This document shows positions 1-64,000 of a stretch of 64,000 bases of DNA, piece after piece. Where the stretch lies: assembly GCA_964035575.1 (NCBI GenBank), contig OZ037833.1, positions 1,488,001 to 1,552,000 on the forward strand. The letters are read 5' to 3'. How positions within the stretch are numbered: position 1 is the stretch's first letter; each line of letters opens with the position of its first letter. A program made the translations under genes and the position numbers. A model generated the notes under the pieces. That model worked only from the letters and a program-made list of their open reading frames with translations. It had not been told where the DNA came from and made no database searches. This stretch comes from Rhynchopus sp. YZ270_cl-10 (taxonomy: Eukaryota).

Positions 1-51
1 ATCCCTCGAAATAAAACCCTTTCTGAGATCCCAATAAGTGGGAATATTCAA

Positions 52-123
52 GCGGTTATGGTTTAGTGGTTAGAACACCCGTTTGTGGCACGGGAGACCC
101 GAGTTCAATTCTCGGTAACCGCT
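52..123 (+). tRNA. tRNA-His(GTG)
   Basis: Cloverleaf: acceptor GCGGTTA/TAACCGC, anticodon arm CCCGT-TTGTGGC-ACGGG, T-loop TTCAATT, followed by a T-run. Discriminator is T and the genomic -1 base is A. Confidence 0.95.
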
Positions 124-211
124 TTTTTAGCTGTACAATCAACCGTCTAAATTTTTTTTCAACTCCAAAAATATGCAGGCCACATAAAAAATACTATTGC
201 CTAAAGACATG

Positions 212-283
212 GACCGTGTGGCTCAATGGAAGAGCGCCTGACCACGGATCAGGCGGTTGCAGGTTCGAGTCCTGCCACGGTTG
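212..283 (+). tRNA. tRNA-Arg(ACG), C33 variant
   Basis: Acceptor GACCGTG/CACGGTT; anticodon arm CCTGA-CCACGGA-TCAGG; T-loop TTCGAGT; downstream T-run. Confidence 0.93.
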
Positions 284-372
284 CTTCTTTTTTTAGGCAA
301 TTTGAAGAATTTGAAATTATTTTCATTTTGAAATCGCCCCTCACAAAGAAAACACTTTGCATGAAAGTAACA

Positions 373-444
373 GCACTTATGGTATAACGGTTAGTATTCT
401 CGCCTTCCAAGCGAGCGGCCCGGGTTCGACTCCCGGTAAGTGCA
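373..444 (+). tRNA. tRNA-Gly(TCC)
   Basis: Acceptor GCACTTA/TAAGTGC; anticodon arm CTCGC-CTTCCAA-GCGAG; T-loop TTCGACT. Confidence 0.95.
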
Positions 445-732
445 GTTCTTTTTTTAAAGGGGGAAGCAAAATTTTCATGTTCAGAAAATTTTTTCTGAAA
501 TGTCAGCTTTTCAAAGAATTTCCAGTTTTCAAGTTTTTCCTTCAAAAATTTTTCAAGGTTCTTATGGGTGGGTTGACTACCAAAAAATCCAAAATCCCGG
601 GGTGACCCCTTCCCACTGGACCCAATGTTTTTATCTGTTGTGACTGTAACTTGTCACTGTAATTCATTTGACACCAACCTCTCACTTTTTTGTGTTTTCA
701 AAAAAGTTCAAAAAAACAATGTTCAAAAAGTT

Positions 733-805
733 AACCCCGTGCGGGACTCGAACCCGCAACCTTTGGATTCGAAGTCCAACGCGCTATCCATTGCGCCAAC
801 GGGGC
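733..805 (-). tRNA. tRNA-Arg(TCG)
   Basis: Reverse complement: acceptor GCCCCGT/ACGGGGT; anticodon arm TTGGA-CTTCGAA-TCCAA; T-loop TTCGAGT. Confidence 0.95.
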
Positions 806-920
806 CTGATTTGATTTTCATCAGAAAAGAAACGAAACAATGAGTGGGAGCCCTGTACAAAAAAGAATTCCCCGGCCGGGAATTGAACCCGGGTCTTCCG
901 CGTGACAGGCGGAAATACTG

Positions 921-3252
921 GGCCATCCTCCAGTACAGGCCCGCAAAATTTGGCACAGAATGGGCCCAAAAAAACCAGCACAGAATGGAAACGAAAAACC
1001 AGCACAGAATGGAATAGTCGGAGCCTTATAGCCGTGTTCCATTCTGTGCTGGCTTTTCGTTTCCATTCTGTGCTGGTTTTTCAGAAAATTTTTGATTTCC
1101 ATTCTGTACTGGCTTTTCGTTTCCATTCTGTGCTGGCATTTTGACTGAGAAAATGATCCGAAATTCAATACCCGGGTCAGGAGTTTTTTTTCCTCTCCTA
1201 ACAAATCCTTAAGGAAAAGTGAATTATGGATTGCTCAGGATTCCGCAGCCATTCCATTCTGTGCTGGTGTTTCAAAAAAGTACACTTTTTCGTTACGAAC
1301 CAAAAAGTGCACTTTTCTGAAACACCAGCACAGAATGGAATAGCTGGGGAATCCTTAGCAATCCATAATTCACTCTTCCCCTAACAAATCCTTAAGGAAA
1401 AGTGAATTATGGATCACTCAGGATTTCCCAGCCATTCCATTCTGTGCTGGTGTTTCAGAAAAGTGCACTTTTTCGTTACGAACCAAAAAAGTGCACTTTT
1501 CTGAAACACCAGCACAGAATGGAATGGCTGGGAAATCCTGAGTGATCCATAATTCACTTTTCCTTAAGGATTTGCTAAGGGAAACAAAAACTGCTGGTTC
1601 TGGGGTTGGAACCTCCGACCACCAATTTCATACAGTGCACGGAACCTGTGTAGTACTCACTTGGATACTTTGTCTTGCATAAGGATTTTCACCAAGGCGG
1701 ACTAAGTGTCCCAGTGTGTAGCACAGGTTTCATACATAAGAGTTTCTTCGGTGTCGTAGGTTCAAACCCCAGAACCAGCAGTTTTTGTTTCCCCTAACAA
1801 ATCCTTAGGGAAAAGTGAATTATGGATTGCTAAGGATTTCCCAGCCATTCCATTCTGTGCTGGTGATTCAGAAAAGTGCACTTTTTTGGTTCGTAACGAA
1901 AAAGTGCACTTTTCTGAAACACCAGCACAGAATGGAATGGCTGGGAAATCCTGAGTGATCCATAATTCACTTTTCCTTAAGGATTTGCTAAGGGAAACAA
2001 AAACTGCTGGTTCTGGGGTTGGAACCTCCGACCACCAATTTCATACAGTGCACGGAACCTGTGTAGTACTCACTTGGATACTTTGTCTTGCATAAGGATT
2101 TTCACTAAGGCGGACTAAGTGTCCCAGTGTGTAGCACACAGGTTTCATACATAAGAGTTTCTTCGCCGGCGGAGGTTCAAACCCCAGAAGCAGCAGCTTT
2201 TGTTTCCCCTAGCAAATCCTTAGGGAAAAGTGAATTATGGATTGCTAAGGATTTCCCAGCCATTCCATTCTGTGCTGGTGTTTCAGAAAAGTACACTTTT
2301 TCGTTACGAACCTAAAAAGTGCACTTTTCTGAATCACCAGCACAGAAGCCATTCCATTCTGTGCTGGTGATTCAGAAAAGTGCACTTTTTTGGTTCGTAA
2401 CGAAAAAGTGCACTTTTCTGAAACACCAGCACAGAATGGAATGGCTGGGAAATCCTTAGCAATCCATAATTCACTTTTCCTTAAGGATTTGTTAGGGGAA
2501 ACAAAAACTGCTGCTTCTGGGGTTTGAACCTCCGACCACTGGGAAAATAGAATGTGAACAACCCTTGTGGTGCCCACTTGGATGCTTCGTCAGCAATAAG
2601 GATTTCCATTAAAGTAGAGATAGTGTCCTAGTGGTTACCACACAGGTTCCGCACACTACATATTACTACTGGTCGGAGGTTCAAACCCCAGAGGGTGCAG
2701 TTTTTGTTGTTCGTGTGGTTAATAAGCTGGCTGGTGGGTGCGGGTGCACGGGACCCTGCTGGTTCTAGGTTGCGTTATCTGGCTGGTGGTTGTGCGGGTT
2801 TGCGGGTTGACGGGTGCGCGGGTTTGCGGTCCCTAGCTGGTTCGTGTGGTCGATAAGCTGGCTCTTGGGTGCGGGTGTGCGGGAACCTACTGGTTCTAGG
2901 TTGCGTTATCTGGCTGGTGGTTGTGCGGGTTTGCGGGTTGACGGGTGCGCGGGTTTGCGGTCACTAGCTGGTTCGTGTGGTTGTGCGGGTGCGCGGGGTT
3001 CGGGCAGCGTTATCTGGTTCTAGGTTGTGTTAACTGGCTGGTGTAGGTGAAACTTTTTGTCATTTTCAGGTGAGACAAAGTTTTGGCCTGAAAAATTTTC
3101 TCAAAAATCTTGCTCTGTGAAAAAAAAAATTTTTTGTGTAGAAAAATTTTTTTTGGCCTGTAAGTGGGTCAAGTCTGAGTCCGTCCATTCTGTGCTGGTT
3201 TTTGGGTCACCATTCTGTGCTGGATTCCGCCATTCTGTACTGGTGAGTCGCC
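921..3252. mobile_element. Non-autonomous TIR DNA transposon (MITE/foldback-like) with 8-bp TSD AAATACTG
   Basis: TSD at 913-920 and 3253-3260. Imperfect TIRs GGCCATCCTCCAGTACAG / GGCGACTCACCAGTACAG. Many CCAGCACAGAATGG sub-repeats in both orientations, an internal ~420-bp tandem duplication, and no transposase ORF. Confidence 0.88.
2708..3045. repeat. GC-rich TGCGGGTT / CTGGCTGGTG modular repeat, same family as 20890-21700
   Basis: Repeated ggttctaggttgcgttatctggctggtggttgtgcgggtttgcggg modules nested inside the tRNA-Asp insertion. Confidence 0.8.
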
Positions 3253-3378
3253 AAATACTGACCTCTATACTACCGAGGATACAATCTTCACTCTGATTTA
3301 TTTTCGCGGATTAAAATGGTCTAAAATGAGCACAGAAATGACGAAAATGCATGAAAATTTGTGAACAAAAAAATGAAT

Positions 3379-3460
3379 CGCAGTCGGCAGGACTTGAACC
3401 TGCGCGGGCAGAGCCCAATGGATTTCTAGTCCACCTCCGTAACCACTTGGATACGACTGC
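3379..3460 (-). tRNA. tRNA-Ser(AGA)
   Basis: Acceptor GCAGTCG/CGACTGC; anticodon arm GTGGA-CTAGAAA-TCCAT; long variable arm GGGC-TCT-GCCC; G73. Confidence 0.95.
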
Positions 3461-3538
3461 TGTAATTCTCACCGTTCTTTGTTTTTAGGCAGTCATCTGT
3501 TTGCAGAAAATAATCTGGAACACGAAAACGAAAAAAAA

Positions 3539-3622
3539 TCCTCTCGGCCGGAATCGAACCAGCGACCGCTCGATAACCGAGTATTCTACAGTCGAGCGCT
3601 CTACCAATTGAGCTACGAGAGG
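3539..3622 (-). tRNA. tRNA-Tyr(GTA) with 11-nt intron (3575-3585)
   Basis: C1-G72 acceptor CCTCTCG/CGAGAGG; anticodon arm CTCGA-CTGTAG[AATACTCGGTT]A-TCGAG with the intron at canonical position 37/38. Confidence 0.95.
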
Positions 3623-3746
3623 TTCTACAACTGTCATTGTTTTCACAGAAGCCCATAAAATTTTTTGGCTCAAAAAAATTTTTTTGCCACACAAACCTGT
3701 AGAAATTTGCACCCCATGTATTTCTTAATGATACGATAATATCAAG

Positions 3747-3819
3747 GCGAGGTTGGCGCAGTCGGGAGCGCGTAGGTCCCATAATCCTAAGGTCGTCAGT
3801 TCGATCCTGGCACCTCGCA
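3747..3819 (+). tRNA. tRNA-Met(CAT), elongator type, C33 variant
   Basis: Acceptor GCGAGGT/ACCTCGC; anticodon arm TAGGT-CCCATAA-TCCTA with T31:T39; elongator T-loop TTCGATC. Confidence 0.92.
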
Positions 3820-3904
3820 CTTTTTTGTGTGTCTTTTTCCTTTGTGTGGGATTTTCAGCAAAATTTCCACCTTCATGCTAAACGCATTGAAGCCCTAAAT
3901 CATG

Positions 3905-3975
3905 GGCCCTATGGTGTAGCGGTAGCACTATGGATTCCAAATCCATCAACGGCGGTTCGATTCCGTCTAGGGTCA
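3905..3975 (+). tRNA. tRNA-Trp(CCA)
   Basis: Acceptor GGCCCTA/TAGGGTC; anticodon arm ATGGA-TTCCAAA-TCCAT; T-loop TTCGATT. Confidence 0.92.
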
Positions 3976-4057
3976 TTTCTTTTTTTACACACTTTCCTTT
4001 CTGTGTTGTCTTGAAAAACTTCTTCGCAGGAGAAACAGCAAAAGCATCTTAATCAGC

Positions 4058-4129
4058 GGCGATTTAGCTCAGTGGCAGAGCATTGGTCTTGTAAACCAAG
4101 GGTCGGGGGTTCGATCCCCCCAGTTGCCT
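4058..4129 (+). tRNA. tRNA-Thr(TGT)
   Basis: Acceptor GGCGATT/AGTTGCC; anticodon arm TTGGT-CTTGTAA-ACCAA; T-loop TTCGATC. Confidence 0.95.
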
Positions 4130-4226
4130 TTCTATTTTTTGGTGATGTGATGTGATGTGGTTGTGCTGAAGAAGCAGCAACTGAGCACTGGATGTGACAG
4201 GCAGGAACGCAGAAGGGAGATGGCCT

Positions 4227-4634
4227 GGCCGTACTCCAGTACAGGCCCGAGCGAGTGCTCACAGAATGGGCTCCAAAAACCAGCACAGAATGGAATGGCT
4301 GGAGACTTATAGGCTTACTGTAAGGATTTGTTAGGAGTGGAAAAAAAAACTCCTGACCCGGGTATTGAATTTTCAGATCATTTTCTCAGTCACAATGCAA
4401 GCACAGAATGGAAACGAAAAACCAGCACAGAATGGAATGGCTGGAGTCTTATAGCCGTGTTCCATTCTGTGCTTGGTTTTGGTTTCCATTCTGTGCTTGC
4501 ATTGTGACTGAGAAAATGATCCGAAAATTCAATAGCCAGGTCAGGAGTTTTTCCATCTGAATTATGGATTGCTAAGGATTTCCCAGCCATTCCATTCTGT
4601 GCTGGATTCCACCATTCTGTACTGGTGAGTCGCC
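4227..4634. mobile_element. Short (~410 bp) relative of the element inserted in tRNA-Asp
   Basis: Same termini (GGCCGTACTCCAGTACAGGCCCG ... CATTCTGTACTGGTGAGTCGCC) and the same CACAGAATGG sub-repeats. No clean TSD. Confidence 0.8.
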
Positions 4635-4944
4635 AAGAAGCGGCAGCTGAGCACACTGGACATGCCCAGAAAGGAGATAAGTTGTGGGGCTGAAACGTGC
4701 TATCCCCAGCAAAAGGGTCTGGCACTTTTCGCGAGTGGAAGCAGTTCACACCTGGTTGAACGCAAAACCTACACCGGTCGGTGGGAGTCCTGTGTTGGTT
4801 CGGAAAACACATATTTTCACCCAAATTCCACTCTCAACTTGCCAACGAAACAGAACTGAGATCAAGTGGAGGAAATATTTTTTGGTTTTCATTTGCCTCA
4901 AAATCTCAGAAACCTGCAAAATCGTAAACATTCAAAAAGAAAAG

Positions 4945-5017
4945 CACCTCCCGCGGGGCTCGAACCCGCGACCACAAGGTTAAGGGCCTTGCGCTCTACC
5001 GACTGAGCTAGGGAGGC
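4945..5017 (-). tRNA. tRNA-Lys(CTT), C33 variant
   Basis: Acceptor GCCTCCC/GGGAGGT; anticodon arm CAAGG-CCCTTAA-CCTTG; T-loop TTCGAGC. Confidence 0.93.
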
Positions 5018-5125
5018 TCACATTCATTTAAACCAAAGAATCATTGTGGGGGGTGGTCATGCAGAAAAGTCTCTTGTCCTAAATTTGACCACCCCAGAGA
5101 AAAGGAAAGAAGGTAAAACTATTAG

Positions 5126-5198
5126 GCCCGTGTAGCCCAATGGATAAGGCGTTCGCTTCCTAAGCGAAAGATTGTGGGTTCGATCCCCACCATGGGTA
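5126..5198 (+). tRNA. tRNA-Arg(CCT)
   Basis: Acceptor GCCCGTG/CATGGGT; anticodon arm TTCGC-TTCCTAA-GCGAA; T-loop TTCGATC. Confidence 0.95.
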
Positions 5199-5412
5199 TT
5201 CTCTTTTTCACTGGGAAGTGAAAATATGGAAAATGATTTTTCAAGATTCTCTCACCATCTTGGGATTTTGGTGACAACAAAGATATGGCAAAATACTTTC
5301 ACAAAAATGCACTTTTCCAAACTTCCTCATCTTGGGATTTTGGTGGTCGAAAAGATGTGGAAATAATTTTTCTAAACAATTCCCAAGCAAGAAACTACCT
5401 AAATAAAAAGAG

Positions 5413-5450
5413 GGGCTCAGCAGGGAATCGAACCCTGGACCTCTCGCACC
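5413..5450 (-). pseudogene. 3' half of a tRNA-Pro gene, 10 nt from the retrotransposon poly(A)
   Basis: Reverse complement GGTGCGAGAGGTCCAGGGTTCGATTCCCTGCTGAGCCC is the Pro-type anticodon 3' strand, T-arm and acceptor. The 5' half was not found in the window. Confidence 0.85.
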
Positions 5451-5456
5451 GGTATG

Positions 5457-5460
<4 letters not shown>

Positions 5461-5505
<45 letters not shown>

Positions 5506-8500
5506 CAACTTAGCCCTAGGCTCGCTTTTTTTAATCTACATCCAGTGACAGAGGGGGTACTTACTAGTCAAGCGAGTATGTAAACAGCTAGATGTCCAGA
5601 CAAGGGCACTTTACTATTGTACTGGCAAGACAGTGCCTGAAAACACAGTTAGTGGCACTAAAATAGAAAGCATGTGGGACAACTACAACCAACACTTCCC
5701 TGCAAATAAGCAAAAGGGTCGTATGTGAGTGCAATTTTTCCCAAAAGGAAAAGGGGAGGGGATGGGACGGGAGGGTTGCTCTGTCTACCGGTGTAGTTTT
5801 ATTTTGCTTTGTCTTGGGGAGGGGAGGGGAGGAGAAGGAGGGGATTGAGTGAGCCGTTTCCTCTGTAACACACAAACAAATAAAAAGGAAGTTCCATAAT
5901 CTTTTTAGTAGTTTTCTTTTTGGTGAAAATTTTTGAGAACTTCAGTAAGTGTGACCTGACCCGACTGACTGACACCCAAAGGGGAAAACAACAATAACGC
6001 ACAACAAAATCAACAACAACAATGGTGGGTCTCGTGCTTACCTGTGGTGGTTTTGAAAAATGAAAAATTGAAATTGACCTTCACAAGGTAAAAATGAAAA
6101 ACTAAAGGAGTGAAAAAAGGAACTCAAAGGACAAGAGTTCTGTACAAACTCTACTCTACTGCACAATCTATAAAAGTGGCCCAATGGCTCCTGATGCCAC
6201 TGGCCTGGCTCTTAGACAGGTCTTACTCCGAGACTGCCCTCTACCCTCAGAGCCTCGTCCAAGGGGTACGGGCCGTCGCTGGGGTAGACCCGTCCTAGCC
6301 AGCAGCCAACCAAAAATATTAACAAATAGGAAGGGGGGCGGAAAGGGGGGAAAGGGGGGGCAAACCCCAAAGGATGAAAAGAACAAAAAACACAAAATAA
6401 AAAGGGTTAAAAATAAACATGGGGCAAACTGTCATTCTCTACACGCTTCTACACACACACTCTCACCCTCTAACTCTCTAGCTCTCTAATTCTTTTTATT
6501 CCCCTTTTTCCCCTTCCTTCCTCCGCTCTGTCTCCCCTTCTGTCCACCACCGCGACCATTGCGCCCTCTCTGCACCTCCTGGGGCGAGAGCACATGCTGC
6601 GTCGCTTGTGCCACTGCGTCGGTGAACACGTTCGACGTGTTGGACCTACCCTGAGCTGCATGGCGCTGGGGTCCTTTGGGAGCTGGGGAAGGAGCAGGTT
6701 GGGCGGAGGAGGTTGCATTGCCACGGCCTGCCGATGAGGAGGAGGAAGAAGTGGAGACTGCAGGTTGGGCGATGGAGGTTGTAGTGCCACGGCCTGCAGA
6801 GGTGGAGGAAGAAGAAGAAGAAGAGGAGGCTTGAGGTTGTCGGCCTATTCCCTCTCGAGCCGCTCGTGCCTCATTCTCCCTCCTTGTACTCTCCGCTGCA
6901 AAGGCCTGCCCCCTACTGCTCCGGTTGTCCGTCAGGGCATGCAACGTCGACTTTGCCTTGCACTTTTCCTGAACCGACCACTCATGCAAACCCACCACCT
7001 TCATCACCTCATACCACTGAGTGAAAGTAGCGGTAGAGAGGGGGAGTGACAACAAGGGTCTGCCATCCTGTTTCTCTCCCTGACGGTAGTGGAACAGGGA
7101 GATCCACTTCGTCACAGAAGAAGGCACCGGCGACCCCATGGTGAGGCACGGGAAAAGACCCCCCCTCTCCGTCCGCTCCTCCTCCGTCCACATCCAAGCC
7201 TCGCTCTGCGCCCTCAGCAATTCCCTCACCCTCGCTTGCTTCTTCTGGTCAGGGATGCCTTCCACTGACAGAGAATGCGAGCGATCCGCCCCCTCCATCG
7301 CGGTGTCGAGGTCCTCCTCCTGCTCCTGCTCATCATCATCCATCTCCTCCACCTTCACACGCACCTCGGTGTCTGCCGCCTCGGCCTGTCGCCCCACCTC
7401 CTCCTCCAGCTGATCCCGAGAAGGGGTTCCCCAGCTGACCCTGCCTTCCCGAACGACGATGACCGCGCTGGTCTTGCCCCAGGTGTCGCAGTATCCGGCC
7501 TCCCCTGCTATCTTCCTAACCGCCTGACGGGCGACCACCGACTCCGGGCAATCACCGTCCCCCTCCCCGTTCCCACTCCACGGCTGCTGTGTCGCCCAGC
7601 AGTACAGGAACTCGCCCGGGCACGGAGAAGCACCTTGAGGACCAAAGAGAGCCATCCAGTCGCCGACACAGTCAGGTTCGAGTCCTTCAGGGTCGTCGCC
7701 CACCGCTCTCCGCACCGCATGGCAGGGGAGGAATAGCCGCCCTTCGCACACCACCCCAAAGCACCGCCCGTATGCCACCATGCGTTCCGCCTCCAGCTGT
7801 CGGGAGAGGTTCACCGCCGTCAACAACAGAGTGGTCGCCTTCTGCTCCGACTCATGCTTAGCTGCGATGGCGTAATGCCTCTCGCAGCGTTGCCTGTCAT
7901 ACTCCGCCCGGAGCGACTCTCCTGCTTCGGGGTGCCGATCGCAGTCTTCCAAGTACTGCGCATGCATCCTCTTCGCGTCCTCTGCGAGTTCCCGCTTGTG
8001 CCTGGCGGTCAGCTCCTCCACACGATGCCTGTCCGCCGCCTTCGCCTGGTCCAGACGCACATTCTGTTCCTCCAGGAAACGACTCAACTCCTGCTGGCGG
8101 TCGCCAAAAGTGCCCCGAAGCGCGGCCAAATCCGGTCCCCACGACCGACGATGCTCCCGCCGTACCTCCAGGGCTTGCTGCCACGCGTCCGACGCACGCT
8201 GCAACGCTTCCTTCTTATCCTGGTCCGCCTTTTGTTGTTGCTGCTTCTGCTGTTTCCGTTGCTTCTCGTGCTTCTGCTGCTTCTGTTCTGCCTGCTGCCC
8301 CTCTTCGCCCGCCATTGGCGTGTCTACCTCCTCGACGTCCTCGCCCTCGGGAGCTGGCACTGCTGGAGAAGGAGCCCGTTTAGGTGGTGGGTCTCCGCTC
8401 CCCTCCGCAGAGGCAGCCTGAGCCGGAACATTCGAGTGCAAAAAAGACAGGGCACTGAAGTATTCCGCCCTGCCAATTTGCGACAGAGGGCAGTGCTTGG

Positions 8501-11500
8501 ACCCCTGAGCGCAGTGCAGACATGCCAAGCCACCACACGTGTGACAGCAGAAGTGTGCGTCCGACGCATCGAAGAGCTTGCTGCATTGTTCGCACTGCAG
8601 GAAAGTGTTCGACGCCTCCGCCTCCCTCGCTCCCACAAAAGCCATGGGGCGCTCTGACTGGCACTCCCCCTTACCACCTGTGGCCTCAAAAGACAGGATG
8701 TGCTGCTGCAGAGCCGGGTCCATGGTGAGGGGCTCGTAGTGTCCCGGGATACTGCCGGATCCATCTGCCGCATCCTGGTCACCCGAGTGGAGGAGAAGGA
8801 CCACTGCCTTAGGCCGTTTTCTTGGCACCATCAGAGAAGGGCGGGCGAACTCGTTGAGGATGACCACAGATACCTCAAGAGCCTCCCCTGCCCCCGCCAC
8901 TGCAATGGCATCCGCCCACGTTCGCTGGTCTCCTCTGTCCCCACTCGTCATCAGCCGCTGCCAGACCCCAAAATTAGGGACAGCCGCACTCGACAGATCA
9001 GCGCGGCCCTGGACCTTCTTCACTGCCGCCTGGCGCAGACCCTCCACCGACAAATCCGTGCGCCCGGTGGCGAAGAGCAAAGCCTCAAAAGCACAGTCCC
9101 CCGCCACAAACGACCAAGTCACCTTCGAGGCTCCCAGCTTGGCCGCCTGTTCCGTCGCCCGAGGCCTCTGCGCTGCCGGGCACTCACGCAAAAACTCCCA
9201 CTCACGCACCACATCGAGACCCGGCCCTTCCGGAATCACGGTAGCCGAATCAAACCTCCCGGTCCGCTTCCTCGGTGGCTCCACGTGGTCCGGCTTCACG
9301 TCCCTCTTGCGCTTCCCCTGCTGCTCCTCCGACCGGTCTGGAGCAGGACGACTCATATCGTCGTCAGGGTTCGCATCATCACAGAGAGGTTCCACAGCCC
9401 CTGCACTGCGGCGTCCAAACCGGTCCATGTCCTCTGCAGACGGTGCCACATCTACCTCCACACACGGCTCCCGCTTCAGGGTGGCAATCCCTACACACAT
9501 AGCACCCCGCTCCAGAAAGGAAGATGCGACCTTTTTCTGGTACGCCACCGCAATGCTCTCCCGGATGCGCAACTCTGCCGACCCTGTTAGGTGCGACGTC
9601 TGTCCCGTCGTCAGGCCTCCAAGCTGCGCAATCAAGAGGTTCGCCTCGTCGCCTGCACCCCCGAAGGCTTCAAACACAATAGGGGAGAACTTGGTGTTGA
9701 TCTTGTTCAAATCCCGCTCGTGCTTCTCCCGTTTGACCTGGCCCTGGTTCTTCGCCGACCAGCCCACAAACTTCGAGGCCCCTGTTCTGTAGGAAGGCAA
9801 GGTGGGGCACACGTGGGTGATGTCCAAACAACGAGGTCCATTTTCCGCCACTCCTACTGGGAGGTAGACATCGCCTGGCCGCTTCTTAGACTCCAACTCC
9901 ACTCGCACGGTCTCCTCCAAAGCAGGGTCCAAGCCCGCCCCTTGAGCCGCTCTGTACACCGAATCCCGCAAGGCGTTGTGGCGGGCGACGCGGTGTTTGG
10001 AGTAGGGGCAGCCAAAGGTGTGGTCGCCAAAGGAGTCCATGACAACCCTTTTCTGCCCCCCCTGACATGCCGAGCAAGTCGTTCCCTCCGCATGGATGGC
10101 CACCCCTAGTCGGAAACGGGTCACAACCGCAAAATCCGCTGAAGACATCTGGTTCCTTGCTGATGGTGTCGCCGTGAGGTACGTCCCAGAAAGCGGCAGG
10201 AGAAGGGACTTCATCCGTGCTCGGTCTCGCATGCAGAGCTGTTGCATCAACTTGTCTGCCTGGGCGTCAATCACCGCAGATGACAGACTCTGCTGCTCCA
10301 GGATCTTCTTCGGCTGGGCCCTGTCCACGTGAAACGCCACCGGTACCCTGGAGTTGTACTCCTCAGCTGCGCTGTTCCATCTCTCCTCATCCCAGGTGAA
10401 GGCAGGGTCCAAGGCCTGCGACAGTTGCAGGTTCCCTGACTGAGAGGCGAGGGACGCAGCCGTCCGATGGTCCACTGTGCGACGGATACCCAGCCCCCCA
10501 AGCGCCACAGGAAGCGCCGCCTGCGCCCTTGCCAACTCCGGCAGCGCCCCATCCGGGTCATGCAGAAGCGCAGCCAGGCACCTGTCGATCAGGTCGTCAA
10601 AGGCCGTCAGGTACTCCGCGCACTGTGGGATCCCCCGCATGTAGAACACCATGCGGCAGTAGCCTTCGCAGTATCTCAGTACGTAGAAGGCTGCCTGGGA
10701 GTCCCCGAGGTCCACAAGGGCTTCCAGGTTGCGGCGGGAATCGTCCACCTTCCGGGCCATGTACTCCTCGCAGAATGCCGCAGACCCAATGGGGATGCCC
10801 AAGAAATCGAACCCATCCACATCCAACAGCCGGAACCCGCCTTCACCCATGGCGTCCTGTCCACCCTCGGTCAACGTGAACCCCACCGCCTTGAGCTCCT
10901 CCGTGGAGACGCCACCAGTGGAGATGAGCTCACACTTGTTCGCGTTCACCTCCAACCCCAGTTCGGAGCTACGAGTGCGCAGAACCTGGTACGCCTCAAA
11001 AACCGCCTTAGGGGACCCCCGCAGAGAGCCGTCATCGAGGTACCACAAAGTCCCATCCAGGCCTGGGTGCCCCTTCAGCTCTAGCGCCATCTGGTGGATG
11101 GTCAGGGAGAAGAGAAGCGGGCCCAAGGGATCTCCTTGTTGAGCTCCGCGCTGTGACCTTATGGTATCTCCACCATAAAACAGGCTGGAGGGCTCCAGGT
11201 AACACCATCGCACCCATGGGGCCAGCTCGGGGAGGTTCGCGTCGACCGCTCTTAGCATCGACAGGCGGTCTACGCAGTTGAACGCGTTACGGTAGTCAAT
11301 TTTCAAAATGACTTTACCTTTTCCGCGGTTGCGCACGGCGTACTGCGAGATAACATCCGTCGCCACTGCCGCCCCCCTTGCCGTTGCCACCCCCACCTGG
11401 TTCCCTCGAAGAAGAAGCGTCCTAGCAGGCACCCGCACTCGCGCCGACAGAATCTTTCCCACCAGTCTGCGGAGAGTGTCCCCAACCGCAATCGGTCGCA

Positions 11501-13590
11501 CGTCCTCCTCCAGGCCCGGCCCCTTTGCAGGCTTCCGGAGAGCCACCAAGTTAGCGCCGGCGAAGAACTCAGCCACCTCCACTGGAGCATTTCCTCGTGC
11601 CAAAGACGTCAACACTGCGGCCAGCGCTGCCAAAGTGCCCTTAGCCCGCCTCTGTAGGCAAAGTGTACGAAGGTGCGCGCCCGTCACGTTCGAGGGACCC
11701 GCCGCCGATGACTTCGGCATGCTCCGCAGGGCCTTCATCACCTCCACCACTGTCACCGGTGGGACCTCCTGAGGCTGGGGCCAATCCGCCTGCTCCAGGG
11801 CCTTGGAGTCGGCAGCGGCTGGGTGCTTCGTCTGAAGCTTTTCCAGCGTCGCCGGTGTCTGTGGGGCGAGGCCGTCGCTGGTAGCGCAAGACATGGCCTG
11901 GCTCGGGAGTCCTGCTCTCGCTTTGGCGATGGTGCGCTTCCGTCTCCCTTCGTCAGTGTCTTCATCCGACCACCCAGAGGGCCTTGGCTTCCGCTCCTCT
12001 ACCGTTTGCTCCCACAGGGCGACATACTGGCCAGCCTTCCAAGCCTCCAAGTCCTTCCCCCAGGTGCTCGTCAAACGTCGCTCCTGGTCCTTGCCCCCTC
12101 GTTCTGTCCGTGTCCGGTGCAACACTGTGAAGAACAGTGCAAGGCGCTTCCAGGCCACCTCGTCCTGGTACTCCAGGATGTCCATGAGGACCCTCAGGAA
12201 GAGCTCGCTGTACAGCTGTAGGTGTTTGTCTGGGCACCCGCCCTTCAGCTGGATCCTGGTGGTCCCCATGACTTCAAAGGAGGGGAGGTCATCCTGATCT
12301 GTCAGCATTCCTCGACTGGAGGGAGACGGAGCGGTGAAGCCTTCTTCGCCAAAGTGCACCGTACAGGTGTTGCAGACCTCCTTGCTCTGCGGCAATAGCA
12401 TGTCGCACTGATCGTTCGCACAGCGCGACATGCCCAAGTGGCCCAACAGCTCGTCGGGGATGTACGCTCCATCGGCCTGGTGGCGACGCATGTGCTGCAG
12501 CAAGCCCTTACGAGACAGGCCCCCGACCGCATCACTCGAAGACAAAATTCCCGCTCTGCATCCATCAAAGGGGCAGAACACCCGATCCGCATTGATGTGT
12601 CCCAGCTTGGTAGCCAGGGGGGCGGTGGTGGTGGTGTTGGTGGGGATGATGCCATCCAAATGCGCTGTGTCCAGCACTGCCTGCCGAGCCTCCTTCCTCA
12701 TCTTCTCTGCCATCCCCTCCTTGGTCTTCCCCACCTCCGGGACAAGCTCCACTGCCTCAAAGTGAGAGTCACAGAGAGCGATGACGACCGTGGGAAGTTT
12801 CGCTTGGAAGCTCTCCGCGTACGACTTGGCGACTCTTTTGCTACCAGGGGTGATGCGCACGAGGGGGTTCTCTTCCGATGCCTGCACCACCACGATGTTG
12901 ATGCGGGATGCTGTCGCGGTGAGCTGAAGCCCCAAGTGGTTGAGGTGGGCCTCGCCGGTCACACCATTGGCAAACTCCGTCATGGCCTCCTGCGACCCCA
13001 GCACCTGCACCAGGCGGTTCGACACCTCCACTGCTGTGTCATACAGCTGCTTGCGCATTGCCCTCACGTCCGGCTGCGTGTCGTGGTCCCAGAGGTGTAG
13101 TGCCACATAACCACAATCATTAGTAGACACGTTGGGGATGCGTTTAGCTCCAAACTTCGCCAGAGTCGCGTCCACAGACACCGCCTGCTCAGTATACGCA
13201 GGAGCGTTCACGTTTGCGCACCCACCGGTCAACGCAAACGGGGACAAGCTTACCGGGTGCTCCGGATCAGCAGGGGCAGGGCGCAGGTCCCAGGGCGTCA
13301 CCGCTCGCCACAACAACGACAGCAAGACCAGTAGGGACACCGCCAGCATGCCAAATGCCATCCCGATCCTACGAGTCCACCTGCGTGCTGCCACACGGCG
13401 CACCTCCAAGAGAAGAACCCAGCCAAGTGGGCGCGCGACGCCGACCAGTGCCACAAAACCCGCCAAACAACCACCTGCGGACCATGCAACCCACACCCAC
13501 TCGGCTGCACGCACCGACAACTGACCCACCCCCATCACACTGGCTCTCACCAAGCTGGCAGCCACTCGGATCCCTCCGGTCCATCGGTGC
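5461..13590 (-). mobile_element. Non-LTR retrotransposon, CRE clade (RT plus restriction-like endonuclease), poly(A)-tailed
   Basis: Poly(T) on the + strand at 5461-5506, ~1-kb 3' UTR, and a single long ORF with CRE-type RT and RLE motifs. The 5' boundary is approximate and must lie below the U4 promoter at 13592. No TSD found. Confidence 0.9.
6486..13535 (-). CDS. Retrotransposon polyprotein: hydrophobic N-terminus, OTU-like protease 1, Zn fingers, RT, Zn knuckle, RLE, OTU-like protease 2, Cys-rich Zn finger, coiled coil, basic tail
   Basis: RT: RPIAVGDTLRRLVGK, KIDYRNAFN, QRGAQQGDPLGPLLF, WYLDDG. CCHC: CSAC..DHTFGC. RLE: RHNALRD..KRPGD..LDITHV..KREKH. OTU-like: NDCGYVAL..HFEAV and GDCAFEAL..WAD..GHYEPL. 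Start placed at the first ATG outside the U4 gene and its promoter. Confidence 0.88.
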   Translation of the reverse strand: MGVGQLSVRAAEWVWVAWSAGGCLAGFVALVGVARPLGWVLLLEVRRVAARRWTRRIGMAFGMLAVSLLVLLSLLWRAVTPWDLRPAPADPEHPVSLSPFALTGGCANVNAPAYTEQAVSVDATLAKFGAKRIPNVSTNDCGYVALHLWDHDTQPDVRAMRKQLYDTAVEVSNRLVQVLGSQEAMTEFANGVTGEAHLNHLGLQLTATASRINIVVVQASEENPLVRITPGSKRVAKSYAESFQAKLPTVVIALCDSHFEAVELVPEVGKTKEGMAEKMRKEARQAVLDTAHLDGIIPTNTTTTAPLATKLGHINADRVFCPFDGCRAGILSSSDAVGGLSRKGLLQHMRRHQADGAYIPDELLGHLGMSRCANDQCDMLLPQSKEVCNTCTVHFGEEGFTAPSPSSRGMLTDQDDLPSFEVMGTTRIQLKGGCPDKHLQLYSELFLRVLMDILEYQDEVAWKRLALFFTVLHRTRTERGGKDQERRLTSTWGKDLEAWKAGQYVALWEQTVEERKPRPSGWSDEDTDEGRRKRTIAKARAGLPSQAMSCATSDGLAPQTPATLEKLQTKHPAAADSKALEQADWPQPQEVPPVTVVEVMKALRSMPKSSAAGPSNVTGAHLRTLCLQRRAKGTLAALAAVLTSLARGNAPVEVAEFFAGANLVALRKPAKGPGLEEDVRPIAVGDTLRRLVGKILSARVRVPARTLLLRGNQVGVATARGAAVATDVISQYAVRNRGKGKVILKIDYRNAFNCVDRLSMLRAVDANLPELAPWVRWCYLEPSSLFYGGDTIRSQRGAQQGDPLGPLLFSLTIHQMALELKGHPGLDGTLWYLDDGSLRGSPKAVFEAYQVLRTRSSELGLEVNANKCELISTGGVSTEELKAVGFTLTEGGQDAMGEGGFRLLDVDGFDFLGIPIGSAAFCEEYMARKVDDSRRNLEALVDLGDSQAAFYVLRYCEGYCRMVFYMRGIPQCAEYLTAFDDLIDRCLAALLHDPDGALPELARAQAALPVALGGLGIRRTVDHRTAASLASQSGNLQLSQALDPAFTWDEERWNSAAEEYNSRVPVAFHVDRAQPKKILEQQSLSSAVIDAQADKLMQQLCMRDRARMKSLLLPLSGTYLTATPSARNQMSSADFAVVTRFRLGVAIHAEGTTCSACQGGQKRVVMDSFGDHTFGCPYSKHRVARHNALRDSVYRAAQGAGLDPALEETVRVELESKKRPGDVYLPVGVAENGPRCLDITHVCPTLPSYRTGASKFVGWSAKNQGQVKREKHERDLNKINTKFSPIVFEAFGGAGDEANLLIAQLGGLTTGQTSHLTGSAELRIRESIAVAYQKKVASSFLERGAMCVGIATLKREPCVEVDVAPSAEDMDRFGRRSAGAVEPLCDDANPDDDMSRPAPDRSEEQQGKRKRDVKPDHVEPPRKRTGRFDSATVIPEGPGLDVVREWEFLRECPAAQRPRATEQAAKLGASKVTWSFVAGDCAFEALLFATGRTDLSVEGLRQAAVKKVQGRADLSSAAVPNFGVWQRLMTSGDRGDQRTWADAIAVAGAGEALEVSVVILNEFARPSLMVPRKRPKAVVLLLHSGDQDAADGSGSIPGHYEPLTMDPALQQHILSFEATGGKGECQSERPMAFVGAREAEASNTFLQCEQCSKLFDASDAHFCCHTCGGLACLHCAQGSKHCPLSQIGRAEYFSALSFLHSNVPAQAASAEGSGDPPPKRAPSPAVPAPEGEDVEEVDTPMAGEEGQQAEQKQQKHEKQRKQQKQQQQKADQDKKEALQRASDAWQQALEVRREHRRSWGPDLAALRGTFGDRQQELSRFLEEQNVRLDQAKAADRHRVEELTARHKRELAEDAKRMHAQYLEDCDRHPEAGESLRAEYDRQRCERHYAIAAKHESEQKATTLLLTAVNLSRQLEAERMVAYGRCFGVVCEGRLFLPCHAVRRAVGDDPEGLEPDCVGDWMALFGPQGASPCPGEFLYCWATQQPWSGNGEGDGDCPESVVARQAVRKIAGEAGYCDTWGKTSAVIVVREGRVSWGTPSRDQLEEEVGRQAEAADTEVRVKVEEMDDDEQEQEEDLDTAMEGADRSHSLSVEGIPDQKKQARVRELLRAQSEAWMWTEEERTERGGLFPCLTMGSPVPSSVTKWISLFHYRQGEKQDGRPLLSLPLSTATFTQWYEVMKVVGLHEWSVQEKCKAKSTLHALTDNRSSRGQAFAAESTRRENEARAAREGIGRQPQASSSSSSSSTSAGRGTTTSIAQPAVSTSSSSSSAGRGNATSSAQPAPSPAPKGPQRHAAQGRSNTSNVFTDAVAQATQHVLSPQEVQRGRNGRGGGQKGRQSGGRKGKKGNKKN

Positions 13591-13591
13591 A

Positions 13592-13606
13592 CTTCCCTGT
13601 GGACAT
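13592..13606 (+). promoter_or_regulatory. PSE-like element of U4 (CTTCCCTGTGGACAT, -47)
   Basis: Same motif and offset as upstream of U2 (13887) and the SL RNA genes (-46). Confidence 0.7.
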
Positions 13607-13638
13607 AGCTTTGTGACACGACTGGGAGAAAAGGAGGT

Positions 13639-13780
13639 ATTCTTGCGCTCGGGATAATTCCATAAGCAATGACCAAATAGGGACGCTGTGGAGAGATTGC
13701 TGGTTGAAAACTACCCAATTCCCGCCATGGGCCGCTTCGGCGTTGCCACATTGGCAATTTGTGTAGCTGCTTCGGCGGCC
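13639..13780 (+). ncRNA. U4: U4 snRNA
   Basis: 5' ATTCTTGCGC pairs with U6 GCGCAAGGAT (stem II). Kink-turn-like GCAATGACC-AAATA-GGGACGC; TGCTGGTTGAAAACT (stem I, conserved U4 motif); CCCGCCATG...CATTGGC; Sm site AATTTGTG; terminal cUUCGg hairpin. Confidence 0.92.
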
Positions 13781-13886
13781 TTGTTTTTACTAATAAGATT
13801 GATCATCACCTTCACTTACTTCCCTGTGACATGGGTGTGTAATCTGCTTGCCTTGTTGTTTCCTAGTAATATTGATCATAATCATG

Positions 13887-13900
13887 CTTCCCTGTACATG
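13887..13900 (+). promoter_or_regulatory. PSE-like element of U2 (CTTCCCTGTACATG, -47); second copy near 13819
   Basis: Motif and spacing shared with U4 and the SL genes. Confidence 0.72.
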
Positions 13901-13933
13901 GGTGTCGAATTCGGTATGGACTAAAAAGAAGTC

Positions 13934-14120
13934 ATACCTTCTCGGCCTTTTGGCTAAGATCAAGTGTATTATCTGTTCTTATCAGCTTAATATCTGATAC
14001 AGTGCCTTGTGCACTGATGATATTAACGCAATTTCTCATTGGGGTGACGGGTCGCCAGGGCAACCTGGTCCGTTCACACATGTTGCCCTGGAGCTGCACA
14101 ACATCCAGGAGTGGCATACC
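13934..14120 (+). ncRNA. U2: U2 snRNA
   Basis: ATACCTTCTCGGCCTTTTGGCTAAGATCAAGTGTATTATCTGTTCTTATCAGCTTAATATCTGATA is the U2 5' domain. The 3' stem-loop IV has a TGCAC loop and is followed by a T-run. Confidence 0.97.
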
Positions 14121-14217
14121 CTCTTTTTTAACAAAACAAAAACAAACATACCATACATACCATACATACACAGTGGTTACCACTGTGATGTGGGTTATTA
14201 AAAACAGAGGTCGGAGC

Positions 14218-14366
14218 GAGCCTCTCAATGTCAGAGGCTTCAAAGCATTTCACGAGAAAACTCGCCCCTGTCCTTCTTCATCACTATCACTTGACCGAAC
14301 ACTCCCTGCAAGGAAGCCTGTAAAAGGCGATGCTTAGGCAACAACACAGACACAGGGGGGGTGCTG
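14218..14366 (-). ncRNA. U5: U5 snRNA-like (divergent or pseudogene)
   Basis: Invariant loop-1 nonamer GCCTTTTAC closed by AAGC/GCTT and CCCTGTG/TGCAGGG stems. Degenerate Sm-like AATGCTTTGA is followed by the hairpin AGCCTCT-GACATTG-AGAGGCT. Ends are approximate. Confidence 0.55.
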
Positions 14367-14385
14367 GGTGGGAAAATATAAAAAA

Positions 14386-14710
14386 GGGTGCTTGCGTTGT
14401 GTGCTGGATCGGGACCACCAGTAAACTGGCAGCCCCACATCCAGTTCTAATATTTGAAGTGTGAAATAGAACGCAGTCAGAATTAGTGTTACACGCTAAT
14501 GTAAGAATAATCATCATGGGTAATATTCTGTACGAACGTACGGGATTTACATCATATGAAAGTAGTTCCGCCTTGGGCCATATCAGGCCCAACAGCAGGA
14601 CCGCATCATAAAAATTGTAAAGAATTTTCTTAAATAGAAAGGTCTTTTCAAGTTTTAGCTGTTGCTGAACGAGTTGTTTGGTTTCGAAGTAGCACACTAA
14701 CTTAGCACCC
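14386..14710 (-). ncRNA. Unidentified ~325-nt structured Pol III-type RNA
   Basis: 5'/3' closing stems GGGTGCT/AGCACCC and GTGTGCT/AGCACAC, an immediate T6 terminator, internal hairpins, and the U6/7SL upstream element at the identical -34 offset. Confidence 0.75.
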
Positions 14711-14734
14711 AAACATAGGGAGAGTATGGGAAAA

Positions 14735-14770
14735 CAAGACAGGGTTGTCTTGTTGGAGGTGGGTCAGGGT
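14735..14770 (-). promoter_or_regulatory. Upstream element shared by the unknown RNA, 7SL (15446-15480) and U6 (16035-16083)
   Basis: caagacaggg...gttggag.tgggtcagg occurs three times. The CCCTGT core starts 34 nt before each inferred 5' G (14710, 15421, 16010). Confidence 0.75.
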
Positions 14771-14831
14771 GACACACACTTTGTACATGCATCATATGTG
14801 TGAATGTTTTTTCTCATGGTGACGTAAAAAA

Positions 14832-14944
14832 GGCCAGTCTCTTTCGAGGCTGGCCATGTTTGACAAAGTTGTGTGAGAAGAATATAATCTTCATGCTTCC
14901 ATACCAATGAAGTACAGAAACTGTAGCTTTAGAAATCGTTGGTT
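14832..14944 (-). ncRNA. SL: Spliced-leader (SL) RNA gene copy 1 (40-nt exon 14905-14944)
   Basis: AACCAACGATTTCTAAAGCTACAGTTTCTGTACTTCATTG/GTATGG: diplonemid-type exon and GT donor, two further hairpins and a T-run. Confidence 0.96.
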
Positions 14945-15104
14945 GCCCTTTTTCTTAACATTGCTCTAAGCACCAACATGTACTGGTAAACATGCCACTT
15001 GTGGTGAATAATGTGGGTAGGAATGGTCTGGGCAACGTGGTGGGGTGTATCAACAACACATGTGTATGGTGATGTGGAAACAATGTTCACATGGAAAAAT
15101 GTAA

Positions 15105-15421
15105 AAAAGAAACGCTTCTCCAGTTCAAGCCATTGAGTTGGAAACACCCTCACTCTGCTCTGTGCTGCGATCCTTGAACTGTCCACTGCAGGAGTTATGA
15201 GCTGCTCTGTGAGACCAGCCTGGCCCGGTTCACCCCATTTCACTCTGATTGTTGCCCTGGTTTACACCAAGGCCGCAAACAGGACAGTAGACTAACACGG
15301 ACAACACATCAACACAGAAGTTGAAGGTGCCTTTGGTCCACCTCAAAGAGTGCCCAGTTCTGGAGAAGCTTGCCCCCCCAGAAGCTAGGGGTTTCAGGAT
15401 GCAGCCAACACATCCCGGCTC
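15105..15421 (-). ncRNA. 7SL: 7SL / SRP RNA
   Basis: Alu 5' GCCGGG...CCTGAAACCCCTAGCTTCTGGGGGGGC; helix 6 with GTAA tetraloop; helix 8 CCAGG..AGCAG SRP54 motif; GCTTCTCCAG/CTGGAGAAGC pairing; T-run. Confidence 0.93.
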
Positions 15422-15574
15422 AATAGATACCATATTGTCGGAATACAAGACAGGGTTGTCTAGTTGGAGGTGGGTCAGGTCAAAAACGTGGTTTTGAAGA
15501 TCCTCACTTCTTGTGTGTGTTTTTTTTTTGCTTTGCACAAAGACACACAAAGACAATCATGCTAACGTAAAAAA

Positions 15575-15686
15575 GGCCAGTCTCTTTCGAAACTAGCCAT
15601 GTTTTGACAAAGTTGTGTGAGAAGAGTAATCTTCATGCTTCCATACCAATGAAGTACAGAAACTGTAGCTTTAGAAATCGTTGGTT
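15575..15686 (-). ncRNA. SL: SL RNA gene copy 2
   Basis: Identical 40-nt exon and GT donor; small intron-region differences. Confidence 0.96.
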
Positions 15687-15904
15687 GCTCTTTTTCTCTA
15701 CACAGCTTTCGACATGTATATGCTCAGGGAAGCATGCCAGTAGCATAAACCATATGGTCGTTTTTTGAAACCAATATTTCAATGGGTTACTGCAGCCTGC
15801 CACTTGCCACCTGTGGGTGATGGGTATGTCTGCACATATGTGTTGGTCTGGGAAGCATGAAGAAGACACCAGTGTAAAAAATACGTGTGATCCGGGGGAC
15901 AAAA

Positions 15905-16010
15905 AAAAAGTTGATACTTTCTCGATTAATGCGTGTCATCCTTGCGCAGGGACCATGCTAATCTTCTCTGTATCGATCCAATTTTAACGGATGTCCCATT
16001 TCTGGGGTCC
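15905..16010 (-). ncRNA. U6: U6 snRNA
   Basis: ACAGAGA box, AAGATTAGCATGGTCCCTGCGCAAGGATGACACGCA, and a T9 end. Confidence 0.98.
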
Positions 16011-16166
16011 AGTATATATGCACAAGGTGGTTGACAAGACAGGGGCCCCTTGTTGGAGTTGGGTGTTGGAGTTGGGTCAGGGTCTGAATGTGGTTCTAAA
16101 CTTCTGCTGTTGTTGTGTGGGTTTTTTTGCTTCTTGTGCACAAGACGATCGTGTTAACGTAAAAAA

Positions 16167-16278
16167 GGCCAGTCTCTTTCGAAACTGGCCATGTTTTGAC
16201 AAAGTTGTGTGAAGAATATAATCTTCATGCTTCCATACCAATGAAGTACAGAAACTGTAGCTTTAGAAATCGTTGGTT
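16167..16278 (-). ncRNA. SL: SL RNA gene copy 3
   Basis: Identical exon and donor. Confidence 0.96.
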
Positions 16279-16525
16279 GCCTTTTTTCTCTACAATGTTC
16301 TAAGCTCCTACGTGTGCTGGGAAGCCATCTTTCAGTGTCCTAAATATGGTCGCTCTCATAAGAGTCAACAGTGGTTTCTGAAGGGGCATATGTGGTACCA
16401 GTGCCACAAATGGTTGCCCACATGGTTTTGCAGGCGATATACAAATGGGTTTCAGCAAGCACTTGTGTGTGATGGGAATCATGTGTGTTTTTTGGGTTTG
16501 CACAAGGTGATGTTAACGTAAAAAA

Positions 16526-16639
16526 GGCCAGTCTCTTTCGAGGCTGGCCATGTTTTGACAAAGTTGTGTGAGAAGAATATAATCTTCATGCTTCCATACC
16601 AATGAAGTACAGAAACTGTAGCTTTAGAAATCGTTGGTT
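16526..16639 (-). ncRNA. SL: SL RNA gene copy 4
   Basis: Identical exon and donor; upstream CATGCTTCCCAGTACATG with CTTCCC at -46. Confidence 0.96.
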
Positions 16640-17894
16640 GCCTTTTTTCTCTACAACGTTCTGAGCACCAACATGTACTGGGAAGCATGACAGTAGTATC
16701 AAAAATATGATGGTTTTTTCGTACCTAACATCTTGTACACTGAGAAGGTTCTGCACAAGTGGAAGCCTATATAAGAATATTCATAAGAGTCAAAAGGGGC
16801 TTCTGAAGGGGTATATGGGTAGTATGAGCTCATATGAATCCATTAAAAGCGTCTATGGCATGATCAAAGCATCACATAATTTCTGAAATCAATACCAACC
16901 ACAATTTACGGCTATTTTTCCAGCAATAGCCGTATCATGGCTTATAACCATACCTAAGGATGCCCAATATGCTGGAAAAGTTAATAATCTTGGGTATATA
17001 GGGTTTTTGGGCACATTTGAGTCAATTGCGGGGTCTTACGATTTAATTTGAGCATCACACATATCCTAATCACCTATATAATCGAAAAACACACACAAAA
17101 TGACCTACATAGCCGTAAAATGACCCAAATGTGCATATTCGGGTTGAAATTTCATTTTTTCGGAAAGTTTTTTTTTCTCAACAATTACATGGGTGAGTTC
17201 CGAGTACATTATGGGGTCGTAAGTTTTTATTCAAGCATCACACATTATGTAGAATACTTATGCCATACAATGTTACCAAAAAAAGTCGATTTTTGGTCAC
17301 TTTTTCAAAAATATGAAAATTCGATTTTTGGGTACTAGATAGGTCTTTCCGGTGCAAAAACGACCGTTAAATGGATTCTCCGGGGTCCTAAGGCCCCAAA
17401 AATCACTTTTGGACACACGGGCAATATCCCAGTATACCCTAGGAAATTGGTGGGAACCCAAAAATTGGCCTCAAAATCCGACCAAAACCAAGGTTTCTGT
17501 AGAGGTACATGTGAACCTCATGTGTGTTCTGGAGACCCATTTTGTTTTGAAAAGTGAATCTAAATAGCCAAAAATTTAAAACTCTTGTAGCGCATTCGGA
17601 ATAGAGGGGGTATTCGCGAAAACCTGTGCGAAACATTTATCAATTCAGGTCTGACCCACATGGTCATGACCCCATATTTTGGGTGCGGAAAACACCCTAT
17701 CTGTTGACCTACCGGCTTGTATGCCTGTATACCTGGTTGGGTCAACTTTTTGAAAATTTCCTGGGCCATATACCCTATTTGGGCCCCCTGAATCCATTGC
17801 GACATCGTTTTTTCACATCCGAGTGAAAACTAATATATAGGATAACCCATGGGTATGGGTACCTCGCTCAATACCCCTAAAATCAGTGCTTTTG

Positions 17895-19768
17895 ACTACA
17901 CACCCACACACAGCACACCCACACACACCCACACACACACACACACACACCCCCTCACCACCAGGGGGATTTGACCAAAAAATCGATTTTTTTAAATAAA
18001 TAGTTGCTCATCCAAAAGTGAATTTTTTGGGCTTAACGTGTTGTTTGGGGGTATTGAGGCCCAAAAAAAAATCCTAAAAAACCTTAGTTTTTTAGTCTTT
18101 ACTATAGAGATGTGCGCCACCCACACCACACACACTACACACCCACACACAGCACACCCACACACACCCACACACACACACACACACACCCCCTCACCAC
18201 CAGGGGGGATTTGACCAAAAAATCGATTTTTTTAAATAAATAGTTGCTCATCCAAAAGTGAATTTTTTGGGCTTAACGTGTTGTTTGGGGGTATTGAGGC
18301 CCAAAAAAAAATTTTTTTTCAGTCGTGTTCAGAAATTGGACTGCCAAATGACATGTGGCATTCGGCCAAAAATCCTAAAAAACCTTAGTTTTTTAGTCTT
18401 TACTATAGAGATGTGCGCCACCCACACCACACACACTACACACCCACACACAGCACACCCACACACACCCACACACACACACACACACACCCCCTCACCA
18501 CCAGAGGGGATTTGACCAAAAAATCCTAAAAAACCTTAGTTTTTTAGTCTTTACTATAGAGATGTGCGCCACCCACACCACACACACTACACACCCACAC
18601 ACACACACACCCACACACACACACACACACCCCCTCACCACCAGAGGGGATTTGACCAAAAAATCGATTTTTTTAAATAAATAGTTGCTCATCCAAAAGT
18701 GAATTTTTTGGGCTTAACGTGTTGTTTGGGGGTATTGAGGCCCAAAAAAAAATCCTAAAAAACCTTAGTTTTTTAGTCTTTACTATAGAGATGTGCGCCA
18801 CCCACACCACACACACTACACACCCACACACAGCACACCCACACACACCCACACACACACACACACACACACCCCCTCACCACCAGGGGGGATTTGACCA
18901 AAAAATCGATTTTTTTAAATAAATAGTTGCTCATCCAAAAGTGAATTTTTTGGGCTTAACGTGTTGTTTGGGGGTATTGAGGCCCAAAAAAAAATTTTTT
19001 TTCAGTCGTGTTCAGAAATTGGACTGCCAAATGACATGTGGCATTCGGCCAAAAATCCTAAAAAACCTTAGTTTTTTAGTCTTTACTATAGAGATGTGCG
19101 CCACCCACACCACACACACTACACACCCACACACAGCACACCCACACACACCCACACACACACACACACACACCCCCTCACCACCAGAGGGGATTTGACC
19201 AAAAAATCCTAAAAAACCTTAGTTTTTTAGTCTTTACTATAGAGATGTGCGCCACCCACACCACACACACTACACACCCACATACTGTAAACTTGTTTAA
19301 GTAGCTTTGCTACGCCAGGGGGGTCTCTAGGATAAAATATGTCGCGAATAAGAAAGTCTTTTCCCCCTCCCCCTTTTTCGCTATGGATATATTTTTTTTT
19401 TTTTTTGCGCGTACCATTTCTCTATTGCTACGTGCCCTTTTGTTGTTATTGCTTACCACTTGCTTCGGCAAGGTTGGTTGAGGACGTTACGGGGAAATCT
19501 CACCACCACCTTCATCAGTATTTTGTGTTGTGTTTCCCCAGTCTCGCCCTCATGACCACATACCTCGCTGCCGTTTTTTCGGCGCTATTAACCAAAAAAG
19601 ACCTTTCCCCCCATATTTTATCCTAAAGAGACCCCCACACACACACACCCACACACACACACACACACCCCCTCACCACCAGAGGGGATTTGACCAAAAA
19701 ATCGATTTTTTTAAATAAATAGTTGCTCATCCAAAAGTGAATTTTTTGGGCTTAACGTGTTGTTTGGG

Positions 19769-19770
<2 letters not shown>
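17895..19770 (+). repeat. Modular CA-rich tandem repeat family with a ~680-bp higher-order duplication
   Basis: Recurring aaaaccttagttttttagtctttactatagagatgtgcgccaccc + (CA)n + gggatttgaccaaaaaatcg + aaatagttgctcatcc modules. Inverted copies lie at 25900-26075 and 27005-27375, and a direct piece at 34443-34570. Confidence 0.9.
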
Positions 19771-19808
<38 letters not shown>

Positions 19809-19856
19809 TGTTGTTCAACTTAGCCCTAGGCTCGCTTTTTTTATCTACATCCAGTG
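19771..19856 (-). mobile_element. Severely 5'-truncated copy of the CRE retrotransposon 3' end
   Basis: Poly(T) followed by ttcaacttagccctaggctcgcttttttt.atctacatccagtg, which matches about 5505-5546. Confidence 0.85.
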
Positions 19857-19859
19857 CAG

Positions 19860-20870
19860 TGTGTGTGCTGTGAAAACTGTGTACGGGACCCAAAATATCT
19901 GTAAAAGTCATATGGGGCATACTTTTGCGCCCCCTGTGCACCCTATTTCGGGACCCCCAAAAAGCCCCCTGTGCACCCTTTTTCAGGGGTGAAATGCCCC
20001 CTGTGCACCAAGAACTGGATAAAAAAAACTGTGCACCATATCCAAAACCACTTCCGGGAGGTTTTGGGAGGGTTTCGGGAACCAAAAAAATCCGCCCCCT
20101 GTGCACCTTAGATACCAGGATGCTGTGCAAGGATGCTGTGCAAGGATGCTGTGCAAGGATGCTGTGCAAGGATGCTGTGCAAGGATGCTGTGCAAGGATT
20201 CTGTGCAAGGATGCTGTGCAAGGATGCTGTGCAAGGATGCTGTGCAAGGATGCTGTGCAAGGATGCTGTGCAAGGATGCTGTGCAAGGATGCTGTGCAAG
20301 GATGCTGTGCAAGGATGCTGTGCAAGGATGCTGTGCAAGGATGCTGTGCAAGGATGCTGTGCAAGGATGCTGTGCAAGGATGCTGTGCAAGGATGCTGTG
20401 CAAGGATGCTGTGCAAGGATGCTGTGCAAGGATGCTGTGCAAGGATGCTGTGCAAGGATGCTGTGCAAGGATGCTGTGCAAGGATGCTGTGCAAGGATGC
20501 TGTGCAAGGATGCTGTGCAAGGATGCTGGCCACTCCGGTGCACAGGGGGCGCACCCCAAAACGGTGCACAGGGGGCGCCCAAAAATCCGGTGCACAGGGG
20601 GCGTTTTACCCGTGATTTCATAGCCGGGCGCCCCCTGTGCACCGTTTTGACACGCCCCCTGTGCACCGTTTTTGGGGCGCCCCCTGTGCACCGGATTTTA
20701 GGCGCCCCCTGTGCACCGTTCAAAGACGCCCCCTGTGCACCGTTTTTGGGCGCCCCCTGTGCACCGGATTTTCCGAGGATACGCCCCCTGTGCACCGATT
20801 TTTCACTTAGGCGCCCCCTGTGCACCGGATTTTTGTCAAAAAGGCACCCTGTGCACCGGATCCAGTCTTC
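19860..20870. mobile_element. Non-autonomous element with many GCCCCCTGTGCACC motifs around a 13-bp satellite
   Basis: Direct and inverted CCCCCTGTGCACC motifs. A second, interrupted copy spans 22255-22370 and 23510-25205. Confidence 0.65.
20118..20520. repeat. (GGATGCTGTGCAA)x31 minisatellite
   Basis: 13-bp unit with one variant copy. Confidence 0.97.
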
Positions 20871-20889
20871 CCGGGGTTCAGTAACTTAG

Positions 20890-21700
20890 CTGGTTCGTGC
20901 ACTGTATAACTGATATTTGCGAGTATTTGCGCGTTCTATGTTGTGTAATCTGGCTGGTGTGGTTGTGCGGGTGCGCGGGGTTCGGGCAATGTTATCCGGC
21001 TGGTGTGGTCGATAAGCCGGCTGGTGGGTGCGGGTGCGCGGGAACCTGCTGGTTCTAGGTTACGTTATCTGGCTGGTGGTTGTGCGGGTTTGCGGGTTTG
21101 CGGGTGCGCGGGTTTGCGGGTTCTAGGTTGTGTTATCCGGCTGGTGTGGTTGTGCGGGTGCGCGGGGTTCGGGCAGCGTTATCTGGCTGGTGTGGTCGAT
21201 AAGCCGGCTGGTGGGTGCGGGTGCGCGGGAACTTGCTGGTTCTAGGTTGCGTTTTCTGGTTCTAGGTTACGTTATCTGGCTGGTGGTTGTGCGGGTTTGC
21301 GGGTTTGCGGGTGCGCGGGTTTGCGGGTTCTAGGTTGCGTTATCCGGCTGGTGTGGTGGTGCGGGTGCGCGGGGTTCGGGCAGCGGTATCCGGCTGGTGT
21401 GGTTGTGCGGGTGTGCGGGGTTCGGGCAACGTTATCTGGCTGGTGTGGTCGATAAGCCAGCTGGTGGGTGCGGGTGCGCGGGAACCTGCTGGTTCTAGGT
21501 TGCGTTTTCTGGTTCTAGGTTACGTTATCTGGCTGGTGGTTGTGCGGGTTTGCGGGTTTGCGGGTGCGCGGGTTTGCGGGTTCTAGGTTGCGTTATCCGG
21601 CTGGTGTGGTTGATAGGGTTCTCGGGGGTCAGTTACAGAGTGGTTCCAGGTTGCATTATCCGGCTGGTGCTTGTGTGGTTGGTGTGGTTGATAAGGTAAG
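20890..21700. repeat. GC-rich TGCGGGTT / CTGGCTGGTG modular repeat
   Basis: Degenerate tandem modules, same family as 2708-3045. Confidence 0.85.
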
Positions 21701-22025
21701 AATCTTGGTAAGCTCTTCATCCACCTTTTATTCTAAACCCGACCTTTTTTGGTCATCCTTTTTTCCATTTCCATTTTCCTGTTCATTTTATTGTCTTTAT
21801 TATCTTCTCCATTTTTTCCCTTTTCCTTTCTATTCTCATAAAAAAATAGACCAAGTACAGAAAAGAAGAAAAATAGGGTTCTTGGGGGTTACTTAACTGG
21901 TTGAGTTATCTGCAAACCTGCAAACCCGAAATAAATATCTGGCTTGTGTCAACTGGTTGTTGTTTTGGTGGGCTGGGCACTTAGGTGTTTTCACGTGTAC
22001 CATGCTTCCCTACTGAGAGAAGGTT

Positions 22026-22225
22026 TGTATACTGTGTATACTGTGTATACTGTGTATACTGTGTATACTGTGTATACTGTGAAAACTGTGTATACTGTGT
22101 ATACTGTGTATACTGTGTATACTGTGTATACTGTGTATACTGTGTATACTGTGTATACTGTGTATACTGTGTATACTGTGTATACTGTGTATACTGTGTA
22201 TACTGTGTATACTGTGAATACTGTG
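22026..22225. repeat. (TGTATACTG)n 9-bp tandem repeat, ~22 copies
   Basis: Direct observation. Confidence 0.95.
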
Positions 22226-22367
22226 TTTTTCTGTGTTTTTCTGTGTTTTTCTGTGTGTGCTGTGAAAACTGTGTACGGGACCCAAAATACCTGTAAAAGT
22301 CATATGGGGCATACTTTTGCGCCCCCTGTGCACCCTATTTCGGGACCCCCGAAAAGCCCCCTGTGCA

Positions 22368-22398
<31 letters not shown>

Positions 22399-23645
22399 CT
22401 CTTTTTTGTACTTGGACTAGTTTTTTATGAGAATAGAAAGGAAAAAGGAAGAAATGGAGAAGACAATAAAGACAATAAAATGAACAGGAAATGGAAAAGG
22501 AAAAAGGAAATGGAAAAATGAAAAGGAAAAAATGATGACCAAAAATGGTCGGTGTTTCAAGTTTTGTATAAAAGGCGGGCGAAGAGTACGGTAGAGCCAA
22601 CAGAGTTTTATACAAAACAAGAAACTGCATTATGTGTTTGTTTTTTATTCTTTTTGATCAATTTGAATACACAGGCGTCACACTTCTGGGGCAAAAAAAG
22701 GAAAAAAAGAAGACCTAATCCTCCTTACTTAAAAGAAGGGAAGGGAGAATAAAAAACACATTGCCTTTGCTTTGTTGTCTGCAGAATGGTTTGTTTTAGT
22801 GCCTCCCCTGGAAAAAGAAAAATGGATTCCACTTGGTAAAAATAGCACACCTGTTGAACACACGTCAGGCCAGGAACAGAAGAAAAGCAAACGCTTCCAC
22901 GAATGGAAGCAAAAGAAAAGTGTGGTGAAAAAACCCTTTTGGCCAAGGTGGTCTTGACTCTGTCTACAAACTTTGGGGATGAATGAAAAAATGACACTGA
23001 ATAAATAACAGAGAGTGGGCGGGTAAGCCACTTCTCCGAGCTAAACACAAAGTAAACACCCTCCACCCATCTGATCCCGCCCACAAACACAAACAATCAC
23101 GACAGAAACCAAGACAGGCAGAGGATGACCAGGGTAGGTTTTACTTGAACAGCGAACCTCTGCCTTGATACTTCACACGCTCAGCAGACGAGTTGCCACA
23201 ACTCTCCAGACCTGCTGCAAAACAGGCCTGCACCTTTCACCGCATTTCGCTTCGTGCCCCTCATCTGGCGCACTACTGACGGGGGACGCCCCATGTAGGC
23301 ACATCGGTAGGATTTCGTCTTAACATAGTTTTTTGTGTAAAAAAAAATGAACCCCTTAAAAAAAAATGAACCCCTTAAAAAAAAATGAACCCCATTAAAT
23401 TTGGTGACGGGCTAAAAAACCTGTCGTTCTTGTGTGACACTTCCATGGAAACGTGATGAGGACCTCACCTTTTTTTACAGGTGGTTTTTTTTGTAAGGAC
23501 CTCACACACTTCAGGGGTGAAATGCCCCCTGTGCACCAAGAACTGGATAAAAAAAACTGTGCACCATATCCAAAACCACTTCCGGGAGGTTTCGGCAGGG
23601 TTTCGGGAACCAAAAAAAGCCGCCCCCTGTGCACCTTAGATACCA

Positions 23646-25205
23646 GGATGCTGTGCAAGGATGCTGTGCAAGGATGCTGTGCAAGGATGCTGTGCAAGGA
23701 TGCTGTGCAAGGATGCTGTGCAAGGATGCTGTGCAAGGATGCTGTGCAAGGATGCTGTGCAAGGATGCTGTGCAAGGATGCTGTGCAAGGATGCTGTGCA
23801 AGGATGCTGTGCAAGGATGCTGTGCAAGGATGCTGTGCAAGGATGCTGTGCAAGGATGCTGTGCAAGGATGCTGTGCAAGGATGCTGTGCAAGGATGCTG
23901 TGCAAGGATGCTGTGCAAGGATGCTGTGCAAGGATGCTGTGCAAGGATGCTGTGCAAGGATGCTGTGCAAGGATGCTGTGCAAGGATGCTGTGCAAGGAT
24001 GCTGTGCAAGGATGCTGTGCAAGGATGCTGTGCAAGGATGCTGTGCAAGGATGCTGTGCAAGGATGCTGTGCAAGGATGCTGTGCAAGGATGCTGTGCAA
24101 GGATGCTGTGCAAGGATGCTGTGCAAGGATGCTGTGCAAGGATGCTGTGCAAGGATGCTGTGCAAGGATGCTGTGCAAGGATGCTGTGCAAGGATGCTGT
24201 GCAAGGATGCTGTGCAAGGATGCTGTGCAAGGATGCTGTGCAAGGATGCTGTGCAAGGATGCTGTGCAAGGATGCTGTGCAAGGATGCTGTGCAAGGATG
24301 CTGTGCAAGGATGCTGTGCAAGGATGCTGTGCAAGGATGCTGTGCAAGGATGCTGTGCAAGGATGCTGTGCAAGGATGCTGTGCAAGGATGCTGTGCAAG
24401 GATGCTGTGCAAGGATGCTGTGCAAGGATGCTGTGCAAGGATGCTGTGCAAGGATGCTGTGCAAGGATGCTGTGCAAGGATGCTGTGCAAGGATGCTGTG
24501 CAAGGATGCTGTGCAAGGATGCTGTGCAAGGATGCTGTGCAAGGATGCTGTGCAAGGATGCTGTGCAAGGATGCTGTGCAAGGATGCTGTGCAAGGATGC
24601 TGTGCAAGGATGCTGTGCAAGGATGCTGTGCAAGGATGCTGTGCAAGGATGCTGTGCAAGGATGCTGTGCAAGGATGCTGTGCAAGGATGCTGTGCAAGG
24701 ATGCTGTGCAAGGATGCTGTGCAAGGATGCTGTGCAAGGATGCTGTGCAAGGATGCTGTGCAAGGATGCTGTGCAAGGATGCTGTGCAAGGATGCTGTGC
24801 AAGGATGCTGTGCAAGGATGCTGTGCAAGGATGCTGTGCAAGGATGCTGTGCAAGGATGCTGTGCAAGGATGCTGTGCAAGGATGCTGTGCAAGGATGCT
24901 GTGCAAGGATGCTGTGCAAGGATGCTGTGCAAGGATGCTGTGCAAGGATGCTGTGCAAGGATGCTGTGCAAGGATGCTGTGCAAGGATGCTGTGCAAGGA
25001 TGCTGTGCAAGGATGCTGTGCAAGGATGCTGTGCAAGGATGCTGTGCAAGGATGCTGTGCAAGGATGCTGTGCAAGGATGCTGTGCAAGGATGCTGTGCA
25101 AGGATGCTGTGCAAGGATGCTGTGCAAGGATGCTGTGCAAGGATGCTGTGCAAGGATGCTGTGCAAGGATGCTGTGCAAGGATGCTGTGCAAGGATGCTG
25201 TGCAA
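23646..25205. repeat. (GGATGCTGTGCAA)x120 minisatellite
   Basis: 1560 bp equals 120 apparently perfect units; same left flank as the 31-copy array. Confidence 0.97.
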
Positions 25206-26114
25206 TATAATGCTTGTAATCACAGACTTCAGCTTCCCGCTCACATCCAATGCAGCGCAAGCCTTCGCACCTTCTGCTTGCACCCCGTGCGGTTGTGTCA
25301 AAGGCCGCAACTTGCTCCCCACCTTCACACCGTCCACACCCATGGTCAACGGATCGTCAAAAGCAGCCATCGCCGCTTTGTTTATGTGCAACCTGAAGAG
25401 TGGTGGGGAGGAGACTCAGGACCGAACCGTGAATCGTTGTTGAGACAAGAAAATGTGTGTCACATTTAAATCTGACCTGGAGTGTGCGTACTGTCCAGTT
25501 TCACTGCCCTGCCCAGACGTATGGCCGGCTGGTGGTGCCCTGCATGAAGTGGTTCTTCAGGCCAAAAAGTGGCCTGTTGAAAAAGTGGTGTTTTTGTGGC
25601 AAACGCCAGCTGGTCTGAAGAGTGATCTGACCATATTCCCCAGGTATAACTTGTACTCAAAAAATGAATTGGCGAAGGAATCTTGAACTTTTGACCACCA
25701 CACATTACATGTGTTTTTAAGGAAAAAATGACCGAAAAAGCTGATTTTTGGCTGAATGGCAAGTGTCACTAACATGAAGGGTATCAGGTTAGGACTGAAA
25801 AAAAGTAGTTTTTCAGGCCTCAATATCTCCATATAACACGACTATAAAATGTACATTTTTTCTGATGTGCAACTATTTTTTGTGTTTTTTGGTGTTTTCC
25901 AGTCTATGGTGGTGAGGGTGGGTGTGCAACCAACTAGTTGGTGAGGGTGTGTGTGGGTGTTTGATAACTAGTAGGGGTAATTCTTGCTCAGAATATGGCC
26001 CCATGTGTGGGTGTGTGTGGGTGTGGGTGGCGCACACCTCTAAAGTAAAAACTAAAAAACTAAGGTTTTTTAGAACTTATTTCTGCGTGGTCCTGCTGTA
26101 CACCTCCGGCGTAT

Positions 26115-26540
26115 CCCTGCTTCACAGCTACATCCCCTTGCTCCAGGAGAAGATCAAGCGTGATCCCTCCCTCGTCATCGAGATCCGCTCCACATTCCTG
26201 AAGCTTGCGTCAATAATGGAGGTCCCCCTCATCAGAGTGCACGCTCGAGGCACACTCGCTTGACCGTCGGAGAGTACTACAGTAGGAAGCTTGTCGACGG
26301 TGCGGACGGTGCTTGCAATCATCCCATCCTCGATGTTTGAGCCGCTGAACAACGTCATCAGGCTGATGACTGGGGACACTCTGGACACTCAAACCCATGC
26401 CGAAGGACCAGCTCCGTGAGTACGCCCAGCTGGATCAACGGTACGAGCTTGCGAGAACCACATTCAACATTGCGAACCCGTGTGTTGAGATCCGCAACCG
26501 AGCCGCAACGTCTCCTGGAGGACGGCATCCGCAAGCAACT
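26115..26540 (+). pseudogene. WASHC5: Frameshifted internal fragment of strumpellin (WASH complex subunit 5)
   Basis: Pieces translate as IKRDPSLVIEIRSTFLKLASIMEVPLIRV, EYYSRKLV, VRTVLAIIPSSMF, KDQLREYAQLDQRYELA and LLEDGIRKQL, colinear with strumpellin (recognised from memory). Embedded between repeat modules. Confidence 0.85.
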
Positions 26541-28412
26541 ATTTATTTAAAAAAAATCGATTTGGTGACGGGCTAAAAAACCTGTCGTTCTTGTGTGACA
26601 CCTCCATGGAAACGTGATGAGGACCTCTCTTTTTTTACAGGTGGTTTTTTTTTGTATGCACCTCACGCACTGGGCAGGTGGTCCGCTATTCGCTTCCCAC
26701 GGGGCGCTCGCGTGCGCGCTTCGCGCGCCCGCTCGCGGTAACGTGTACAATAAAACTTCACTTGTGCCTTCATGAACTGGCTTTTCAGGTGAAAAGTGGC
26801 CTGGTAAAAAGAGGTGTTTTTGTGGTAAACGCAAGATGGTCAAAAGAGTGATCTGACCATATTCCCCAGGTATAACTGGTACTCAAAAAGTTCATTAACG
26901 AAGGAATCTTGCACTTTTGACCATCACATATTACATGTGTTTTTTCAGGTTTTTCAATGCACTTTCCTGTGCTGGGAAGCATGCCACAAGTGTCATGTTT
27001 TACAAGGTAAAAATGACCAAAAAAGCTGATTTTTGGCCGAATGCCACATGTCATTTGGCAGTCCATTTTCTGAACACGACTGAAAAAAAAATTTTTTTTG
27101 GGCCTCAATACCCCCAAACAACACGTTAAGCCCAAAAAATTCACTTTTGGAAGAGCAACTATTTATTTAAAAAAATCGATTTTTTGGTCAAATCCCCCTG
27201 GATGGTGAGGGTGTGTGGGGGTGTGTTGTGGAGGGGTGGCACACATCTCTTTAGTAAAGACTAAAAAACTAAGGTTTTTTAGGATTTTTTGGTCAAATCC
27301 CCCTGGATGGTGAGGGTGGGTGGGTGGCAAACGCTCTATAGTAAAGACTAAAAAACTAAGGTTTTTTAGGATTTCTTTTTCATGTCTTGAAGAGAGAAAA
27401 TCAGTGATTTGGGGAAGACCAGTAACAAAAGAGCTGTATTTCATGAACAACGTACCTGCCTCTTAACAGAGTAAACGCACAGCTGTGCGTTGTTGTGAAA
27501 AGACTTGTTCCAACGCAGCTTGGTAGGGGGCAGTGTTACTTGCCTGTCTACCGCATCGTGCGTAAGAGAACAGATGTACAACTAAGTTTACATGAATGTT
27601 TCGAAATATGTTACTGAAGCGTGAGAGACCACAGAGATCAGTTTGGCACTCCAAATTAACCCTTGCGTCGGTTTTGAAGAAAAAGAAAGAGAACGGGCGT
27701 TCAGAGAAACTGTGACGATGTCTATCCATAGTCGCAGACATTGCAGAGAACTTGCATGGCATCGTTCCAGACTGTGATTTTTAGATGAGACGTTCACATG
27801 CTGCTCAAAGCGGAACGAATAAGAGAAAAACAAAAACAAAAATTTGATACCTGCGGGGTGCACAAGTGTCAGATAAAGCTAAAGGATGAGCGGCGCAATA
27901 TCAAGAGCAAACAATGTCTGCAACTTGAAAAATGGGGGACACAATACATGCTAGAACACAGAGGGAGGGAAGGGAGGGAAGGGCACCAGGCAGGGGACAC
28001 TCAAATGCCACAATGGCACTGGAGCGGATGAAACGCATTAAAGCGTACTTCTGTCCACCATCAGGGCAAAATAAAACATAAGCGATCTCTACTTGTCTTG
28101 ACACCATGCACCGTCCTTCTGAGAGCCCCATTAAAGGGGTCAGAACTACAGCACAAAAGCGTCGCGACATAGCAATCTTAGACAACAACCTGGGGCACCT
28201 GATACGCTGGGTTGAATAAACAGGCGCACCCGGCTGCCACTTAAGGCTACTTACAAAAACACTGGACCCTGCACAGTGCTACAGAGATGAATGAGGGTCA
28301 GGGAAGGGTGTGAAAAGGAAACAATATTCAGACAGCGTAAAAACGGTAGTCGATCAAAGCTGATCTGTGAGGTGGAGGTCGGGTGGAGATGTGTTGAAAT
28401 AAAGATGCTAGT

Positions 28413-30827
28413 TCACATACCAAAGCTGTTGTGGTCGTGCACCACTGAAGCTGCAACCAGATCCGCTTCGTGCACAGAGGGCTCGGCACCCGTCAGCTGG
28501 TTGTAGTTCACTTCAAGCAGCAGGAGCACGCGTCCAGGCGACACAGGTGCAAACGGGAAACTGCCCGAAAACTCGTTGTGTCCGAGCTTCAGCGTCTGGA
28601 TCTTCAGCCCTGCGTCCTGAAGGTTCGTCAGAGTGCCGGTCAGCATGTTGCGTGTCACGTCGATGTACGTGGCTGTGGGTGACAGGGACAGGTCCAGTCC
28701 ACCGCTCAGGAAGTTGTACTGGAAGTGTCCCGTCCACAGGTTCGGGTAGGCACGCAGAGATCCTGTCAGCTCGTTGTTGTTCACTAGAACGCGAATGCAG
28801 CTCTCGCACTCAGGGAGCGGGCCAGTGAACTTGTTGTTCTGTGCAATGAAGTTTATCAGGTCGGCAGGCAGGGAAGGGAACGGACCCTCCATGCTGTTGA
28901 AGCTTACGTCAATCTCGCGCATGCCGTCCAGGAAGTCTGGGAGCTCACCTGTAAGTCCAGCACTGCGTGCACCAACGTACCTCTTTGCAGTGGTGGCAGC
29001 GGAAGGCATCGGTCCGTTGATCTGCGTGAACGAGAAGTCAAGGTCCAGCAGAGATGCGGGGAGTGCAGCAAAGCCAGTGATCTGGGTGCCACGCACGTTC
29101 AACTCAACCATGCGCGTGAGGCGGGACAGGTCCGGAACAACTGCTGCCAGAGTTTCCGCATTTGCAAGGTTCAGGCGGAACACAAACTCTCCGTCGTAAC
29201 ACTCAACACCACCCCACACGCACGGGTCGTCGCCAGTCCAAGTGGAGAAGATGCCTCCGAGAGTCTCGTTGTACAGAGCGTCGCGCACAGCACTCAGGAT
29301 GTAGAACGCACACATGTGTCCGTGGCTGTCCGTCCATCCTGTTCCGTCTGTGCACACTGGAGTCGGGGAAGGTGTCGGCGGTGCGGAAGTGGGTGGTGCG
29401 GAAGTCGGGGGAGCGGATGTAGGCGGTGCCGATGTTGGCGGTGCGCTTGTCGGGGGTGCTGACGTAGGAGGTGCAGATGTTGCAGGGGCAGGTGTTGGTG
29501 GTGCTGATGTCGGGGGTGCGTTCAGGCACGGTGCACGTGCGTCCTTCTCGGTCATCACAAACTTCGAGAAGCTGACATGGTCCATGAAGTACTCACCACC
29601 ACGGCCCCAAGGAGACCCACCCAGGTGGTACTCACCAATAGCCATTCCACCGTACCTCGAGTTCTTGCGCAGGTCCATCGTCACCTCGTGGGAGAGAGCA
29701 AGCACACCATCAACCCACAGACGCAACACAGTCTCAGAAGCGGTGTACGTGAGCAGAACCTGCGACCACTTCCCAACCACAATGGTGGCAGAGCTCTTCT
29801 GGTTCAACTTCAGTGTGCGCACACTCAGAGAACCCTTCGAGTCAACCATAACCCACGCACCCCAGTTGCCGACGGAGCCATCAGTGTCCTTGAAGTTTCC
29901 ACCGATGGCAAACAGCGCACGGTTGGCAAGAGTCACGGGCTTCACATACCCACCGACAGAGAAGTCGACGTTACCAGTTGGGGCACCGTTCGAACTGCCA
30001 AGAGTGATGAAGTCGTTGGCCTTCATGTGGTACGAACTGCCACAGACAGCGTTGTCTCCTGAGCCAAGAAGGATTTTCTTGTCAGAGTTTGTCAGGCCAA
30101 ACTTGTCTGTCACCGTCGGTCCGTCCAGGGAGTACTGAGAGTAGATTCCCACACAAGGTGCCCGTGCCTCCGTTGAAGTCAACACAGTGTTTGCGAAGCT
30201 GACGTGGTCCATGAAGTACTCACCACCACGGCCCCAAGGAGACCCACCCAGGTGGTACTCACCAATAGCCATTCCACCGTACCTCGAGTTCTTGCGCAGG
30301 TCCATCGTCACCTCGTGGGAGAGAGCAAGCACGCCATCAACCCACAGACGCAACACAGTCTCAGAAGCGGTGTACGTGAGCAGAACCTGCGACCACTTCC
30401 CAACCACAATGGTGGCAGAGCTCTTCTGGTTCAACTTCAGTGTGCGCACACTCAGAGAACCCTTCGAGTCAACCATAACCCACGCACCCCAGTTGCCGAC
30501 GGAGCCATCGGTGTCCTTGAAGTTTCCACCGATGGCAAACAGCGCACGGTTGGCAAGAGTCACGGGCTTCACATACCCACCGACAGAGAAGTCGACGTTA
30601 CCAGTTGGGGCACCGTTCGAACTGCCAAGAGTGATGAAGTCGTTGGCCTTCATGTGGTACGAACTGCCACAGACAGCGTTGTCTCCTGAGCCAAGAAGGA
30701 TATTCTTGTCAGAGTTTGTCAGGCCAAACTTGTCTGTCACTGTCGGTTCGTCCAGGGAGTATTGCGAGTAAATCGCGCCGTGCGCAGTGGCGCACAGCAG
30801 AAGCGGTGCTAAGTTGCGGAGCATCAT
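28413..30827 (-). CDS. Secreted protein: 2x LamG/ConA-like domains, APPTS linker, leucine-rich repeats
   Basis: Signal peptide; two almost identical 209-aa units (GKWSQVLLTY..LWVDG); (APPTS)n; LRR cap WTGDDPCVWGGVEC followed by NxLTGxL repeats. Confidence 0.85.
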   Translation of the reverse strand: MMLRNLAPLLLCATAHGAIYSQYSLDEPTVTDKFGLTNSDKNILLGSGDNAVCGSSYHMKANDFITLGSSNGAPTGNVDFSVGGYVKPVTLANRALFAIGGNFKDTDGSVGNWGAWVMVDSKGSLSVRTLKLNQKSSATIVVGKWSQVLLTYTASETVLRLWVDGVLALSHEVTMDLRKNSRYGGMAIGEYHLGGSPWGRGGEYFMDHVSFANTVLTSTEARAPCVGIYSQYSLDGPTVTDKFGLTNSDKKILLGSGDNAVCGSSYHMKANDFITLGSSNGAPTGNVDFSVGGYVKPVTLANRALFAIGGNFKDTDGSVGNWGAWVMVDSKGSLSVRTLKLNQKSSATIVVGKWSQVLLTYTASETVLRLWVDGVLALSHEVTMDLRKNSRYGGMAIGEYHLGGSPWGRGGEYFMDHVSFSKFVMTEKDARAPCLNAPPTSAPPTPAPATSAPPTSAPPTSAPPTSAPPTSAPPTSAPPTSAPPTPSPTPVCTDGTGWTDSHGHMCAFYILSAVRDALYNETLGGIFSTWTGDDPCVWGGVECYDGEFVFRLNLANAETLAAVVPDLSRLTRMVELNVRGTQITGFAALPASLLDLDFSFTQINGPMPSAATTAKRYVGARSAGLTGELPDFLDGMREIDVSFNSMEGPFPSLPADLINFIAQNNKFTGPLPECESCIRVLVNNNELTGSLRAYPNLWTGHFQYNFLSGGLDLSLSPTATYIDVTRNMLTGTLTNLQDAGLKIQTLKLGHNEFSGSFPFAPVSPGRVLLLLEVNYNQLTGAEPSVHEADLVAASVVHDHNSFGM

Positions 30828-31644
30828 GGTTGTCTTGGTGCAGAACTTTGAGTTTTGGTGTATTACTAATCTGTTTACGGGTGGCGGTAGAGAGCAGTGT
30901 GGGTGTTGGTTGTATCAAAGAAACACTAATACTTTGTTGTTTTCGAGAAATTCTTTTGCAACGACATTTGAAGAAAAAAAACGAAAATAAACGCTGCAAG
31001 GCCACAGTCGAACCCTCGTGTCTGGCTAGTGTTTTGTTACGATAGAACAGCCAAGAACGGTGCTGTGCCCGGTAGGATAAAAAATCAAAACATCAAAAAC
31101 CATACGCGAAACTTGCACGAACCACCGAAATTTCAGGCGAGAATAGCGTTGATTTATGATTGCGTTTGTTAGTATTTAAAAAAAATGCTTGCAAGAAGGA
31201 CAAGGAACTAAAGCAAAAACGAGCGCCAAACAAAATGCACGAGGGAAAAGGAAACAACTACCAAAAAAACAAAAACCCGCACCACACCCACCCGAAGGCA
31301 GCGCAGTACGCCACAGCAGCATCACCAGCACGCAGCTTTGTTGTGTGTGTCCGCAAACAAAATCATGCAAAGCCACCTCAGGATAGTGAAGACCACTCGT
31401 GTGGCAGCTGCACTACACCCAACGAGGTCATCACATGAAAAGTGGATTGAGTTGAAACATATAATTCTGCTGGACACACACACACACACACACGCTGCAC
31501 TCATCTGGGAGGCTGCGGCATATGTTCTTGTACCATATCACCTTTTGCATGTTCTTACAACATGGATTGCCGTTGTTGTTTTCTTATGCTGGTCATCTGC
31601 AAACTATCAGACAGGGTGTCGCCAGATGCACAGACAAGAACAAA

Positions 31645-32060
31645 TCACATCATCTCCTCCAAAACAGCTGCAACATCTCCATTGTGTCTCTCAAGCACAG
31701 CACGCACGTCTGCAGTGACGTCGAACCCCATGTTCCGCAGGGCAGTCACACCCTCACTGTCCTCCTCGCGCACAACTGCTGCCACCTCCTTCTTCTGCAC
31801 AGCAACCACAACCACATCCTCGTCGTCCTCCACCTGCTGCACGTCCTCCTCCGCTGCCATCTGCATCTTCTCTCGCAACGTGCAGTTACATTCGTCTCCT
31901 CTCCATAAGACCCGAGGAGTATCTATTATGCCAGGACACCAGCATTTTTTAGTGCTCCCACCAGTAATGGAGATACATTTCTGCTTGCCCTTGCACTGCC
32001 AATCTCCGGAGCAACTCGAACTGTCCACAGCATCGCCAAACCCACAAGGGTGCGCAACAT
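31645..32060 (-). pseudogene. Chimeric frameshifted copy: EGF-family N-terminus fused to an acidic linker and UBA-like domain
   Basis: ATG..MLRTLVGLAMLWTV, then a frameshift into CKGKQKC..CWCPG..CNC, ending ALRNMGFDVTADVRAVLERHNGDVAAVLEEMM (MGF-type UBA motif). Confidence 0.7.
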
Positions 32061-33905
32061 CGTGTGCCGCTTTCCAAGTACAAGAAAAAAACTGTTGAAT
32101 CTGTGATATAAAGGTGTGTGTGGTAGGTACGAACTAAAAACTCAAAAAACGGTCACTGCACAGTGCCACGAGGCATGATGTCCATTTCAATGTGTTTGGA
32201 ACACAAGAACTTCTCCTTTGCACTTCTGCCGCTCCTCCAATACCAACTCCGAATCATGTTCCAACCTTGCGCGTGTCAAGTGCCCCTTAGGCTAGAGTGG
32301 TGCCAAGTCGTGGGACAAGAAGGAGCTGTGTCTCTCTGGAATGTGTGGTTGGGCGGTTGATGCCTAGTGAGGGTACTTCTTGCGCAGAATATGGCCATTT
32401 GTGGTTGAGTGGGGGCGTAGGGAAGTAGCTAACAAAGTATCCAGTTCTTTTGTCGTTTGTCACACATTCAAACATTATAGGGGAAGTTTGAATCAATGGG
32501 CAATGAACGAAAAATGTGAGTTTCGAACAAGACACACCTCCCGCCCTTCAAGCAACGCAAGAGAGCACGCTAAGTGAGACTTAGGGGGCGCCTTGCTCAA
32601 CTGAAGGGGGCATCCCGTCCTGCTTGCATCATGCTCAAAAAATAACAATAAAAAGCACTAGGATGGTACCGAAGTGCGCGAAGGGACATGAGTGGAACAC
32701 CCATGTCCCGATTTCAATACTTTTCCTTCCTTCACCCTGTGACCTACAGGGGTGAAGGATTGTGTGGGAAATTGTGCTGGGGAATGGGACTGAGGGTGAA
32801 CAACAAAAAATAAGAAAGGAGCGATAGTGGCTGGTCGTGTGCAATGCAAACTAACGGCTGTTGATATGACACTATTGAGTGATTGACACAGACGCGAGAC
32901 ACTTCCCTACTTTACAGTAATAAAAATATACAAAAAGGGTGCTCCTGAAATAAAAAATATCAAGTACGTAACAAGTACGCAATATAGGGTATTCCTGTAT
33001 TTTTTTCGTGCACAAAGTGCGCAACAAGTACGCAAAATGGGGTTATCAGGAGCACCAAAAAAGTGGGGAAAAAGAAGGGGGAAAAAAAAACAATGATAGG
33101 ATCTGTTCGCGAAGTACCTCTGCACTCTTCTTTCTAACTGAGAAATCTGAGACATTAGTAACTCTCCGAGAACTGATAACCAAGCACCACAGTGAGTGGC
33201 GCATGTAGAGAGAGGGGAAACGAACACAAGTAAGGGGTGGCACACTTGCATGAGTAATAATAGGGAAACAAGGGTTGAGATATCATGAAAGGCAGTTGAG
33301 GCAGTTGCAATGGAGGGGTGACACGCATGCCATCTGTGGTGGTAGGAGTCCCCGACAGAGAGAGAGAGAGAGAGCACACCTGCATTCTCCTCGGCTTCAC
33401 CACCACCACGATGCGGGTGTCGTCCACCACCGCAAGCCCGTCCGCCACAACAAAAGAAATAAGAAATAAGAAAGGAGCGATAGTGGCTGGTCGTGGGCGC
33501 TCGTGTGCAATGCAAACTACGGCTGTAGATGTGGCACTATTGAGTGATTGACACAGACGCGAGACACTTCCCTACTTTACAAAGTAATAAAATATACAAA
33601 AAGTGAAACGGGAAAAACAAGGGGGGGGGGAAAAAGGCAACAATGATAGGATCTGTTCGCGAAGTACCTCTGCACTCTTCTTTCTAACTGAGAAATCTGA
33701 GACATTAGTAACTCTCCGAGAACTGATAACCAAGCACCACAGTGAGTGGCGCATGTAGAGAGAGGGGAAACGTTTTGTTTTTGTTTTTTTTTTCTCTTCC
33801 AAAATTTAGTCGAAATTAGATATTCGTGGTGTGGGCGCAACGTGACGCAACGTGGGTCCGGATGGGGTTGAAAAAGCGGTACATTATAATCAGACTAAAA
33901 AATTT
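32031..33905. repeat. Segmental duplication, copy A of the EGF-gene upstream block (copy B about 42100-43975)
   Basis: Near-identical ~1.9-kb blocks; the ORF track gives identical spurious peptides in both. Confidence 0.93.
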
Positions 33906-34009
33906 AAATTTAAAAAAAAATAATAATAATGCAGTGCGATCAATAACTAATCTTCTAGAGAATTATTATATTCCCGACGAAAATAAGGCGCATCACAGAT
34001 GTATATGAG

Positions 34010-34132
34010 CAGGGCGTTCGCCACGGGGCGAAAAAAATTTTTTTTCGTTAAATTAATTTTTTTCTAAAAAAATTACTTTTTATTTCGCCCCAGGGCTTCG
34101 CCCCACCGGGGCGAAGCCCTTAATAAAATAAA

Positions 34133-34165
<33 letters not shown>

Positions 34166-37100
34166 AAAAAAAAAAAGGGGGGGCGAACTCTGCCGACCCC
34201 CCCGGAGGGGGGGTCGGCAGGGTTTTTTGGGGTGATTTTTTACTTGTGTGCTGCCTATAAGTCAAATGTATATGTGTATACATTTGACTTTCACCCTAAA
34301 AAAAAAAATAAAATAAAAAAAAAATAGTGGAGCACACTCTAGGGTGGCTACACTACCAAGTTTTCAAAAAAAAAAAAAACAAAAAAAAAACAGATGCCTC
34401 CCCACCACCCTACTTTTTGTATTGCTTGTTTCCACTGTACTCAAAATCCTAAAAAACCTTAGTTTTTTAGTCTTTACTATAGAGATGTGCGCCACCCACA
34501 CCCACACACACTACCCACCCCCTCACCACCAGAGGGGATTTGACCAAAAAATCGATTTTTTTAAATAAATCATCCGCAAACCTGCCCGCAACAGTCTTTT
34601 AATAAAAATGGGGCCAAAGCAGCAGACCCTGTGGGGAAGGGCGGTGAGGGCACCCACCATTAACCGCAACTATGCGGGGTGGAAGAGGAAGGAGGCAGAA
34701 GCACAGTTTGTGCTGCGCGGCCTGGACTTCGGTCCCCCCTCAGGCCCGGACTACCTGACGCTCTCCGCTCTCCGCCGCATCGCAACCGACTTCGACAACA
34801 ACCAGCAGCCAGCAGCCCCTGCACCAGCAGCAGTTCAACCAGCAGCACTCACTCCAGTCCCTCAACCAACAGCCCCTGCAGCAGCAGCAGCAGCCGTGAC
34901 ACCGACAACCGGGAAGAGGAGCAGCAGCAGGGCCCGGTCACAGGGTACGAAGCGTGCCCGCGTGGAGGCACCTCCCCTCACGGACATCGTGTGGGACGAT
35001 GGGGATGACTTCGGAGGGACGGAGCCCGAAGCACGCATCCCCGTCGTGATCGACATTGTGTCAGACGAGGAGGAAGGAGGAGAAGACGCCAGTCCCAAGC
35101 TCAAGGTAATGGGTGTTAACGTGGCCACGCTTGAGCGCCACAAGTCCACGTGGCCTTGGCTGAAGTGGGCCGACGGTCGCGTGTTCTGCGCTAACTGCGC
35201 ATACGTGTTCACGAACGCGACGCAGTTCAAGCGCGACTTCGGGAGACACGCCCAAGAAGAAGGACACCTCAGCAGCGGCAGCCTCGCCACTCTTATGGCA
35301 AAGAACGCAGAAGAGACCGCTCGTCAGTCCCGTGAGAACATGACCACCCTGGTGAAGACCATATTTCACTGCGTCAAGATAGGCATTCCGGTCAGCAAGC
35401 TGCTGAAACACCTCTCCTTTTTTGTCGATGAGCTGCAGTGTAAGAGGATGCGTGAGTGGCTGGCGGGTGATGTGCACTACTTCTCTGCCCAATCCATCAC
35501 TGAGTGGATGAAGGCAATCGGGGAGACGTTGTTGTCGGGCATTGCCGCCGATGCAGTGACAAGTGGAAGGGTTGGCCTGATCGCGGACTCGACGAAGGAT
35601 GTGGCCCGGAAGGAACAGTGTGTCATCGTTCTCCGCTTTGTACATGATAGTGAACCACAGGAGCGACTCGTGGACATGAGCGAGATCCGGGACAGATCGG
35701 CACAGGGATATTCCACCCACATCCGCAAGATCGTTGACAAGTTGGGTTTGCGGTTTCACGACGCCGCTGAGGTGTCAGATAACCCCAACGTCTGGTTCGA
35801 CGGGGTTGCGTTGGATGGAGCAGCCAACATGCTCGGCAAACATGCAGGTCTGGCAAAGCAGCTCCGGTACTGGTGGGGTCCGTCGGCGATAGAGATGTGG
35901 TGCCATTGCCACCTCTTGAACCTTGCATGCGGTGACGCTGCAAAGGAGGTGCCAAGTGTCGACCGTTTTCTCAACTTATTGCGTTCTGTCTGGGTATTTT
36001 TGTACACGCACAACAAACACCATGAAGGGTTCCGTGAGATGCTGAGGGAATTGAGTGATGTGATCAACCAAGACGAGCTGGCTGCCCCCACCGAGACCCG
36101 CTGGTTGACTCAGGGGAACGCTGTCCACACACTCAACTCCCAACTCCCTGTGCTGATTGCGTACCTCAAAAAAGTGGAGCACTTGGGACCGACAGAGCAG
36201 TCACTTTTGAAGCAACTGAGTGACCGGAGCTTCTTCGGGATGGTGGCGATGCTCGACACCATGTTGGGCTTGCTCAACGGGCTGTCGATGGATTTACAGG
36301 CCAAGGACTTAAACATCCTTGAGACCTGTGCTTACATCCAGAGCACGATTGCCAAGTTCCGCATGCTGCAGGACACGGCAAGCGCCTACGGCGCGTACCA
36401 CACGTTCCCTGGTCGGTACCAGGACGTGTTTCCGCACCAGCAAGTGAACAAAACAAACACGCTTGCCTTGTTCCACGAAACTGTGGGGGCGCCTTACTGT
36501 GGCGCCGTCATCAAGACGCTGGAACAGCGATTCTCCAACAACAAGGAGATCGCGCAGTTCGCCGTCTTCGACGTGCGGAACTGGACGGCGGACCAGGCGT
36601 ACGGTGAAGAGCAGATCAGCGCGATAGAGAAGCGCTACTGCTCGGGCACTCATATCCACTTCAAACAGTTCAACAAGATTGATAACACCTCCTATCCGCA
36701 GTACTCTTCAACCGAATACACCGAGAGGGCGAGGACTGGGCGCGCAGTGTTGGACGGAGGACAAGGTGCCCTGGCTTTGGAATGGCGGTGTCTGCGGATC
36801 GTACTACGTGAGAGGAAGTTACCCCAGCACTCCCGCTCCCTCCTCAAGTTCCTGCAGTCTGCTGAAGGTGCCCCGTTCCCCCTGTTACGGAAGGTATCAC
36901 TGCTCGTGTCAACGCTACCTTCAACCTCGGTGGAGGCAGAGAGGCGTTTTAGTTTATTGAAAATAATCAAAACAAGATTGAAGTCTCACATGACGGATGA
37001 CTCTCTTTTGTACATCTGTTTGATAAAACAGCACAGAGACACCCTCAGTGACGGGGAGATTGAAGAAATTCTCCGGCGTTTTACTGCTGTTCGTAACAGA

Positions 37101-37334
37101 AAAGTTCAGCTGTGATAGCACTTTGTTTTGGGGGGGCAAGGGTGGGGGGATCACGCGCGAATCGCATTTTTTTTATCATCTATCAGTATCAGGGATTCAC
37201 CCCCACGAACTAGCTTCTCCGGCGGGAAAAATTTTTTTTTGACCTATTTTAAGCACTAGTAAAAAAACATAATTTCAGGGATTTTGGCATTTCGCCACGA
37301 TCCTGAAAAACCGAGGGCGATAGCGAACGCCCTG
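34010..37334 (+). mobile_element. Autonomous hAT DNA transposon, TIR CAGGGCGTTCGC, 8-bp TSD TATATGAG
   Basis: TSD at 34002-34009 and 37335-37342; perfect 12-bp TIRs; empty site at 45113-45120 in the paralogous segment. Confidence 0.95.
34608..37115 (+). CDS. hAT transposase (ZNF862/DUF4371-like with C-terminal dimerisation domain)
   Basis: IADSTKD, LDGAANM, CHCHLLNL (CxxH), TETRW, PSTSVEAERRFS; uninterrupted 835 aa. Confidence 0.93.
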   Translation: MGPKQQTLWGRAVRAPTINRNYAGWKRKEAEAQFVLRGLDFGPPSGPDYLTLSALRRIATDFDNNQQPAAPAPAAVQPAALTPVPQPTAPAAAAAAVTPTTGKRSSSRARSQGTKRARVEAPPLTDIVWDDGDDFGGTEPEARIPVVIDIVSDEEEGGEDASPKLKVMGVNVATLERHKSTWPWLKWADGRVFCANCAYVFTNATQFKRDFGRHAQEEGHLSSGSLATLMAKNAEETARQSRENMTTLVKTIFHCVKIGIPVSKLLKHLSFFVDELQCKRMREWLAGDVHYFSAQSITEWMKAIGETLLSGIAADAVTSGRVGLIADSTKDVARKEQCVIVLRFVHDSEPQERLVDMSEIRDRSAQGYSTHIRKIVDKLGLRFHDAAEVSDNPNVWFDGVALDGAANMLGKHAGLAKQLRYWWGPSAIEMWCHCHLLNLACGDAAKEVPSVDRFLNLLRSVWVFLYTHNKHHEGFREMLRELSDVINQDELAAPTETRWLTQGNAVHTLNSQLPVLIAYLKKVEHLGPTEQSLLKQLSDRSFFGMVAMLDTMLGLLNGLSMDLQAKDLNILETCAYIQSTIAKFRMLQDTASAYGAYHTFPGRYQDVFPHQQVNKTNTLALFHETVGAPYCGAVIKTLEQRFSNNKEIAQFAVFDVRNWTADQAYGEEQISAIEKRYCSGTHIHFKQFNKIDNTSYPQYSSTEYTERARTGRAVLDGGQGALALEWRCLRIVLRERKLPQHSRSLLKFLQSAEGAPFPLLRKVSLLVSTLPSTSVEAERRFSLLKIIKTRLKSHMTDDSLLYICLIKQHRDTLSDGEIEEILRRFTAVRNRKVQL

Positions 37335-39840
37335 TATATGAGGGGAAAAAATAAGGTACCTGAGGGGCAACCGTTGCACAAAGTCGCTTGTTGCGTTGCC
37401 TGAGGCACAGCAGAAAAAAAGAGACAGAGGTATTGAAGATTGAATACAACATCTTGCAATAAAACAGGAGGGGGAAGGGGAGCACACGAAAATTTGTAAC
37501 ACACAAGAGGAATTCTGACCATGTTCATTCTGAGATTGCAAACACAGCACAATAGGTTTGTGACCCAATCTAGAAAATTGTGTGGCAGACTGAGCACGCA
37601 AAAAGGTGGTGGAGCGGAAGCTGGGTAGAAAAAAAAAGGAGGGACATTTGAAGATCCCCATAAATGGAAAGGTTGAAAATCAAGGATAAATTAGGCAGCT
37701 TTTGGGGTGACAGCCTAAAAAACCAAGATGTCTTTTACCTTTTTGGCGAAGGAATTCTGCACTTTTTGACCACAGCATGTTGTCAGTTTTCAGGCAATAA
37801 GAAAGAAGGCAAAGGCAATTGTGCTGTCCAAAACGCCACACTTAGAGTCTACAAATAATAGGCCTACACAATCCTTTAGAAAAATGTTTTGGAAATAACT
37901 ACACATCTGTGGAACAAACAGCGTGTCGCACACTGCATTGACCACAAACAAGTTGTAATAGAAATGTGTGGTGGCAAGCTCAAGCCTGGCACCACACTCC
38001 TTTCCATGATATTTTTTACCAAAGAAGAGAAAGCACAACAATTGAAGAAAAAATATGGTAAAATGTTACTTCGGGGGCCGCCCATGGTGGGGGTGGCTGC
38101 AGTAAATAATAACGCAAGATAAAATATTTGTGGCACGCTTTGCTTCCGTTCTGAATTCTGCCAGCAGACTTCAGGCATCTCTCATCACCCTCACTGTGGA
38201 ATAACGACAGGCGGAATGGGCATAACAGATGCATCAGGCACAGAACACGTGCTCACACTCAGATGACGGATCGCACCGTCCCACTTACCATCATCCCCTG
38301 ACGAGTGGCTCCCCCGCACGTAGTTCTTCACGCGAGTACCAAACTCAGGCAGCGCCACCCCACTCACCTGCGTCACCGGTTCGTTGTTGTGGTAGATCGT
38401 CGCCACTCCGTCCTTTGTCAACGTGAACGCCACCCACGTCCATGCGTCCTCATCTTCAGGCAGTGCGACGCGCGAGTTTACATCCCGCGTGTCGTTCTGT
38501 GTGATGCACGTCTCAAACGGGTGCGACTCAAAGCTCAGCTTCTTCGAGACGCTTCTCTGCCCGAACACGACGCTCCCCTTCGCAGCACCGTTCCCAAAGT
38601 CGATGATGCTGGCCCACTTCGTTGCATTCCGCATCTGCACAAGTGCCTCAATCATGATGGCTCCGTCACCAAACGTCAGCGGGCCAACATCGCTGCCCCC
38701 TGGAGGCACGTCATCGACCTGCACGATCCGCCCCAGCACCTCCCCAGGCACACACGGGTGCTTCGCTTTCGGGAGGTTGAAGTGCCACTCAGAGGGGAGC
38801 ACAGGCGAGTGCACGAAGCAGGTGCTGAAGGTAAGGTACTCGATGTCTCCGTCCCAGCCATCTCCCCTTCTCTTCTTCGGTGTCCTCACGTAGTTCTTCA
38901 CACGTGTACCAAACTCAGGCAACACCACCCCACTCACCTGGATCACCGGTTCGTTGTTGTGGTACATTGTCGCCACCCCTTCCTTAGTCAGTGTGAACGC
39001 CACCCACGTCCACACGTCCTCGTCCTCAGGCAATGCGACAGATGAGTTCACCCGCCTCCCCTGTGCTGTGCTGCACGCATCGAAGGAATGTGTCTCAAAG
39101 CCCAGCTTCTTCGACAGCCTTCTCTGCCCGAACACGACGCTCCCCTTTGCACCGTTCCCAAAGTCGACGATACGTGCCCAATTCGTTGCACTCCGCATCC
39201 GCACACGTGCCTCAATCATGATGGCTTCGTCGCCAAACGTCAGCGGGCCAACGTTCTCAGGTGTCAGCACCTCACGCAACTCTACAAGCCTGCCAAGTGC
39301 CTTCCCAGCTGCACAGGGGTGCTTGTCTGACGGGAGGTGGTACGCCCACGCGGACTCTGCAAGGGCCGGTGTGTGTTTCCCCTCACGCTGACGCATCTGC
39401 TCTGCCGTCGAGCACTCACCCCGGCTGTTGCAGTAGGGGCTCTCTTCAGGACAGTCCTCTGACGTGCATCGGGTCGCGCACGCATCTGCAGCCGCTACGC
39501 CCGGCCCAGGAAGTGGGTAGTAGTGTGGCTGGCAGAGGCTGCACGTCTGCGACACGTGGTCAGGTGTCATCGTCTCGCTCGGGCAGAAGCAGGACTTCTC
39601 GCTCCCCTGCTCCTTGAACATGAGCGAGTCAAGCACATCGGCGCAGTCATCACTCCCAGGCACGTGGTGCAAACACGCCTCAAACAGGCACTGCGCATAC
39701 CACGTACCACATGCCTTCCCTGGAGCGCAGCACTCAAGGGCATGTTCCCTTGCAGCATCCGAAGGGCAGTTTCTCAGCTCCTCTGCCACCGTGGGAATGG
39801 TGATTGTTGCCTCATCAGTGTTCAACACAGCTGCAGAACG
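37335..39840. repeat. Segmental duplication (copy at about 45113-47625) covering the 3' flank and C-terminal half of the EGF genes
   Basis: Near-identical sequence in both copies. Confidence 0.93.
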
Positions 39841-42129
39841 TCCTGTCGACAGACACGTGTTCCCCACAGTTGACTTCTTCATCGCATTCCCATTCTTCGC
39901 GTCAATAAAGAACGCACTCAGTTCTCCGTCAAGTGAGACCGGTCGCTTCTGATAAACAATAGCGTGGACATTGAGGTGGTAGCTGAGAGGGATGTTGTAA
40001 TGCAGAAACCCCGCATCCCACACAGAGAGAAGCATTTTGACACGACCAGCCGCGTCCAGCAGAGACACCGTCGCACCGCCGCTTATCTTCGGTGCCTCGT
40101 ACTGCATGCTGTTGGGGAGCTCTATCGAGGGCGTCCACAAGCCCAGCGTCCGAAACGGCGTTCCGCACGGTGTAGTACGAGACGTCAGTTTGACAGAAGC
40201 GTGCATCCCTGTGTCTGTCTTCTTGAACTCGAGCATATCCCCGGTGCTCTTCTGTAGGATTGCCACGTGCCCCACACAAGCAAGGTCAGGAAGCCCGCGG
40301 TTGCAGTGGTAGTGCCACGTTGTCACACTCACCTCGTCATCTGTGTACGCGTAGTATCCAGAAGCGTCAACACCATGGAAATCGTAAAAGTATCCGTCAA
40401 CGTTCGTGTAATGTGGGTCGCCGTAAATCGATGCATGCCGCCCGCAATCCGTGGTTCCGCTGTACTTAGCCTCACACAAGCACTTCCCGCTTGCATCACA
40501 TTGACCATTACCATGGCATGTGACGTCGTCGGTGCAATGAACAGCACAGTCATGTCCGTAATAATGTGGCAGGCACTTCAGACAGTTTGTGGCATCATCG
40601 AACCCCTGGTCACATTTGCACCTCCCCGTGGTGACATCGCATGTCCCTCGTGAGTGGCACATTGACGGGTTGCAGAAATCACCACAGTCCTTCCCACTCC
40701 AGAAAGTAGAACATTTGCACGACCCATCCCCGAGGCAGACCCCATGGCCGGTGCACGTTGTCGCTGGGTCGCAGAACACAGCACAGTCCTTCCCCATCCA
40801 GTTAGCAGAACATTGATCACAGTTCGCCCCCATCCAGTTAGCAGAACATTTGCACGACCCATCCGCCAGGCATGCCCCATTCCCACTGCAAGTTGTCGCT
40901 GGGTCGCAGAACACAGCACAGTCCTTCCCCATCCAGTTAGCAGAACATTGATCACAGTTCGCCCCCATCCAGCTAGCAGAACATTTGCACGACCCATCCC
41001 CTTGGCAGTCCCCATTCCCGCTGCACGTTGTCGACGGGTTGCAGTAATCACCACAGTTCTTCCCGAACCAGTTAGCAGAACATTTGCACGACCCATCCCC
41101 TTGGCAGTCCCCAAGCCCGGTGCACGTTGTCGACGGGTTGCAGTAAACAGCACAGTTCTTCCCGAACCAGTTAGCAGAACATTTGCACGACCCATCCCCG
41201 AGGCAGACCCCTTTCCCCCCGCACGTTGTCGACGGGTTGCAGGGGACACTGCAATCCTTGCTGTACCAATTTGGATCACACTGGCATGGATCAGTTGCAC
41301 GCGGAACGCAGGTGCCGTGGCCACTGCATGTTGTAGTAGGGTCGCACTCCACGTCGCATGCGGTACCAAGCCAACCGTCGTCGCATTTGCACTTGGACAA
41401 AGCACCTTCACATTTACCGTTCCCGCTGCAGGTAACCGAAGGGCTGCAGTCGCAGGTTGCGCCTTTCCAATCCACCCAATCACCGTTGCATTCGCAAGCA
41501 CCTGGTTCCGCGCATTTCCCTTGGCCGCATTGCGCATCGTCACAAAAAGTCTTACAATAATCACCATAATAATTAGCTTTGCAGATGCAGGGGAGACCAT
41601 TTGGGGTGTTGGGATCGCAATGTCCATTGTTACCACAGAGCGTACCACACGGCTTGTCGCACTTTACCCCAGCCCAACCAGGCGCACACGTGCACTTAAG
41701 CGTGGATGGATCGCATCCCCCATTGCCGCTGCATGTCACTGAAGGGCTACAGTCGCACCTTTTGCCCACCCAATCACCGTCGCAAGCGCAGTTTCCATCC
41801 TGCTTGCAAGTCCCACGGCCCTGGCAGTCTTCATTCCTGCATTCGCAATGCGGGCCAAAAGCACCAGCAACACATTCGCACACGGAAATCGCAGCGTTTT
41901 TGCAGTTTCCTCTATCGTTGCATGTATCAATACGATTGCAGTTACAATCGTCTCCTTTCCATAAGACCGGAGGAGTCTTCTCCATGCCAGGACACCAGCA
42001 CTTTTTACGGCTCCCACCATTAGTGGTGATACATTTCTGCTTGCCATCGCAATCCTTATCTACGGAGCACGTCTCCCCGAGTGACTCAACTGTCCACAGC
42101 ATCGCCAAACCCACAAGGGTGCGCAACAT
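38191..42129 (-). CDS. Secreted EGF/laminin-EGF repeat + VWD-like + 2x LamG-like protein (1312 aa)
   Basis: Signal peptide; many CxGxGxC..CxCxxxWxGxxC repeats; ASIYGDPHYTNVDG..YDFHG (VWD start); two WARIVDFGNG..WTWVAFT LamG units. Confidence 0.9.
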   Translation of the reverse strand: MLRTLVGLAMLWTVESLGETCSVDKDCDGKQKCITTNGGSRKKCWCPGMEKTPPVLWKGDDCNCNRIDTCNDRGNCKNAAISVCECVAGAFGPHCECRNEDCQGRGTCKQDGNCACDGDWVGKRCDCSPSVTCSGNGGCDPSTLKCTCAPGWAGVKCDKPCGTLCGNNGHCDPNTPNGLPCICKANYYGDYCKTFCDDAQCGQGKCAEPGACECNGDWVDWKGATCDCSPSVTCSGNGKCEGALSKCKCDDGWLGTACDVECDPTTTCSGHGTCVPRATDPCQCDPNWYSKDCSVPCNPSTTCGGKGVCLGDGSCKCSANWFGKNCAVYCNPSTTCTGLGDCQGDGSCKCSANWFGKNCGDYCNPSTTCSGNGDCQGDGSCKCSASWMGANCDQCSANWMGKDCAVFCDPATTCSGNGACLADGSCKCSANWMGANCDQCSANWMGKDCAVFCDPATTCTGHGVCLGDGSCKCSTFWSGKDCGDFCNPSMCHSRGTCDVTTGRCKCDQGFDDATNCLKCLPHYYGHDCAVHCTDDVTCHGNGQCDASGKCLCEAKYSGTTDCGRHASIYGDPHYTNVDGYFYDFHGVDASGYYAYTDDEVSVTTWHYHCNRGLPDLACVGHVAILQKSTGDMLEFKKTDTGMHASVKLTSRTTPCGTPFRTLGLWTPSIELPNSMQYEAPKISGGATVSLLDAAGRVKMLLSVWDAGFLHYNIPLSYHLNVHAIVYQKRPVSLDGELSAFFIDAKNGNAMKKSTVGNTCLSTGRSAAVLNTDEATITIPTVAEELRNCPSDAAREHALECCAPGKACGTWYAQCLFEACLHHVPGSDDCADVLDSLMFKEQGSEKSCFCPSETMTPDHVSQTCSLCQPHYYPLPGPGVAAADACATRCTSEDCPEESPYCNSRGECSTAEQMRQREGKHTPALAESAWAYHLPSDKHPCAAGKALGRLVELREVLTPENVGPLTFGDEAIMIEARVRMRSATNWARIVDFGNGAKGSVVFGQRRLSKKLGFETHSFDACSTAQGRRVNSSVALPEDEDVWTWVAFTLTKEGVATMYHNNEPVIQVSGVVLPEFGTRVKNYVRTPKKRRGDGWDGDIEYLTFSTCFVHSPVLPSEWHFNLPKAKHPCVPGEVLGRIVQVDDVPPGGSDVGPLTFGDGAIMIEALVQMRNATKWASIIDFGNGAAKGSVVFGQRSVSKKLSFESHPFETCITQNDTRDVNSRVALPEDEDAWTWVAFTLTKDGVATIYHNNEPVTQVSGVALPEFGTRVKNYVRGSHSSGDDGKWDGAIRHLSVSTCSVPDASVMPIPPVVIPQ

Positions 42130-44003
42130 CGTGTGCCGCTTTCCAAGTACAAGAAAAAAAATGTTGAATCTGTGATGTAAAGGTGTGTGTGTGGTAGGTA
42201 CGAACTAAAAACTCAAAAAACGGTCACTGCACAGTGCCACGAGGCATGATGTCCATTTCAATGTGTTTGGAACACAAGAACTTCTCCTTTGCACTTCTGC
42301 CGCTCCTCCAATACCAACTCCGAATCATGTTCCAACCTTGCGCGTGTCAAGTGCCCCTTAGGCTAGAGTGGTGCTAAAGCGTGAGACAAGAAGGAGCTGT
42401 GTCTCTCTGGAATGTGTGGTTGGGCGGTTGATGCCTAGTGAGGGTACTTCTTGCGCAGAATATGGCCATTTGTGGTTGAGTGGGGGCGTAGGGAAGTAGC
42501 TAACAAAGTATCCAGTTCTTTTGTCGTTTGTCACACATTCAAACATTATAGGGGAAGTTTGAATCAATGGGCAATGAACGAAAAATGTGAGTTTCGAACA
42601 AGACACACCTCCCGCCCTTCAAGCAACGCAAGAGAGCACGCTAAGTGAGACTTAGGGGGCGCCTTGCTCAACTGAAGGGGGCATCCCGTCCTGCTTGCAT
42701 CATGCTCAAAAAATAACAATAAAAAGCACTAGGATGGTACCGAAGTGCGCGAAGGGACATGAGTGGAACACCCATGTCCCGATTTCAATACTTTTCCTTC
42801 CTTCACCCTGTGACCTACAGGGGTGAAGGATTGTGTGGGAAATTGTGCTGGGGAATGGGACTGAGGGTGAACAACAAAAAATAAGAAAGGAGCGATAGTG
42901 GCTGGTCGTGTGCAATGCAAACTAACGGCTGTTGATATGACACTATTGAGTGATTGACACAGACGCGAGACACTTCCCTACTTTACAGTAATAAAAATAT
43001 ACAAAAAGGGTGCTCCTGAAATAAAAAATATCAAGTACGTAACAAGTACGCAATATAGGGTATTCCTGTATTTTTTTCGTGCACAAAGTGCGCAACAAGT
43101 ACGCAAAATGGGGTTATCAGGAGCACCAAAAAAGTGGGGGGAAAGAAGGGGGGGAAAAAAAACAATGATAGGATCTGTTCGCGAAGTACCTCTGCACTCT
43201 TCTTTCTAACTGAGAAATCTGAGACATTAGTAACTCTCCGAGAACTGATAACCAAGCACCACAGTGAGTGGCGCATGTAGAGAGAAGGGAAACGAACACA
43301 AGTAAGGGGTGGCACACTTGCATGAGTAATAATAGGGAAACAAGGGTTGAGATATCATGAAAGGCAGTTGAGGCAGTTGCAATGGAGGGGTGACACGCAT
43401 GCCATCTGTGGTGGTAGGAGTCCCCGACAGAGAGAGAGAGAGAGAGAGAGAGAGCACCTGCATTCTCCTCGGCTTCACCACCACCACGATGCGGGTGTCG
43501 TCCACCACCGCAAGCCCGTCCGCCACAACAAAAGAAATAAGAAATAAGAAAGGAGCGATAGTGGCTGGTCGTGGGCGCTCGTGTGCAATGCAAACTACGG
43601 CTGTAGATGTGGCACTATTGAGTGATTGACACAGACGCGAGACACTTCCCTACTTTACAAAGTAATAAAATATACAAAAAGTGAAACGGGAAAAACAAGG
43701 GGGGGGGGAAAAAGGCAACAATGATAGGATCTGTTCGCGAAGTACCTCTGCACTCTTCTTTCTAACTGAGAAATCTGAGACATTAGTAACTCTCCGTGAA
43801 CTGATAACCAAGCACCACAGTGAGTGGCGCATGTAGAGAGAGGGGAAACGTTTTGTTTTGTTTTTTTTTCTCTTCCAAAATTTAGTCGAAATTAGATATT
43901 CGTGGTGTGGGCGCAACGTGACGCAACGTGGGTCCGGATGGGGTTGAAAAAGCGGTACATTATAATCAGACTAAAAAAAAATGAAATTTAAAAAAAAAAC
44001 ATA

Positions 44004-45034
44004 CCGTAATCGTAATCGTAAGAATTCTGGGGCGTAAAATTTTTTGGACGTAAATATTCTGGGACGTAACAAAACTGGGACATTTTGGACTTTTTTAAAC
44101 TTGGGACATTTTTACGTCCCAGAATATGCATCCCAGAATTGTCTGTGTGACCTTCCCCCCTCCCTCATCCATGCACTTCGGTGCAAACCCAGACATGTCC
44201 AAGGCTCTCGGGGGGGGTGATTTTGCCCAAAAATCCCCAAAAAAAAAAAAAAAAAACGGATTTTGGGGGGGGTGATGTTTTAGGAAAATCACCCCCCAAA
44301 AAAAAAAAAAAGTTGGGAAATCCGGATTTTTTTTTGGGGGGTCTTTCTACTAGAGCTCCGTTGTTCACACAGCAGTGAACAAAGTGACCGTCACAGCCAG
44401 AACGCGACTCAATTGGTCAAACGCCGAAGGAAAAAGGAAGCATACAGCATGGCGAAAGAAAAAAGTAGCGTACCGTGCGCCTGCGGCGCAAGCTTACAAC
44501 CATCCTTCCCTTTGACATAGTTTGGCTGTAATAATGTGCAATTTTAAGCGCATGTTGCGTACCGTGGCTTCGCCAGAAACTTTCGTTTAGCAAAATATGG
44601 AAGTAAAATTCATGCAAACTGACGATAATTACCAACGACAGTGCCATTTTATGTCAACATTTTATAGAAATGTTGCGTACCGTGGCTTCGCCCGGAACCT
44701 TTCGGGTGCCATGACCGCTGTTTCTTTCCCACGTCCCTCCCTTTGCACATAGTGTGGGGAAATTTTTTTGACCCCAAATCACCCCCTTTTTGGGTTTTGG
44801 GGGTGATCTCCGAGAGCCCTGAACATGTCCAACAAACAAAAAAAAAAAAAATACATACTTGGGCCGGCTATGATCCCTCCGCCAACCAGCCGCACCCCAC
44901 CACCCACACCCCCAAAAATTGACAAGTACCCGGAAAACCGCCCGAACAATTCTGGGACGTAACAAAACTGGGACAATTGGGGGAAAATCTGAAACTTGGG
45001 ACATTTTTACGCCCCAGAATTTTTACGATTACGG
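44004..45034. mobile_element. Non-autonomous Tc1/mariner-type MITE, TA TSD, TIR CCGTAATCGTAA..AATTCTGGGGCGTAAAA
   Basis: TA at 44002-44003 and 45035-45036; absent from the paralogous site near 33920. Confidence 0.85.
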
Positions 45035-45971
45035 TAATAATGCAGTGCGATCAATAACTAATCTTCTAGAGAATTATTATATTCCCGACGAAAATAAGGC
45101 GCATCACAGATATATATGAGGGGAAAAAATAAGGTACCTGAGGGGCAACGGTTGCACAAACTCGCTTGTTGCGTTGCCTGAGGCACAGCAGAAAAAAAGA
45201 GACAGAGGTATTGAAGATTGAATACAACATCTTGCAATAAAACAAGGGGGAAGGGGAGGGGAGCACACGAAAATTTGTAATACACAAGAGGAATTCTGAC
45301 CATGTTCATTCTGAGATTGCAAACACAGCACAATAGGTTTGTGACCCAATCTAGAAAATTGTGTGGCAGACTGAGCACGCAAAAAGGTGGTGGAGCGGAA
45401 GCTGGGTAGAAAAAAAAAGGAGGGACATTTGAAGATCCCCATAAATGGAAAGGTTGAAAATCAAGGATAAATTAGGCAGCTTTTGGGGTGACAGCCTAAA
45501 AAACCAAGATGTCTTTTACCTTTTTGGCGAAGGAATTCTGCACTTTTTGACCACAGCATGTTGTCAGTTTTCAGGCAATAAGAAAGAAGGCAAAGGCAAT
45601 TGTGCTGTCCAAAACGCCACACTTAGAGTCTACAAATAATAGGCCTACACAATCCTTTAGAAAAATGTTTTGGAAATAACTACACATCTGTGGAACAAAC
45701 AGCGTGTCGCACACTGCATTGACCACAAACAAGTTGTAATAGAAATGTGTGGTGGCAAGCTCAAGCCTGGCACCACACTCCTTTCCATGATATTTTTTAC
45801 CAAAGAAGAGAAAGCACAACAATTGAAGAAAAAATATGGTAAAATGTTACTTCGGGGGCCGCCCATGGTGGGGGTGGCTGCAGTAAATAATAACGCAAGA
45901 TAAAATATTTGTGGCACGCTTTGCTTCCGTTCTGAATTCTGCCAGCAGACTTCAGGCATCTCTCATCACCC

Positions 45972-48900
45972 TCACTGTGGAATAACGACAGGCGGAATGG
46001 GCATAACAGATGCATCAGGCACAGAACACGTGCTCACACTCAGATGACGGATCGCACCGTCCCACTTACCATCATCCCCTGACGAGTGGCTCCCCCGCAC
46101 GTAGTTCTTCACGCGAGTACCAAACTCAGGCAGCGCCACCCCACTCACCTGCGTCACCGGTTCGTTGTTGTGGTAGATCGTCGCCACTCCGTCCTTTGTC
46201 AACGTGAACGCCACCCACGTCCATGCGTCCTCATCTTCAGGCAGTGCGACGCGCGAGTTTACATCCCGCGTGTCGTTCTGTGTGATGCACGTCTCAAACG
46301 GGTGCGACTCAAAGCTCAGCTTCTTCGAGACGCTTCTCTGCCCGAACACGACGCTCCCCTTCGCAGCACCGTTCCCAAAGTCGATGATGCTGGCCCACTT
46401 CGTTGCATTCCGCATCTGCACAAGTGCCTCAATCATGATGGCTCCGTCACCAAACGTCAGCGGGCCAACATCGCTGCCCCCTGGAGGCACGTCATCGACC
46501 TGCACGATCCGCCCCAGCACCTCCCCAGGCACACACGGGTGCTTCGCTTTCGGGAGGTTGAAGTGCCACTCAGAGGGGAGCACAGGCGAGTGCACGAAGC
46601 AGGTGCTGAAGGTAAGGTACTCGATGTCTCCGTCCCAGCCATCTCCCCTTCTCTTCTTCGGTGTCCTCACGTAGTTCTTCACACGTGTACCAAACTCAGG
46701 CAACACCACCCCACTCACCTGGATCACCGGTTCGTTGTTGTGGTACATTGTCGCCACCCCTTCCTTAGTCAGTGTGAACGCCACCCACGTCCACACGTCC
46801 TCGTCCTCAGGCAATGCGACAGATGAGTTCACCCGCCTCCCCTGTGCTGTGCTGCACGCATCGAAGGAATGTGTCTCAAAGCCCAGCTTCTTCGACAGCC
46901 TTCTCTGCCCGAACACGACGCTCCCCTTTGCACCGTTCCCAAAGTCGACGATACGTGCCCAATTCGTTGCACTCCGCATCCGCACACGTGCCTCAATCAT
47001 GATGGCTTCGTCGCCAAACGTCAGCGGGCCAACGTTCTCAGGTGTCAGCACCTCACGCAACTCTACAAGCCTGCCAAGTGCCTTCCCAGCTGCACAGGGG
47101 TGCTTGTCTGACGGGAGGTGGTACGCCCACGCGGACTCTGCAAGGGCCGGTGTGTGTTTCCCCTCACGCTGACGCATCTGCTCTGCCGTCGAGCACTCAC
47201 CCCGGCTGTTGCAGTAGGGGCTCTCTTCAGGACAGTCCTCTGACGTGCATCGGGTCGCGCACGCATCTGCAGCCGCTACGCCCGGCCCAGGAAGTGGGTA
47301 GTAGTGTGGCTGGCAGAGGCTGCACGTCTGCGACACGTGGTCAGGTGTCATCGTCTCGCTCGGGCAGAAGCAGGACTTCTCGCTCCCCTGCTCCTTGAAC
47401 ATGAGCGAGTCAAGCACATCGGCGCAGTCATCACTCCCAGGCACGTGGTGCAAACACGCCTCAAACAGGCACTGCGCATACCACGTACCACATGCCTTCC
47501 CTGGAGCGCAGCACTCAAGGGCATGTTCCCTTGCAGCATCCGAAGGGCAGTTTCTCAGCTCCTCTGCCACCGTGGGAACGGTGGTTGTTGCCTCATCAGT
47601 ATTCAACACAGCTGCAGAACGTCCTGTCAGACACGTGTTTGTCACAGTTGACTTCTTCATCGCATTCCCATTCTTCGCGTCAAGAAAGAACGCACCCCGG
47701 TCTCCGTCAAGTGGTCCCTTCTCATAAACAACAGCTTTGACCTGGAGAGCGTAGCTGAGAGGGATATTGTTCTCGGCGAGACCCGCATCCCGCAGAGAGA
47801 GAAACATTTTGACACGTCCAGCCGCGTCCAGCAGAGACACCGACACACCGTCAGCATACCCAATCGGTGCCTCGTACTGCATGCTGTTGGGGAGCTCTAT
47901 CGAGGGCGTCCACGAGGCCAGCGTCATAAACGGCTTTTGGCACGGTGTAGTACGAGACGTCAGTTTGACAGAAGTCTGCATCCCTGTGTCTGTCCTCTTG
48001 AACTCGAGCATATCCCCGTTGCTCTTCTGTAGGATGGCCACGTGCCCCACACAACTCATGGTGGGACGCGCTTCGTCGCAGTAGTAGTTCCACGTTGTCA
48101 CACTCACCTCGTCATCTGTGTACGCGTAGTATCCAGAAGGGTCAACACCATGGAAATCGTAATTTCCGCCGTCAACGTTCGTGTAATGTGGGTCGCCGTA
48201 AATCGATGCATGCCGCCCGCAACCCGTGTTCAGGATGTACGCATACGTTTTATCACAAACGCACTTCCCGCTTGCATCACATTGACCATTGCCACGGCAT
48301 GTGACGTCGTCGGTGCAATGAACAGCACAGTCATGTCCGTAATAATGTGGCAGGCACTTCTGACAGTTTGTGGCATCATCGAACCCCTGGTCACATTTGC
48401 ACCTCCCCGTGGTGGAATCGCATGTCCCTCGTGAGTTGCACGTTGACGGGTTGCAGAAATCACCACAGTTCTTCCCGAACCAGTTAGCATAACATTTGCA
48501 CGACCCATCTCCTTGGCAGTCCCCATGCCCGGTGCACGTTTTTGACGGGGTGCAGGGAACAGCACAGTCCTTCCCGAACCAGTTAGCAGAACATTTGCAC
48601 GACCCATCCCCGAGGCAGGCCCCGTTGCCGCTGCATGTCACTGAAGGGCTACAGTCGCACCTTTTGCCCACCCAATCGCCGTCGCAAGCGCAGTTTCCAT
48701 CCTGCTTGCAAGTCCCACGGCCCTGGCAGTCGACATTCCTGCATTCGCAATGCGGACCAAAAGCACCAGCATCACATTTGCACTCGGAAATCGCAGCGTT
48801 TTTACAGTTTCCATTCGAGTTGCATGTAGCATCACGATTGCAGTTACAATCGTCTCCTTTCCATAAGACCGGAGGAGTCCTATCCATGCCAGGACACCAG

Positions 48901-49040
48901 CACCTTTTATTGTCCCCACCTGGTTTCCTGTCATAACATGTCAGCTTGCCCTTGCAGTACGAATCGTCCTTGCACGACTTCCGCCCGACCTGAGACTGAA
49001 CTGTCCACAGCATTGTCAAACCCACAAGGGTGCGCAACAT
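45972..49040 (-). CDS. Paralogous secreted EGF + VWD-like + 2x LamG-like protein (1022 aa)
   Basis: Same architecture with fewer EGF repeats; C-terminal half identical to the 38191-42129 gene. Confidence 0.9.
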   Translation of the reverse strand: MLRTLVGLTMLWTVQSQVGRKSCKDDSYCKGKLTCYDRKPGGDNKRCWCPGMDRTPPVLWKGDDCNCNRDATCNSNGNCKNAAISECKCDAGAFGPHCECRNVDCQGRGTCKQDGNCACDGDWVGKRCDCSPSVTCSGNGACLGDGSCKCSANWFGKDCAVPCTPSKTCTGHGDCQGDGSCKCYANWFGKNCGDFCNPSTCNSRGTCDSTTGRCKCDQGFDDATNCQKCLPHYYGHDCAVHCTDDVTCRGNGQCDASGKCVCDKTYAYILNTGCGRHASIYGDPHYTNVDGGNYDFHGVDPSGYYAYTDDEVSVTTWNYYCDEARPTMSCVGHVAILQKSNGDMLEFKRTDTGMQTSVKLTSRTTPCQKPFMTLASWTPSIELPNSMQYEAPIGYADGVSVSLLDAAGRVKMFLSLRDAGLAENNIPLSYALQVKAVVYEKGPLDGDRGAFFLDAKNGNAMKKSTVTNTCLTGRSAAVLNTDEATTTVPTVAEELRNCPSDAAREHALECCAPGKACGTWYAQCLFEACLHHVPGSDDCADVLDSLMFKEQGSEKSCFCPSETMTPDHVSQTCSLCQPHYYPLPGPGVAAADACATRCTSEDCPEESPYCNSRGECSTAEQMRQREGKHTPALAESAWAYHLPSDKHPCAAGKALGRLVELREVLTPENVGPLTFGDEAIMIEARVRMRSATNWARIVDFGNGAKGSVVFGQRRLSKKLGFETHSFDACSTAQGRRVNSSVALPEDEDVWTWVAFTLTKEGVATMYHNNEPVIQVSGVVLPEFGTRVKNYVRTPKKRRGDGWDGDIEYLTFSTCFVHSPVLPSEWHFNLPKAKHPCVPGEVLGRIVQVDDVPPGGSDVGPLTFGDGAIMIEALVQMRNATKWASIIDFGNGAAKGSVVFGQRSVSKKLSFESHPFETCITQNDTRDVNSRVALPEDEDAWTWVAFTLTKDGVATIYHNNEPVTQVSGVALPEFGTRVKNYVRGSHSSGDDGKWDGAIRHLSVSTCSVPDASVMPIPPVVIPQ

Positions 49041-49236
49041 CGTGTGCCGCTTTCCAAATGCGAGAAAAAATGTGTTGGATCTGTGATGTAAAGGTGTGTG
49101 TGTGGTGAAATATGTGGGTTACAGGACAGGGGAAACGGACGGACTTCTCGTGTACGTTATTATGGTTTACGTTGTAGACAAAATAATTTTATGAAAAGGA
49201 GAAAGGAAAGAGAGAAGGGCAAACGGCAAAGGTGTA

Positions 49237-50613
49237 TTAGTTGCCATTCTTCACGTCGCGGTGGATCTGCTGTGCGGCGTTGCGCCCTCCTGTCACTGCG
49301 CACTCCATTGCTACGGCCATGGACTCCAAAGCATTAGGGTAATATATGCGATCGTGCAGCTTGGTGGGCTGGTAGTCGGCCTCGGGGTCGAGCATGGGGA
49401 AGGTGTACGGCCAGTGGTGCGTGATGTTCCACGCTATGTTCACAAAGCGTTCCTCAAGATCGTCAAGCTCGTAGTTGGCAAAGAAGCGGAACACTTTCTG
49501 TGTAGGGTTCAAGTCGTACTCCGTCGCAAGCTTCACAAACCTGGCTGTCGACCCCTCAGGTGTCAGAATCAAATCAGGGATCGTCGAGTTGGTTCGCCCT
49601 ATGAAGGCAGGGTTGATGGCATCTGCGACAACCCAAATGACGTACCAGTGGACGTATGTGCGCATCTTCATCTTTGGAAGAGTGATGTTCGTCCACTTCA
49701 TAGGCGTGAGCACACCGTGGTCGTGGAAGACGCCCACCTGTTCAATAGGTGCAGTGACAACGATCCTGTCGTACGGCAGCTTCGTCCCGTTCACGGTAAT
49801 CAGAAGCTGCTCGCCTGCCATTTCGACCTCCGTCACACCACTGTTCACGTCGAATGCTGCGCCAGACGCGTTGAGGATTGCTTTGACCATGGCGTCGTTG
49901 CCGCCAGCAGCGCTGTACTCGGGAGTGGTGGCAGACAGCATCACGGCCATGCCTGCGAACCCGTTGAGGGACGTCGTCTGGTCGTAGATGTCGCGCGAAA
50001 GGGCTTCGACGAACTGTGTCACAAACTGTATGTCCACGCCGTTCTCTGTCAACAGGGCCCTCGTGGTAACGCTGCTGAACTTGTCAAGGCCCCCCTCCTT
50101 GGCGTACTGGTCGATTGTATCATACGGCTCCGCCTCGAGAGATCCCCGCGACACGTAGTGCAGGTCCAGTGCAAGCTTGATGCGCTCAATCTGCACCCCA
50201 AGCGCGATTTTGTCCCTGTTGTACTTAGGGTCGACGGAGGTGTTGGTAGGGAGCGGCGCCCACCCCCTTCCCGGGCCTAAGTACAGCTCTGATGTGTTGT
50301 AGTCCCTGTCAGGGAAAGTGGGCTCCTCAATCTTAAGCTCTTTCATTAACTCCATCATGTAGGTGTTGACGGAAGACCACGCATCCCCACCGACATTGAC
50401 CACAAGGGAACTGTTTGGAACGTCGGCATGAAACACACGTCCCCCGATGCGGTCCCTCGACTCGTAAAGGTGGACATCGTAACACTTCGGGCAGAGCTTC
50501 TCAAGGTAGTACGCTGCACTGGCGCCGGTGAAGCCCCCTCCAATTATGGCAACAGACTCCGACGTCACGGTTGGAAACCCAAGTGCGACAAGCGCAATGC
50601 AAGTCCGCAACAT
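49237..50613 (-). CDS. PCYOX1: Prenylcysteine oxidase/lyase-like flavoprotein
   Basis: Signal peptide; VAIIGGGFTGASAAYYL..E..DRIGGR FAD motif; C-terminal IYYPNALESMAVAMECAVTGGRNAA. Confidence 0.85.
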   Translation of the reverse strand: MLRTCIALVALGFPTVTSESVAIIGGGFTGASAAYYLEKLCPKCYDVHLYESRDRIGGRVFHADVPNSSLVVNVGGDAWSSVNTYMMELMKELKIEEPTFPDRDYNTSELYLGPGRGWAPLPTNTSVDPKYNRDKIALGVQIERIKLALDLHYVSRGSLEAEPYDTIDQYAKEGGLDKFSSVTTRALLTENGVDIQFVTQFVEALSRDIYDQTTSLNGFAGMAVMLSATTPEYSAAGGNDAMVKAILNASGAAFDVNSGVTEVEMAGEQLLITVNGTKLPYDRIVVTAPIEQVGVFHDHGVLTPMKWTNITLPKMKMRTYVHWYVIWVVADAINPAFIGRTNSTIPDLILTPEGSTARFVKLATEYDLNPTQKVFRFFANYELDDLEERFVNIAWNITHHWPYTFPMLDPEADYQPTKLHDRIYYPNALESMAVAMECAVTGGRNAAQQIHRDVKNGN

Positions 50614-50777
50614 TTTTTTTCAAATTTTATGAATTACCTGTCTCATGTTGGTTCGCAGACTCGTGATAAGAAAAAACAGGGGGAGGGGAACGCTATGTTA
50701 GTTTGTATCCATGAGCTATCAGTGTCGGTGGTGGTTATCACAGTTGACAGAAGTCAACGTGACACAAAATGTACAGT

Positions 50778-53700
50778 TTATTGAAAAGAAACGCTGTGGA
50801 GGAGGAATGCACCAGCATTACTGAGCATCACTCTGCCCACATGCCAGGCACACACCTGTGTAAAGGAAATGCGATCTGCAGATTGCTCGGAAAGTGAAGT
50901 AATGCTGTGGTTGGGTGTGACGGGTGGTGCGGAAACAGAGTGACAAGGCACATACCTTTTGAATAGTGACTCAATGCTTTCACGTGAGTAGGCGTCGTCC
51001 ACGTTGTTATCAGCAGTGTAAGGTCTGTTGGGAGACAGGGTGACACTAAGTCGCAAACGTTACATACGTGTAATGGAAAATTCTGTGCACATCTGCAGCA
51101 GAGACGGTGCCCTCTTCGTCTGACATTATAGCAAAGGCTTTTTGTTCCCTGTATTGTGATGTGTTAACCATTTCATAAAAGAACACATACCCTCTCAGAA
51201 TCTGGCGGTCAGGACATAAATACAACAAAAAGTACTTCGCGTCGACCATGGAGGTGCCTTCTTCATCTGTGGACTCGAAGATGTCCCACAAAAGCTGCTT
51301 CACTTGCTCGGCCCTCGAGTCTGAAACTGATTTCTCAAACCAGAACGGGGTTTGCATAAATTCGTCACTCGTCAGCTGCGTTCTTTCTTCGCTGCACATG
51401 GCAGCTTTCAAGTCGCACAATTCTGTCAAAGTTGGTGGTCCAATCCACAGTTTCGTACCAACAGATTCGCTCGACCACAGAACAAGAGAAACACAGAAGC
51501 TTCTCCAATCGCACGCACCCTGGTCCAGCCAGTCGAACGTGGAGTATGCCTTCTGAAACGTGTCTTTGCCAAAGTGAAGCCAGCATTCCGGGATCGAGTC
51601 GTTTCCGACTGAGGTGGCTGCAATCTGCAGGAAAAGACGGAGGAAGTCGTCCTTTGATACCAACCCACCTCGTGCACGACCCTTGAAACGCGACACAATG
51701 CCATCGACGTGTTCTCTGTTCACGGAAGGTGTGATGAAGTCACCCCCATCTCCGGACACGGGCACATGGAGGGTGTTTGGCTCTGTGGGGGAAACTAGAA
51801 CCGAAGTTTCGTCTATGACGAGGGCAGAGCCAGTGAGGGAGCAGGAGTACTCCATGCTCACCTGCTCCTCGATGCTGGTGCGGATGTACGAGAGCAGCGC
51901 AGACGTAGCACCCATTTCTTTGTGGTACACGTTCTGCAGGATGGAGTTCAGCTTGCTGAGAACGTCTCCCTCCCTGACGTGCACGTCTTCGACGAAGGCG
52001 TAGTATTTGGTGCAGATCGCCTCAAGCCTGTACCTCAGGAGCTCAACTTCCTTTTCCCAGATCTGCTTTGAGAGCGCCTCAGCAAACAGCTCCCGTCCAT
52101 CCTCGGACAGAGGCGCTTTCGGGTTCTTCTCCTTCTCGTCGTCCATTTCGTCTATCCATTCAAGAGCCCTTCTGTACGTGCGCGTAAACTCATCCTGCTT
52201 CTCTTCTGTGTCGCCTGCCGGCTTTCCTTTTGGGGGTGCCTTTTTGTCGACCTTCTTCCCTTTGCTTGCTTCCTCAGTGGCAGAGAGGGTGAGATCGGGG
52301 ATTGCATCCTCGCCCCTCATCTCGAAGCAGTAGACGGCAGAGAAGAAGAACTGGATGATGCGTTTGGTGAAGACAAAGCGGCTGCACTCAAGCTCCATGA
52401 GCGCGACGAACTGCGACTGGACGGAACCCTGGAAAAGGTCGTGCCAGGGCGACTTGGCAGCGTCTGCGAGCACAGTCTCTGCGCACTCTTTCTTGGAGTC
52501 GGACTCAAGCCACAGTGCGTTCTGGAGACTGTCTGCACGGAGGTGGAGCTCTGCCATGCCGTCTTTGTCACGACGCATCTCTTGGTCGAAGGCATTGAAG
52601 TCGTCTTGGAAGGCGTCGACCTTCAGCTGTCTGCTGCTTGGCTTCGCAAGGAAGCTTTTGAATTGCCCTGTGACCATGACGAAGTGCTCGACAGACTCAC
52701 GCTTCAGCTTCCTCATCTCTGCGAACACCTCTGACAGGCCGACCTCGAACACACGCACCACTTCCTTCCACTGTTCCGATACCGTCGACGCAACCTCCGT
52801 GCTGACAGGCAGCGGCAGGTCCGGCAGAGGCGGCTCAGGGACGTCCACCGCAGTAGCCTCCTCGTCGACCTGCTCCTCCGTGACCTCCTTAGGCACCTCC
52901 TCTGGCTTGTGCGCCTCCTCCTCAAGCCGCTTCTGCAGCTCTTCCTTCTGACGCTTCTTGCGCTCGTACTCAGCCTTCGCATCGACACAAGCCTGCACCG
53001 CCTCTAAGGCGAGAACCTTCACCTCCGCTAGCGACTTCGTCCCGTCTATATCTTTGAGCGTCCCAGTGCGCGACAGCCACGCGTCGATTCTCTTCTTGTG
53101 GTGGCGGAAAGAAGTCAGCTTTGAGTGGACCAGTTCAGAGTCGCAGCTGGTCCGCTCCACTTCCTGAAGTCTGCCTAAAACCTCATCCGGTGGTGGGTCG
53201 TAGAGGAGGTGGTACACACGGCCCGTGACGGGGTCGACACGTTCCCCTGCATAGCGTACGGTCACTTCGGCGTCAGAGACGTTGAAGTTCAGAACCAAGT
53301 CAATTGCAGTCTCGTTGTGGTTGTCGTTGAACGTGAGCACCTCTTCGTCTGCCGCAGAAGGCTGTGCAGGCTCGGCTGCTGCCTCTGCAGGCTCCACAGC
53401 AGCGTCTTCGCCCTCCACTGCTTTGGGCGGCAGGGATTCGCTGCCAACAGGCTCGTTCGTGGCGTACTTGCTAGGCGCGAGGCGTGACTCTGGCACTCCG
53501 GTGATCGAAGGGTCGTACGTTGTCATGAGCTTCTCAACAATTTCGAGCTGGTTAGCAGTGCGGGGGAATCCCTCGAGCAGCATCCCCTTAGGCGACTTGA
53601 GCACCTCTGTGTCCTGGGAATGTGCACGCAGCCACTTAAAGTGGTTTACCACCAATCGCGACAGCACGTCGTCGCTCAGTTCGTTTCCCTTGTCCAGCTC

Positions 53701-55357
53701 ATCGTTCTTCGCACGGAGGGCCAACTCCACTCGCTCCGTCACAATTTCCTTCAGTTCATCTGTGAGACCACTGAAAAGTGACTCACCGTTTTCTGCCACG
53801 GATGAAAGCGCAATAGTAAGGATATCCTTGCAGCTCACAAAGGAGAAGTCCAGCGCCTCGGCAACAGACTTCGCAGCTGCCGACTTCCCGCTCAGGTTTT
53901 TGCCGATGAAGGAAACAAACATGAACGCTGTGTTGTGGCGGAGCCTGACGGGGGGCACTGCTGGGTGGAGGATGGCGTTCACCTTTGAGATGAGGTTGCA
54001 GAGGCCGACGTTGTATTCGGAGCCTGATGGGGGCTTTGCGACTGTGCCCCAGTCGCCTGTGTGCGTGACGTACTTTGACGTCTCCTCTTCGTTGAGGAGC
54101 TTCAGCACTTCAAACTGCTTCTCCTTTGCTATTGTGTCTGCGTCTGCACCTGGTGCTTGCTCTGCGTCCTCTTCGCCCTGCGGTGTGCGTGGCGTGGCAG
54201 TATTGCTCTGCTCGTCAGGAGGCTTCAGGTCGTCAAGAGTGTCGGGCAGCTCGTCCGCAGGCTCCACGTCACCTGTGTTTGTCGCAAACTGCAGTAACCA
54301 CTCCTTCCACGTGTGAATCGGCACCAAAGGCTTTCCGGTTAAGATTGACGACTTGAACTCGGTCGTCCGCTCCCTGAACTCAATAACCTTCCAGGAAAGG
54401 TCGAAAACCTGTTCAGTGATTTCAGAGCAGATGGCACGTCTCTTGGCGATTTTCCTGAGAAGTGGTGTGTGAAGGATGTGGAGGGTAGGATGTTGCATAC
54501 TTTTCTTCCTTCTGCCGGACAAGCTCGTTCACTTTTGCAAGCTCCTCGCTGCGACTGATCTCGTACATCTCCTGCTCCCTCTCGCGTGAGTGGGATGTGA
54601 GCTTTTTATAGTCCTCCTCGTCAAGTGCCTGGCGTGCTTCGTACTGAGCCTCGCGGAACTTTCTGTTGGCGACCATGACATTGCGCCACTGTGCTTGCGT
54701 CTGAAGCTCTTCACCAATGGTGCGCTCGTCTTTGCTTTGCTTCATGATTTTCTCGAGAAGCTGCTCCTGCTTCTGCCTCTCGTAAATGCTTCTGTAGATG
54801 CGCTGCTGGTCAAGAAGCATCTTCTGCCTCCGCTTTGTGCGTTCCTTGCGCCCCTGCACCTCCTCGGTCTTGCGCTGGCGGATCCTGCTGATGTAGTCCT
54901 GCTCGTCAAAGGACGCCTTGCCTTCCTGCTTCTTCGGGTCTGTTCCGATGCCGAGTCTGCGGAGGTTTGTTTCGAACTCGTCGATGCCTTTGTCCATTGA
55001 CTGCATTGCGTTTTTGTTTCCTTGGGCCTTCACAGAGTCGCGGTTCATCTTGACCTGCATCTCTAGGGCGATATCTTTGGAGCGGCCTTCCTTGAAGATC
55101 TTCATGTTTGTGCGGTGTGCGGTGCGCCCCTCGCGCTCCCACTGCCTGTTCTCGTCGTGGCGGAGACGCTCTGACTCACGCAGGTACTCACGCCTCTCAC
55201 GGATCGACGTCGCACGCGCCTCATTCTCCTCCGCCTCTAGCTGCGATGCACGTGCATCGTGCCGCCTTTGATTGAACCTCCGCTCTATGTGTGGTGGGTC
55301 CGTGTACGTTTGTAGAGGCATCTTGTGTACTATGTGTACCTCGTTTCGGAGGTTCGC
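50778..55357 (-). CDS. SPEF2: SPEF2/CPC1-like flagellar central-pair protein (coiled coil, adenylate-kinase-like domain, EF-hand region), multi-exon
   Basis: GKNLSGKS, LLEGFPRT and ERVDPVTGRVYHL ADK motifs. GT-AG introns 54455-54500 and 55285-55339 join the ORFs in frame; more introns at 51149-51190 and below. 5' and 3' ends are uncertain. Confidence 0.75.
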
Positions 55358-55566
55358 CTGTTCGGTGGTTTGGGTTGAATTGGGAGAGACAAAAAAGTGA
55401 AGTTAATATCATGCGGATGGGGGAATAAATATCGTTGTTTGGGAAGGGAGAAAAAAAAAATGCCCCCAAAAAGAAAGGGAAAATTACCCCCACTTCCTTG
55501 AGTGGTGTGGAACCCTCGACGTAGAACAGTGCTCGAGTGAAACCCTCCCCCTGGAAAGGGTTTGGT

Positions 55567-56115
55567 TCACCTTCGCAAGAGGAGCTGCATGATTTGCACA
55601 TCAAAAAGACGTTCGAGGTCTGCACGGGCGTGCACCTCTTCGTCAACAGAGGTGTGTCGTGTGTTACTTTCCTCGCTTTGCACTGCACGCACGTGTGCAG
55701 AATCTGCTACGGAGTGCACCATGTCGGTGATACTAAGCTCCTCGGCCACAGTCTGCATACACAGAAACTCGTCAGGGACGGACCGTCGTTGCTGCTCCTG
55801 CCTGACCTGCCGCAGCACCGTGCACTGCACAGCGGTGGCCTCCCCTAGCAGCGCAAGCAGACAGCTGTGCCGCGCACCGCCCTCACACACCCGCACAAGC
55901 TCGTCATGTATCTCACGACGCTCGCTGTCGCACAGCGCTCTAAGGTGCTCGTTGTACAGCGGCGCCACCACCACGTCCTTGGCACACGGTTTGGCCTGCA
56001 GCAGCTGTGCGATGTCCTCCTCAAGACGCCTCTCCTCCAATAGACCTGCAGTGCTGTGCGATATGGCACAGGGCACGTCCAGCCTGCTGCAGGGGCACAG
56101 CGGTGGGCATGGCAT
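55567..56115 (-). CDS. Hypothetical protein or exon, coiled-coil-like
   Basis: GC-rich ORF with coding-like composition; the ORF ends at a possible donor GTGAAC. Relation to the SPEF2-like gene is unresolved. Confidence 0.4.
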   Translation of the reverse strand: MPCPPLCPCSRLDVPCAISHSTAGLLEERRLEEDIAQLLQAKPCAKDVVVAPLYNEHLRALCDSERREIHDELVRVCEGGARHSCLLALLGEATAVQCTVLRQVRQEQQRRSVPDEFLCMQTVAEELSITDMVHSVADSAHVRAVQSEESNTRHTSVDEEVHARADLERLFDVQIMQLLLRR

Positions 56116-56330
56116 GCCTCCTGGTGGGTAGGGACTGGGTGGGTAGATATGTAAAAAAGGACGCAAGAGAAGAATTGGGCCTGAGATGGAAAGGAGAGCT
56201 TTACTTTTTTTTTGTAACTTTGGCCTTAAAGCTAGGCTTAAAAACGATTCGGCAAAGGAACCTGTGGTTAGTGACCCTTCTTTTGTTGTTAGGTTTTTTT
56301 CTCGTGTAAACGACGTAAAAAAAATTCTTC

Positions 56331-56948
56331 CTAGATGACGGTCTGCGACATGGCACGCTTCATGCCTTTGTTGCCTTCGACCATGTAGCCTGCTTCTGAG
56401 AGGGTGGGCTCTTGCGAGGGGCGGAGGGGCAGGTTTCTGCGTCTCAGGATGATGCGGTTGAAGAGGTCTGCAGAGGACTTTGAGAGCACGACTGTGGGGG
56501 GTGGCGTGAGGGCCTCGCGTGAGAGCTGTGTCTCGGACTTGGCAGGAAGTGTCGTGACACTGACCCTGGGCACCTGCACCTGGTCCACTTCCAAGGAAGC
56601 TTTTCGCAGGGACAGAACGCTCTGCGAGCGTGCCGGTGGCGGCAGCTCTGTAGTGTCATCCCGTGCAGACACGTACGGCACGTTGCGCTGTCCAGAGAGG
56701 CGCGAGCTCTTCTTCTTCTCCCACAAGCGCTGCTGCTTCTCGCGCCAGTGCTGCATGCGCGACACATCCACATCGTCGCGCTTGTCCCGCTCCCGCTCCC
56801 GCTCCCGCTCCCCCCTCTCAATTACAGGCGCAGAACGTCGTCTCTCGCCCTTCGCCCGCAACGCCAACTTCTCCCTGTCCCGCTGCTCTGCCTTGACACG
56901 CTCTCGTTCCTCCCTGAGGGGTTGGTGTGTGTTGAACATAGATTGCAT
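56331..56948 (-). CDS. Hypothetical charged protein (205 aa)
   Basis: ATG-initiated ORF with coding-like composition and an AT-rich downstream flank. Confidence 0.6.
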   Translation of the reverse strand: MQSMFNTHQPLREERERVKAEQRDREKLALRAKGERRRSAPVIERGERERERERDKRDDVDVSRMQHWREKQQRLWEKKKSSRLSGQRNVPYVSARDDTTELPPPARSQSVLSLRKASLEVDQVQVPRVSVTTLPAKSETQLSREALTPPPTVVLSKSSADLFNRIILRRRNLPLRPSQEPTLSEAGYMVEGNKGMKRAMSQTVI

Positions 56949-57005
56949 AGATTACTCGCAAAAGAGGCGAAGTGGAATAGGAAGGATGTGCATACAACAG
57001 GACGC

Positions 57006-58612
57006 TCATGTCCACCCCAAAGCTGTCGTCGCTTGTGAAGTACTCGCCGAACTTCTTGGCATATTCAATATCCTGTTGTGTTTGTTGTGGGACGCTTTGG
57101 GTAGCCATACCTTGTCAATGACAGCACCCAGTTGGACGTTATGCTGTATGTCCGCTGTGGTCTTGGGGTTGGTGCGCATGGGGTTTGGAAGGCGTGCGAT
57201 CCACTTGAAGCGGTGTTTGTACACTTGGTGGAGGGCGGTGTAGAACTCGTGGTGGAGGTCGCGCACTTTGCCTTGGAGGAACTTGAGGGAGAGCTGCGCC
57301 TTGTCGCGTGCGAGGTTTGCGTGCTGCTCGCGCTCTGCGGTCTGCACACGTGCGTCGCGGAGACGTGTCCGCATCATGTCCACCTCACTCCTCAGCTCAT
57401 CCAGCAACGGGTCAGGCGGTGGTGGTATGTCCGCCTCACACGCAACATCGCACTCAGGTGTATGCTGCAGCCGCCACTTCTCCTTGATGCCCTTCTCCTC
57501 ACGCAAAAAGTCCTTTATTATACCATTCACCCGCCGCAACATATCCGACAGAAACAACTTCGACTTCGTCAGCAACGCAGACGTTTCCTTATAGAACTCA
57601 TCCTTCGGCTTATGGCAAGACCGCTTCTGGGTGAAGATGTACCTGCAACAGGGAACAGAAGAAAGGTGATATTTGAGTCATAAATGAAGATGAGCCCTAC
57701 CAGGATGTGAAAGGCATACCACAGCTGCGTCACTGCCTTGTCTGAGGCGTCTTTGTACTCCTTCAGGGCGGGGGTGATCTTCTGCTTCAGGTCGCGGAGC
57801 TGTGTTTCGAAGACGCTCTTCTCCATCTTGCAGTCGATGTATTTGTCCTCTGTCGTTGTTGTAATGGTTTTGTGCGGCACCAGGTCCCACGAGGCCTCGC
57901 TGCGCTGTGTCCCAATGGTGTGCTGCGACTGACTGCGGCGCCACTGCTGCATCTCACGTTTGCTGTGTTCGTCTCTCTGCCGCAGACACTCCATAAGGTG
58001 CCCTACGGTGCTGTTCTGCGGGTCCTCCATTTGCATCGCCCTCTCTTCCAACGACTGCGTCTGTTGTATTGCATTCGACAACACGCTTTTGAGGCGTTTT
58101 TCCCTTCGTATCAGATTCAGAGCGAGGTCCTTTTGTTTGAGAAACTTTTCGGTGCCATTTTTTGGTGTGGAAGCGTCGGAACGGAAGGACTCTGCAAAGG
58201 AGTGCTTGCGGAGGTGGTACTGCAGCTCGAGGGTCTGTGAGTACTGTGCGGTGCATGTCTTCTGCAGTTCGTCGATTTTCTTGGCGGATTTGGCCTGTCT
58301 GCCGTGCTGTGCATGGAGCTCCTCTTGCAGCTCCTCTACCAGCGCAGCCTTGTCCTTCATGCGCTGTGTCATGAAGAACACTTCGTCCTGACGTTCCTTC
58401 AGCTGCGCCTCCGCCGCAGTAAGCCGCGTCTTCAACAGATGCCGCTCCAACAGCAACTCCTCCTCACTCAACATCCCCATCTCCTCCTGCGGCTCGTACG
58501 CGTCCAGCACCACATCGTCGCACCCATCATCACTCCCATCATTGCTCTCCACCACCGGCACAGTCGACAAATCCTCTGTAACAATTTTTTCGGACATTTT
58601 TTCTTTGCTCAC
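57006..58612 (-). CDS. Coiled-coil hypothetical protein, two exons (intron 57643-57719)
   Basis: A GTATGC...TTGCAG intron joins ORF 57569-58612 to ORF 57006-57575 in frame (QLW/YIFTQKR...). Confidence 0.7.
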
Positions 58613-58733
58613 ATTTTACTCCGATGTCCCTGTAGAATGTTTTCGTTTTACTCTCGATTTGACAAAAAGAAGTATTTTTTTTTCTGTTTTTAGAATTTCG
58701 TGTAAAAGGGAGGGATAAAAGAAGACACGCTTT

Positions 58734-59516
58734 TCACTGGCTCTGGTCGAAGGCTGTAAAGCTGTGTGCAAGACAGAGGAGGGGGAAGGAGTCCTCGAGA
58801 AGCTTCTCCCAGACGACGTTGCCGTCGCCGTTGACGGGCGCCTCGAGGATGAGGAGGTTGATGTCTCTGGCTGTGAGCTGCATGGGGCACGACTTGAGGG
58901 CTTTGCAGTAGTCGCTGATGGTGAGGCTGCCCATGGCGTCTGCGTCTATCGACTTGAAGACCGCACCCAGCTCTGCGTGCAGCTCCTCCTTCGCCATGCC
59001 GTGCACAGTCGTGTCGGGTGCAGGGTGTGGGAAGTCGTGCCCTGTGCTCTGCAAATAAGAGATCTGCTGCAACACTGCCGCAGACCCAACCAGCCGGCTG
59101 TACTGCACAGTGCCGTCCGTCAGTAGCTGGAAGTCGGGGTTGCTCAGCACCAACATCGTCTGTGTGGGGGTCAAGCCGGCAGACTCAGTCAATACACGCT
59201 TCAAGAGGTGAGGGAAGAGTGTCCCCGTCTGCCCCTCGTCGTACGCAGCGAAGGCAGCATTGAGCTGCGCAGACGTCTCGACAAACTCCTCAGGCAGCTT
59301 GTCCTCGCTGTCCGCTACTGTCATCTCCACACCGTCCTCCTGCAGCGCCTTCTCCTTAAAGTACGTTGCACTCCATTCGTACACATCAAGCGGCTGCTGC
59401 CGCAACACCTCGCGTGTGAAGTCCTTCAGCACATCTGCAAAGTTCGGCGGAAGCGTGAACTTTTGCTGGTACTTCGTGGCCCGGGTCTGCTCGCGGAAGG
59501 TGTCCACTTCTGCCAT
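58734..59516 (-). CDS. RIIa dimerisation/docking domain + EF-hand protein (radial-spoke-like)
   Basis: LPPNFADVLKDFTREVLRQQPLDVYEWSATYF (RIIa D/D); EF-hand-like YDEGQTG and IDADAMG. Confidence 0.8.
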   Translation of the reverse strand: MAEVDTFREQTRATKYQQKFTLPPNFADVLKDFTREVLRQQPLDVYEWSATYFKEKALQEDGVEMTVADSEDKLPEEFVETSAQLNAAFAAYDEGQTGTLFPHLLKRVLTESAGLTPTQTMLVLSNPDFQLLTDGTVQYSRLVGSAAVLQQISYLQSTGHDFPHPAPDTTVHGMAKEELHAELGAVFKSIDADAMGSLTISDYCKALKSCPMQLTARDINLLILEAPVNGDGNVVWEKLLEDSFPLLCLAHSFTAFDQSQ

Positions 59517-59636
59517 ATTATTGTGTAATCTGTGATGTTTCGCACAGCGTTTCCTGTCAAATGCGGTGGAGGGTTTTGGGGGGCAAGAACCATTTGGGGA
59601 AATGGGGTTGTCGGGGTCTTTTTGAATCTCTTCTTG

Positions 59637-60353
59637 TCAAAGAGCCTCCTCCTCTGGGAGGATCGCTTCCTCGTCGTCACCAAACTCTGTCCGCATGGCT
59701 TCGAGAAAGGCCTTTTGGCGGAGGAGGTGGCGCATCTCCTGCACACCCTTTGCGACACGTACCCCGCCGTGCCGTGCAGCGTACTGCTGGTAGTGTTCCT
59801 CTGCGTGGAAGAAGGTGACGTCACTGCCGTCGAGGACCTGCGTCGCTAACTTCGTCCGCAGCTGTCTTTCCACGTACTCCTTCGAAAACGCCGCCTGCTC
59901 CCGCTGGCGTTCCCCGTAGGCGAAGACGGTGGACGCCTGTTTGCGCCGTGCCTTCCCCATAGGGGGCTCGATGCGAGGGTTGTGGCACGTCCAAAAGGTG
60001 TACAGCACCTTTGCGTATGGGAGGCTAGTGGGGAAGACCACCTGCACTGCCTCGCGGTGCAGGGTGGTGGCTGCACGGGTGACAGTTTGGTAGGAGGGAC
60101 GTCCTTCGTCCCAGTCGCCCCCACAGAACCCGGCGGCGGTCATCTCATAGCTACCACGGCTGAGGAAGGCCTGCTCCGCTGTGCAGAAGTCGTGTGCATG
60201 GAACAGCGCGCGTTTGAACCCAGGATAAGGCCCAGAGAGGGCCTTCCCACTCACAAAGTGCCGCCCCTCAGGCATGCTCACACCCTGCACCGAATGTCCC
60301 TGCATCGTCACAAACCCCCCAGTGTTCATAAGACGAGGACCACATTGTCGCAT
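59637..60353 (-). CDS. MsrA-like protein with degenerate active site
   Basis: HREAVQVVF..YAKVLYTFWTCHNP and FFHAEEHYQQY are MsrA motifs; GCFWG is replaced by HDFCT. Confidence 0.75.
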   Translation of the reverse strand: MRQCGPRLMNTGGFVTMQGHSVQGVSMPEGRHFVSGKALSGPYPGFKRALFHAHDFCTAEQAFLSRGSYEMTAAGFCGGDWDEGRPSYQTVTRAATTLHREAVQVVFPTSLPYAKVLYTFWTCHNPRIEPPMGKARRKQASTVFAYGERQREQAAFSKEYVERQLRTKLATQVLDGSDVTFFHAEEHYQQYAARHGGVRVAKGVQEMRHLLRQKAFLEAMRTEFGDDEEAILPEEEAL

Positions 60354-60775
60354 CTCTTTTACTTATGGGGGGAAAGTCGCAGTGTTCTGCAGTAATATAT
60401 AAAAAGGTTGTCGGAGTGAGGTAATTCGTGCAAAGTGGGACAGGTGGAGGAGGGCTTTTCAAATAATGCATAACAGTAGGCAATGCCTGAAACAACACAA
60501 ACAAACAAAAAAAACACAGGGGGTAAAGAGAAAGGGGGAAGGGGACAAACGGGAGGTTTGTCGAGAGATACGACAAAGAGAACAGAAAATGCGGCAAAAA
60601 TAATTTGTCGGTTACAAAGGGAGGGAAGGGATGGTACAAAATGGGGTACAATAAAAAATAAGGGAATCTAAGATAATCATTTGAAATAGGAAATCTCCGA
60701 GGGGAGCAACAAAACGTCAGAGAACCCCGGAAGATATGTCCAGCCTACAGATACGCCAAACGGCTTCTTCTTGTC

Positions 60776-62206
60776 TTACACTCTGGGGAAAACCATTCTT
60801 GGGGTGGCGACGTCATGAACGGCACGGGTGACAGAAGCAGCATGAGCCGCACCTTGGGCGCCTGCAGAGTAGACATTTGCGATGCTGGACATGTTGTGTG
60901 CGTCCAACTCGGCAACGTTCGTGTGCACCTCTCTCGTGCGTGCGGCAGAGAGAGCCGCCTCCTCGCCAAAGTGGCGCTGTCTCTCCACAGACGCCACAAC
61001 CATCGACTGGTCACGGTTTGCCCTTGCAAGCGCCTCGTGGCTGGCAGCACGAGAGAACTGCACCTCACTCGCCTCCAGGTTGCGTCCCGCTCTCTGTGCA
61101 GAGAGGTGAGCCTCCGCATGCTGGGCAGCGGCAGCACGGTGCTGCGCAGTCTGGTGCACGTTGTTCACGTGTGCGGCAGCAGCGTCGCTCCGTGCGGTAC
61201 CCGCCTGTACAGCTGCCGTACGCGCAAGGTTGTCTGTCGTGATGAACGTCGAGTGTGCCACGGTCGCAGCAGCATCCTCTGAAGCCGCCCTGTGCACCGC
61301 GTTGGCGGTGTGCACCTGCGCAATCCCGTGGTGCGAGGCCTTCGTCCTGAACTCAGCATCCGCCGCAGCTGCCTCGGTACGTGCGCGCTGTGCGGCGGCA
61401 CGTGTCACGTCAGACTCCTTCGCCGCCGCTGCCAACGCAATGCTTGCAGCGCGCTCAGCCTGTGCAGCCACATGTGCCGCTGCCTGTGCGGCTGCTGCGG
61501 CAGATGCAAGCTCAGCCCGTCTGGCCTCTGCTGCCGTGTGCTGTGCCTCAGCCTCCGCTGCACGTGCCCTCGTGACCTGCACCTTGGTATGTGCGTCCTG
61601 TGCAAGGTTGCCGTGCGCCTGCTCCGCTGCAGCGGTGTTCGCAGCTTCGACCTTAGCCCCCGCTGCCCTCGTGCGCTGGTGCTCTGCCTCGATCGCCCTC
61701 AGGTGGCGCTGTTGCTCAAGCGTCACGGCACGTGAGGCAGTCGCGTCTGCCACACCCTGCTTCTCTGCAGAGATCGTGCTCGACAGCGCCGTCGACGCTG
61801 TGGCCGCAGCAAGGTTGCTGCCAGAGGCGACCGCGTGCAGCTGTGCCTCGCGGAAGCCTGCGTTGCTGTGCGACAGGTCCACCGACGCGCCGTGCGCATG
61901 AGCAGAGGCGGCGGCGTGGGCGGCGGTGGCTGCGTGGAACTGCCCGTCTGCAGACGCAGCGGCGTGTGCCTGCACGACAGCCCTGCCCTGCTGGATGTTA
62001 GTGTCGGTGCGTGCGGAGCGTGCCTGCACTGTTGCAACTGCCGCATGCGAGCCTGCGACTGCTGCCTGCACGTTCGCGTGGGATGCGTTGGTGTGTGCCG
62101 CCACCTCGTTCACAGCGTGGTGTGCACCCACAGCGTGGTGCACAGGGTCAACAAGCGGAAGTGCGTGGGGCGCAAAGTTGGTCACGTAGCGGGGTGAAAG
62201 AGACAT
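60776..62206 (-). CDS. Ala/His-rich predicted coiled-coil protein (476 aa)
   Basis: Long ATG-initiated ORF of low complexity; no recognisable domain. Confidence 0.7.
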   Translation of the reverse strand: MSLSPRYVTNFAPHALPLVDPVHHAVGAHHAVNEVAAHTNASHANVQAAVAGSHAAVATVQARSARTDTNIQQGRAVVQAHAAASADGQFHAATAAHAAASAHAHGASVDLSHSNAGFREAQLHAVASGSNLAAATASTALSSTISAEKQGVADATASRAVTLEQQRHLRAIEAEHQRTRAAGAKVEAANTAAAEQAHGNLAQDAHTKVQVTRARAAEAEAQHTAAEARRAELASAAAAAQAAAHVAAQAERAASIALAAAAKESDVTRAAAQRARTEAAAADAEFRTKASHHGIAQVHTANAVHRAASEDAAATVAHSTFITTDNLARTAAVQAGTARSDAAAAHVNNVHQTAQHRAAAAQHAEAHLSAQRAGRNLEASEVQFSRAASHEALARANRDQSMVVASVERQRHFGEEAALSAARTREVHTNVAELDAHNMSSIANVYSAGAQGAAHAASVTRAVHDVATPRMVFPRV

Positions 62207-62321
62207 AGTGGGTGGTGGTGGTGGTGCAAGTGTTTGTATCTAATCTGTGGGTGGTGGGTAGGTGGAGGTCTGTTGCACGTAAGGAGAGAAACTTAGAAAA
62301 ACTTAGTTGAGGGTTACTTTA

Positions 62322-62529
62322 CATACATGTTGGTACGTACGTAAAACGCGCAAAAATAATCAAAAAACGCGCAAAATAATAAAAAAATGTTTTTTAATAA
62401 AAACGTCACAAAAACGTAACAAAAGCGCGCAAAACGTCTTTGTGACGTTTTTTATTAAAAACATTTTTTTATTATTTTGCGCGTTTTTTGATTATTTTTG
62501 CGCGTTTTACGTACGTACCAACATGTATG
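62322..62529. mobile_element. 208-bp palindromic MITE, CA..TG ends, 6-bp TSD ACTTTA
   Basis: ~90-bp near-perfect TIR (CATACATGTTGGTACGTACG...); ACTTTA at 62316-62321 and 62530-62535. Confidence 0.88.
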
Positions 62530-62973
62530 ACTTTAACTGCTTTTGCAATTATTCGCGAAAGAGATGGCAAAAGAAAACGGCAGAAACACCAGTAGAAACG
62601 GTGGTAACTGAGAGCATAAAATGAGGACTACATTTAGAAGCTAGTCACAAAGCCCCTCCCCTACTATCACAATACGGCACCCAGCGAACACCTGTCACAG
62701 ACAGATATTAGACGGTCGCACAGTCACATCTCGTACGTTGCACAGCACCTGCACCACCTCACTGGGATGCATGACGGCACCCGCAAGAAGCATCAGTACC
62801 CACGCGGGCAAGTCGCATTATGTTCCATTATTCATACAAAGTGTCAAACCTGCAAACCTGGAAAAAAGCTTTTGGAAAGTTGCGAGTCTCACAACCCTTT
62901 TCTCCAAATGGGGGGAAACCGTTTAAATGATGCAATACTTTGGCAAAGGCAGCATCGTTATTATGGCACAAAA

Positions 62974-64000
62974 CTACTCCACTATGAACATGTTGTCTTC
63001 AAGCACACTGCCCCTTTTGCGCGAGGCTAAGTACTGCGCGCGTGACTCGTGTTGTGTCTGAGCTGTCTCGCGATGGACGACCTCGCTAGTCCCCATGTAG
63101 CACTTCAGCATGCTGACGGTGCCTCCCTGGCCCAACGCAAAACGGTGGAACAGGCCAGGAGGGATGATCAACAGGTCACCTGCGTAAGGGAAAGTTGTCT
63201 GGTTAATTTTCCCACAAGGCAACATACCTTCCTGCAGATCGATTCTGATGAACTCGTGGTTCTCGTCTCTCACGTCAACAAAGCATGCACCTGCCTCCAC
63301 AAAGACAATGTACTCCGTGGTGTTGTACTGCTCTCTGTAGCACTCCTGTGAAAAGTGTTGTTGCTATAAGATGCTAAGTCAGCATTCGGGAGAGGAACCC
63401 CAAAGGAGTACAAACCACTTTGGTCTGTTTAGGTCTGTCAACGAAAAAATGAAGCCAAGAAAACCCCTACACACCTGCATCATTTGCTGCGAGTCAATCG
63501 TGAGCGAATCATTCTCCATGCTGCTGTAGCCGCGGTCGCTGCAGAGCTCATTAAGCTTGTCGAGGTCTGACACGGAGAGCTTCATGTAGACCACACCTAG
63601 GGTGTTGAGGGTTGACTGTGGGACGTAGCCGCTGTCACGACGTCGGTTGTGGTACTTTGCGCCTGAGGTGAAGTCTGGTGAAGAGGCGTCGATGGAGAGC
63701 AGCCAAGCCTTGCCCCACACGAGCTCGCCTTCGATGTTTGTCAGGTCGGTGCTTTTGCGCGAGAGGCGGTGCTTGAGCATGTCTGTACCGGACATCGAGT
63801 TGCGCCGCATTGTGTCCTCCACCTGCGCCATCGTCACACGGTCTTGGTCCTCAAGGTCGCGCTTCACACGCTCGTCCACACGCTTCTGGCGCTTCTCAAT
63901 GATGATACGGTTCTGCCCCTCAGGCGTCAGGTCGTTCCACCGCCGCCCGTACACCTGCGCATCCAGACGCGACGACGCCATCACAGCCTGCACGCCGCTC
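62974..64000 (-). CDS. Acireductone dioxygenase-like cupin, multi-exon, 5' end possibly outside the window
   Basis: TLNTLGVVY..RGYS, GACFVDVRD..FIRI and GDLLIIPPGLFHRF are ARD motifs. Probable introns near 63180-63228 and 63350-63472. Confidence 0.75.

Follow-up and report, generated by a model that had tools for sequence, protein, structure and literature searches.

A CRE-like non-LTR retrotransposon with predicted OTU-fold proteases on both sides of its reverse transcriptase and endonuclease and a putative LxGG cleavage site

A multicopy, CRE-like non-LTR retrotransposon of a euglenozoan, probably a diplonemid, with a reverse transcriptase (RT) and a restriction-like endonuclease (RLE) is present as a 5′-truncated, poly(A)-tailed copy at 5461-13593 on the minus strand of the 64-kb stretch of DNA analysed here (the window). 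Its protein carries a predicted OTU-fold cysteine protease on each side of the RT and endonuclease, and a sequence resembling the C-terminus of ubiquitin stands directly before the first of them. We propose, with a probability of about 0.5, that this is a virus-style polyprotein: the N-terminal OTU domain (N-OTU) would cut at the LxGG site and so free the RT protein, and the C-terminal one (C-OTU) would remove host ubiquitin. The first-pass annotation of this DNA had described an RT-RLE protein with OTU-like domains on both sides. The motifs are in place, and models of both domains match OTU structures only. That annotation mentioned neither the LxGG site and the hydrophobic leader nor the conserved C-terminal domain and the truncation at the 5′ end.

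Architecture of the element and its protein

The features are as follows, all on the minus strand, with the basis of each in brackets.

5461-13593, minus: whole element copy (a single contig of run X4 covers 5515-13593 unbroken)
13590-13593, minus: 5′ junction, a short overlap with sequence upstream of the U4 snRNA gene (loose ends of contigs)
13233-13593, minus: leader remnant, in frame, with hydrophobic segments at aa 113-131 and 146-164 (hydropathy)
13221-13232, minus: L-T-G-G, aa 191-194, putative cleavage site like the ubiquitin C-terminus (alignment of seven families)
12744-13199, minus: predicted N-terminal OTU-fold cysteine protease with Cys230, His347 and Phe348 (model, fold match, profile)
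12360-12575, minus: zinc fingers of C2H2-like and C4-like type in the N-terminal part, aa 410-481 (sequence; kept in relatives)
10473-11735, minus: reverse transcriptase and thumb (RVT_1 core at 10872-11510 by Pfam; profile)
9495-10220, minus: CCHC finger and restriction-like endonuclease (motifs, conserved in relatives)
8685-9158, minus: predicted C-terminal OTU-fold cysteine protease with Cys1570, Trp1629, His1688 and Tyr1689 (model, fold match)
8490-8663, minus: eight-cysteine finger, aa 1714-1771 (alignment; behind the C-OTU in most relatives)
7779-8300, minus: Q/E/R/K-rich helical, coiled-coil-like stretch, aa ~1835-2008 (sequence; not conserved between families)
6915-7181, minus: C-terminal domain of ~85 aa, W-x-x-x-F-H/Y...W (alignment and profile search)
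6486-6845, minus: Ser-rich and basic tail with the stop codon (sequence)
5506-6485, minus: 3′ UTR of ~980 nt (contigs of runs X1 and X4 join 3′ UTR and ORF unbroken)
5461-5505, minus: poly(A) tail, then a tRNA-like 3′ half (sequence)

The protein is encoded in a single open frame (6486-13802, minus strand; 2438 aa from stop to stop). The first ~70 codons of this frame are not part of the element; they run antisense to the U4 snRNA gene and its flank. The RT is matched by Pfam RVT_1 at aa 765-977 (E 2.9e-16). The CCHC finger consists of Cys1243, Cys1246, His1261 and Cys1265, and the R-P-G-D...D endonuclease motif spans aa 1274-1327; Pfam gives no match in this region. One ORF thus holds an RT, a CCHC finger and a PD-(D/E)xK endonuclease, the combination that defines RLE-type non-LTR elements. 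The poly(A) tail, 5′ truncation and many copies are further features of this type.

Around 1000 aa follow the endonuclease, whose profile ends at aa 1436, so the long C-terminal extension described earlier is borne out, as are the Cys-rich finger behind the C-OTU and the basic tail, the latter read in the sequence. The finger gives a weak, sub-threshold match to FYVE (Pfam, E 0.002). The ~85-aa C-terminal domain is conserved across the families other than that of Diplonema papillatum and occurs in two copies in one family; neither this domain nor aa 1991-2134 has a Pfam or PDB match.

The element copy and its genomic setting

Cover of the element was judged on contigs assembled in four runs, each from a different study. 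In two of them (X1 and X4), loose ends at 13593 lead into a longer N-terminus, as in P0002, a protein of 2570 aa that is 99% identical to the window protein and belongs to a 187-member cluster with many copies of 2567-2571 aa. Because the loose ends continue in this way, we take the window copy to be 5′-truncated, with ~200 leader codons missing. Before 13590/13592, loose ends in all four runs go on into a different sequence upstream of U4, and this sequence is absent from the 64-kb window. No target-site duplication was found at the element copy; one may be hidden by a deletion or rearrangement, since the window does not contain the sequence that the other runs show upstream of U4. A 10-nt motif common to the 5′ junction and 5695-5702 was rejected as a duplication, as contigs pass through it and reach the poly(A), and as the other runs differ in the sequence upstream of U4.

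The last ~60 nt of the 3′ UTR are found again, with a poly(A), at 19771-19859. Contig continuity led us to reject the reading that the poly(A) of the element copy is part of a separate element, with the limit that collapsed repeat contigs cannot prove each copy. The tRNA-like 3′ half beside it appears to resemble tRNA-Pro; ARAGORN and Rfam call no tRNA there. The ORF is under purifying selection, with 29 of 38 ORF variants synonymous against 24.5% expected (among the variants listed, 40 of 89).

The copy sits within a small-RNA cluster that includes 11 tRNA genes at 51-5198, U4, U2, SRP and U6. Four spliced-leader-like cores lie at 14910-16621, 1.3-3 kb from the element, and are uninterrupted at the core motif. 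The element is not inside a spliced-leader gene; it is flanked by the remnant that resembles a tRNA and by the region upstream of U4. Utopia-like targeting of U2 was also rejected, as U2 is intact (model 1-192) and lies outside the element. We take the 'Euglenozoa 14' spliced leader to be that of diplonemids, an assignment that agrees with the sister position of the D. papillatum element described below. By eye, the spliced-leader exon of the window is close to the 'Euglenozoa 14' consensus given in the available part of PMC3795323. D. papillatum itself has an SL-5S-U2 repeat (PMC10161547, excerpt), from which the arrangement in the window differs.

Both protease domains have a predicted OTU fold

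Pfam recognizes RVT_1 alone in the window protein, with neither OTU above the PF02338 cut-off, and PDB searches with single sequences of the OTU pieces returned no OTU. The fold assignment comes from models and profiles. The AlphaFold model of the C-OTU, built from 12 sequences, has a mean pLDDT of 80.9. It superposes on yeast Otu2 with Z 14.6 and an rmsd of 3.0 over 136 aligned residues (Foldseek E 7e-6), and its matches are OTU structures exclusively: Otu2, OTUD3, OTUD1, DUBA and the nairovirus OTUs. The N-OTU model, built from seven sequences, is weaker, with a mean pLDDT of 70.0 and a best superposition on OTUD1 (Z 10.7, rmsd 5.1, 133 aligned; Foldseek E 2e-4). Every fold match listed for it is an OTU-family deubiquitinase (DUB), the same set as for the C-OTU at lower strength. 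The structure prediction that the first-pass annotation had proposed as a check therefore came out in favor of an OTU fold for the C-OTU and, less strongly, for the N-OTU.

Profiles agree with the models. The N-OTU profile matches OTUD3 (E 0.005) with its Cys and His aligned to those of OTUD3, and N-OTU and C-OTU profiles match each other with P 92% and E 5.7e-7; BLAST between the two gives weak local matches. In the ESM Atlas both domains reach PF02338 clusters at 0.93, with PF02338 on 19-44% of the cluster members. In relatives, a C-terminal OTU copy of P0004 scores 28.9 bits, above the Pfam OTU cut-off, and N-OTU domains score 15.9-21.7 bits against a PF02338 gathering score of 23.3. The N-OTU Cys and His (codons at 13115 and 12764) are invariant in all eight rows of the alignment; the corresponding C-OTU codons lie at 9095 and 8741. 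The usual Trp motif is lost from the N-OTU in the window family and kept in the C-OTU. In both domains the His precedes an aromatic residue (Phe348 and Tyr1689), and OTU DUBs place an aromatic after the His above the di-glycine (PMC5695851, in the part available). Both domains are thus modeled as OTU folds.

The LxGG site and the leader

The GG directly before the N-OTU is invariant in all seven aligned families and accounts for two of the 16 invariant columns among 186. These families are 28-41% identical to the window N-OTU and represent about five independent branches, which are nevertheless related. The P4 residue is Leu in four families, Met in one and the called start residue in two; in these two, P4 and the leader are insecure because the residue before x-GG is the gene caller's start. 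In P0371, a close relative of one family, the site reads L-R-G-G, as at the C-terminus of ubiquitin; in P0003 it is duplicated. Each protein contains 2-12 hydrophobic-x-GG motifs, so what counts as evidence for the LxGG site is its fixed position and not its presence. None occurs after the RT in the window protein; the C-OTU is therefore without such a self-site.

The two hydrophobic segments of the leader have hydropathy values of 1.88 and 2.49, compared with a maximum of 1.59 over the rest of the window protein. Segments resembling transmembrane helices are present in all eight leaders tested, and the leader measures ~323 aa in full-length copies. Pfam finds no ubiquitin-like fold upstream of LxGG. 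The GG site and the predicted OTU share one polypeptide, as in an arterivirus-type polyprotein.

Relatives and the C-terminal slot

The layout is common to several families at 34-44% identity. It is rare in the wider group, in keeping with the unusual architecture claimed earlier: an OTU is present in six of 141 endonuclease-bearing relatives (the best 150 of 2213), many of them fragments, and in three of 114 new relatives (120 of 505 listed; 412-1313 aa searched), again many of them fragments. The tail after the endonuclease has a median of 9 aa in 108 relatives of this second set (120 of 505 listed). Two metagenome scans found nothing.

All OTU-bearing elements found form one RT clade. In a FastTree phylogeny of 149 RTs, 12 OTU-bearing rows fall within a clade of 14 (support 0.998), whose other two rows are a fragment and the N-terminal piece of an OTU-bearing family. 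IQ-TREE, run on the 14 lineage rows with 16 chosen outgroup rows, supports the OTU-lineage clade at 99/97; in it the other 12 lineage rows group to the exclusion of the D. papillatum family, the root being assumed in both statements. The two-protease layout is a design of the whole lineage and no one-off.

The sister family in D. papillatum has an N-OTU, and three gene models have an AlkB-type domain in the leader. In KAJ9439003 and KAJ9464156 the place of the C-OTU behind the endonuclease is taken by a USP that scores above the cut-off of Pfam. Two unrelated DUB folds, OTU and USP, thus occupy the same slot. The combination of AlkB and OTU in one replicase is reminiscent of plant RNA viruses. 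These sister proteins are automatically annotated as 'SLACS 132 kDa protein', and a D. papillatum 'SLACS 132 kDa' orthogroup, to which they may belong, includes three Trypanosoma brucei proteins. The R2 and LINE-1 structures match the RT region at E ~1e-11 only. We therefore call the element CRE-like on motifs and automatic SLACS-like names, the trees being without trypanosomatid CRE.

Among 13 C-OTU clusters, read by eye, 11 still have Cys and His in one or more copies. Dead copies occur in five of the 13 and are the sole visible copy in two (P0076 and P0213). In P0003, P0004 and P0068 a first C-OTU without Cys/His is followed by an intact duplicate.

Proposed mechanism and alternatives

In the mechanism that we propose, the leader would be translated and would anchor or hold the precursor. 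The N-OTU would cut after Gly194, in cis or in trans, and so separate the hydrophobic leader from a protein of OTU, finger, RT and endonuclease. Together with its finger, the C-OTU would trim ubiquitin off the element protein, or off host factors, be it where the element inserts or at the ribosome. Insertion would proceed by target-primed reverse transcription, which is established for RLE elements. Self-processing and deubiquitination had been put forward as alternatives in the first-pass annotation. Judging from sequence, they are probably less alternatives than a division of labor, with processing by the N-OTU and deubiquitination by the C-OTU. We favor this division because a conserved LxGG precedes the N-OTU only and because a USP fills the C-terminal slot in D. 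papillatum.

Some observations speak against self-processing. The D. papillatum family has its two GG sites ~130 aa upstream of the OTU cysteine, with a finger in between. The window N-OTU is without the usual Trp and has the weaker model (pLDDT 70, rmsd 5.1). OTUs of the cellular type, whose folds the models match best, for the most part leave linear peptide bonds uncut. Both domains could accordingly be deubiquitinases and nothing else, the LxGG being cut by a host DUB or lying in the N-OTU active site as an inhibitory pseudo-substrate. We consider this unlikely, though it deserves serious attention. OTUD1, OTUD3 and Otu2, to which the models are closest, are cellular enzymes; the OTU of the nairovirus L protein is N-terminal and not autoproteolytic (PMC3968130, excerpt), and the DUB domains of Ginger and Helitron have been proposed to target host ubiquitin pathways (PMC2836005, excerpt). 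On the other hand, LxGG accompanies the N-OTU and is missing from the C-OTU, and Pfam sees no ubiquitin-like fold before it. Host DUBs usually need such a fold upstream of the motif that they cut.

The dead C-OTU copies raise a different point. Since P0076 and P0213 show a dead C-OTU alone, catalysis at the C-terminus is not obligatory, and the C-OTU with its finger might be mainly a module that binds ubiquitin or another protein, with catalysis optional. The retention of dead copies in five of 13 clusters agrees with such a role. We regard it as improbable, given the intact Cys and His in 11 of the clusters, the pairing of three dead copies with an intact duplicate, and the USP in the slot of the sister family. 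It is more improbable still that both OTUs process their own protein, the C-OTU detaching the tail of 1000 aa at a site without GG, or that they act on a modifier other than ubiquitin: the linker shows no conserved site in the alignment, and the C-OTU retains the Trp and the aromatic after His that are typical of DUBs. The OTU-like motifs could finally be chance, a decayed fusion or an assembly artefact, in line with both domains being missed by Pfam and by single-sequence PDB searches. The fold matches, the 187-member cluster and the contiguous cover in independent runs refute this, and with purifying selection and the occurrence in a second species also against it, we give it practically no weight.

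The division of labor between N-OTU and C-OTU may be part of a broader picture, which we put forward tentatively and at less than even odds: a diplonemid replicase in the style of RNA viruses, with a membrane-tethering leader (carrying AlkB in D. papillatum) that the element's N-OTU removes at the ubiquitin-mimicking LxGG, and an exchangeable C-terminal OTU or USP, in the course of evolution doubled or inactivated, that counters a ubiquitin-based defence against retrotransposons. If true, non-LTR elements can process their own protein as RNA viruses do, and ubiquitin is a layer of defence against retrotransposons in euglenozoans. With the conserved LxGG as a candidate substrate within the protein itself, and with natural variants (dead, duplicated, OTU exchanged for USP), the lineage makes the role of ubiquitin-type proteases in transposons directly testable. 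The sister family occurs in D. papillatum, a model diplonemid.

Comparison with known systems

Literature marked as an excerpt is cited for the part of it that was available. No CRE-like element with OTU domains came up in the literature searches; Repbase lay outside their scope and may bear on novelty. A term search of the supplementary files of PMC10161547 gave no link between OTU and retrotransposons among the matches listed. Elements of the CRE clade (SLACS, CZAR, CRE1/2) encode zinc fingers at the N-terminus, an RT and a restriction-like endonuclease in a single ORF, end in a poly(A) and have a euglenozoan host (PMC12278014, excerpt), all of which the window element shares. It differs from them in its two OTUs, LxGG, leader and ~1000-aa tail, and from the trypanosomatid type also in that it is not inserted in a spliced-leader gene; a target-site duplication, which may be hidden, was not found. 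The available account of CRE anatomy mentions no protease or OTU (PMC12278014, excerpt), and the Ectocarpus CRE is without OTU (PMC12477816).

Ubiquitin/SUMO-type proteases (Ulp1, Josephin, OTU) are already known from transposons, where, in the sources as excerpted, their roles are proposals. NeSL/Utopia elements have a Ulp1 protease N-terminal to the RT (PMC4640811, excerpt), Dualen has a Josephin protease (bioRxiv 2021.04.23.441226, excerpt), and other ORF2p proteins have Josephin or, in one case from Symbiodinium, an N-terminal OTU (PMC13405545, excerpt). As far as these excerpts go, all resemble the window element in placing a cysteine protease of this type N-terminal to a non-LTR RT, and all have a single N-terminal protease, to which the window element adds a second after the endonuclease and a GG site. 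In Ginger1 and Helitron an OTU is fused to the transposition machinery, with a proposed role in the ubiquitin pathway (PMC2836005, excerpt). They differ in being DNA transposons with one OTU domain, and the excerpt describes no self-cleavage site.

Among viruses, the arterivirus OTU protease PLP2 both cuts at RLIGG and deubiquitinates (PMC5695851; PMC3968130; excerpts), and TYMV PRO is a viral OTU protease and deubiquitinase (PMC3744425, excerpt); the nairovirus L-OTU does not process its own protein (PMC3968130, excerpt). The window element is like all three in having a predicted OTU fold within a polymerase-bearing polyprotein. It is unlike them in being a retrotransposon and in that its predicted folds are closest to the cellular OTUD1/3 and Otu2. 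New here are the LxGG site, the dead and duplicated C-OTUs, the ~85-aa domain, and the D. papillatum family with its N-OTU, AlkB and USP.

Leaders and domains in related proteins

The hydrophobic N-terminal leader that lies in frame ahead of the N-terminal OTU domain was compared among P0002, the full-length relative that is 99% identical to the element, and P0003 and P0004, which represent related OTU-bearing families. A stretch of ~70 aa is almost identical across the families, whereas the RTs are only ~43% identical. This contrast, seen in the protein sequences, suggests exchange of the 5′ region between families or strong constraint on the leader. In two other RT-endonuclease proteins, P0172 and P0189, the region N-terminal to the RT matched PDZ weakly.

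A sister retrotransposon family in Diplonema papillatum combines an AlkB-type domain, a hydrophobic leader, an N-terminal OTU and a C-terminal USP. One of its gene models carries the name tRNA methyltransferase. The members are:

P0342, KAJ9439003
P0338, KAJ9464156
P0343, KAJ9442719
P0344, KAJ9464152
P0328, KAJ9446222

Surroundings of the element

Other features of the window include:

~5410-5460 (-), tRNA-like 3′ half, directly after the element's poly(A)
19771-19859, very short 3′-end copy of the element or of a relative, with poly(A), amid tandem repeats
34569-37115 (+), ORF with a hAT transposase dimerisation domain
38191-42204, 45972-49118 and 28413-30914 (-), EGF-repeat and laminin-G ORFs, in part duplicated
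51046-54528, SPEF2-like ORF
49237-50619, prenylcysteine-lyase-like ORF
916-2708 and 4260-4605, densely spaced repeats, both direct and inverted, that lie between tRNA genes
13592-13599, 13819-13826, 13887-13894 and 5695-5702, 8-nt motif

The tRNA-like 3′ half presumably resembles tRNA-Pro; ARAGORN and Rfam called no tRNA there. The dense repeats are possibly a miniature inverted-repeat family.

Both U4 and U2 have the 8-nt motif ~40 nt upstream, where it is a possible snRNA promoter element. The motif is also present in the element's 3′ UTR. In the whole window it is matched 9 times, where 2.7 matches would be expected.

U4, U2, SRP, U6 and four spliced-leader-like genes are clustered at 13639-16621, and a tRNA cluster adjoins them. 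A U5-like loop was spotted by eye near 14335 (-), where the Rfam search found no U5. The arrangement of this small-RNA cluster differs from that of the SL-5S-U2 repeat of D. papillatum (PMC10161547).

Follow-up and report, generated by a model that had tools for sequence, protein, structure and literature searches.

How the snRNA genes are transcribed in an organism in which they lie next to SL RNA genes is the question raised by a gene cluster in the 64,000 nt of DNA analysed here (the window). In trypanosomatids, snRNA and 7SL genes are transcribed by Pol III from boxes A and B of a divergent tRNA or tRNA-like gene, with box A approximately 104 nt upstream (PMC4950102). The SL genes of T. 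brucei are described as the only genes with a known Pol II pre-initiation complex (PMC2679053, PMC5829719), and SNAP50 and TBP are found at -50 of the SL genes of L. major (PMC2679053). A sequence-only reading of the window had proposed that U2 and U4 share an upstream element with the SL genes and probably use SNAPc-type promoters, as an ancestral state.

U4, U2 and the SL genes share an upstream element

The host is likely a diplonemid and not a trypanosomatid. In the cluster (Table 1) SL genes are interleaved with 7SL, U6 and an unannotated RNA, here called RNA X, and U4 and U2 lie alongside. SL and U2 are also linked in the SL-5S-U2 repeat of the diplonemid Diplonema papillatum (PMC10161547), but that arrangement differs from the interleaved order described here, and no 5S match was found in the window. 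U3 was found in five loci elsewhere and not in the window. All distances are counted from Rfam or homology starts, not from mapped ends.

Table 1 Features of the cluster and its flank (window coordinates)
Feature	Positions	Strand	Remarks
Broken tRNA-Pro, 3' half	5405-5460	-	at poly(A) end of retroelement; divergent to U4
5'-truncated non-LTR retroelement (RVT_1, poly(A) tail)	5461-13592	-	99% aa to P0001 from P0001 residue 204
Shared element of U4 (-47)	13592-13605	+	5' edge is the retroelement junction
U4 snRNA gene	13639-13778	+	RF00015, 63.3 bits; T5 directly after
Extra element copy in tandem duplicate of U2 upstream region	13819-13833	+	motif start 13819
Shared element of U2 (core -47)	13883-13900	+	18/19 nt identical to that of SL4
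U2 snRNA gene, full length 191 nt	13934-14124	+	RF00004, 141.6 bits; T6 directly after
RNA X, 325 nt, unannotated	14386-14710	-	fold z -5.8; T6 after
U6-type element of RNA X	14734-14768	-	distal -58, proximal -34
SL RNA gene copy 1, 40-nt exon	14832-14944	-	start 14944
Variant shared element of SL1 (core -46)	14977-14994	-	
7SL (SRP) RNA gene	15112-15419	-	RF00017, 129.3 bits
U6-type element of 7SL	15445-15479	-	distal -60, proximal -36
SL RNA gene copy 2	15575-15686	-	start 15686
Shared element of SL2 (core -46)	15725-15736	-	
Orphan element copy between U6 and SL2	15848-15860	-	motif start 15855
U6 snRNA gene	15904-16009	-	RF00026, 93.7 bits
U6-type element of U6	16034-16081	-	proximal -35; distal block partly duplicated at -59 and -72
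SL RNA gene copy 3	16167-16278	-	start 16278
Shared element of SL3 (core -46)	16317-16326	-	
SL RNA gene copy 4	16526-16639	-	start 16639
Shared element of SL4 (core -46)	16672-16690	-	

The motif CTTCCC(A/T)G, which the sequence-only reading had placed at -47 of U4 (13592) and U2 (13887) and at -46 of SL copies 2 to 4 (15732, 16324 and 16685), was found again at all of these positions, as was the variant TTTACCAG starting at 14990, at -46 of SL1. The extension that had been described for several copies reads GTACATG directly after the core in U2, SL1 and SL4 (3/6). Counted on both strands, the 8-mer occurs 16 times in the window. No gene in register (-46/-47) was found for the copies at 13819 and 15855, and the former is not independent because it lies inside a tandem duplicate of the U2 upstream region (13778-13838 versus about 13849-13905, 80% identical).

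For the chance tests SL was counted once (SL4). The best position-anchored 8-nt block of U4, U2 and SL4 agreed in 23/24 letters, a score that was reached by 0/1000 shuffles, by 0/600 shuffles of the 47 host-derived nt alone and by 0/120 triplets of tRNA upstream sequences. When one gene was swapped for a tRNA (30/30 sets) or for U6, 7SL or RNA X (9/9), the score fell to 19-21. When the window was scored with a profile of -50 to -38 derived solely from the four SL copies, U2 came within the top 0.02% of positions and U4 within the top 3.1%; in the same region U6, 7SL and RNA X ranked at 37-67%, and one of ten scored tRNAs reached 0.8%. U2, U4 and the SL genes also have in common a purine tract (about -13 to -2), for which the SL-only profile (-13 to -1) ranked U4 within the top 0.15%, U2 within the top 4.4% and U6, 7SL and RNA X at 30-92%. 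The SL intron contains an inverted match to the motif (10 nt in SL4), which was discarded because 12/500 shuffles reach it and it is not general among 22 other loci. Retroelement coding sequence was likewise rejected as the source of the U4 motif, as 13592 is where the 99% match to P0001 begins and the preceding residues differ.

U6, 7SL and RNA X have a different element

U6, 7SL and RNA X lack the CTTCCC(A/T)G element and have in common a different one at -35 and -59, whose block at -35 is alike in 24/24 letters (0/1000 shuffles reached that). By profile, no single element common to both classes was detected, and the SL-built profile fails on U6, 7SL and RNA X there; the only likeness between the two elements is a CCC(A/T)G core, placed 10-11 nt apart. 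Among upstream sequences of the window and other loci, YTGYY at -38 to -32 occurred in 10/12 of the U6/7SL/X class versus 2/24 of the Sm class and SL, and GGC(A/G) at -56 to -49 in 11/24 of the Sm class and SL versus 0/12 of the U6/7SL/X class, both motifs having been picked after viewing. Two held-out RNA X homologues fell outside the pre-set YTGYY window, that of L036 by one position and that of L058 by one position and one letter. On reading, no TATA box was seen near -30 in any of the 12 U6/7SL/X-class upstream sequences; the U6 gene of the window has TATATA at about -9. A separate class of U6 and 7SL is what a Pol II/Pol III split predicts.

The grouping recurs in relatives with other sequences

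In two other diplonemid-type metagenome species (L011 and L029), U1-U5 and SL have a common, position-fixed element that differs in sequence from that of the window. In L011, RC(A/C)AC is found at -23 to -19 of U1, U2, U3, U4, U5 and SL (6/6; block 34/42, 0/150 shuffles), and in L029 the same six genes have GGC(A/G) at -56 to -49 (6/6; block 36/42, 0/150 shuffles). For L003 the block was 23/28 (3/400 shuffles). In the L029 controls, the set U1, U2, U4 and SL gave 0/120 and the set U1, U2 and SL 9/300; with U6 or 7SL as the third gene the counts rose to 36/300 and 31/300. The snRNA genes of L011 and L029 lie on both strands, among tRNAs. A first metagenome search pattern, with more intron bases, had returned 0 loci.

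The exact motif appears to be species-specific. L011 is a close relative, with U2 97.9% and U4 85.0% identical and the upstream 60 nt 15-17/60 identical; the motif is absent from its U2 and U4, and the window profile fits L011 SL and U1, weakly U3, but not U2, U4 and U5 (3/6). A universal diplonemid SL motif was rejected on 17 held-out diplonemid-type SL upstream sequences, in which the exact motif was found in 0/17, GGC(A/G) in 4/17 (191/5000 shuffles) and RC(A/C)AC in 3/17 (21/5000 shuffles). The element sequence would turn over between species yet stay uniform within one species.

The trypanosomatid tRNA-box layout was not found

The trypanosomatid layout (divergent box A at -90 to -120 plus box B) was seen in 0/28 snRNA/7SL-class genes, among which the U4 copy of the window is uninformative because native DNA beyond about -47 has been replaced by the retroelement; near -111 of this gene the highest-scoring box A-like stretch (8.2 bits) lies inside the retroelement and is without a box B. 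Neighbouring tRNAs are for the most part either missing or on the same strand. In L011, U1 begins 43 nt after U5, and in L022, 7SL begins 56 nt after U6, gaps that leave no space for a tRNA-like promoter.

Candidate promoter systems

We favour, with a probability of about 0.58, the reading that Sm-class snRNAs are expressed from SL-type upstream promoters (likely SNAPc/Pol II) and U6 and 7SL from a separate Pol III element, plausibly an ancestral arrangement. The -47/-46 element would then be a gene-external promoter of U2, U4 and SL, likely recognised by a SNAPc-type factor through which Pol II is likely recruited, and the -35/-59 element likely serves Pol III at U6, 7SL and the likely vault RNA (RNA X, below). 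The original proposal is partly supported: the element in register stood, and tRNA boxes in the trypanosomatid position were not found; the division into two classes and the same U1-U5/SL grouping in L011 and L029 were added. SL-like promoter use by U2 and U4 is likely. The accompanying statement that in trypanosomatids only SL uses SNAPc was too strong, as SNAP50 ChIP peaks occur at snRNA/tRNA clusters of L. major, the T. brucei data being contrary (PMC2679053).

In L. major, snRNA loci transcribed by Pol III also carry SNAP50 (PMC2679053), so SNAPc binding would not prove Pol II. The shared element might be real and SNAPc-type while U2 and U4 are made by Pol III, with the choice of polymerase set by gene-internal sequence or spacing. 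Every trypanosomatid snRNA is a Pol III transcript (PMC4950102), Euglena U3 is assumed to be one (PMC2784804), and U2 and U4 end directly in T-runs (T6 and T5), as do 11/11 tRNAs of the window. However, the SL copies end in T6 too, and the T3 run present in 13/14 L029 tRNAs is absent after L029 U5 and L022 U1. T4 or more follows 9/14 Sm-class and 8/11 U6/7SL/X genes, and after 2/14 Sm-class genes no run exceeds T2. T-run length was rejected as a polymerase marker because it fails to separate the classes. U2 and U4 group at the same spacing with SL, which trypanosomes transcribe by Pol II (PMC5829719), and not with U6 and 7SL; we regard their synthesis by Pol III as rather unlikely.

It is improbable, in our judgement, that the shared sequence has no promoter role and is a leftover of local duplication or conversion of flanks in a multi-copy cluster. 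Such events are suggested by the tandem duplicate upstream of U2, the orphan copy at 15855, the 18/19-nt match between U2 and SL4, the absence of the motif from L011 U2 and U4 and from 17 held-out loci, and the many variant contigs over the neighbouring stretch (RNA X and SL1; 2832 contigs aligned), but neutral copying would not keep three different genes within 1 nt of the same spacing, nor sort genes by class, nor arise again in L011 and L029 with different sequences. Finally, U4, and perhaps other genes, could be driven in the trypanosomatid manner by a divergent tRNA, with the motif secondary. The broken tRNA-Pro would adjoin the U4 upstream region if the retroelement and an unknown deleted stretch were removed, the retroelement has no target-site duplication, and one of the 28 genes, L029 7SL, does have a divergent tRNA, starting at -70. 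With divergent tRNA boxes absent upstream of U4 in L011, L029 and L003 (3/3) and of U2, U6, 7SL and RNA X in the window, we consider this very unlikely.

Comparison with known systems

Among the systems closest to the window are the SNAPc-bound snRNA promoters (USE/PSE) known from plants, ciliates, algae and animals (PMC8287931, PMC1761439). Alike are the gene-external position, the fixed distance, the sharing among U1-U5 within a species, the differing architecture of U6 and SRP RNA genes, the rapid sequence change between species and the CCC(A/T) core, which is described for USEs of ciliates, algae and Plasmodiophora (PMC8287931). Here, however, the two classes have no detectable element in common, U6 and 7SL have no TATA near -30, the element is nearer to the start (-47), and SL RNA is a member of the class. 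The trypanosomatid SL promoter (Pol II, tSNAPc/TBP; PMC2679053, PMC5829719) likewise has its element near -50 and a T-run after the gene, whereas here the element also precedes U2 and U4, and in relatives U1, U3 and U5. With the trypanosomatid U snRNA and 7SL genes (PMC4950102) the relatives L029/L036, L021 and L062 have snRNA-tRNA gene clusters in common, and T-runs follow most genes, but the box layout differs as described above. The word 'promoter' is absent from the main text of the D. papillatum paper (PMC10161547). In 7 and 6 supplementary files of two diplonemid papers there is no mention of Integrator, SNAPc, PHAX or vault.

More tentatively, at slightly below even odds, diplonemids would have kept a two-class, gene-external system in which SL is one more Pol II snRNA and whose promoter code is rewritten between species in concert for all snRNA genes, a system that also flags a hitherto unannotated diplonemid vault-RNA family of 78-325 nt. 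Upstream promoters would then be the ancestral euglenozoan state, and the tRNA-borrowed Pol III promoters would have arisen later, in the kinetoplastid line, where SL remained as the last gene using Pol II and SNAPc. If true, the all-Pol III expression of U snRNAs from tRNA boxes, with only SL on Pol II, would have arisen after the split from diplonemids, and the trypanosome SL promoter would be what is left of an ordinary snRNA promoter. With lengths under 60-75 nt the elements are compact, and they are candidate signals for driving Pol II and Pol III expression in diplonemid genetics.

RNA X is likely a vault RNA

RNA X, a structured family missed by Rfam, came to notice through its U6-type upstream element. 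Three short homologues were found, in L059, L058 and L036, giving a length range of 78-325 nt; the same pair of terminal helices forms in the folds of all four copies, and the inner helix of the pair carries a two-sided change. The Vault model RF00006 was aligned over its whole length to the L058 copy, the best of 3 matches (14.2 bits, E 0.74); this was the one copy of four that scored, below the Rfam gathering score of 34 bits, and Rfam gave no Vault match for the window, L059 or L036 copies. A box A-like 10-nt segment as in the Rfam Vault consensus is invariant in 4/4 copies. For an internal box B the two copies scored reached at best 4.6 bits (RNA X) and 3.4 bits (L059), versus 11.6-18.0 bits for tRNAs.

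Telomerase RNA, RNase P/MRP and U3 were rejected as identities on the lack of an Rfam match. A CCCTAA-type telomerase template was not seen on reading, and U3 is another gene, namely that of the five loci mentioned above.

A T. brucei vtRNA is cited in PMC7058938 and PMC12547018. With vault RNA (RF00006; PMC7058938) RNA X has in common the paired 5' and 3' ends, the variable centre, the box A-like stretch in the same place, the T-run end and the upstream element of U6/7SL type; it differs in having no recognisable box B, in scoring below the Rfam threshold and in its length of 325 nt. Eleven variants are listed inside RNA X among contigs of sequencing runs, all of them at nt 76-259 of 325.

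Organization of the small-RNA gene cluster

The small-RNA gene cluster of the window carries U4 and U2 on the + strand and, in this order, RNA X, SL1, 7SL, SL2, U6, SL3 and SL4 on the − strand. Judging from its sequence, the organism is likely a diplonemid; the SL exon type 'Euglenozoa 14' we take to be that of Diplonema. The 40-nt SL exon of the window resembles at its start the 'Euglenozoa 14' exon, which is tabulated without species name in PMC3795323. The U2 gene is full length and, with 191 nt, longer than trypanosomatid U2, in which stem-loop III is missing and the length is about 143 nt (PMC4950102). A CA-rich tandem repeat array adjoins the cluster at about 17850-19770. Elsewhere in the window a tRNA-Asp-like gene (− strand, about 870-920 and 3250-3280, box matches at 888 and 3272) is apparently split by a 2.3-kb repetitive insertion, both ends of which are flanked by an 8-nt direct repeat.

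Features of the window and metagenome homologues of RNA X
Feature	Position	Strand	Remarks
RNA X, 325 nt	14710-14386	−	unannotated; folds better than shuffles
X homologue, 78 nt	L059:287-364	+	keeps the two terminal helices
X homologue, 86 nt	L058:1400-1485	+	keeps the two terminal helices
X homologue, 120 nt	L036:3804-3685	−	keeps the two terminal helices
Non-LTR retroelement (RVT_1), 5'-truncated, family of P0001-P0003	about 5461-13592	−	99% identity to P0001 from residue 204

U4, U2 and SL genes share an upstream element

The sequence-only reading had placed the motif CTTCCC(A/T)G at −47 of U4 (13592) and U2 (13887) and at −46 of SL2-SL4 (15732, 16324, 16685), with a variant at SL1 (14990), and re-reading of the window confirmed all six coordinates and offsets. 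As SL1-SL4 are paralogues, SL was counted only once in chance tests. The 8-nt block at −47/−46 had 23 of 24 letters common to U4, U2 and SL4, a score that was matched by 0/1000 shuffles and 0/120 tRNA-upstream triplets, and reached by none of the 39 sets in which one gene was swapped for a tRNA, U6, 7SL or X. When a profile of this element was built from SL only, U2 fell within the top 0.02% of window positions and U4 within the top 3.1%; one of the 10 scored tRNAs was also placed high (0.8%). A purine tract at about −13 to −2 is likewise common to U4, U2 and SL (profile rank 0.15% for U4, 4.4% for U2), and the cluster contains two additional copies of the motif, at 13819 in a tandem duplicate and at 15855 as an orphan. 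The shared element is real and non-random, and we put the probability that it is functional at roughly 0.75.

In the SL copies, the 5' part of the motif (−51 to −42) recurs in inverted orientation within the SL intron (+45 to +54), nearly symmetric around the start, with match lengths of 10 nt in SL4, 9 nt in SL2 and 6 nt in SL3. A 10-nt match was reached by 12/500 shuffles, and the feature was not general in other loci.

The 5' truncation of the retroelement upstream of U4 coincides exactly with the edge of the motif: the match between retroelement and P0001 protein starts at residue 204 and position 13592. Seven of the eight letters of the U4 motif are host DNA, and a chance test restricted to the 47 nt upstream still held (0/600). 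Native U4 upstream sequence was lost to the retroelement, which lies between the putative U4 promoter and a broken tRNA-Pro; the latter is adjoined by the poly(A) end and is divergent to U4. No target-site duplication was found around the retroelement, and an uninserted allele could carry a trypanosomatid-like tRNA upstream of U4. A short 3' piece of the retroelement with poly(A) is repeated at 19771-19856.

U6, 7SL and RNA X have a separate element

The motif was absent from U6, 7SL and X. These genes have in common a two-part element with a proximal block at −34 to −36 and a distal block at −58 to −60, the latter with a further copy at −72 of U6; 24/24 letters are common, which 0/1000 shuffles reached. 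By these distinct elements the cluster therefore falls into the two groups that USE/PSE systems, the SNAPc-bound snRNA promoters of other eukaryotes, assign to Pol II and Pol III (PMC8287931, PMC1761439). The window elements behave like those of USE/PSE systems, with a presumed function, but two canonical features of such systems are missing: the profile picks out no single element common to the two classes, and no TATA box lies near −30 of U6 or 7SL.

On its opposite strand the distal block (14768, 15479, 16081) loosely resembles tRNA box A, and one similar stretch is found at 13520, within the retroelement. Over window positions 14130-15110, the public runs X1, X5, X8 and X9 yielded many variant contigs as well as loose ends in which other sequences follow the U6-type element; this suggests further copies, or further genes with this element.

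Gene grouping recurs in other species

Searching metagenomes for the junction of SL exon and intron yielded 63 loci, 48 of which were scanned with Rfam; the remaining 15, whose match sits at a contig end, look like trans-spliced mRNAs and were set aside. In five loci (L011:646, L003:700, L029:1778, L036:1778, L059:52) genes below the Rfam gathering threshold were located which, judging from their 5' end, we take to be U3 snoRNA genes. In L011, a close relative (U2 97.9% and U4 85.0% identical), RC(A/C)AC at −23 to −19 is common to U1, U2, U3, U4, U5 and SL (6/6), and at L029, the same cluster as L036 and L048, GGC(A/G) at −56 to −49 is common to the same six genes (6/6). Each of these blocks outscored 150/150 shuffles; L003 was weaker (3/400). 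The window profile matched three of the six L011 genes (SL, U1 and weakly U3) and gave no match at L011 U2, U4 and U5. YTGYY at −38 to −32 was present in 10/12 genes of the U6/7SL/X class versus 2/24 others, a motif picked, like the other short cross-locus motifs, after viewing, and with close kin among the loci (L003/L013, L021, L054/L062).

For a held-out set, 46 SL upstreams were collapsed to 31; once 9 that belong to different SL types and 5 from the preceding analysis were removed, 17 of diplonemid type remained. The window motif occurred in 0/17, GGC(A/G) in 4/17 (191/5000 shuffles) and RC(A/C)AC in 3/17 (21/5000 shuffles), a modest result. What recurs across species is the gene grouping, not the element sequence.

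Packing can be very tight: at L011:938-1251 U1 starts 43 nt past U5, whose 3' stem provides CTTCCCA at U1 −47, and at L022:860-1311 7SL starts 56 nt past U6. Several diplonemid-type contigs (L029/L036, L021/L013, L062/L054, L056, L046) hold dense clusters of tRNA, 5S, tRNA-Sec and snRNA genes with single SL genes; many tRNAs of L021 terminate in T3 only.

tRNA boxes, polymerase and factor

In trypanosomatids the distance to box A is conserved at about 104 nt (PMC4950102). Using box A and box B profiles built from the 11 tRNAs of the window, we found a divergent box A at −90 to −120 together with box B in 0/28 snRNA, 7SL and X genes, and no divergent tRNA boxes at U4 in L011, L029 or L003. The sole gene with a divergent tRNA was 7SL of L029, at −70. 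Most adjacent tRNAs of L029 are on the same strand, and their box B could therefore still aid transcription. According to PMC2784804, Euglena U3 genes occur on their own or in linkage with convergent tRNA or U5 genes, an arrangement that fits a tRNA-independent ancestor.

Sequence alone cannot settle the polymerase of U2 and U4. U2 ends in T6 and U4 in T5, resembling 11/11 window tRNAs, and the SL copies likewise end in T-runs; a T3 run was lacking in 2/14 Sm-class genes (U1-U5 type). SNAP50 is present at Pol III snRNA loci of L. major, with contrary data for T. brucei (PMC2679053), and factor identity and polymerase are therefore separate questions. A SNAPc-type element working with Pol II would be the slightly favoured reading of the shared element. 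No paper among the literature matches listed dealt with vault RNA or snRNA promoters of diplonemids; PMC10161547 and PMC12621601 identify snRNA genes of diplonemids, and their main texts offer no analysis of promoters.

RNA X is a putative vault RNA

RNA X belongs to an unannotated family of structured RNAs, 78-325 nt long, in which the paired ends are conserved and an element of the U6 type lies upstream. Its fold beat 100/100 shuffles (z −5.8), two terminal helices recur in all four copies along with a 10-nt 5' segment that does not vary, and the 11 listed variants within X from four public runs all fall at nt 76-259. A sequence motif had suggested vault RNA ahead of the Rfam test. The Rfam Vault model was matched over its whole length by the L058 copy as the best of 3 matches, at 14.2 bits against a threshold of 34 and with an E value of 0.74; the other three copies gave no match. 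PMC7058938 describes vault RNAs as paired at their ends and variable in the centre, with promoter elements upstream; X has paired ends and the U6-type upstream element, but no box B in the two copies scored. X is probably a vault RNA, and it is kept as a candidate rather than a member of the family.

The centre of X (nt about 190-235) resembles SL introns, with 15/16 nt at L011 (E 2.3) and 25/30 nt at L030 (E 0.65), a resemblance that may be due to chance.

What the first reader, a model, noticed from the sequence alone, without database searches (positions are those of the whole stretch)
14386..14710. Unidentified ~325-nt structured Pol III-type RNA sharing the U6/7SL promoter
Seen: the element upstream of U6 and 7SL occurs a third time. 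Exactly 34 nt downstream begins GGGTGCT, which pairs with AGCACCC directly before a T6 terminator; a second closing stem is GTGTGCT/AGCACAC. Inside are an A-rich open region, hairpins TTGGGCC/GGCCCAA and GTACG/CGTAC, a box C/D-like pair (ATGATGA..CTGA around ATTAG/CTAAT) and a long 3' hairpin TGGAT-GGGGCT-GCCAGT/ACTGGT-GGTCCC-ATCCA. It matches no snRNA, U3, 5S or tRNA that I recognise. There are partial echoes of vault RNA (TACTTCGA near the 5' end) and RNase MRP (TGGGGCT), and no CTAACCCTA telomerase template. Inference: a real, possibly undescribed ncRNA embedded among trans-splicing RNAs.
Basis: partly seen in the sequence, partly recalled or inferred. Interest (0 to 1): 0.9.

Follow-up and report, generated by a model that had tools for sequence, protein, structure and literature searches.

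The report
Oversized vault RNA in a diplonemid
This 325-letter non-coding gene has ends that match the vault RNA of the sleeping-sickness parasite in letters and base pairs, so it is likely a vault RNA, about twice that RNA's length, predicted to bind the vault protein TEP1 in what is likely a diplonemid, a group of marine protists.

Summary
The feature is real and lies on the minus strand (14710 to 14386, then T6). It folds far better than shuffles (z -5.8), follows a promoter shared with 7SL and U6, and is covered by contigs of two RNA runs that stay inside its bounds. Rfam finds no family. However, its ends match the Trypanosoma brucei vault RNA (TBsRNA-10) as printed in two papers' supplements, compared by eye: 16 of 25 columns at the 5' end, 9 of the last 11 at the 3' end, and 14 of 16 comparable base pairs kept in register, 6 by changes on both sides. 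So it is most likely a vault RNA, not a new class. What differs: 325 nt against about 150 (T. brucei) and about 190 (longest named in a 2022 review); a 285-nt multi-hairpin middle; no usable internal box A/B; a place directly behind a spliced-leader gene. The host is likely a diplonemid, where my searches found no vault RNA in print; the primary trypanosome paper was not available. TEP1 binding is inferred, not tested. The box C/D, MRP and telomerase leads are not supported.

The parts
14386..14710 (-). Vault RNA homologue, 325 nt (5' G at 14710; last C at 14386)
   Evidence: Fold z -5.83; ends match T. brucei vtRNA (compared by eye); contigs of three runs lie only inside it. The 5' end is inferred from promoter spacing and the closing stem, not mapped.
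14734..14769 (-). Upstream promoter-like element shared with 7SL and U6
   Evidence: Alignment of three upstream regions, motif scan. Promoter function is inferred.
14704..14710 (-). 5' arm of terminal stem (pairs with 14392-14386, 7 bp)
   Evidence: Pair probability 0.98; 5 of 6 comparable pairs kept in T. brucei, 1 by a two-sided change
14691..14703 (-). 5' side of the bulged helix: AA loop, 3-bp stem, bulged A, 7-bp second stem
   Evidence: Pair probabilities 0.96 and 0.93; second stem 7 of 7 pairs kept in T. brucei, 4 two-sided and 1 one-sided change
14686..14691 (-). TACTTC motif at the end of the second stem
   Evidence: Identical and in register in T. brucei vtRNA
14406..14690 (-). Central domain, 285 nt, multibranched: U-rich hairpin 14651-14615, GC hairpin 14596-14570, helix 14604-14599/14478-14473, long hairpin 14442-14406
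   Evidence: Predicted; part 21-268 folds with z -3.0 against letter shuffles; indels and substitutions in relatives fall here
14386..14405 (-). 3' side of the bulged helix, with CGCAA (14396-14392) across the internal loop
   Evidence: 9 of the last 11 letters identical to T. brucei vtRNA without gaps (against 45)
14380..14385 (-). T6 Pol III-type terminator
   Evidence: Sequence; RNA-run contigs stop at 14386 and 14387 without loose ends
14832..14944 (-). Spliced-leader RNA gene copy directly upstream (context)
   Evidence: One of four copies found at 14944, 15686, 16278, 16639; leader closest to the 'Euglenozoa 14' consensus
15112..15419 (-). 7SL RNA gene with the same upstream element (context)
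   Evidence: Rfam RF00017, 129 bits
15904..16009 (-). U6 snRNA gene with the same upstream element (context)
   Evidence: Rfam RF00026, 94 bits

Best explanation
This 325-nt minus-strand gene folds into a bulged end helix that matches the T. brucei vault RNA in letters and base pairs, so it is likely the vault RNA of a likely diplonemid, predicted to be made by RNA polymerase III from the upstream element that it shares with U6 and 7SL and to bind the vault protein TEP1 through that helix. Shown: sequence, shared upstream element, T6, match of both ends, cover by RNA-run contigs. Inferred: Pol III starts at G14710 and stops in T6; the paired ends with the AA/GCA loop, bulged A and UACUUC form the handle for the TROVE domain of TEP1; TEP1 carries most of the RNA into the vault shell, as in T. 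brucei; the 285-nt middle is a variable, hairpin-rich surface for other proteins, likely tied to the handling of spliced-leader and other small RNPs, which is the role reported for the T. brucei RNA.
For: T. brucei vtRNA as printed in PMC3273796 supplement and, labelled vtRNA and recovered with MVP1, in Fig. S10 of PMC12547018. By-eye comparison with the window: 16 of 25 columns identical at the 5' end (one gap), 11 of 20 at the 3' end (9 of the last 11, no gap); 14 of 16 comparable pairs kept in register (7 unchanged, 6 two-sided, 1 one-sided change). Controls: both end motifs together occur once in the window, in 0 of 200 shuffled windows (looser core motifs: 4 of 200); 0 of 20000 shuffles of the RNA carry both core motifs in register. 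0 of 97 viral loci that carry the 5' motif by chance carry the 3' motif; best end score 14 against 20 for this RNA. Fold z -5.83. Upstream element shared with 7SL and U6. All 5 contigs laid from X12, X13, X14 lie within 14386-14695. Vault RNAs are conserved only at their ends and vary in the middle (PMC7058938; PMC10498592). Diplonemids have two MVP paralogues and TEP1 is found in Diplonema (PMC12547018 section 13).
Against: Rfam's vault model gives no hit even at E up to 10. [quoted passage not shown] The length is far outside the reported range. The comparison rests on one homologue, by eye, and the motifs used in the controls were drawn after seeing both sequences. Two of 16 pairs are not kept in register. 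TEP1 and MVP genes could not be sought in this organism (no genome held), and TEP1 is only sporadically found outside trypanosomatids. The runs laid were found with a stretch that contains this gene, contigs of RNA libraries can be DNA, and the spliced-leader gene next door had no cover in X12, X13, X14.
Confidence: 0.85

Rival explanations
1. It descends from the same ancestor but works like a Y RNA: it would bind a Ro60-type TROVE protein, or TEP1 outside the vault, and not enter vault particles.
For: Y RNA genes use upstream (type 3) promoters and have a bulged end stem (PMC10498592); this gene has an upstream element and no usable box A/B. A Y-like role is proposed for the T. brucei RNA itself (PMC9326685). 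TEP1 is sporadic outside trypanosomatids.
Against: The recalled Y RNA stem motifs are absent; no Rfam Y RNA hit; its one matched homologue is pulled down with TEP1 and MVP1.
Confidence: 0.07
2. It is a telomerase RNA made by Pol III, as in ciliates and plants (recalled).
For: Pol III-type gene of a few hundred nt with open A/C-rich stretches at 28-38 and 245-261; TEP1 was first found with telomerase.
Against: None of the six 6-nt permutations of the CCCTAA template occurs (assumes TTAGGG telomeres, recalled, not checked for this organism). The T. brucei telomerase RNA is a different, 900-nt Pol II RNA.
Confidence: 0.02
3. It is RNase MRP or RNase P RNA.
For: Size about 300 nt, paired ends, Pol III-type promoter; TGGGGCT resembles conserved region V (recalled); diplonemids encode POP5 (supplement row of PMC10161547).
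Against: Recalled CR-I and CR-V patterns give no match; TGGGGCT sits 46-52 nt from the 3' end in a hairpin with pair probability 0.98; no Rfam MRP or P hit.
Confidence: 0.02
4. It is U3 or the host transcript of a box C/D snoRNA.
For: ATGATGA at 194 and CTGA at 231; weak Rfam C/D matches, E 7.5 and 8.6.
Against: Those matches are far below gathering (15-16 bits against 45-50). The CTGA reads CCGA in one X14 contig (depth 2.6, may be an error) and overlaps a helix of probability 0.82. No U3 box A (recalled pattern).
Confidence: 0.02
5. It is a silent by-product of duplication of a spliced-leader/promoter cassette.
For: The unit 'spliced-leader gene + shared element + gene' repeats three times.
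Against: Compensated pairs with T. brucei, z -5.83, RNA-run contigs ending at the predicted 3' end, stems kept under changed letters in relatives.
Confidence: 0.02

Closest known systems
T. brucei vault RNA (TBsRNA-10) and trypanosomatid vtRNAs
   Same: 5' GGGYGC..AAG, UACUUC, 3' CGCAA..CRCCC before a U run; three-part bulged end helix in the same register with six two-sided pair changes; Pol III-type terminator.
   Different: 325 nt against about 150 nt (T. brucei) and about 190 nt (L. braziliensis, named the longest known in PMC9326685); middle of 285 nt against 109, A/U-rich (37% GC over 26-262) with no evident sequence match; terminal stem 7 bp against 5; gene sits behind a spliced-leader gene with a U6/7SL-type upstream element.
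Vertebrate vault RNAs (Rfam Vault family)
   Same: Paired ends around a variable central domain, Pol III. The UACUUCG run after the second stem is also recalled from human vtRNA1-1 (no call).
   Different: [quoted passage not shown]
Y RNAs (Ro60 partners)
   Same: Bulged end stem, variable loop domain, upstream promoter.
   Different: 84-112 nt in humans; recalled stem motifs absent; different protein partner.

Membership tests
Vault RNA (trypanosomatid type) | Short conserved 5' and 3' stretches | tested here: met
   16 of 25 and 11 of 20 columns identical to T. brucei vtRNA, by eye; chance controls
Vault RNA (trypanosomatid type) | Bulged terminal helix formed by the two ends | tested here: met
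   Pair probabilities 0.93-0.98; 14 of 16 comparable pairs kept in register, 6 two-sided changes
Vault RNA (trypanosomatid type) | Variable central domain | tested here: met
   285 nt, no evident match to T. brucei's 109 nt; variants in relatives fall there
Vault RNA (trypanosomatid type) | Transcribed by RNA polymerase III | tested here: inconclusive
   T6 terminator and upstream element shared with U6 and 7SL; polymerase not testable
Vault RNA (trypanosomatid type) | Binds TEP1 and associates with MVP | not testable with these tools
   No genome held; MVP and TEP1 reported in diplonemids
Vault RNA (vertebrate type, Rfam) | [quoted passage not shown] | tested here: not met
   Matrices from the window's 11 tRNAs score -0.9 (position 7) and -2.3 (position 295); about 1-2% of window positions score as well. 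Not filed under the vertebrate type.
Vault RNA (vertebrate type, Rfam) | Match to the Rfam model; length 84-141 nt | tested here: not met
   No hit at E up to 10; 325 nt
Y RNA | Ro-binding stem motif | tested here: not met
   Recalled motifs absent; no Rfam hit
RNase MRP / RNase P RNA | CR-I and CR-V forming the P4 pseudoknot | tested here: not met
   Recalled patterns absent; no Rfam hit
Telomerase RNA | Template complementary to the telomere repeat | tested here: not met
   No CCCTAA permutation; repeat of this organism assumed
Box C/D snoRNA or U3 | Conserved box C and D closing a kink-turn; U3 box A | tested here: inconclusive
   Box C and CTGA present but CTGA changed in one low-depth contig; Rfam scores far below gathering; no box A pattern

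The most novel reading that the evidence does not exclude
Diplonemids have turned the vault RNA into a long modular RNA: the conserved TEP1 handle carries a 285-nt domain that acts directly on trans-splicing RNPs, for instance by pairing of its GC hairpin (123-146) with the 3' stem-loop of U4 snRNA during recycling, and the gene is built into spliced-leader cassettes under a U6/7SL promoter. This would give vault RNAs a first defined RNA target.
Probability: 0.08. Interest if true: 0.8.

Novelty: new variant of a known kind. Interest (0 to 1): 0.47.

Why it matters
What vault RNAs do is a long-standing open question, and they are hard to find by homology because only their ends are conserved. 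This locus would extend the family from trypanosomatids to diplonemids, raise the known length from about 190 to 325 nt, and show with compensated pairs which end features have been kept across Euglenozoa (AA/GCA loop, bulged A, UACUUC), the likely TEP1 handle. It gives a two-ended pattern and a promoter tag for finding vault RNAs that Rfam misses, and a natural long variant for testing whether the middle or the ends carry function. It is not a new RNA class.

Tried and rejected
Rfam at gathering on the whole window and at E up to 10 on 1001 and 351 nt: no credible family. Metagenome scan with a 17-mer: 22 of 22 loci are chance matches with no further likeness. Prokaryote genome scan with a 20-mer of the 3' end: 0. 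Viral scan with the 5' motif: 97 stretches, 0 with the 3' motif; used as a control. The 3' motif alone with one mismatch is no better than chance (1 seen, 0.91 expected). So no set of full-length homologues was obtained, and no covariance model or pair-count test was run. Earlier findings: nothing by sequence, words or place. Pairing of the middle (21-268) with six neighbours: five of six no better than letter shuffles; U4 gave -32.8 kcal/mol (0 of 40; 0 of 150 dinucleotide shuffles; 0 of 150 natural stretches), but both partners are locked in their own hairpins, and joint folding does not form this helix (net -1.8 with the U4 3' part; -9.3 with whole U4 by another helix, within the shuffle range -5.6 +/- 2.0, minimum -12.3; U4/U6 control -14.2). 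Kept only as a lead. Strand cannot be told from folding alone (z -5.8 plus, -6.6 minus). My first reading of 14205-14345 as U5 was not supported. No cover of the flanks or of the spliced-leader gene in X12, X13, X14 proves nothing by itself. Kolev et al. 2019, the accompanying commentary, the TEP1-binding paper PMC549401 and a recalled paper on Euglenozoa MRP RNA were not held.

Full report
Observation. The feature is on the minus strand, from G14710 to C14386 (325 nt), followed by six T. It folds at -104.7 kcal/mol against -70.9 +/- 5.8 for 100 dinucleotide shuffles (z -5.83, 0 of 100). The ends close three stacked helices: 1-7/319-325, 10-12/313-315 and 14-20/306-312, with mean pair probabilities 0.98, 0.96 and 0.93, an AA/GCA internal loop and a bulged A13. 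The 285 nt between form a multibranch domain with four well-supported helices or hairpins (0.82-0.99) and several weak ones. An element of about 36 nt upstream aligns with those before 7SL and U6; its core starts 33, 35 and 34 nt before the 5' ends. Rfam places U4, U2, 7SL, U6 and 11 tRNAs in the window but nothing on this gene, and E-value searches give only 12-20 bit matches far below gathering.

Context. Four spliced-leader gene copies lie on the same strand; three of them are each followed by the shared element and a Pol III-type gene: U6, 7SL and this RNA. The leader is closest to the 'Euglenozoa 14' consensus in PMC3795323 (passage seen; its attribution to Diplonema is recalled). For a neighbouring protein (49240-50613), the two best relatives among 11 others are unnamed (75%, 57%) and the third is from Diplonema papillatum (46%). 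The host is therefore likely a diplonemid other than D. papillatum; one protein and the leader are all the evidence. No whole genome is held.

Identity. The T. brucei RNA TBsRNA-10 is printed in the supplement of PMC3273796 and again, labelled vtRNA, in Fig. S10 of PMC12547018. It is the vault RNA: identified by short conserved 5' and 3' stretches forming a bulged terminal helix, Pol III transcription and TEP1 pull-down (review PMC9326685, passage), and recovered with MVP1 (PMC12547018 section 10). I compared it with the window by eye. At the 5' end 16 of 25 columns are identical with one gap (GGG.GC, AAG, TACTTC). At the 3' end 11 of 20 are identical without gaps, 9 of the last 11 (CGCAA.C.CCC), before the T run. 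Of 16 comparable base pairs 14 are kept in the same register: 7 unchanged, 6 changed on both sides, 1 on one side. In the second stem all 7 pairs are kept although only 2 are unchanged (G-C to U-A, G-C to C-G, U-A to G-C, C-G to A-U, U-A to U-G). Two pairs are not kept: C6-G320 (a mismatch in T. brucei) and U12-A313 (where the bulged A appears shifted by one).

Controls. The two end motifs occur together once in the window and in 0 of 200 dinucleotide shuffles; with looser core motifs, in 4 of 200; 0 of 20000 shuffles of the RNA carry both core motifs in register. Of 97 viral stretches that carry the 5' motif by chance, 0 carry the 3' motif, and their best end score is 14 against 20 here. These motifs were drawn after seeing both sequences, so the controls show rarity, not a blind P value. 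The 3' motif alone is not significant.

Expression and variation. 24 runs were listed, 20 holding some of 13600-16100, from 15 studies. I laid 4 of them on 14200-15080. All 5 contigs of X13 (RNA), X14 (RNA) and X12 (library not on record) lie inside the gene: 14387-14632; 14386-14475 and twice 14446-14533; 14390-14695. The two RNA studies stop at the predicted 3' end without a loose end. This is a weak hint only: contigs cannot show ends or strand, RNA libraries can hold DNA, the runs were found with a stretch containing the gene, no DNA run laid continued across that end, and the spliced-leader gene had no cover in these three runs. X10 has 8 records, 1 on this gene (60 nt, 2 differences, then diverging). 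Differences fall in the middle: in X10 the U-rich hairpin keeps five pairs with changed letters; in X14 the GTAC/GTAC stem is kept with another loop, and the CTGA of the supposed box D reads CCGA (single contigs of depth 2.6-3.1, read by eye from 30-letter loose ends; may be errors).

Mechanism. Shown: the gene anatomy, the match of both ends, the shared upstream element. Inferred: Pol III transcription from that element, since internal boxes A and B score at background (-0.9 and -2.3 bits against 9-19 for 11 tRNAs); binding of the bulged end helix by the TROVE domain of TEP1, because these are the only parts kept between the two lineages and TEP1 is the known partner; loading into vaults, where most T. 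brucei vtRNA appears to reside; a role of the nuclear pool in spliced-leader RNP handling, as reported for T. brucei (second-hand). Diplonemids encode two MVPs and TEP1 is found in Diplonema. The middle is most simply a variable protein-binding surface. I put 0.85 on vault RNA homology with TEP1-type function, and much less on any particular role of the middle.

A lead, not a finding. Among six neighbours tested, only U4 pairs with the middle better than shuffles in raw duplex energy (123-146 with U4 83-104, -32.8 kcal/mol; 0 of 150 shuffles, 0 of 150 natural stretches). Both sides are in their own hairpins and joint folding does not form the helix.

Rivals. Y-like RNA (0.07), telomerase RNA (no template), RNase MRP/P (no CR-I or CR-V), box C/D or U3, and a silent duplicate (0.02 each) are treated in their sections; the family motifs used are recalled.

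Novelty. Vault RNAs are given as 84-140 nt, with L. braziliensis (about 190 nt) the longest known in a 2022 review. This one is 325 nt. Searches for a diplonemid vault RNA in print (listings and abstract starts only) showed none; the D. papillatum genome paper has no 'vault' in its main text or 7 held supplements, but those files also lack 'structural RNA', so its Additional file 1 was probably not seen. Kolev et al. 2019 was not held; it and its supplements may list candidates outside trypanosomatids. Files 13-20 of the PMC12547018 supplement were not searched. Papers seen: PMC12547018 (passages, sections 10 and 13, supplement hits), PMC10161547 (passages, section 10, supplement hits), PMC3273796 (passages, supplement hits), PMC9283944 (passages, supplement hits), PMC9326685, PMC7058938, PMC7916137, PMC11012908, PMC10491885, PMC10498592, PMC3795323 (passages).

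Verdict. A real gene; a new, oversized variant of a known kind; interest 0.47.

Noticed in passing
window 14205-14345, minus strand: Unassigned structured segment right after this gene's terminator, ending in T5: it holds GCCTTTTAC (like U5 loop I, recalled), a box C-like TGATGAAGA and a CTGA; no Rfam U5 or U3 hit at E up to 10. Could be a divergent U3, U5 or C/D RNA.
   Followed up: partly
window 14386-16640: Repeating cassette: spliced-leader gene, shared upstream element, Pol III-type gene (U6, 7SL, vault RNA). It differs from the SL-5S-U2 repeat described for D. papillatum.
   Followed up: partly
window 13519-13600, 13815-13905 and upstream of the leader copies: U4, U2 and the spliced-leader genes share a CTTCCC(T/A)G..CA element about 40-55 nt upstream; U4 also has the CTGACCCAC part of the U6/7SL element; U2 has its element twice (by eye). 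A candidate snRNA promoter set for diplonemids.
   Followed up: no
window 14905-14944: The spliced-leader exon appears to be 40 nt, one longer than the 39 nt given for D. papillatum and other Euglenozoa.
   Followed up: no
window 6486-13757, minus strand: Long open frame (2423 aa) with a reverse transcriptase domain between the tRNA cluster and U4; its called start overlaps U4, so the true start is likely further in. A site-specific retroelement is recalled as typical of such arrays.
   Followed up: no
window 13721-13742 and 14565-14588: Raw complementarity between the U4 3' stem-loop region and a GC hairpin of the vault RNA, beyond shuffles but not favoured once self-structure is counted.
   Followed up: partly
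window 52-5198: Cluster of 11 tRNA genes; the tRNA at 5126-5198 or neighbours were not examined further.
   Followed up: no
window 28413-49040: Three EGF-like/laminin G genes and a hAT transposase-like frame.
   Followed up: no
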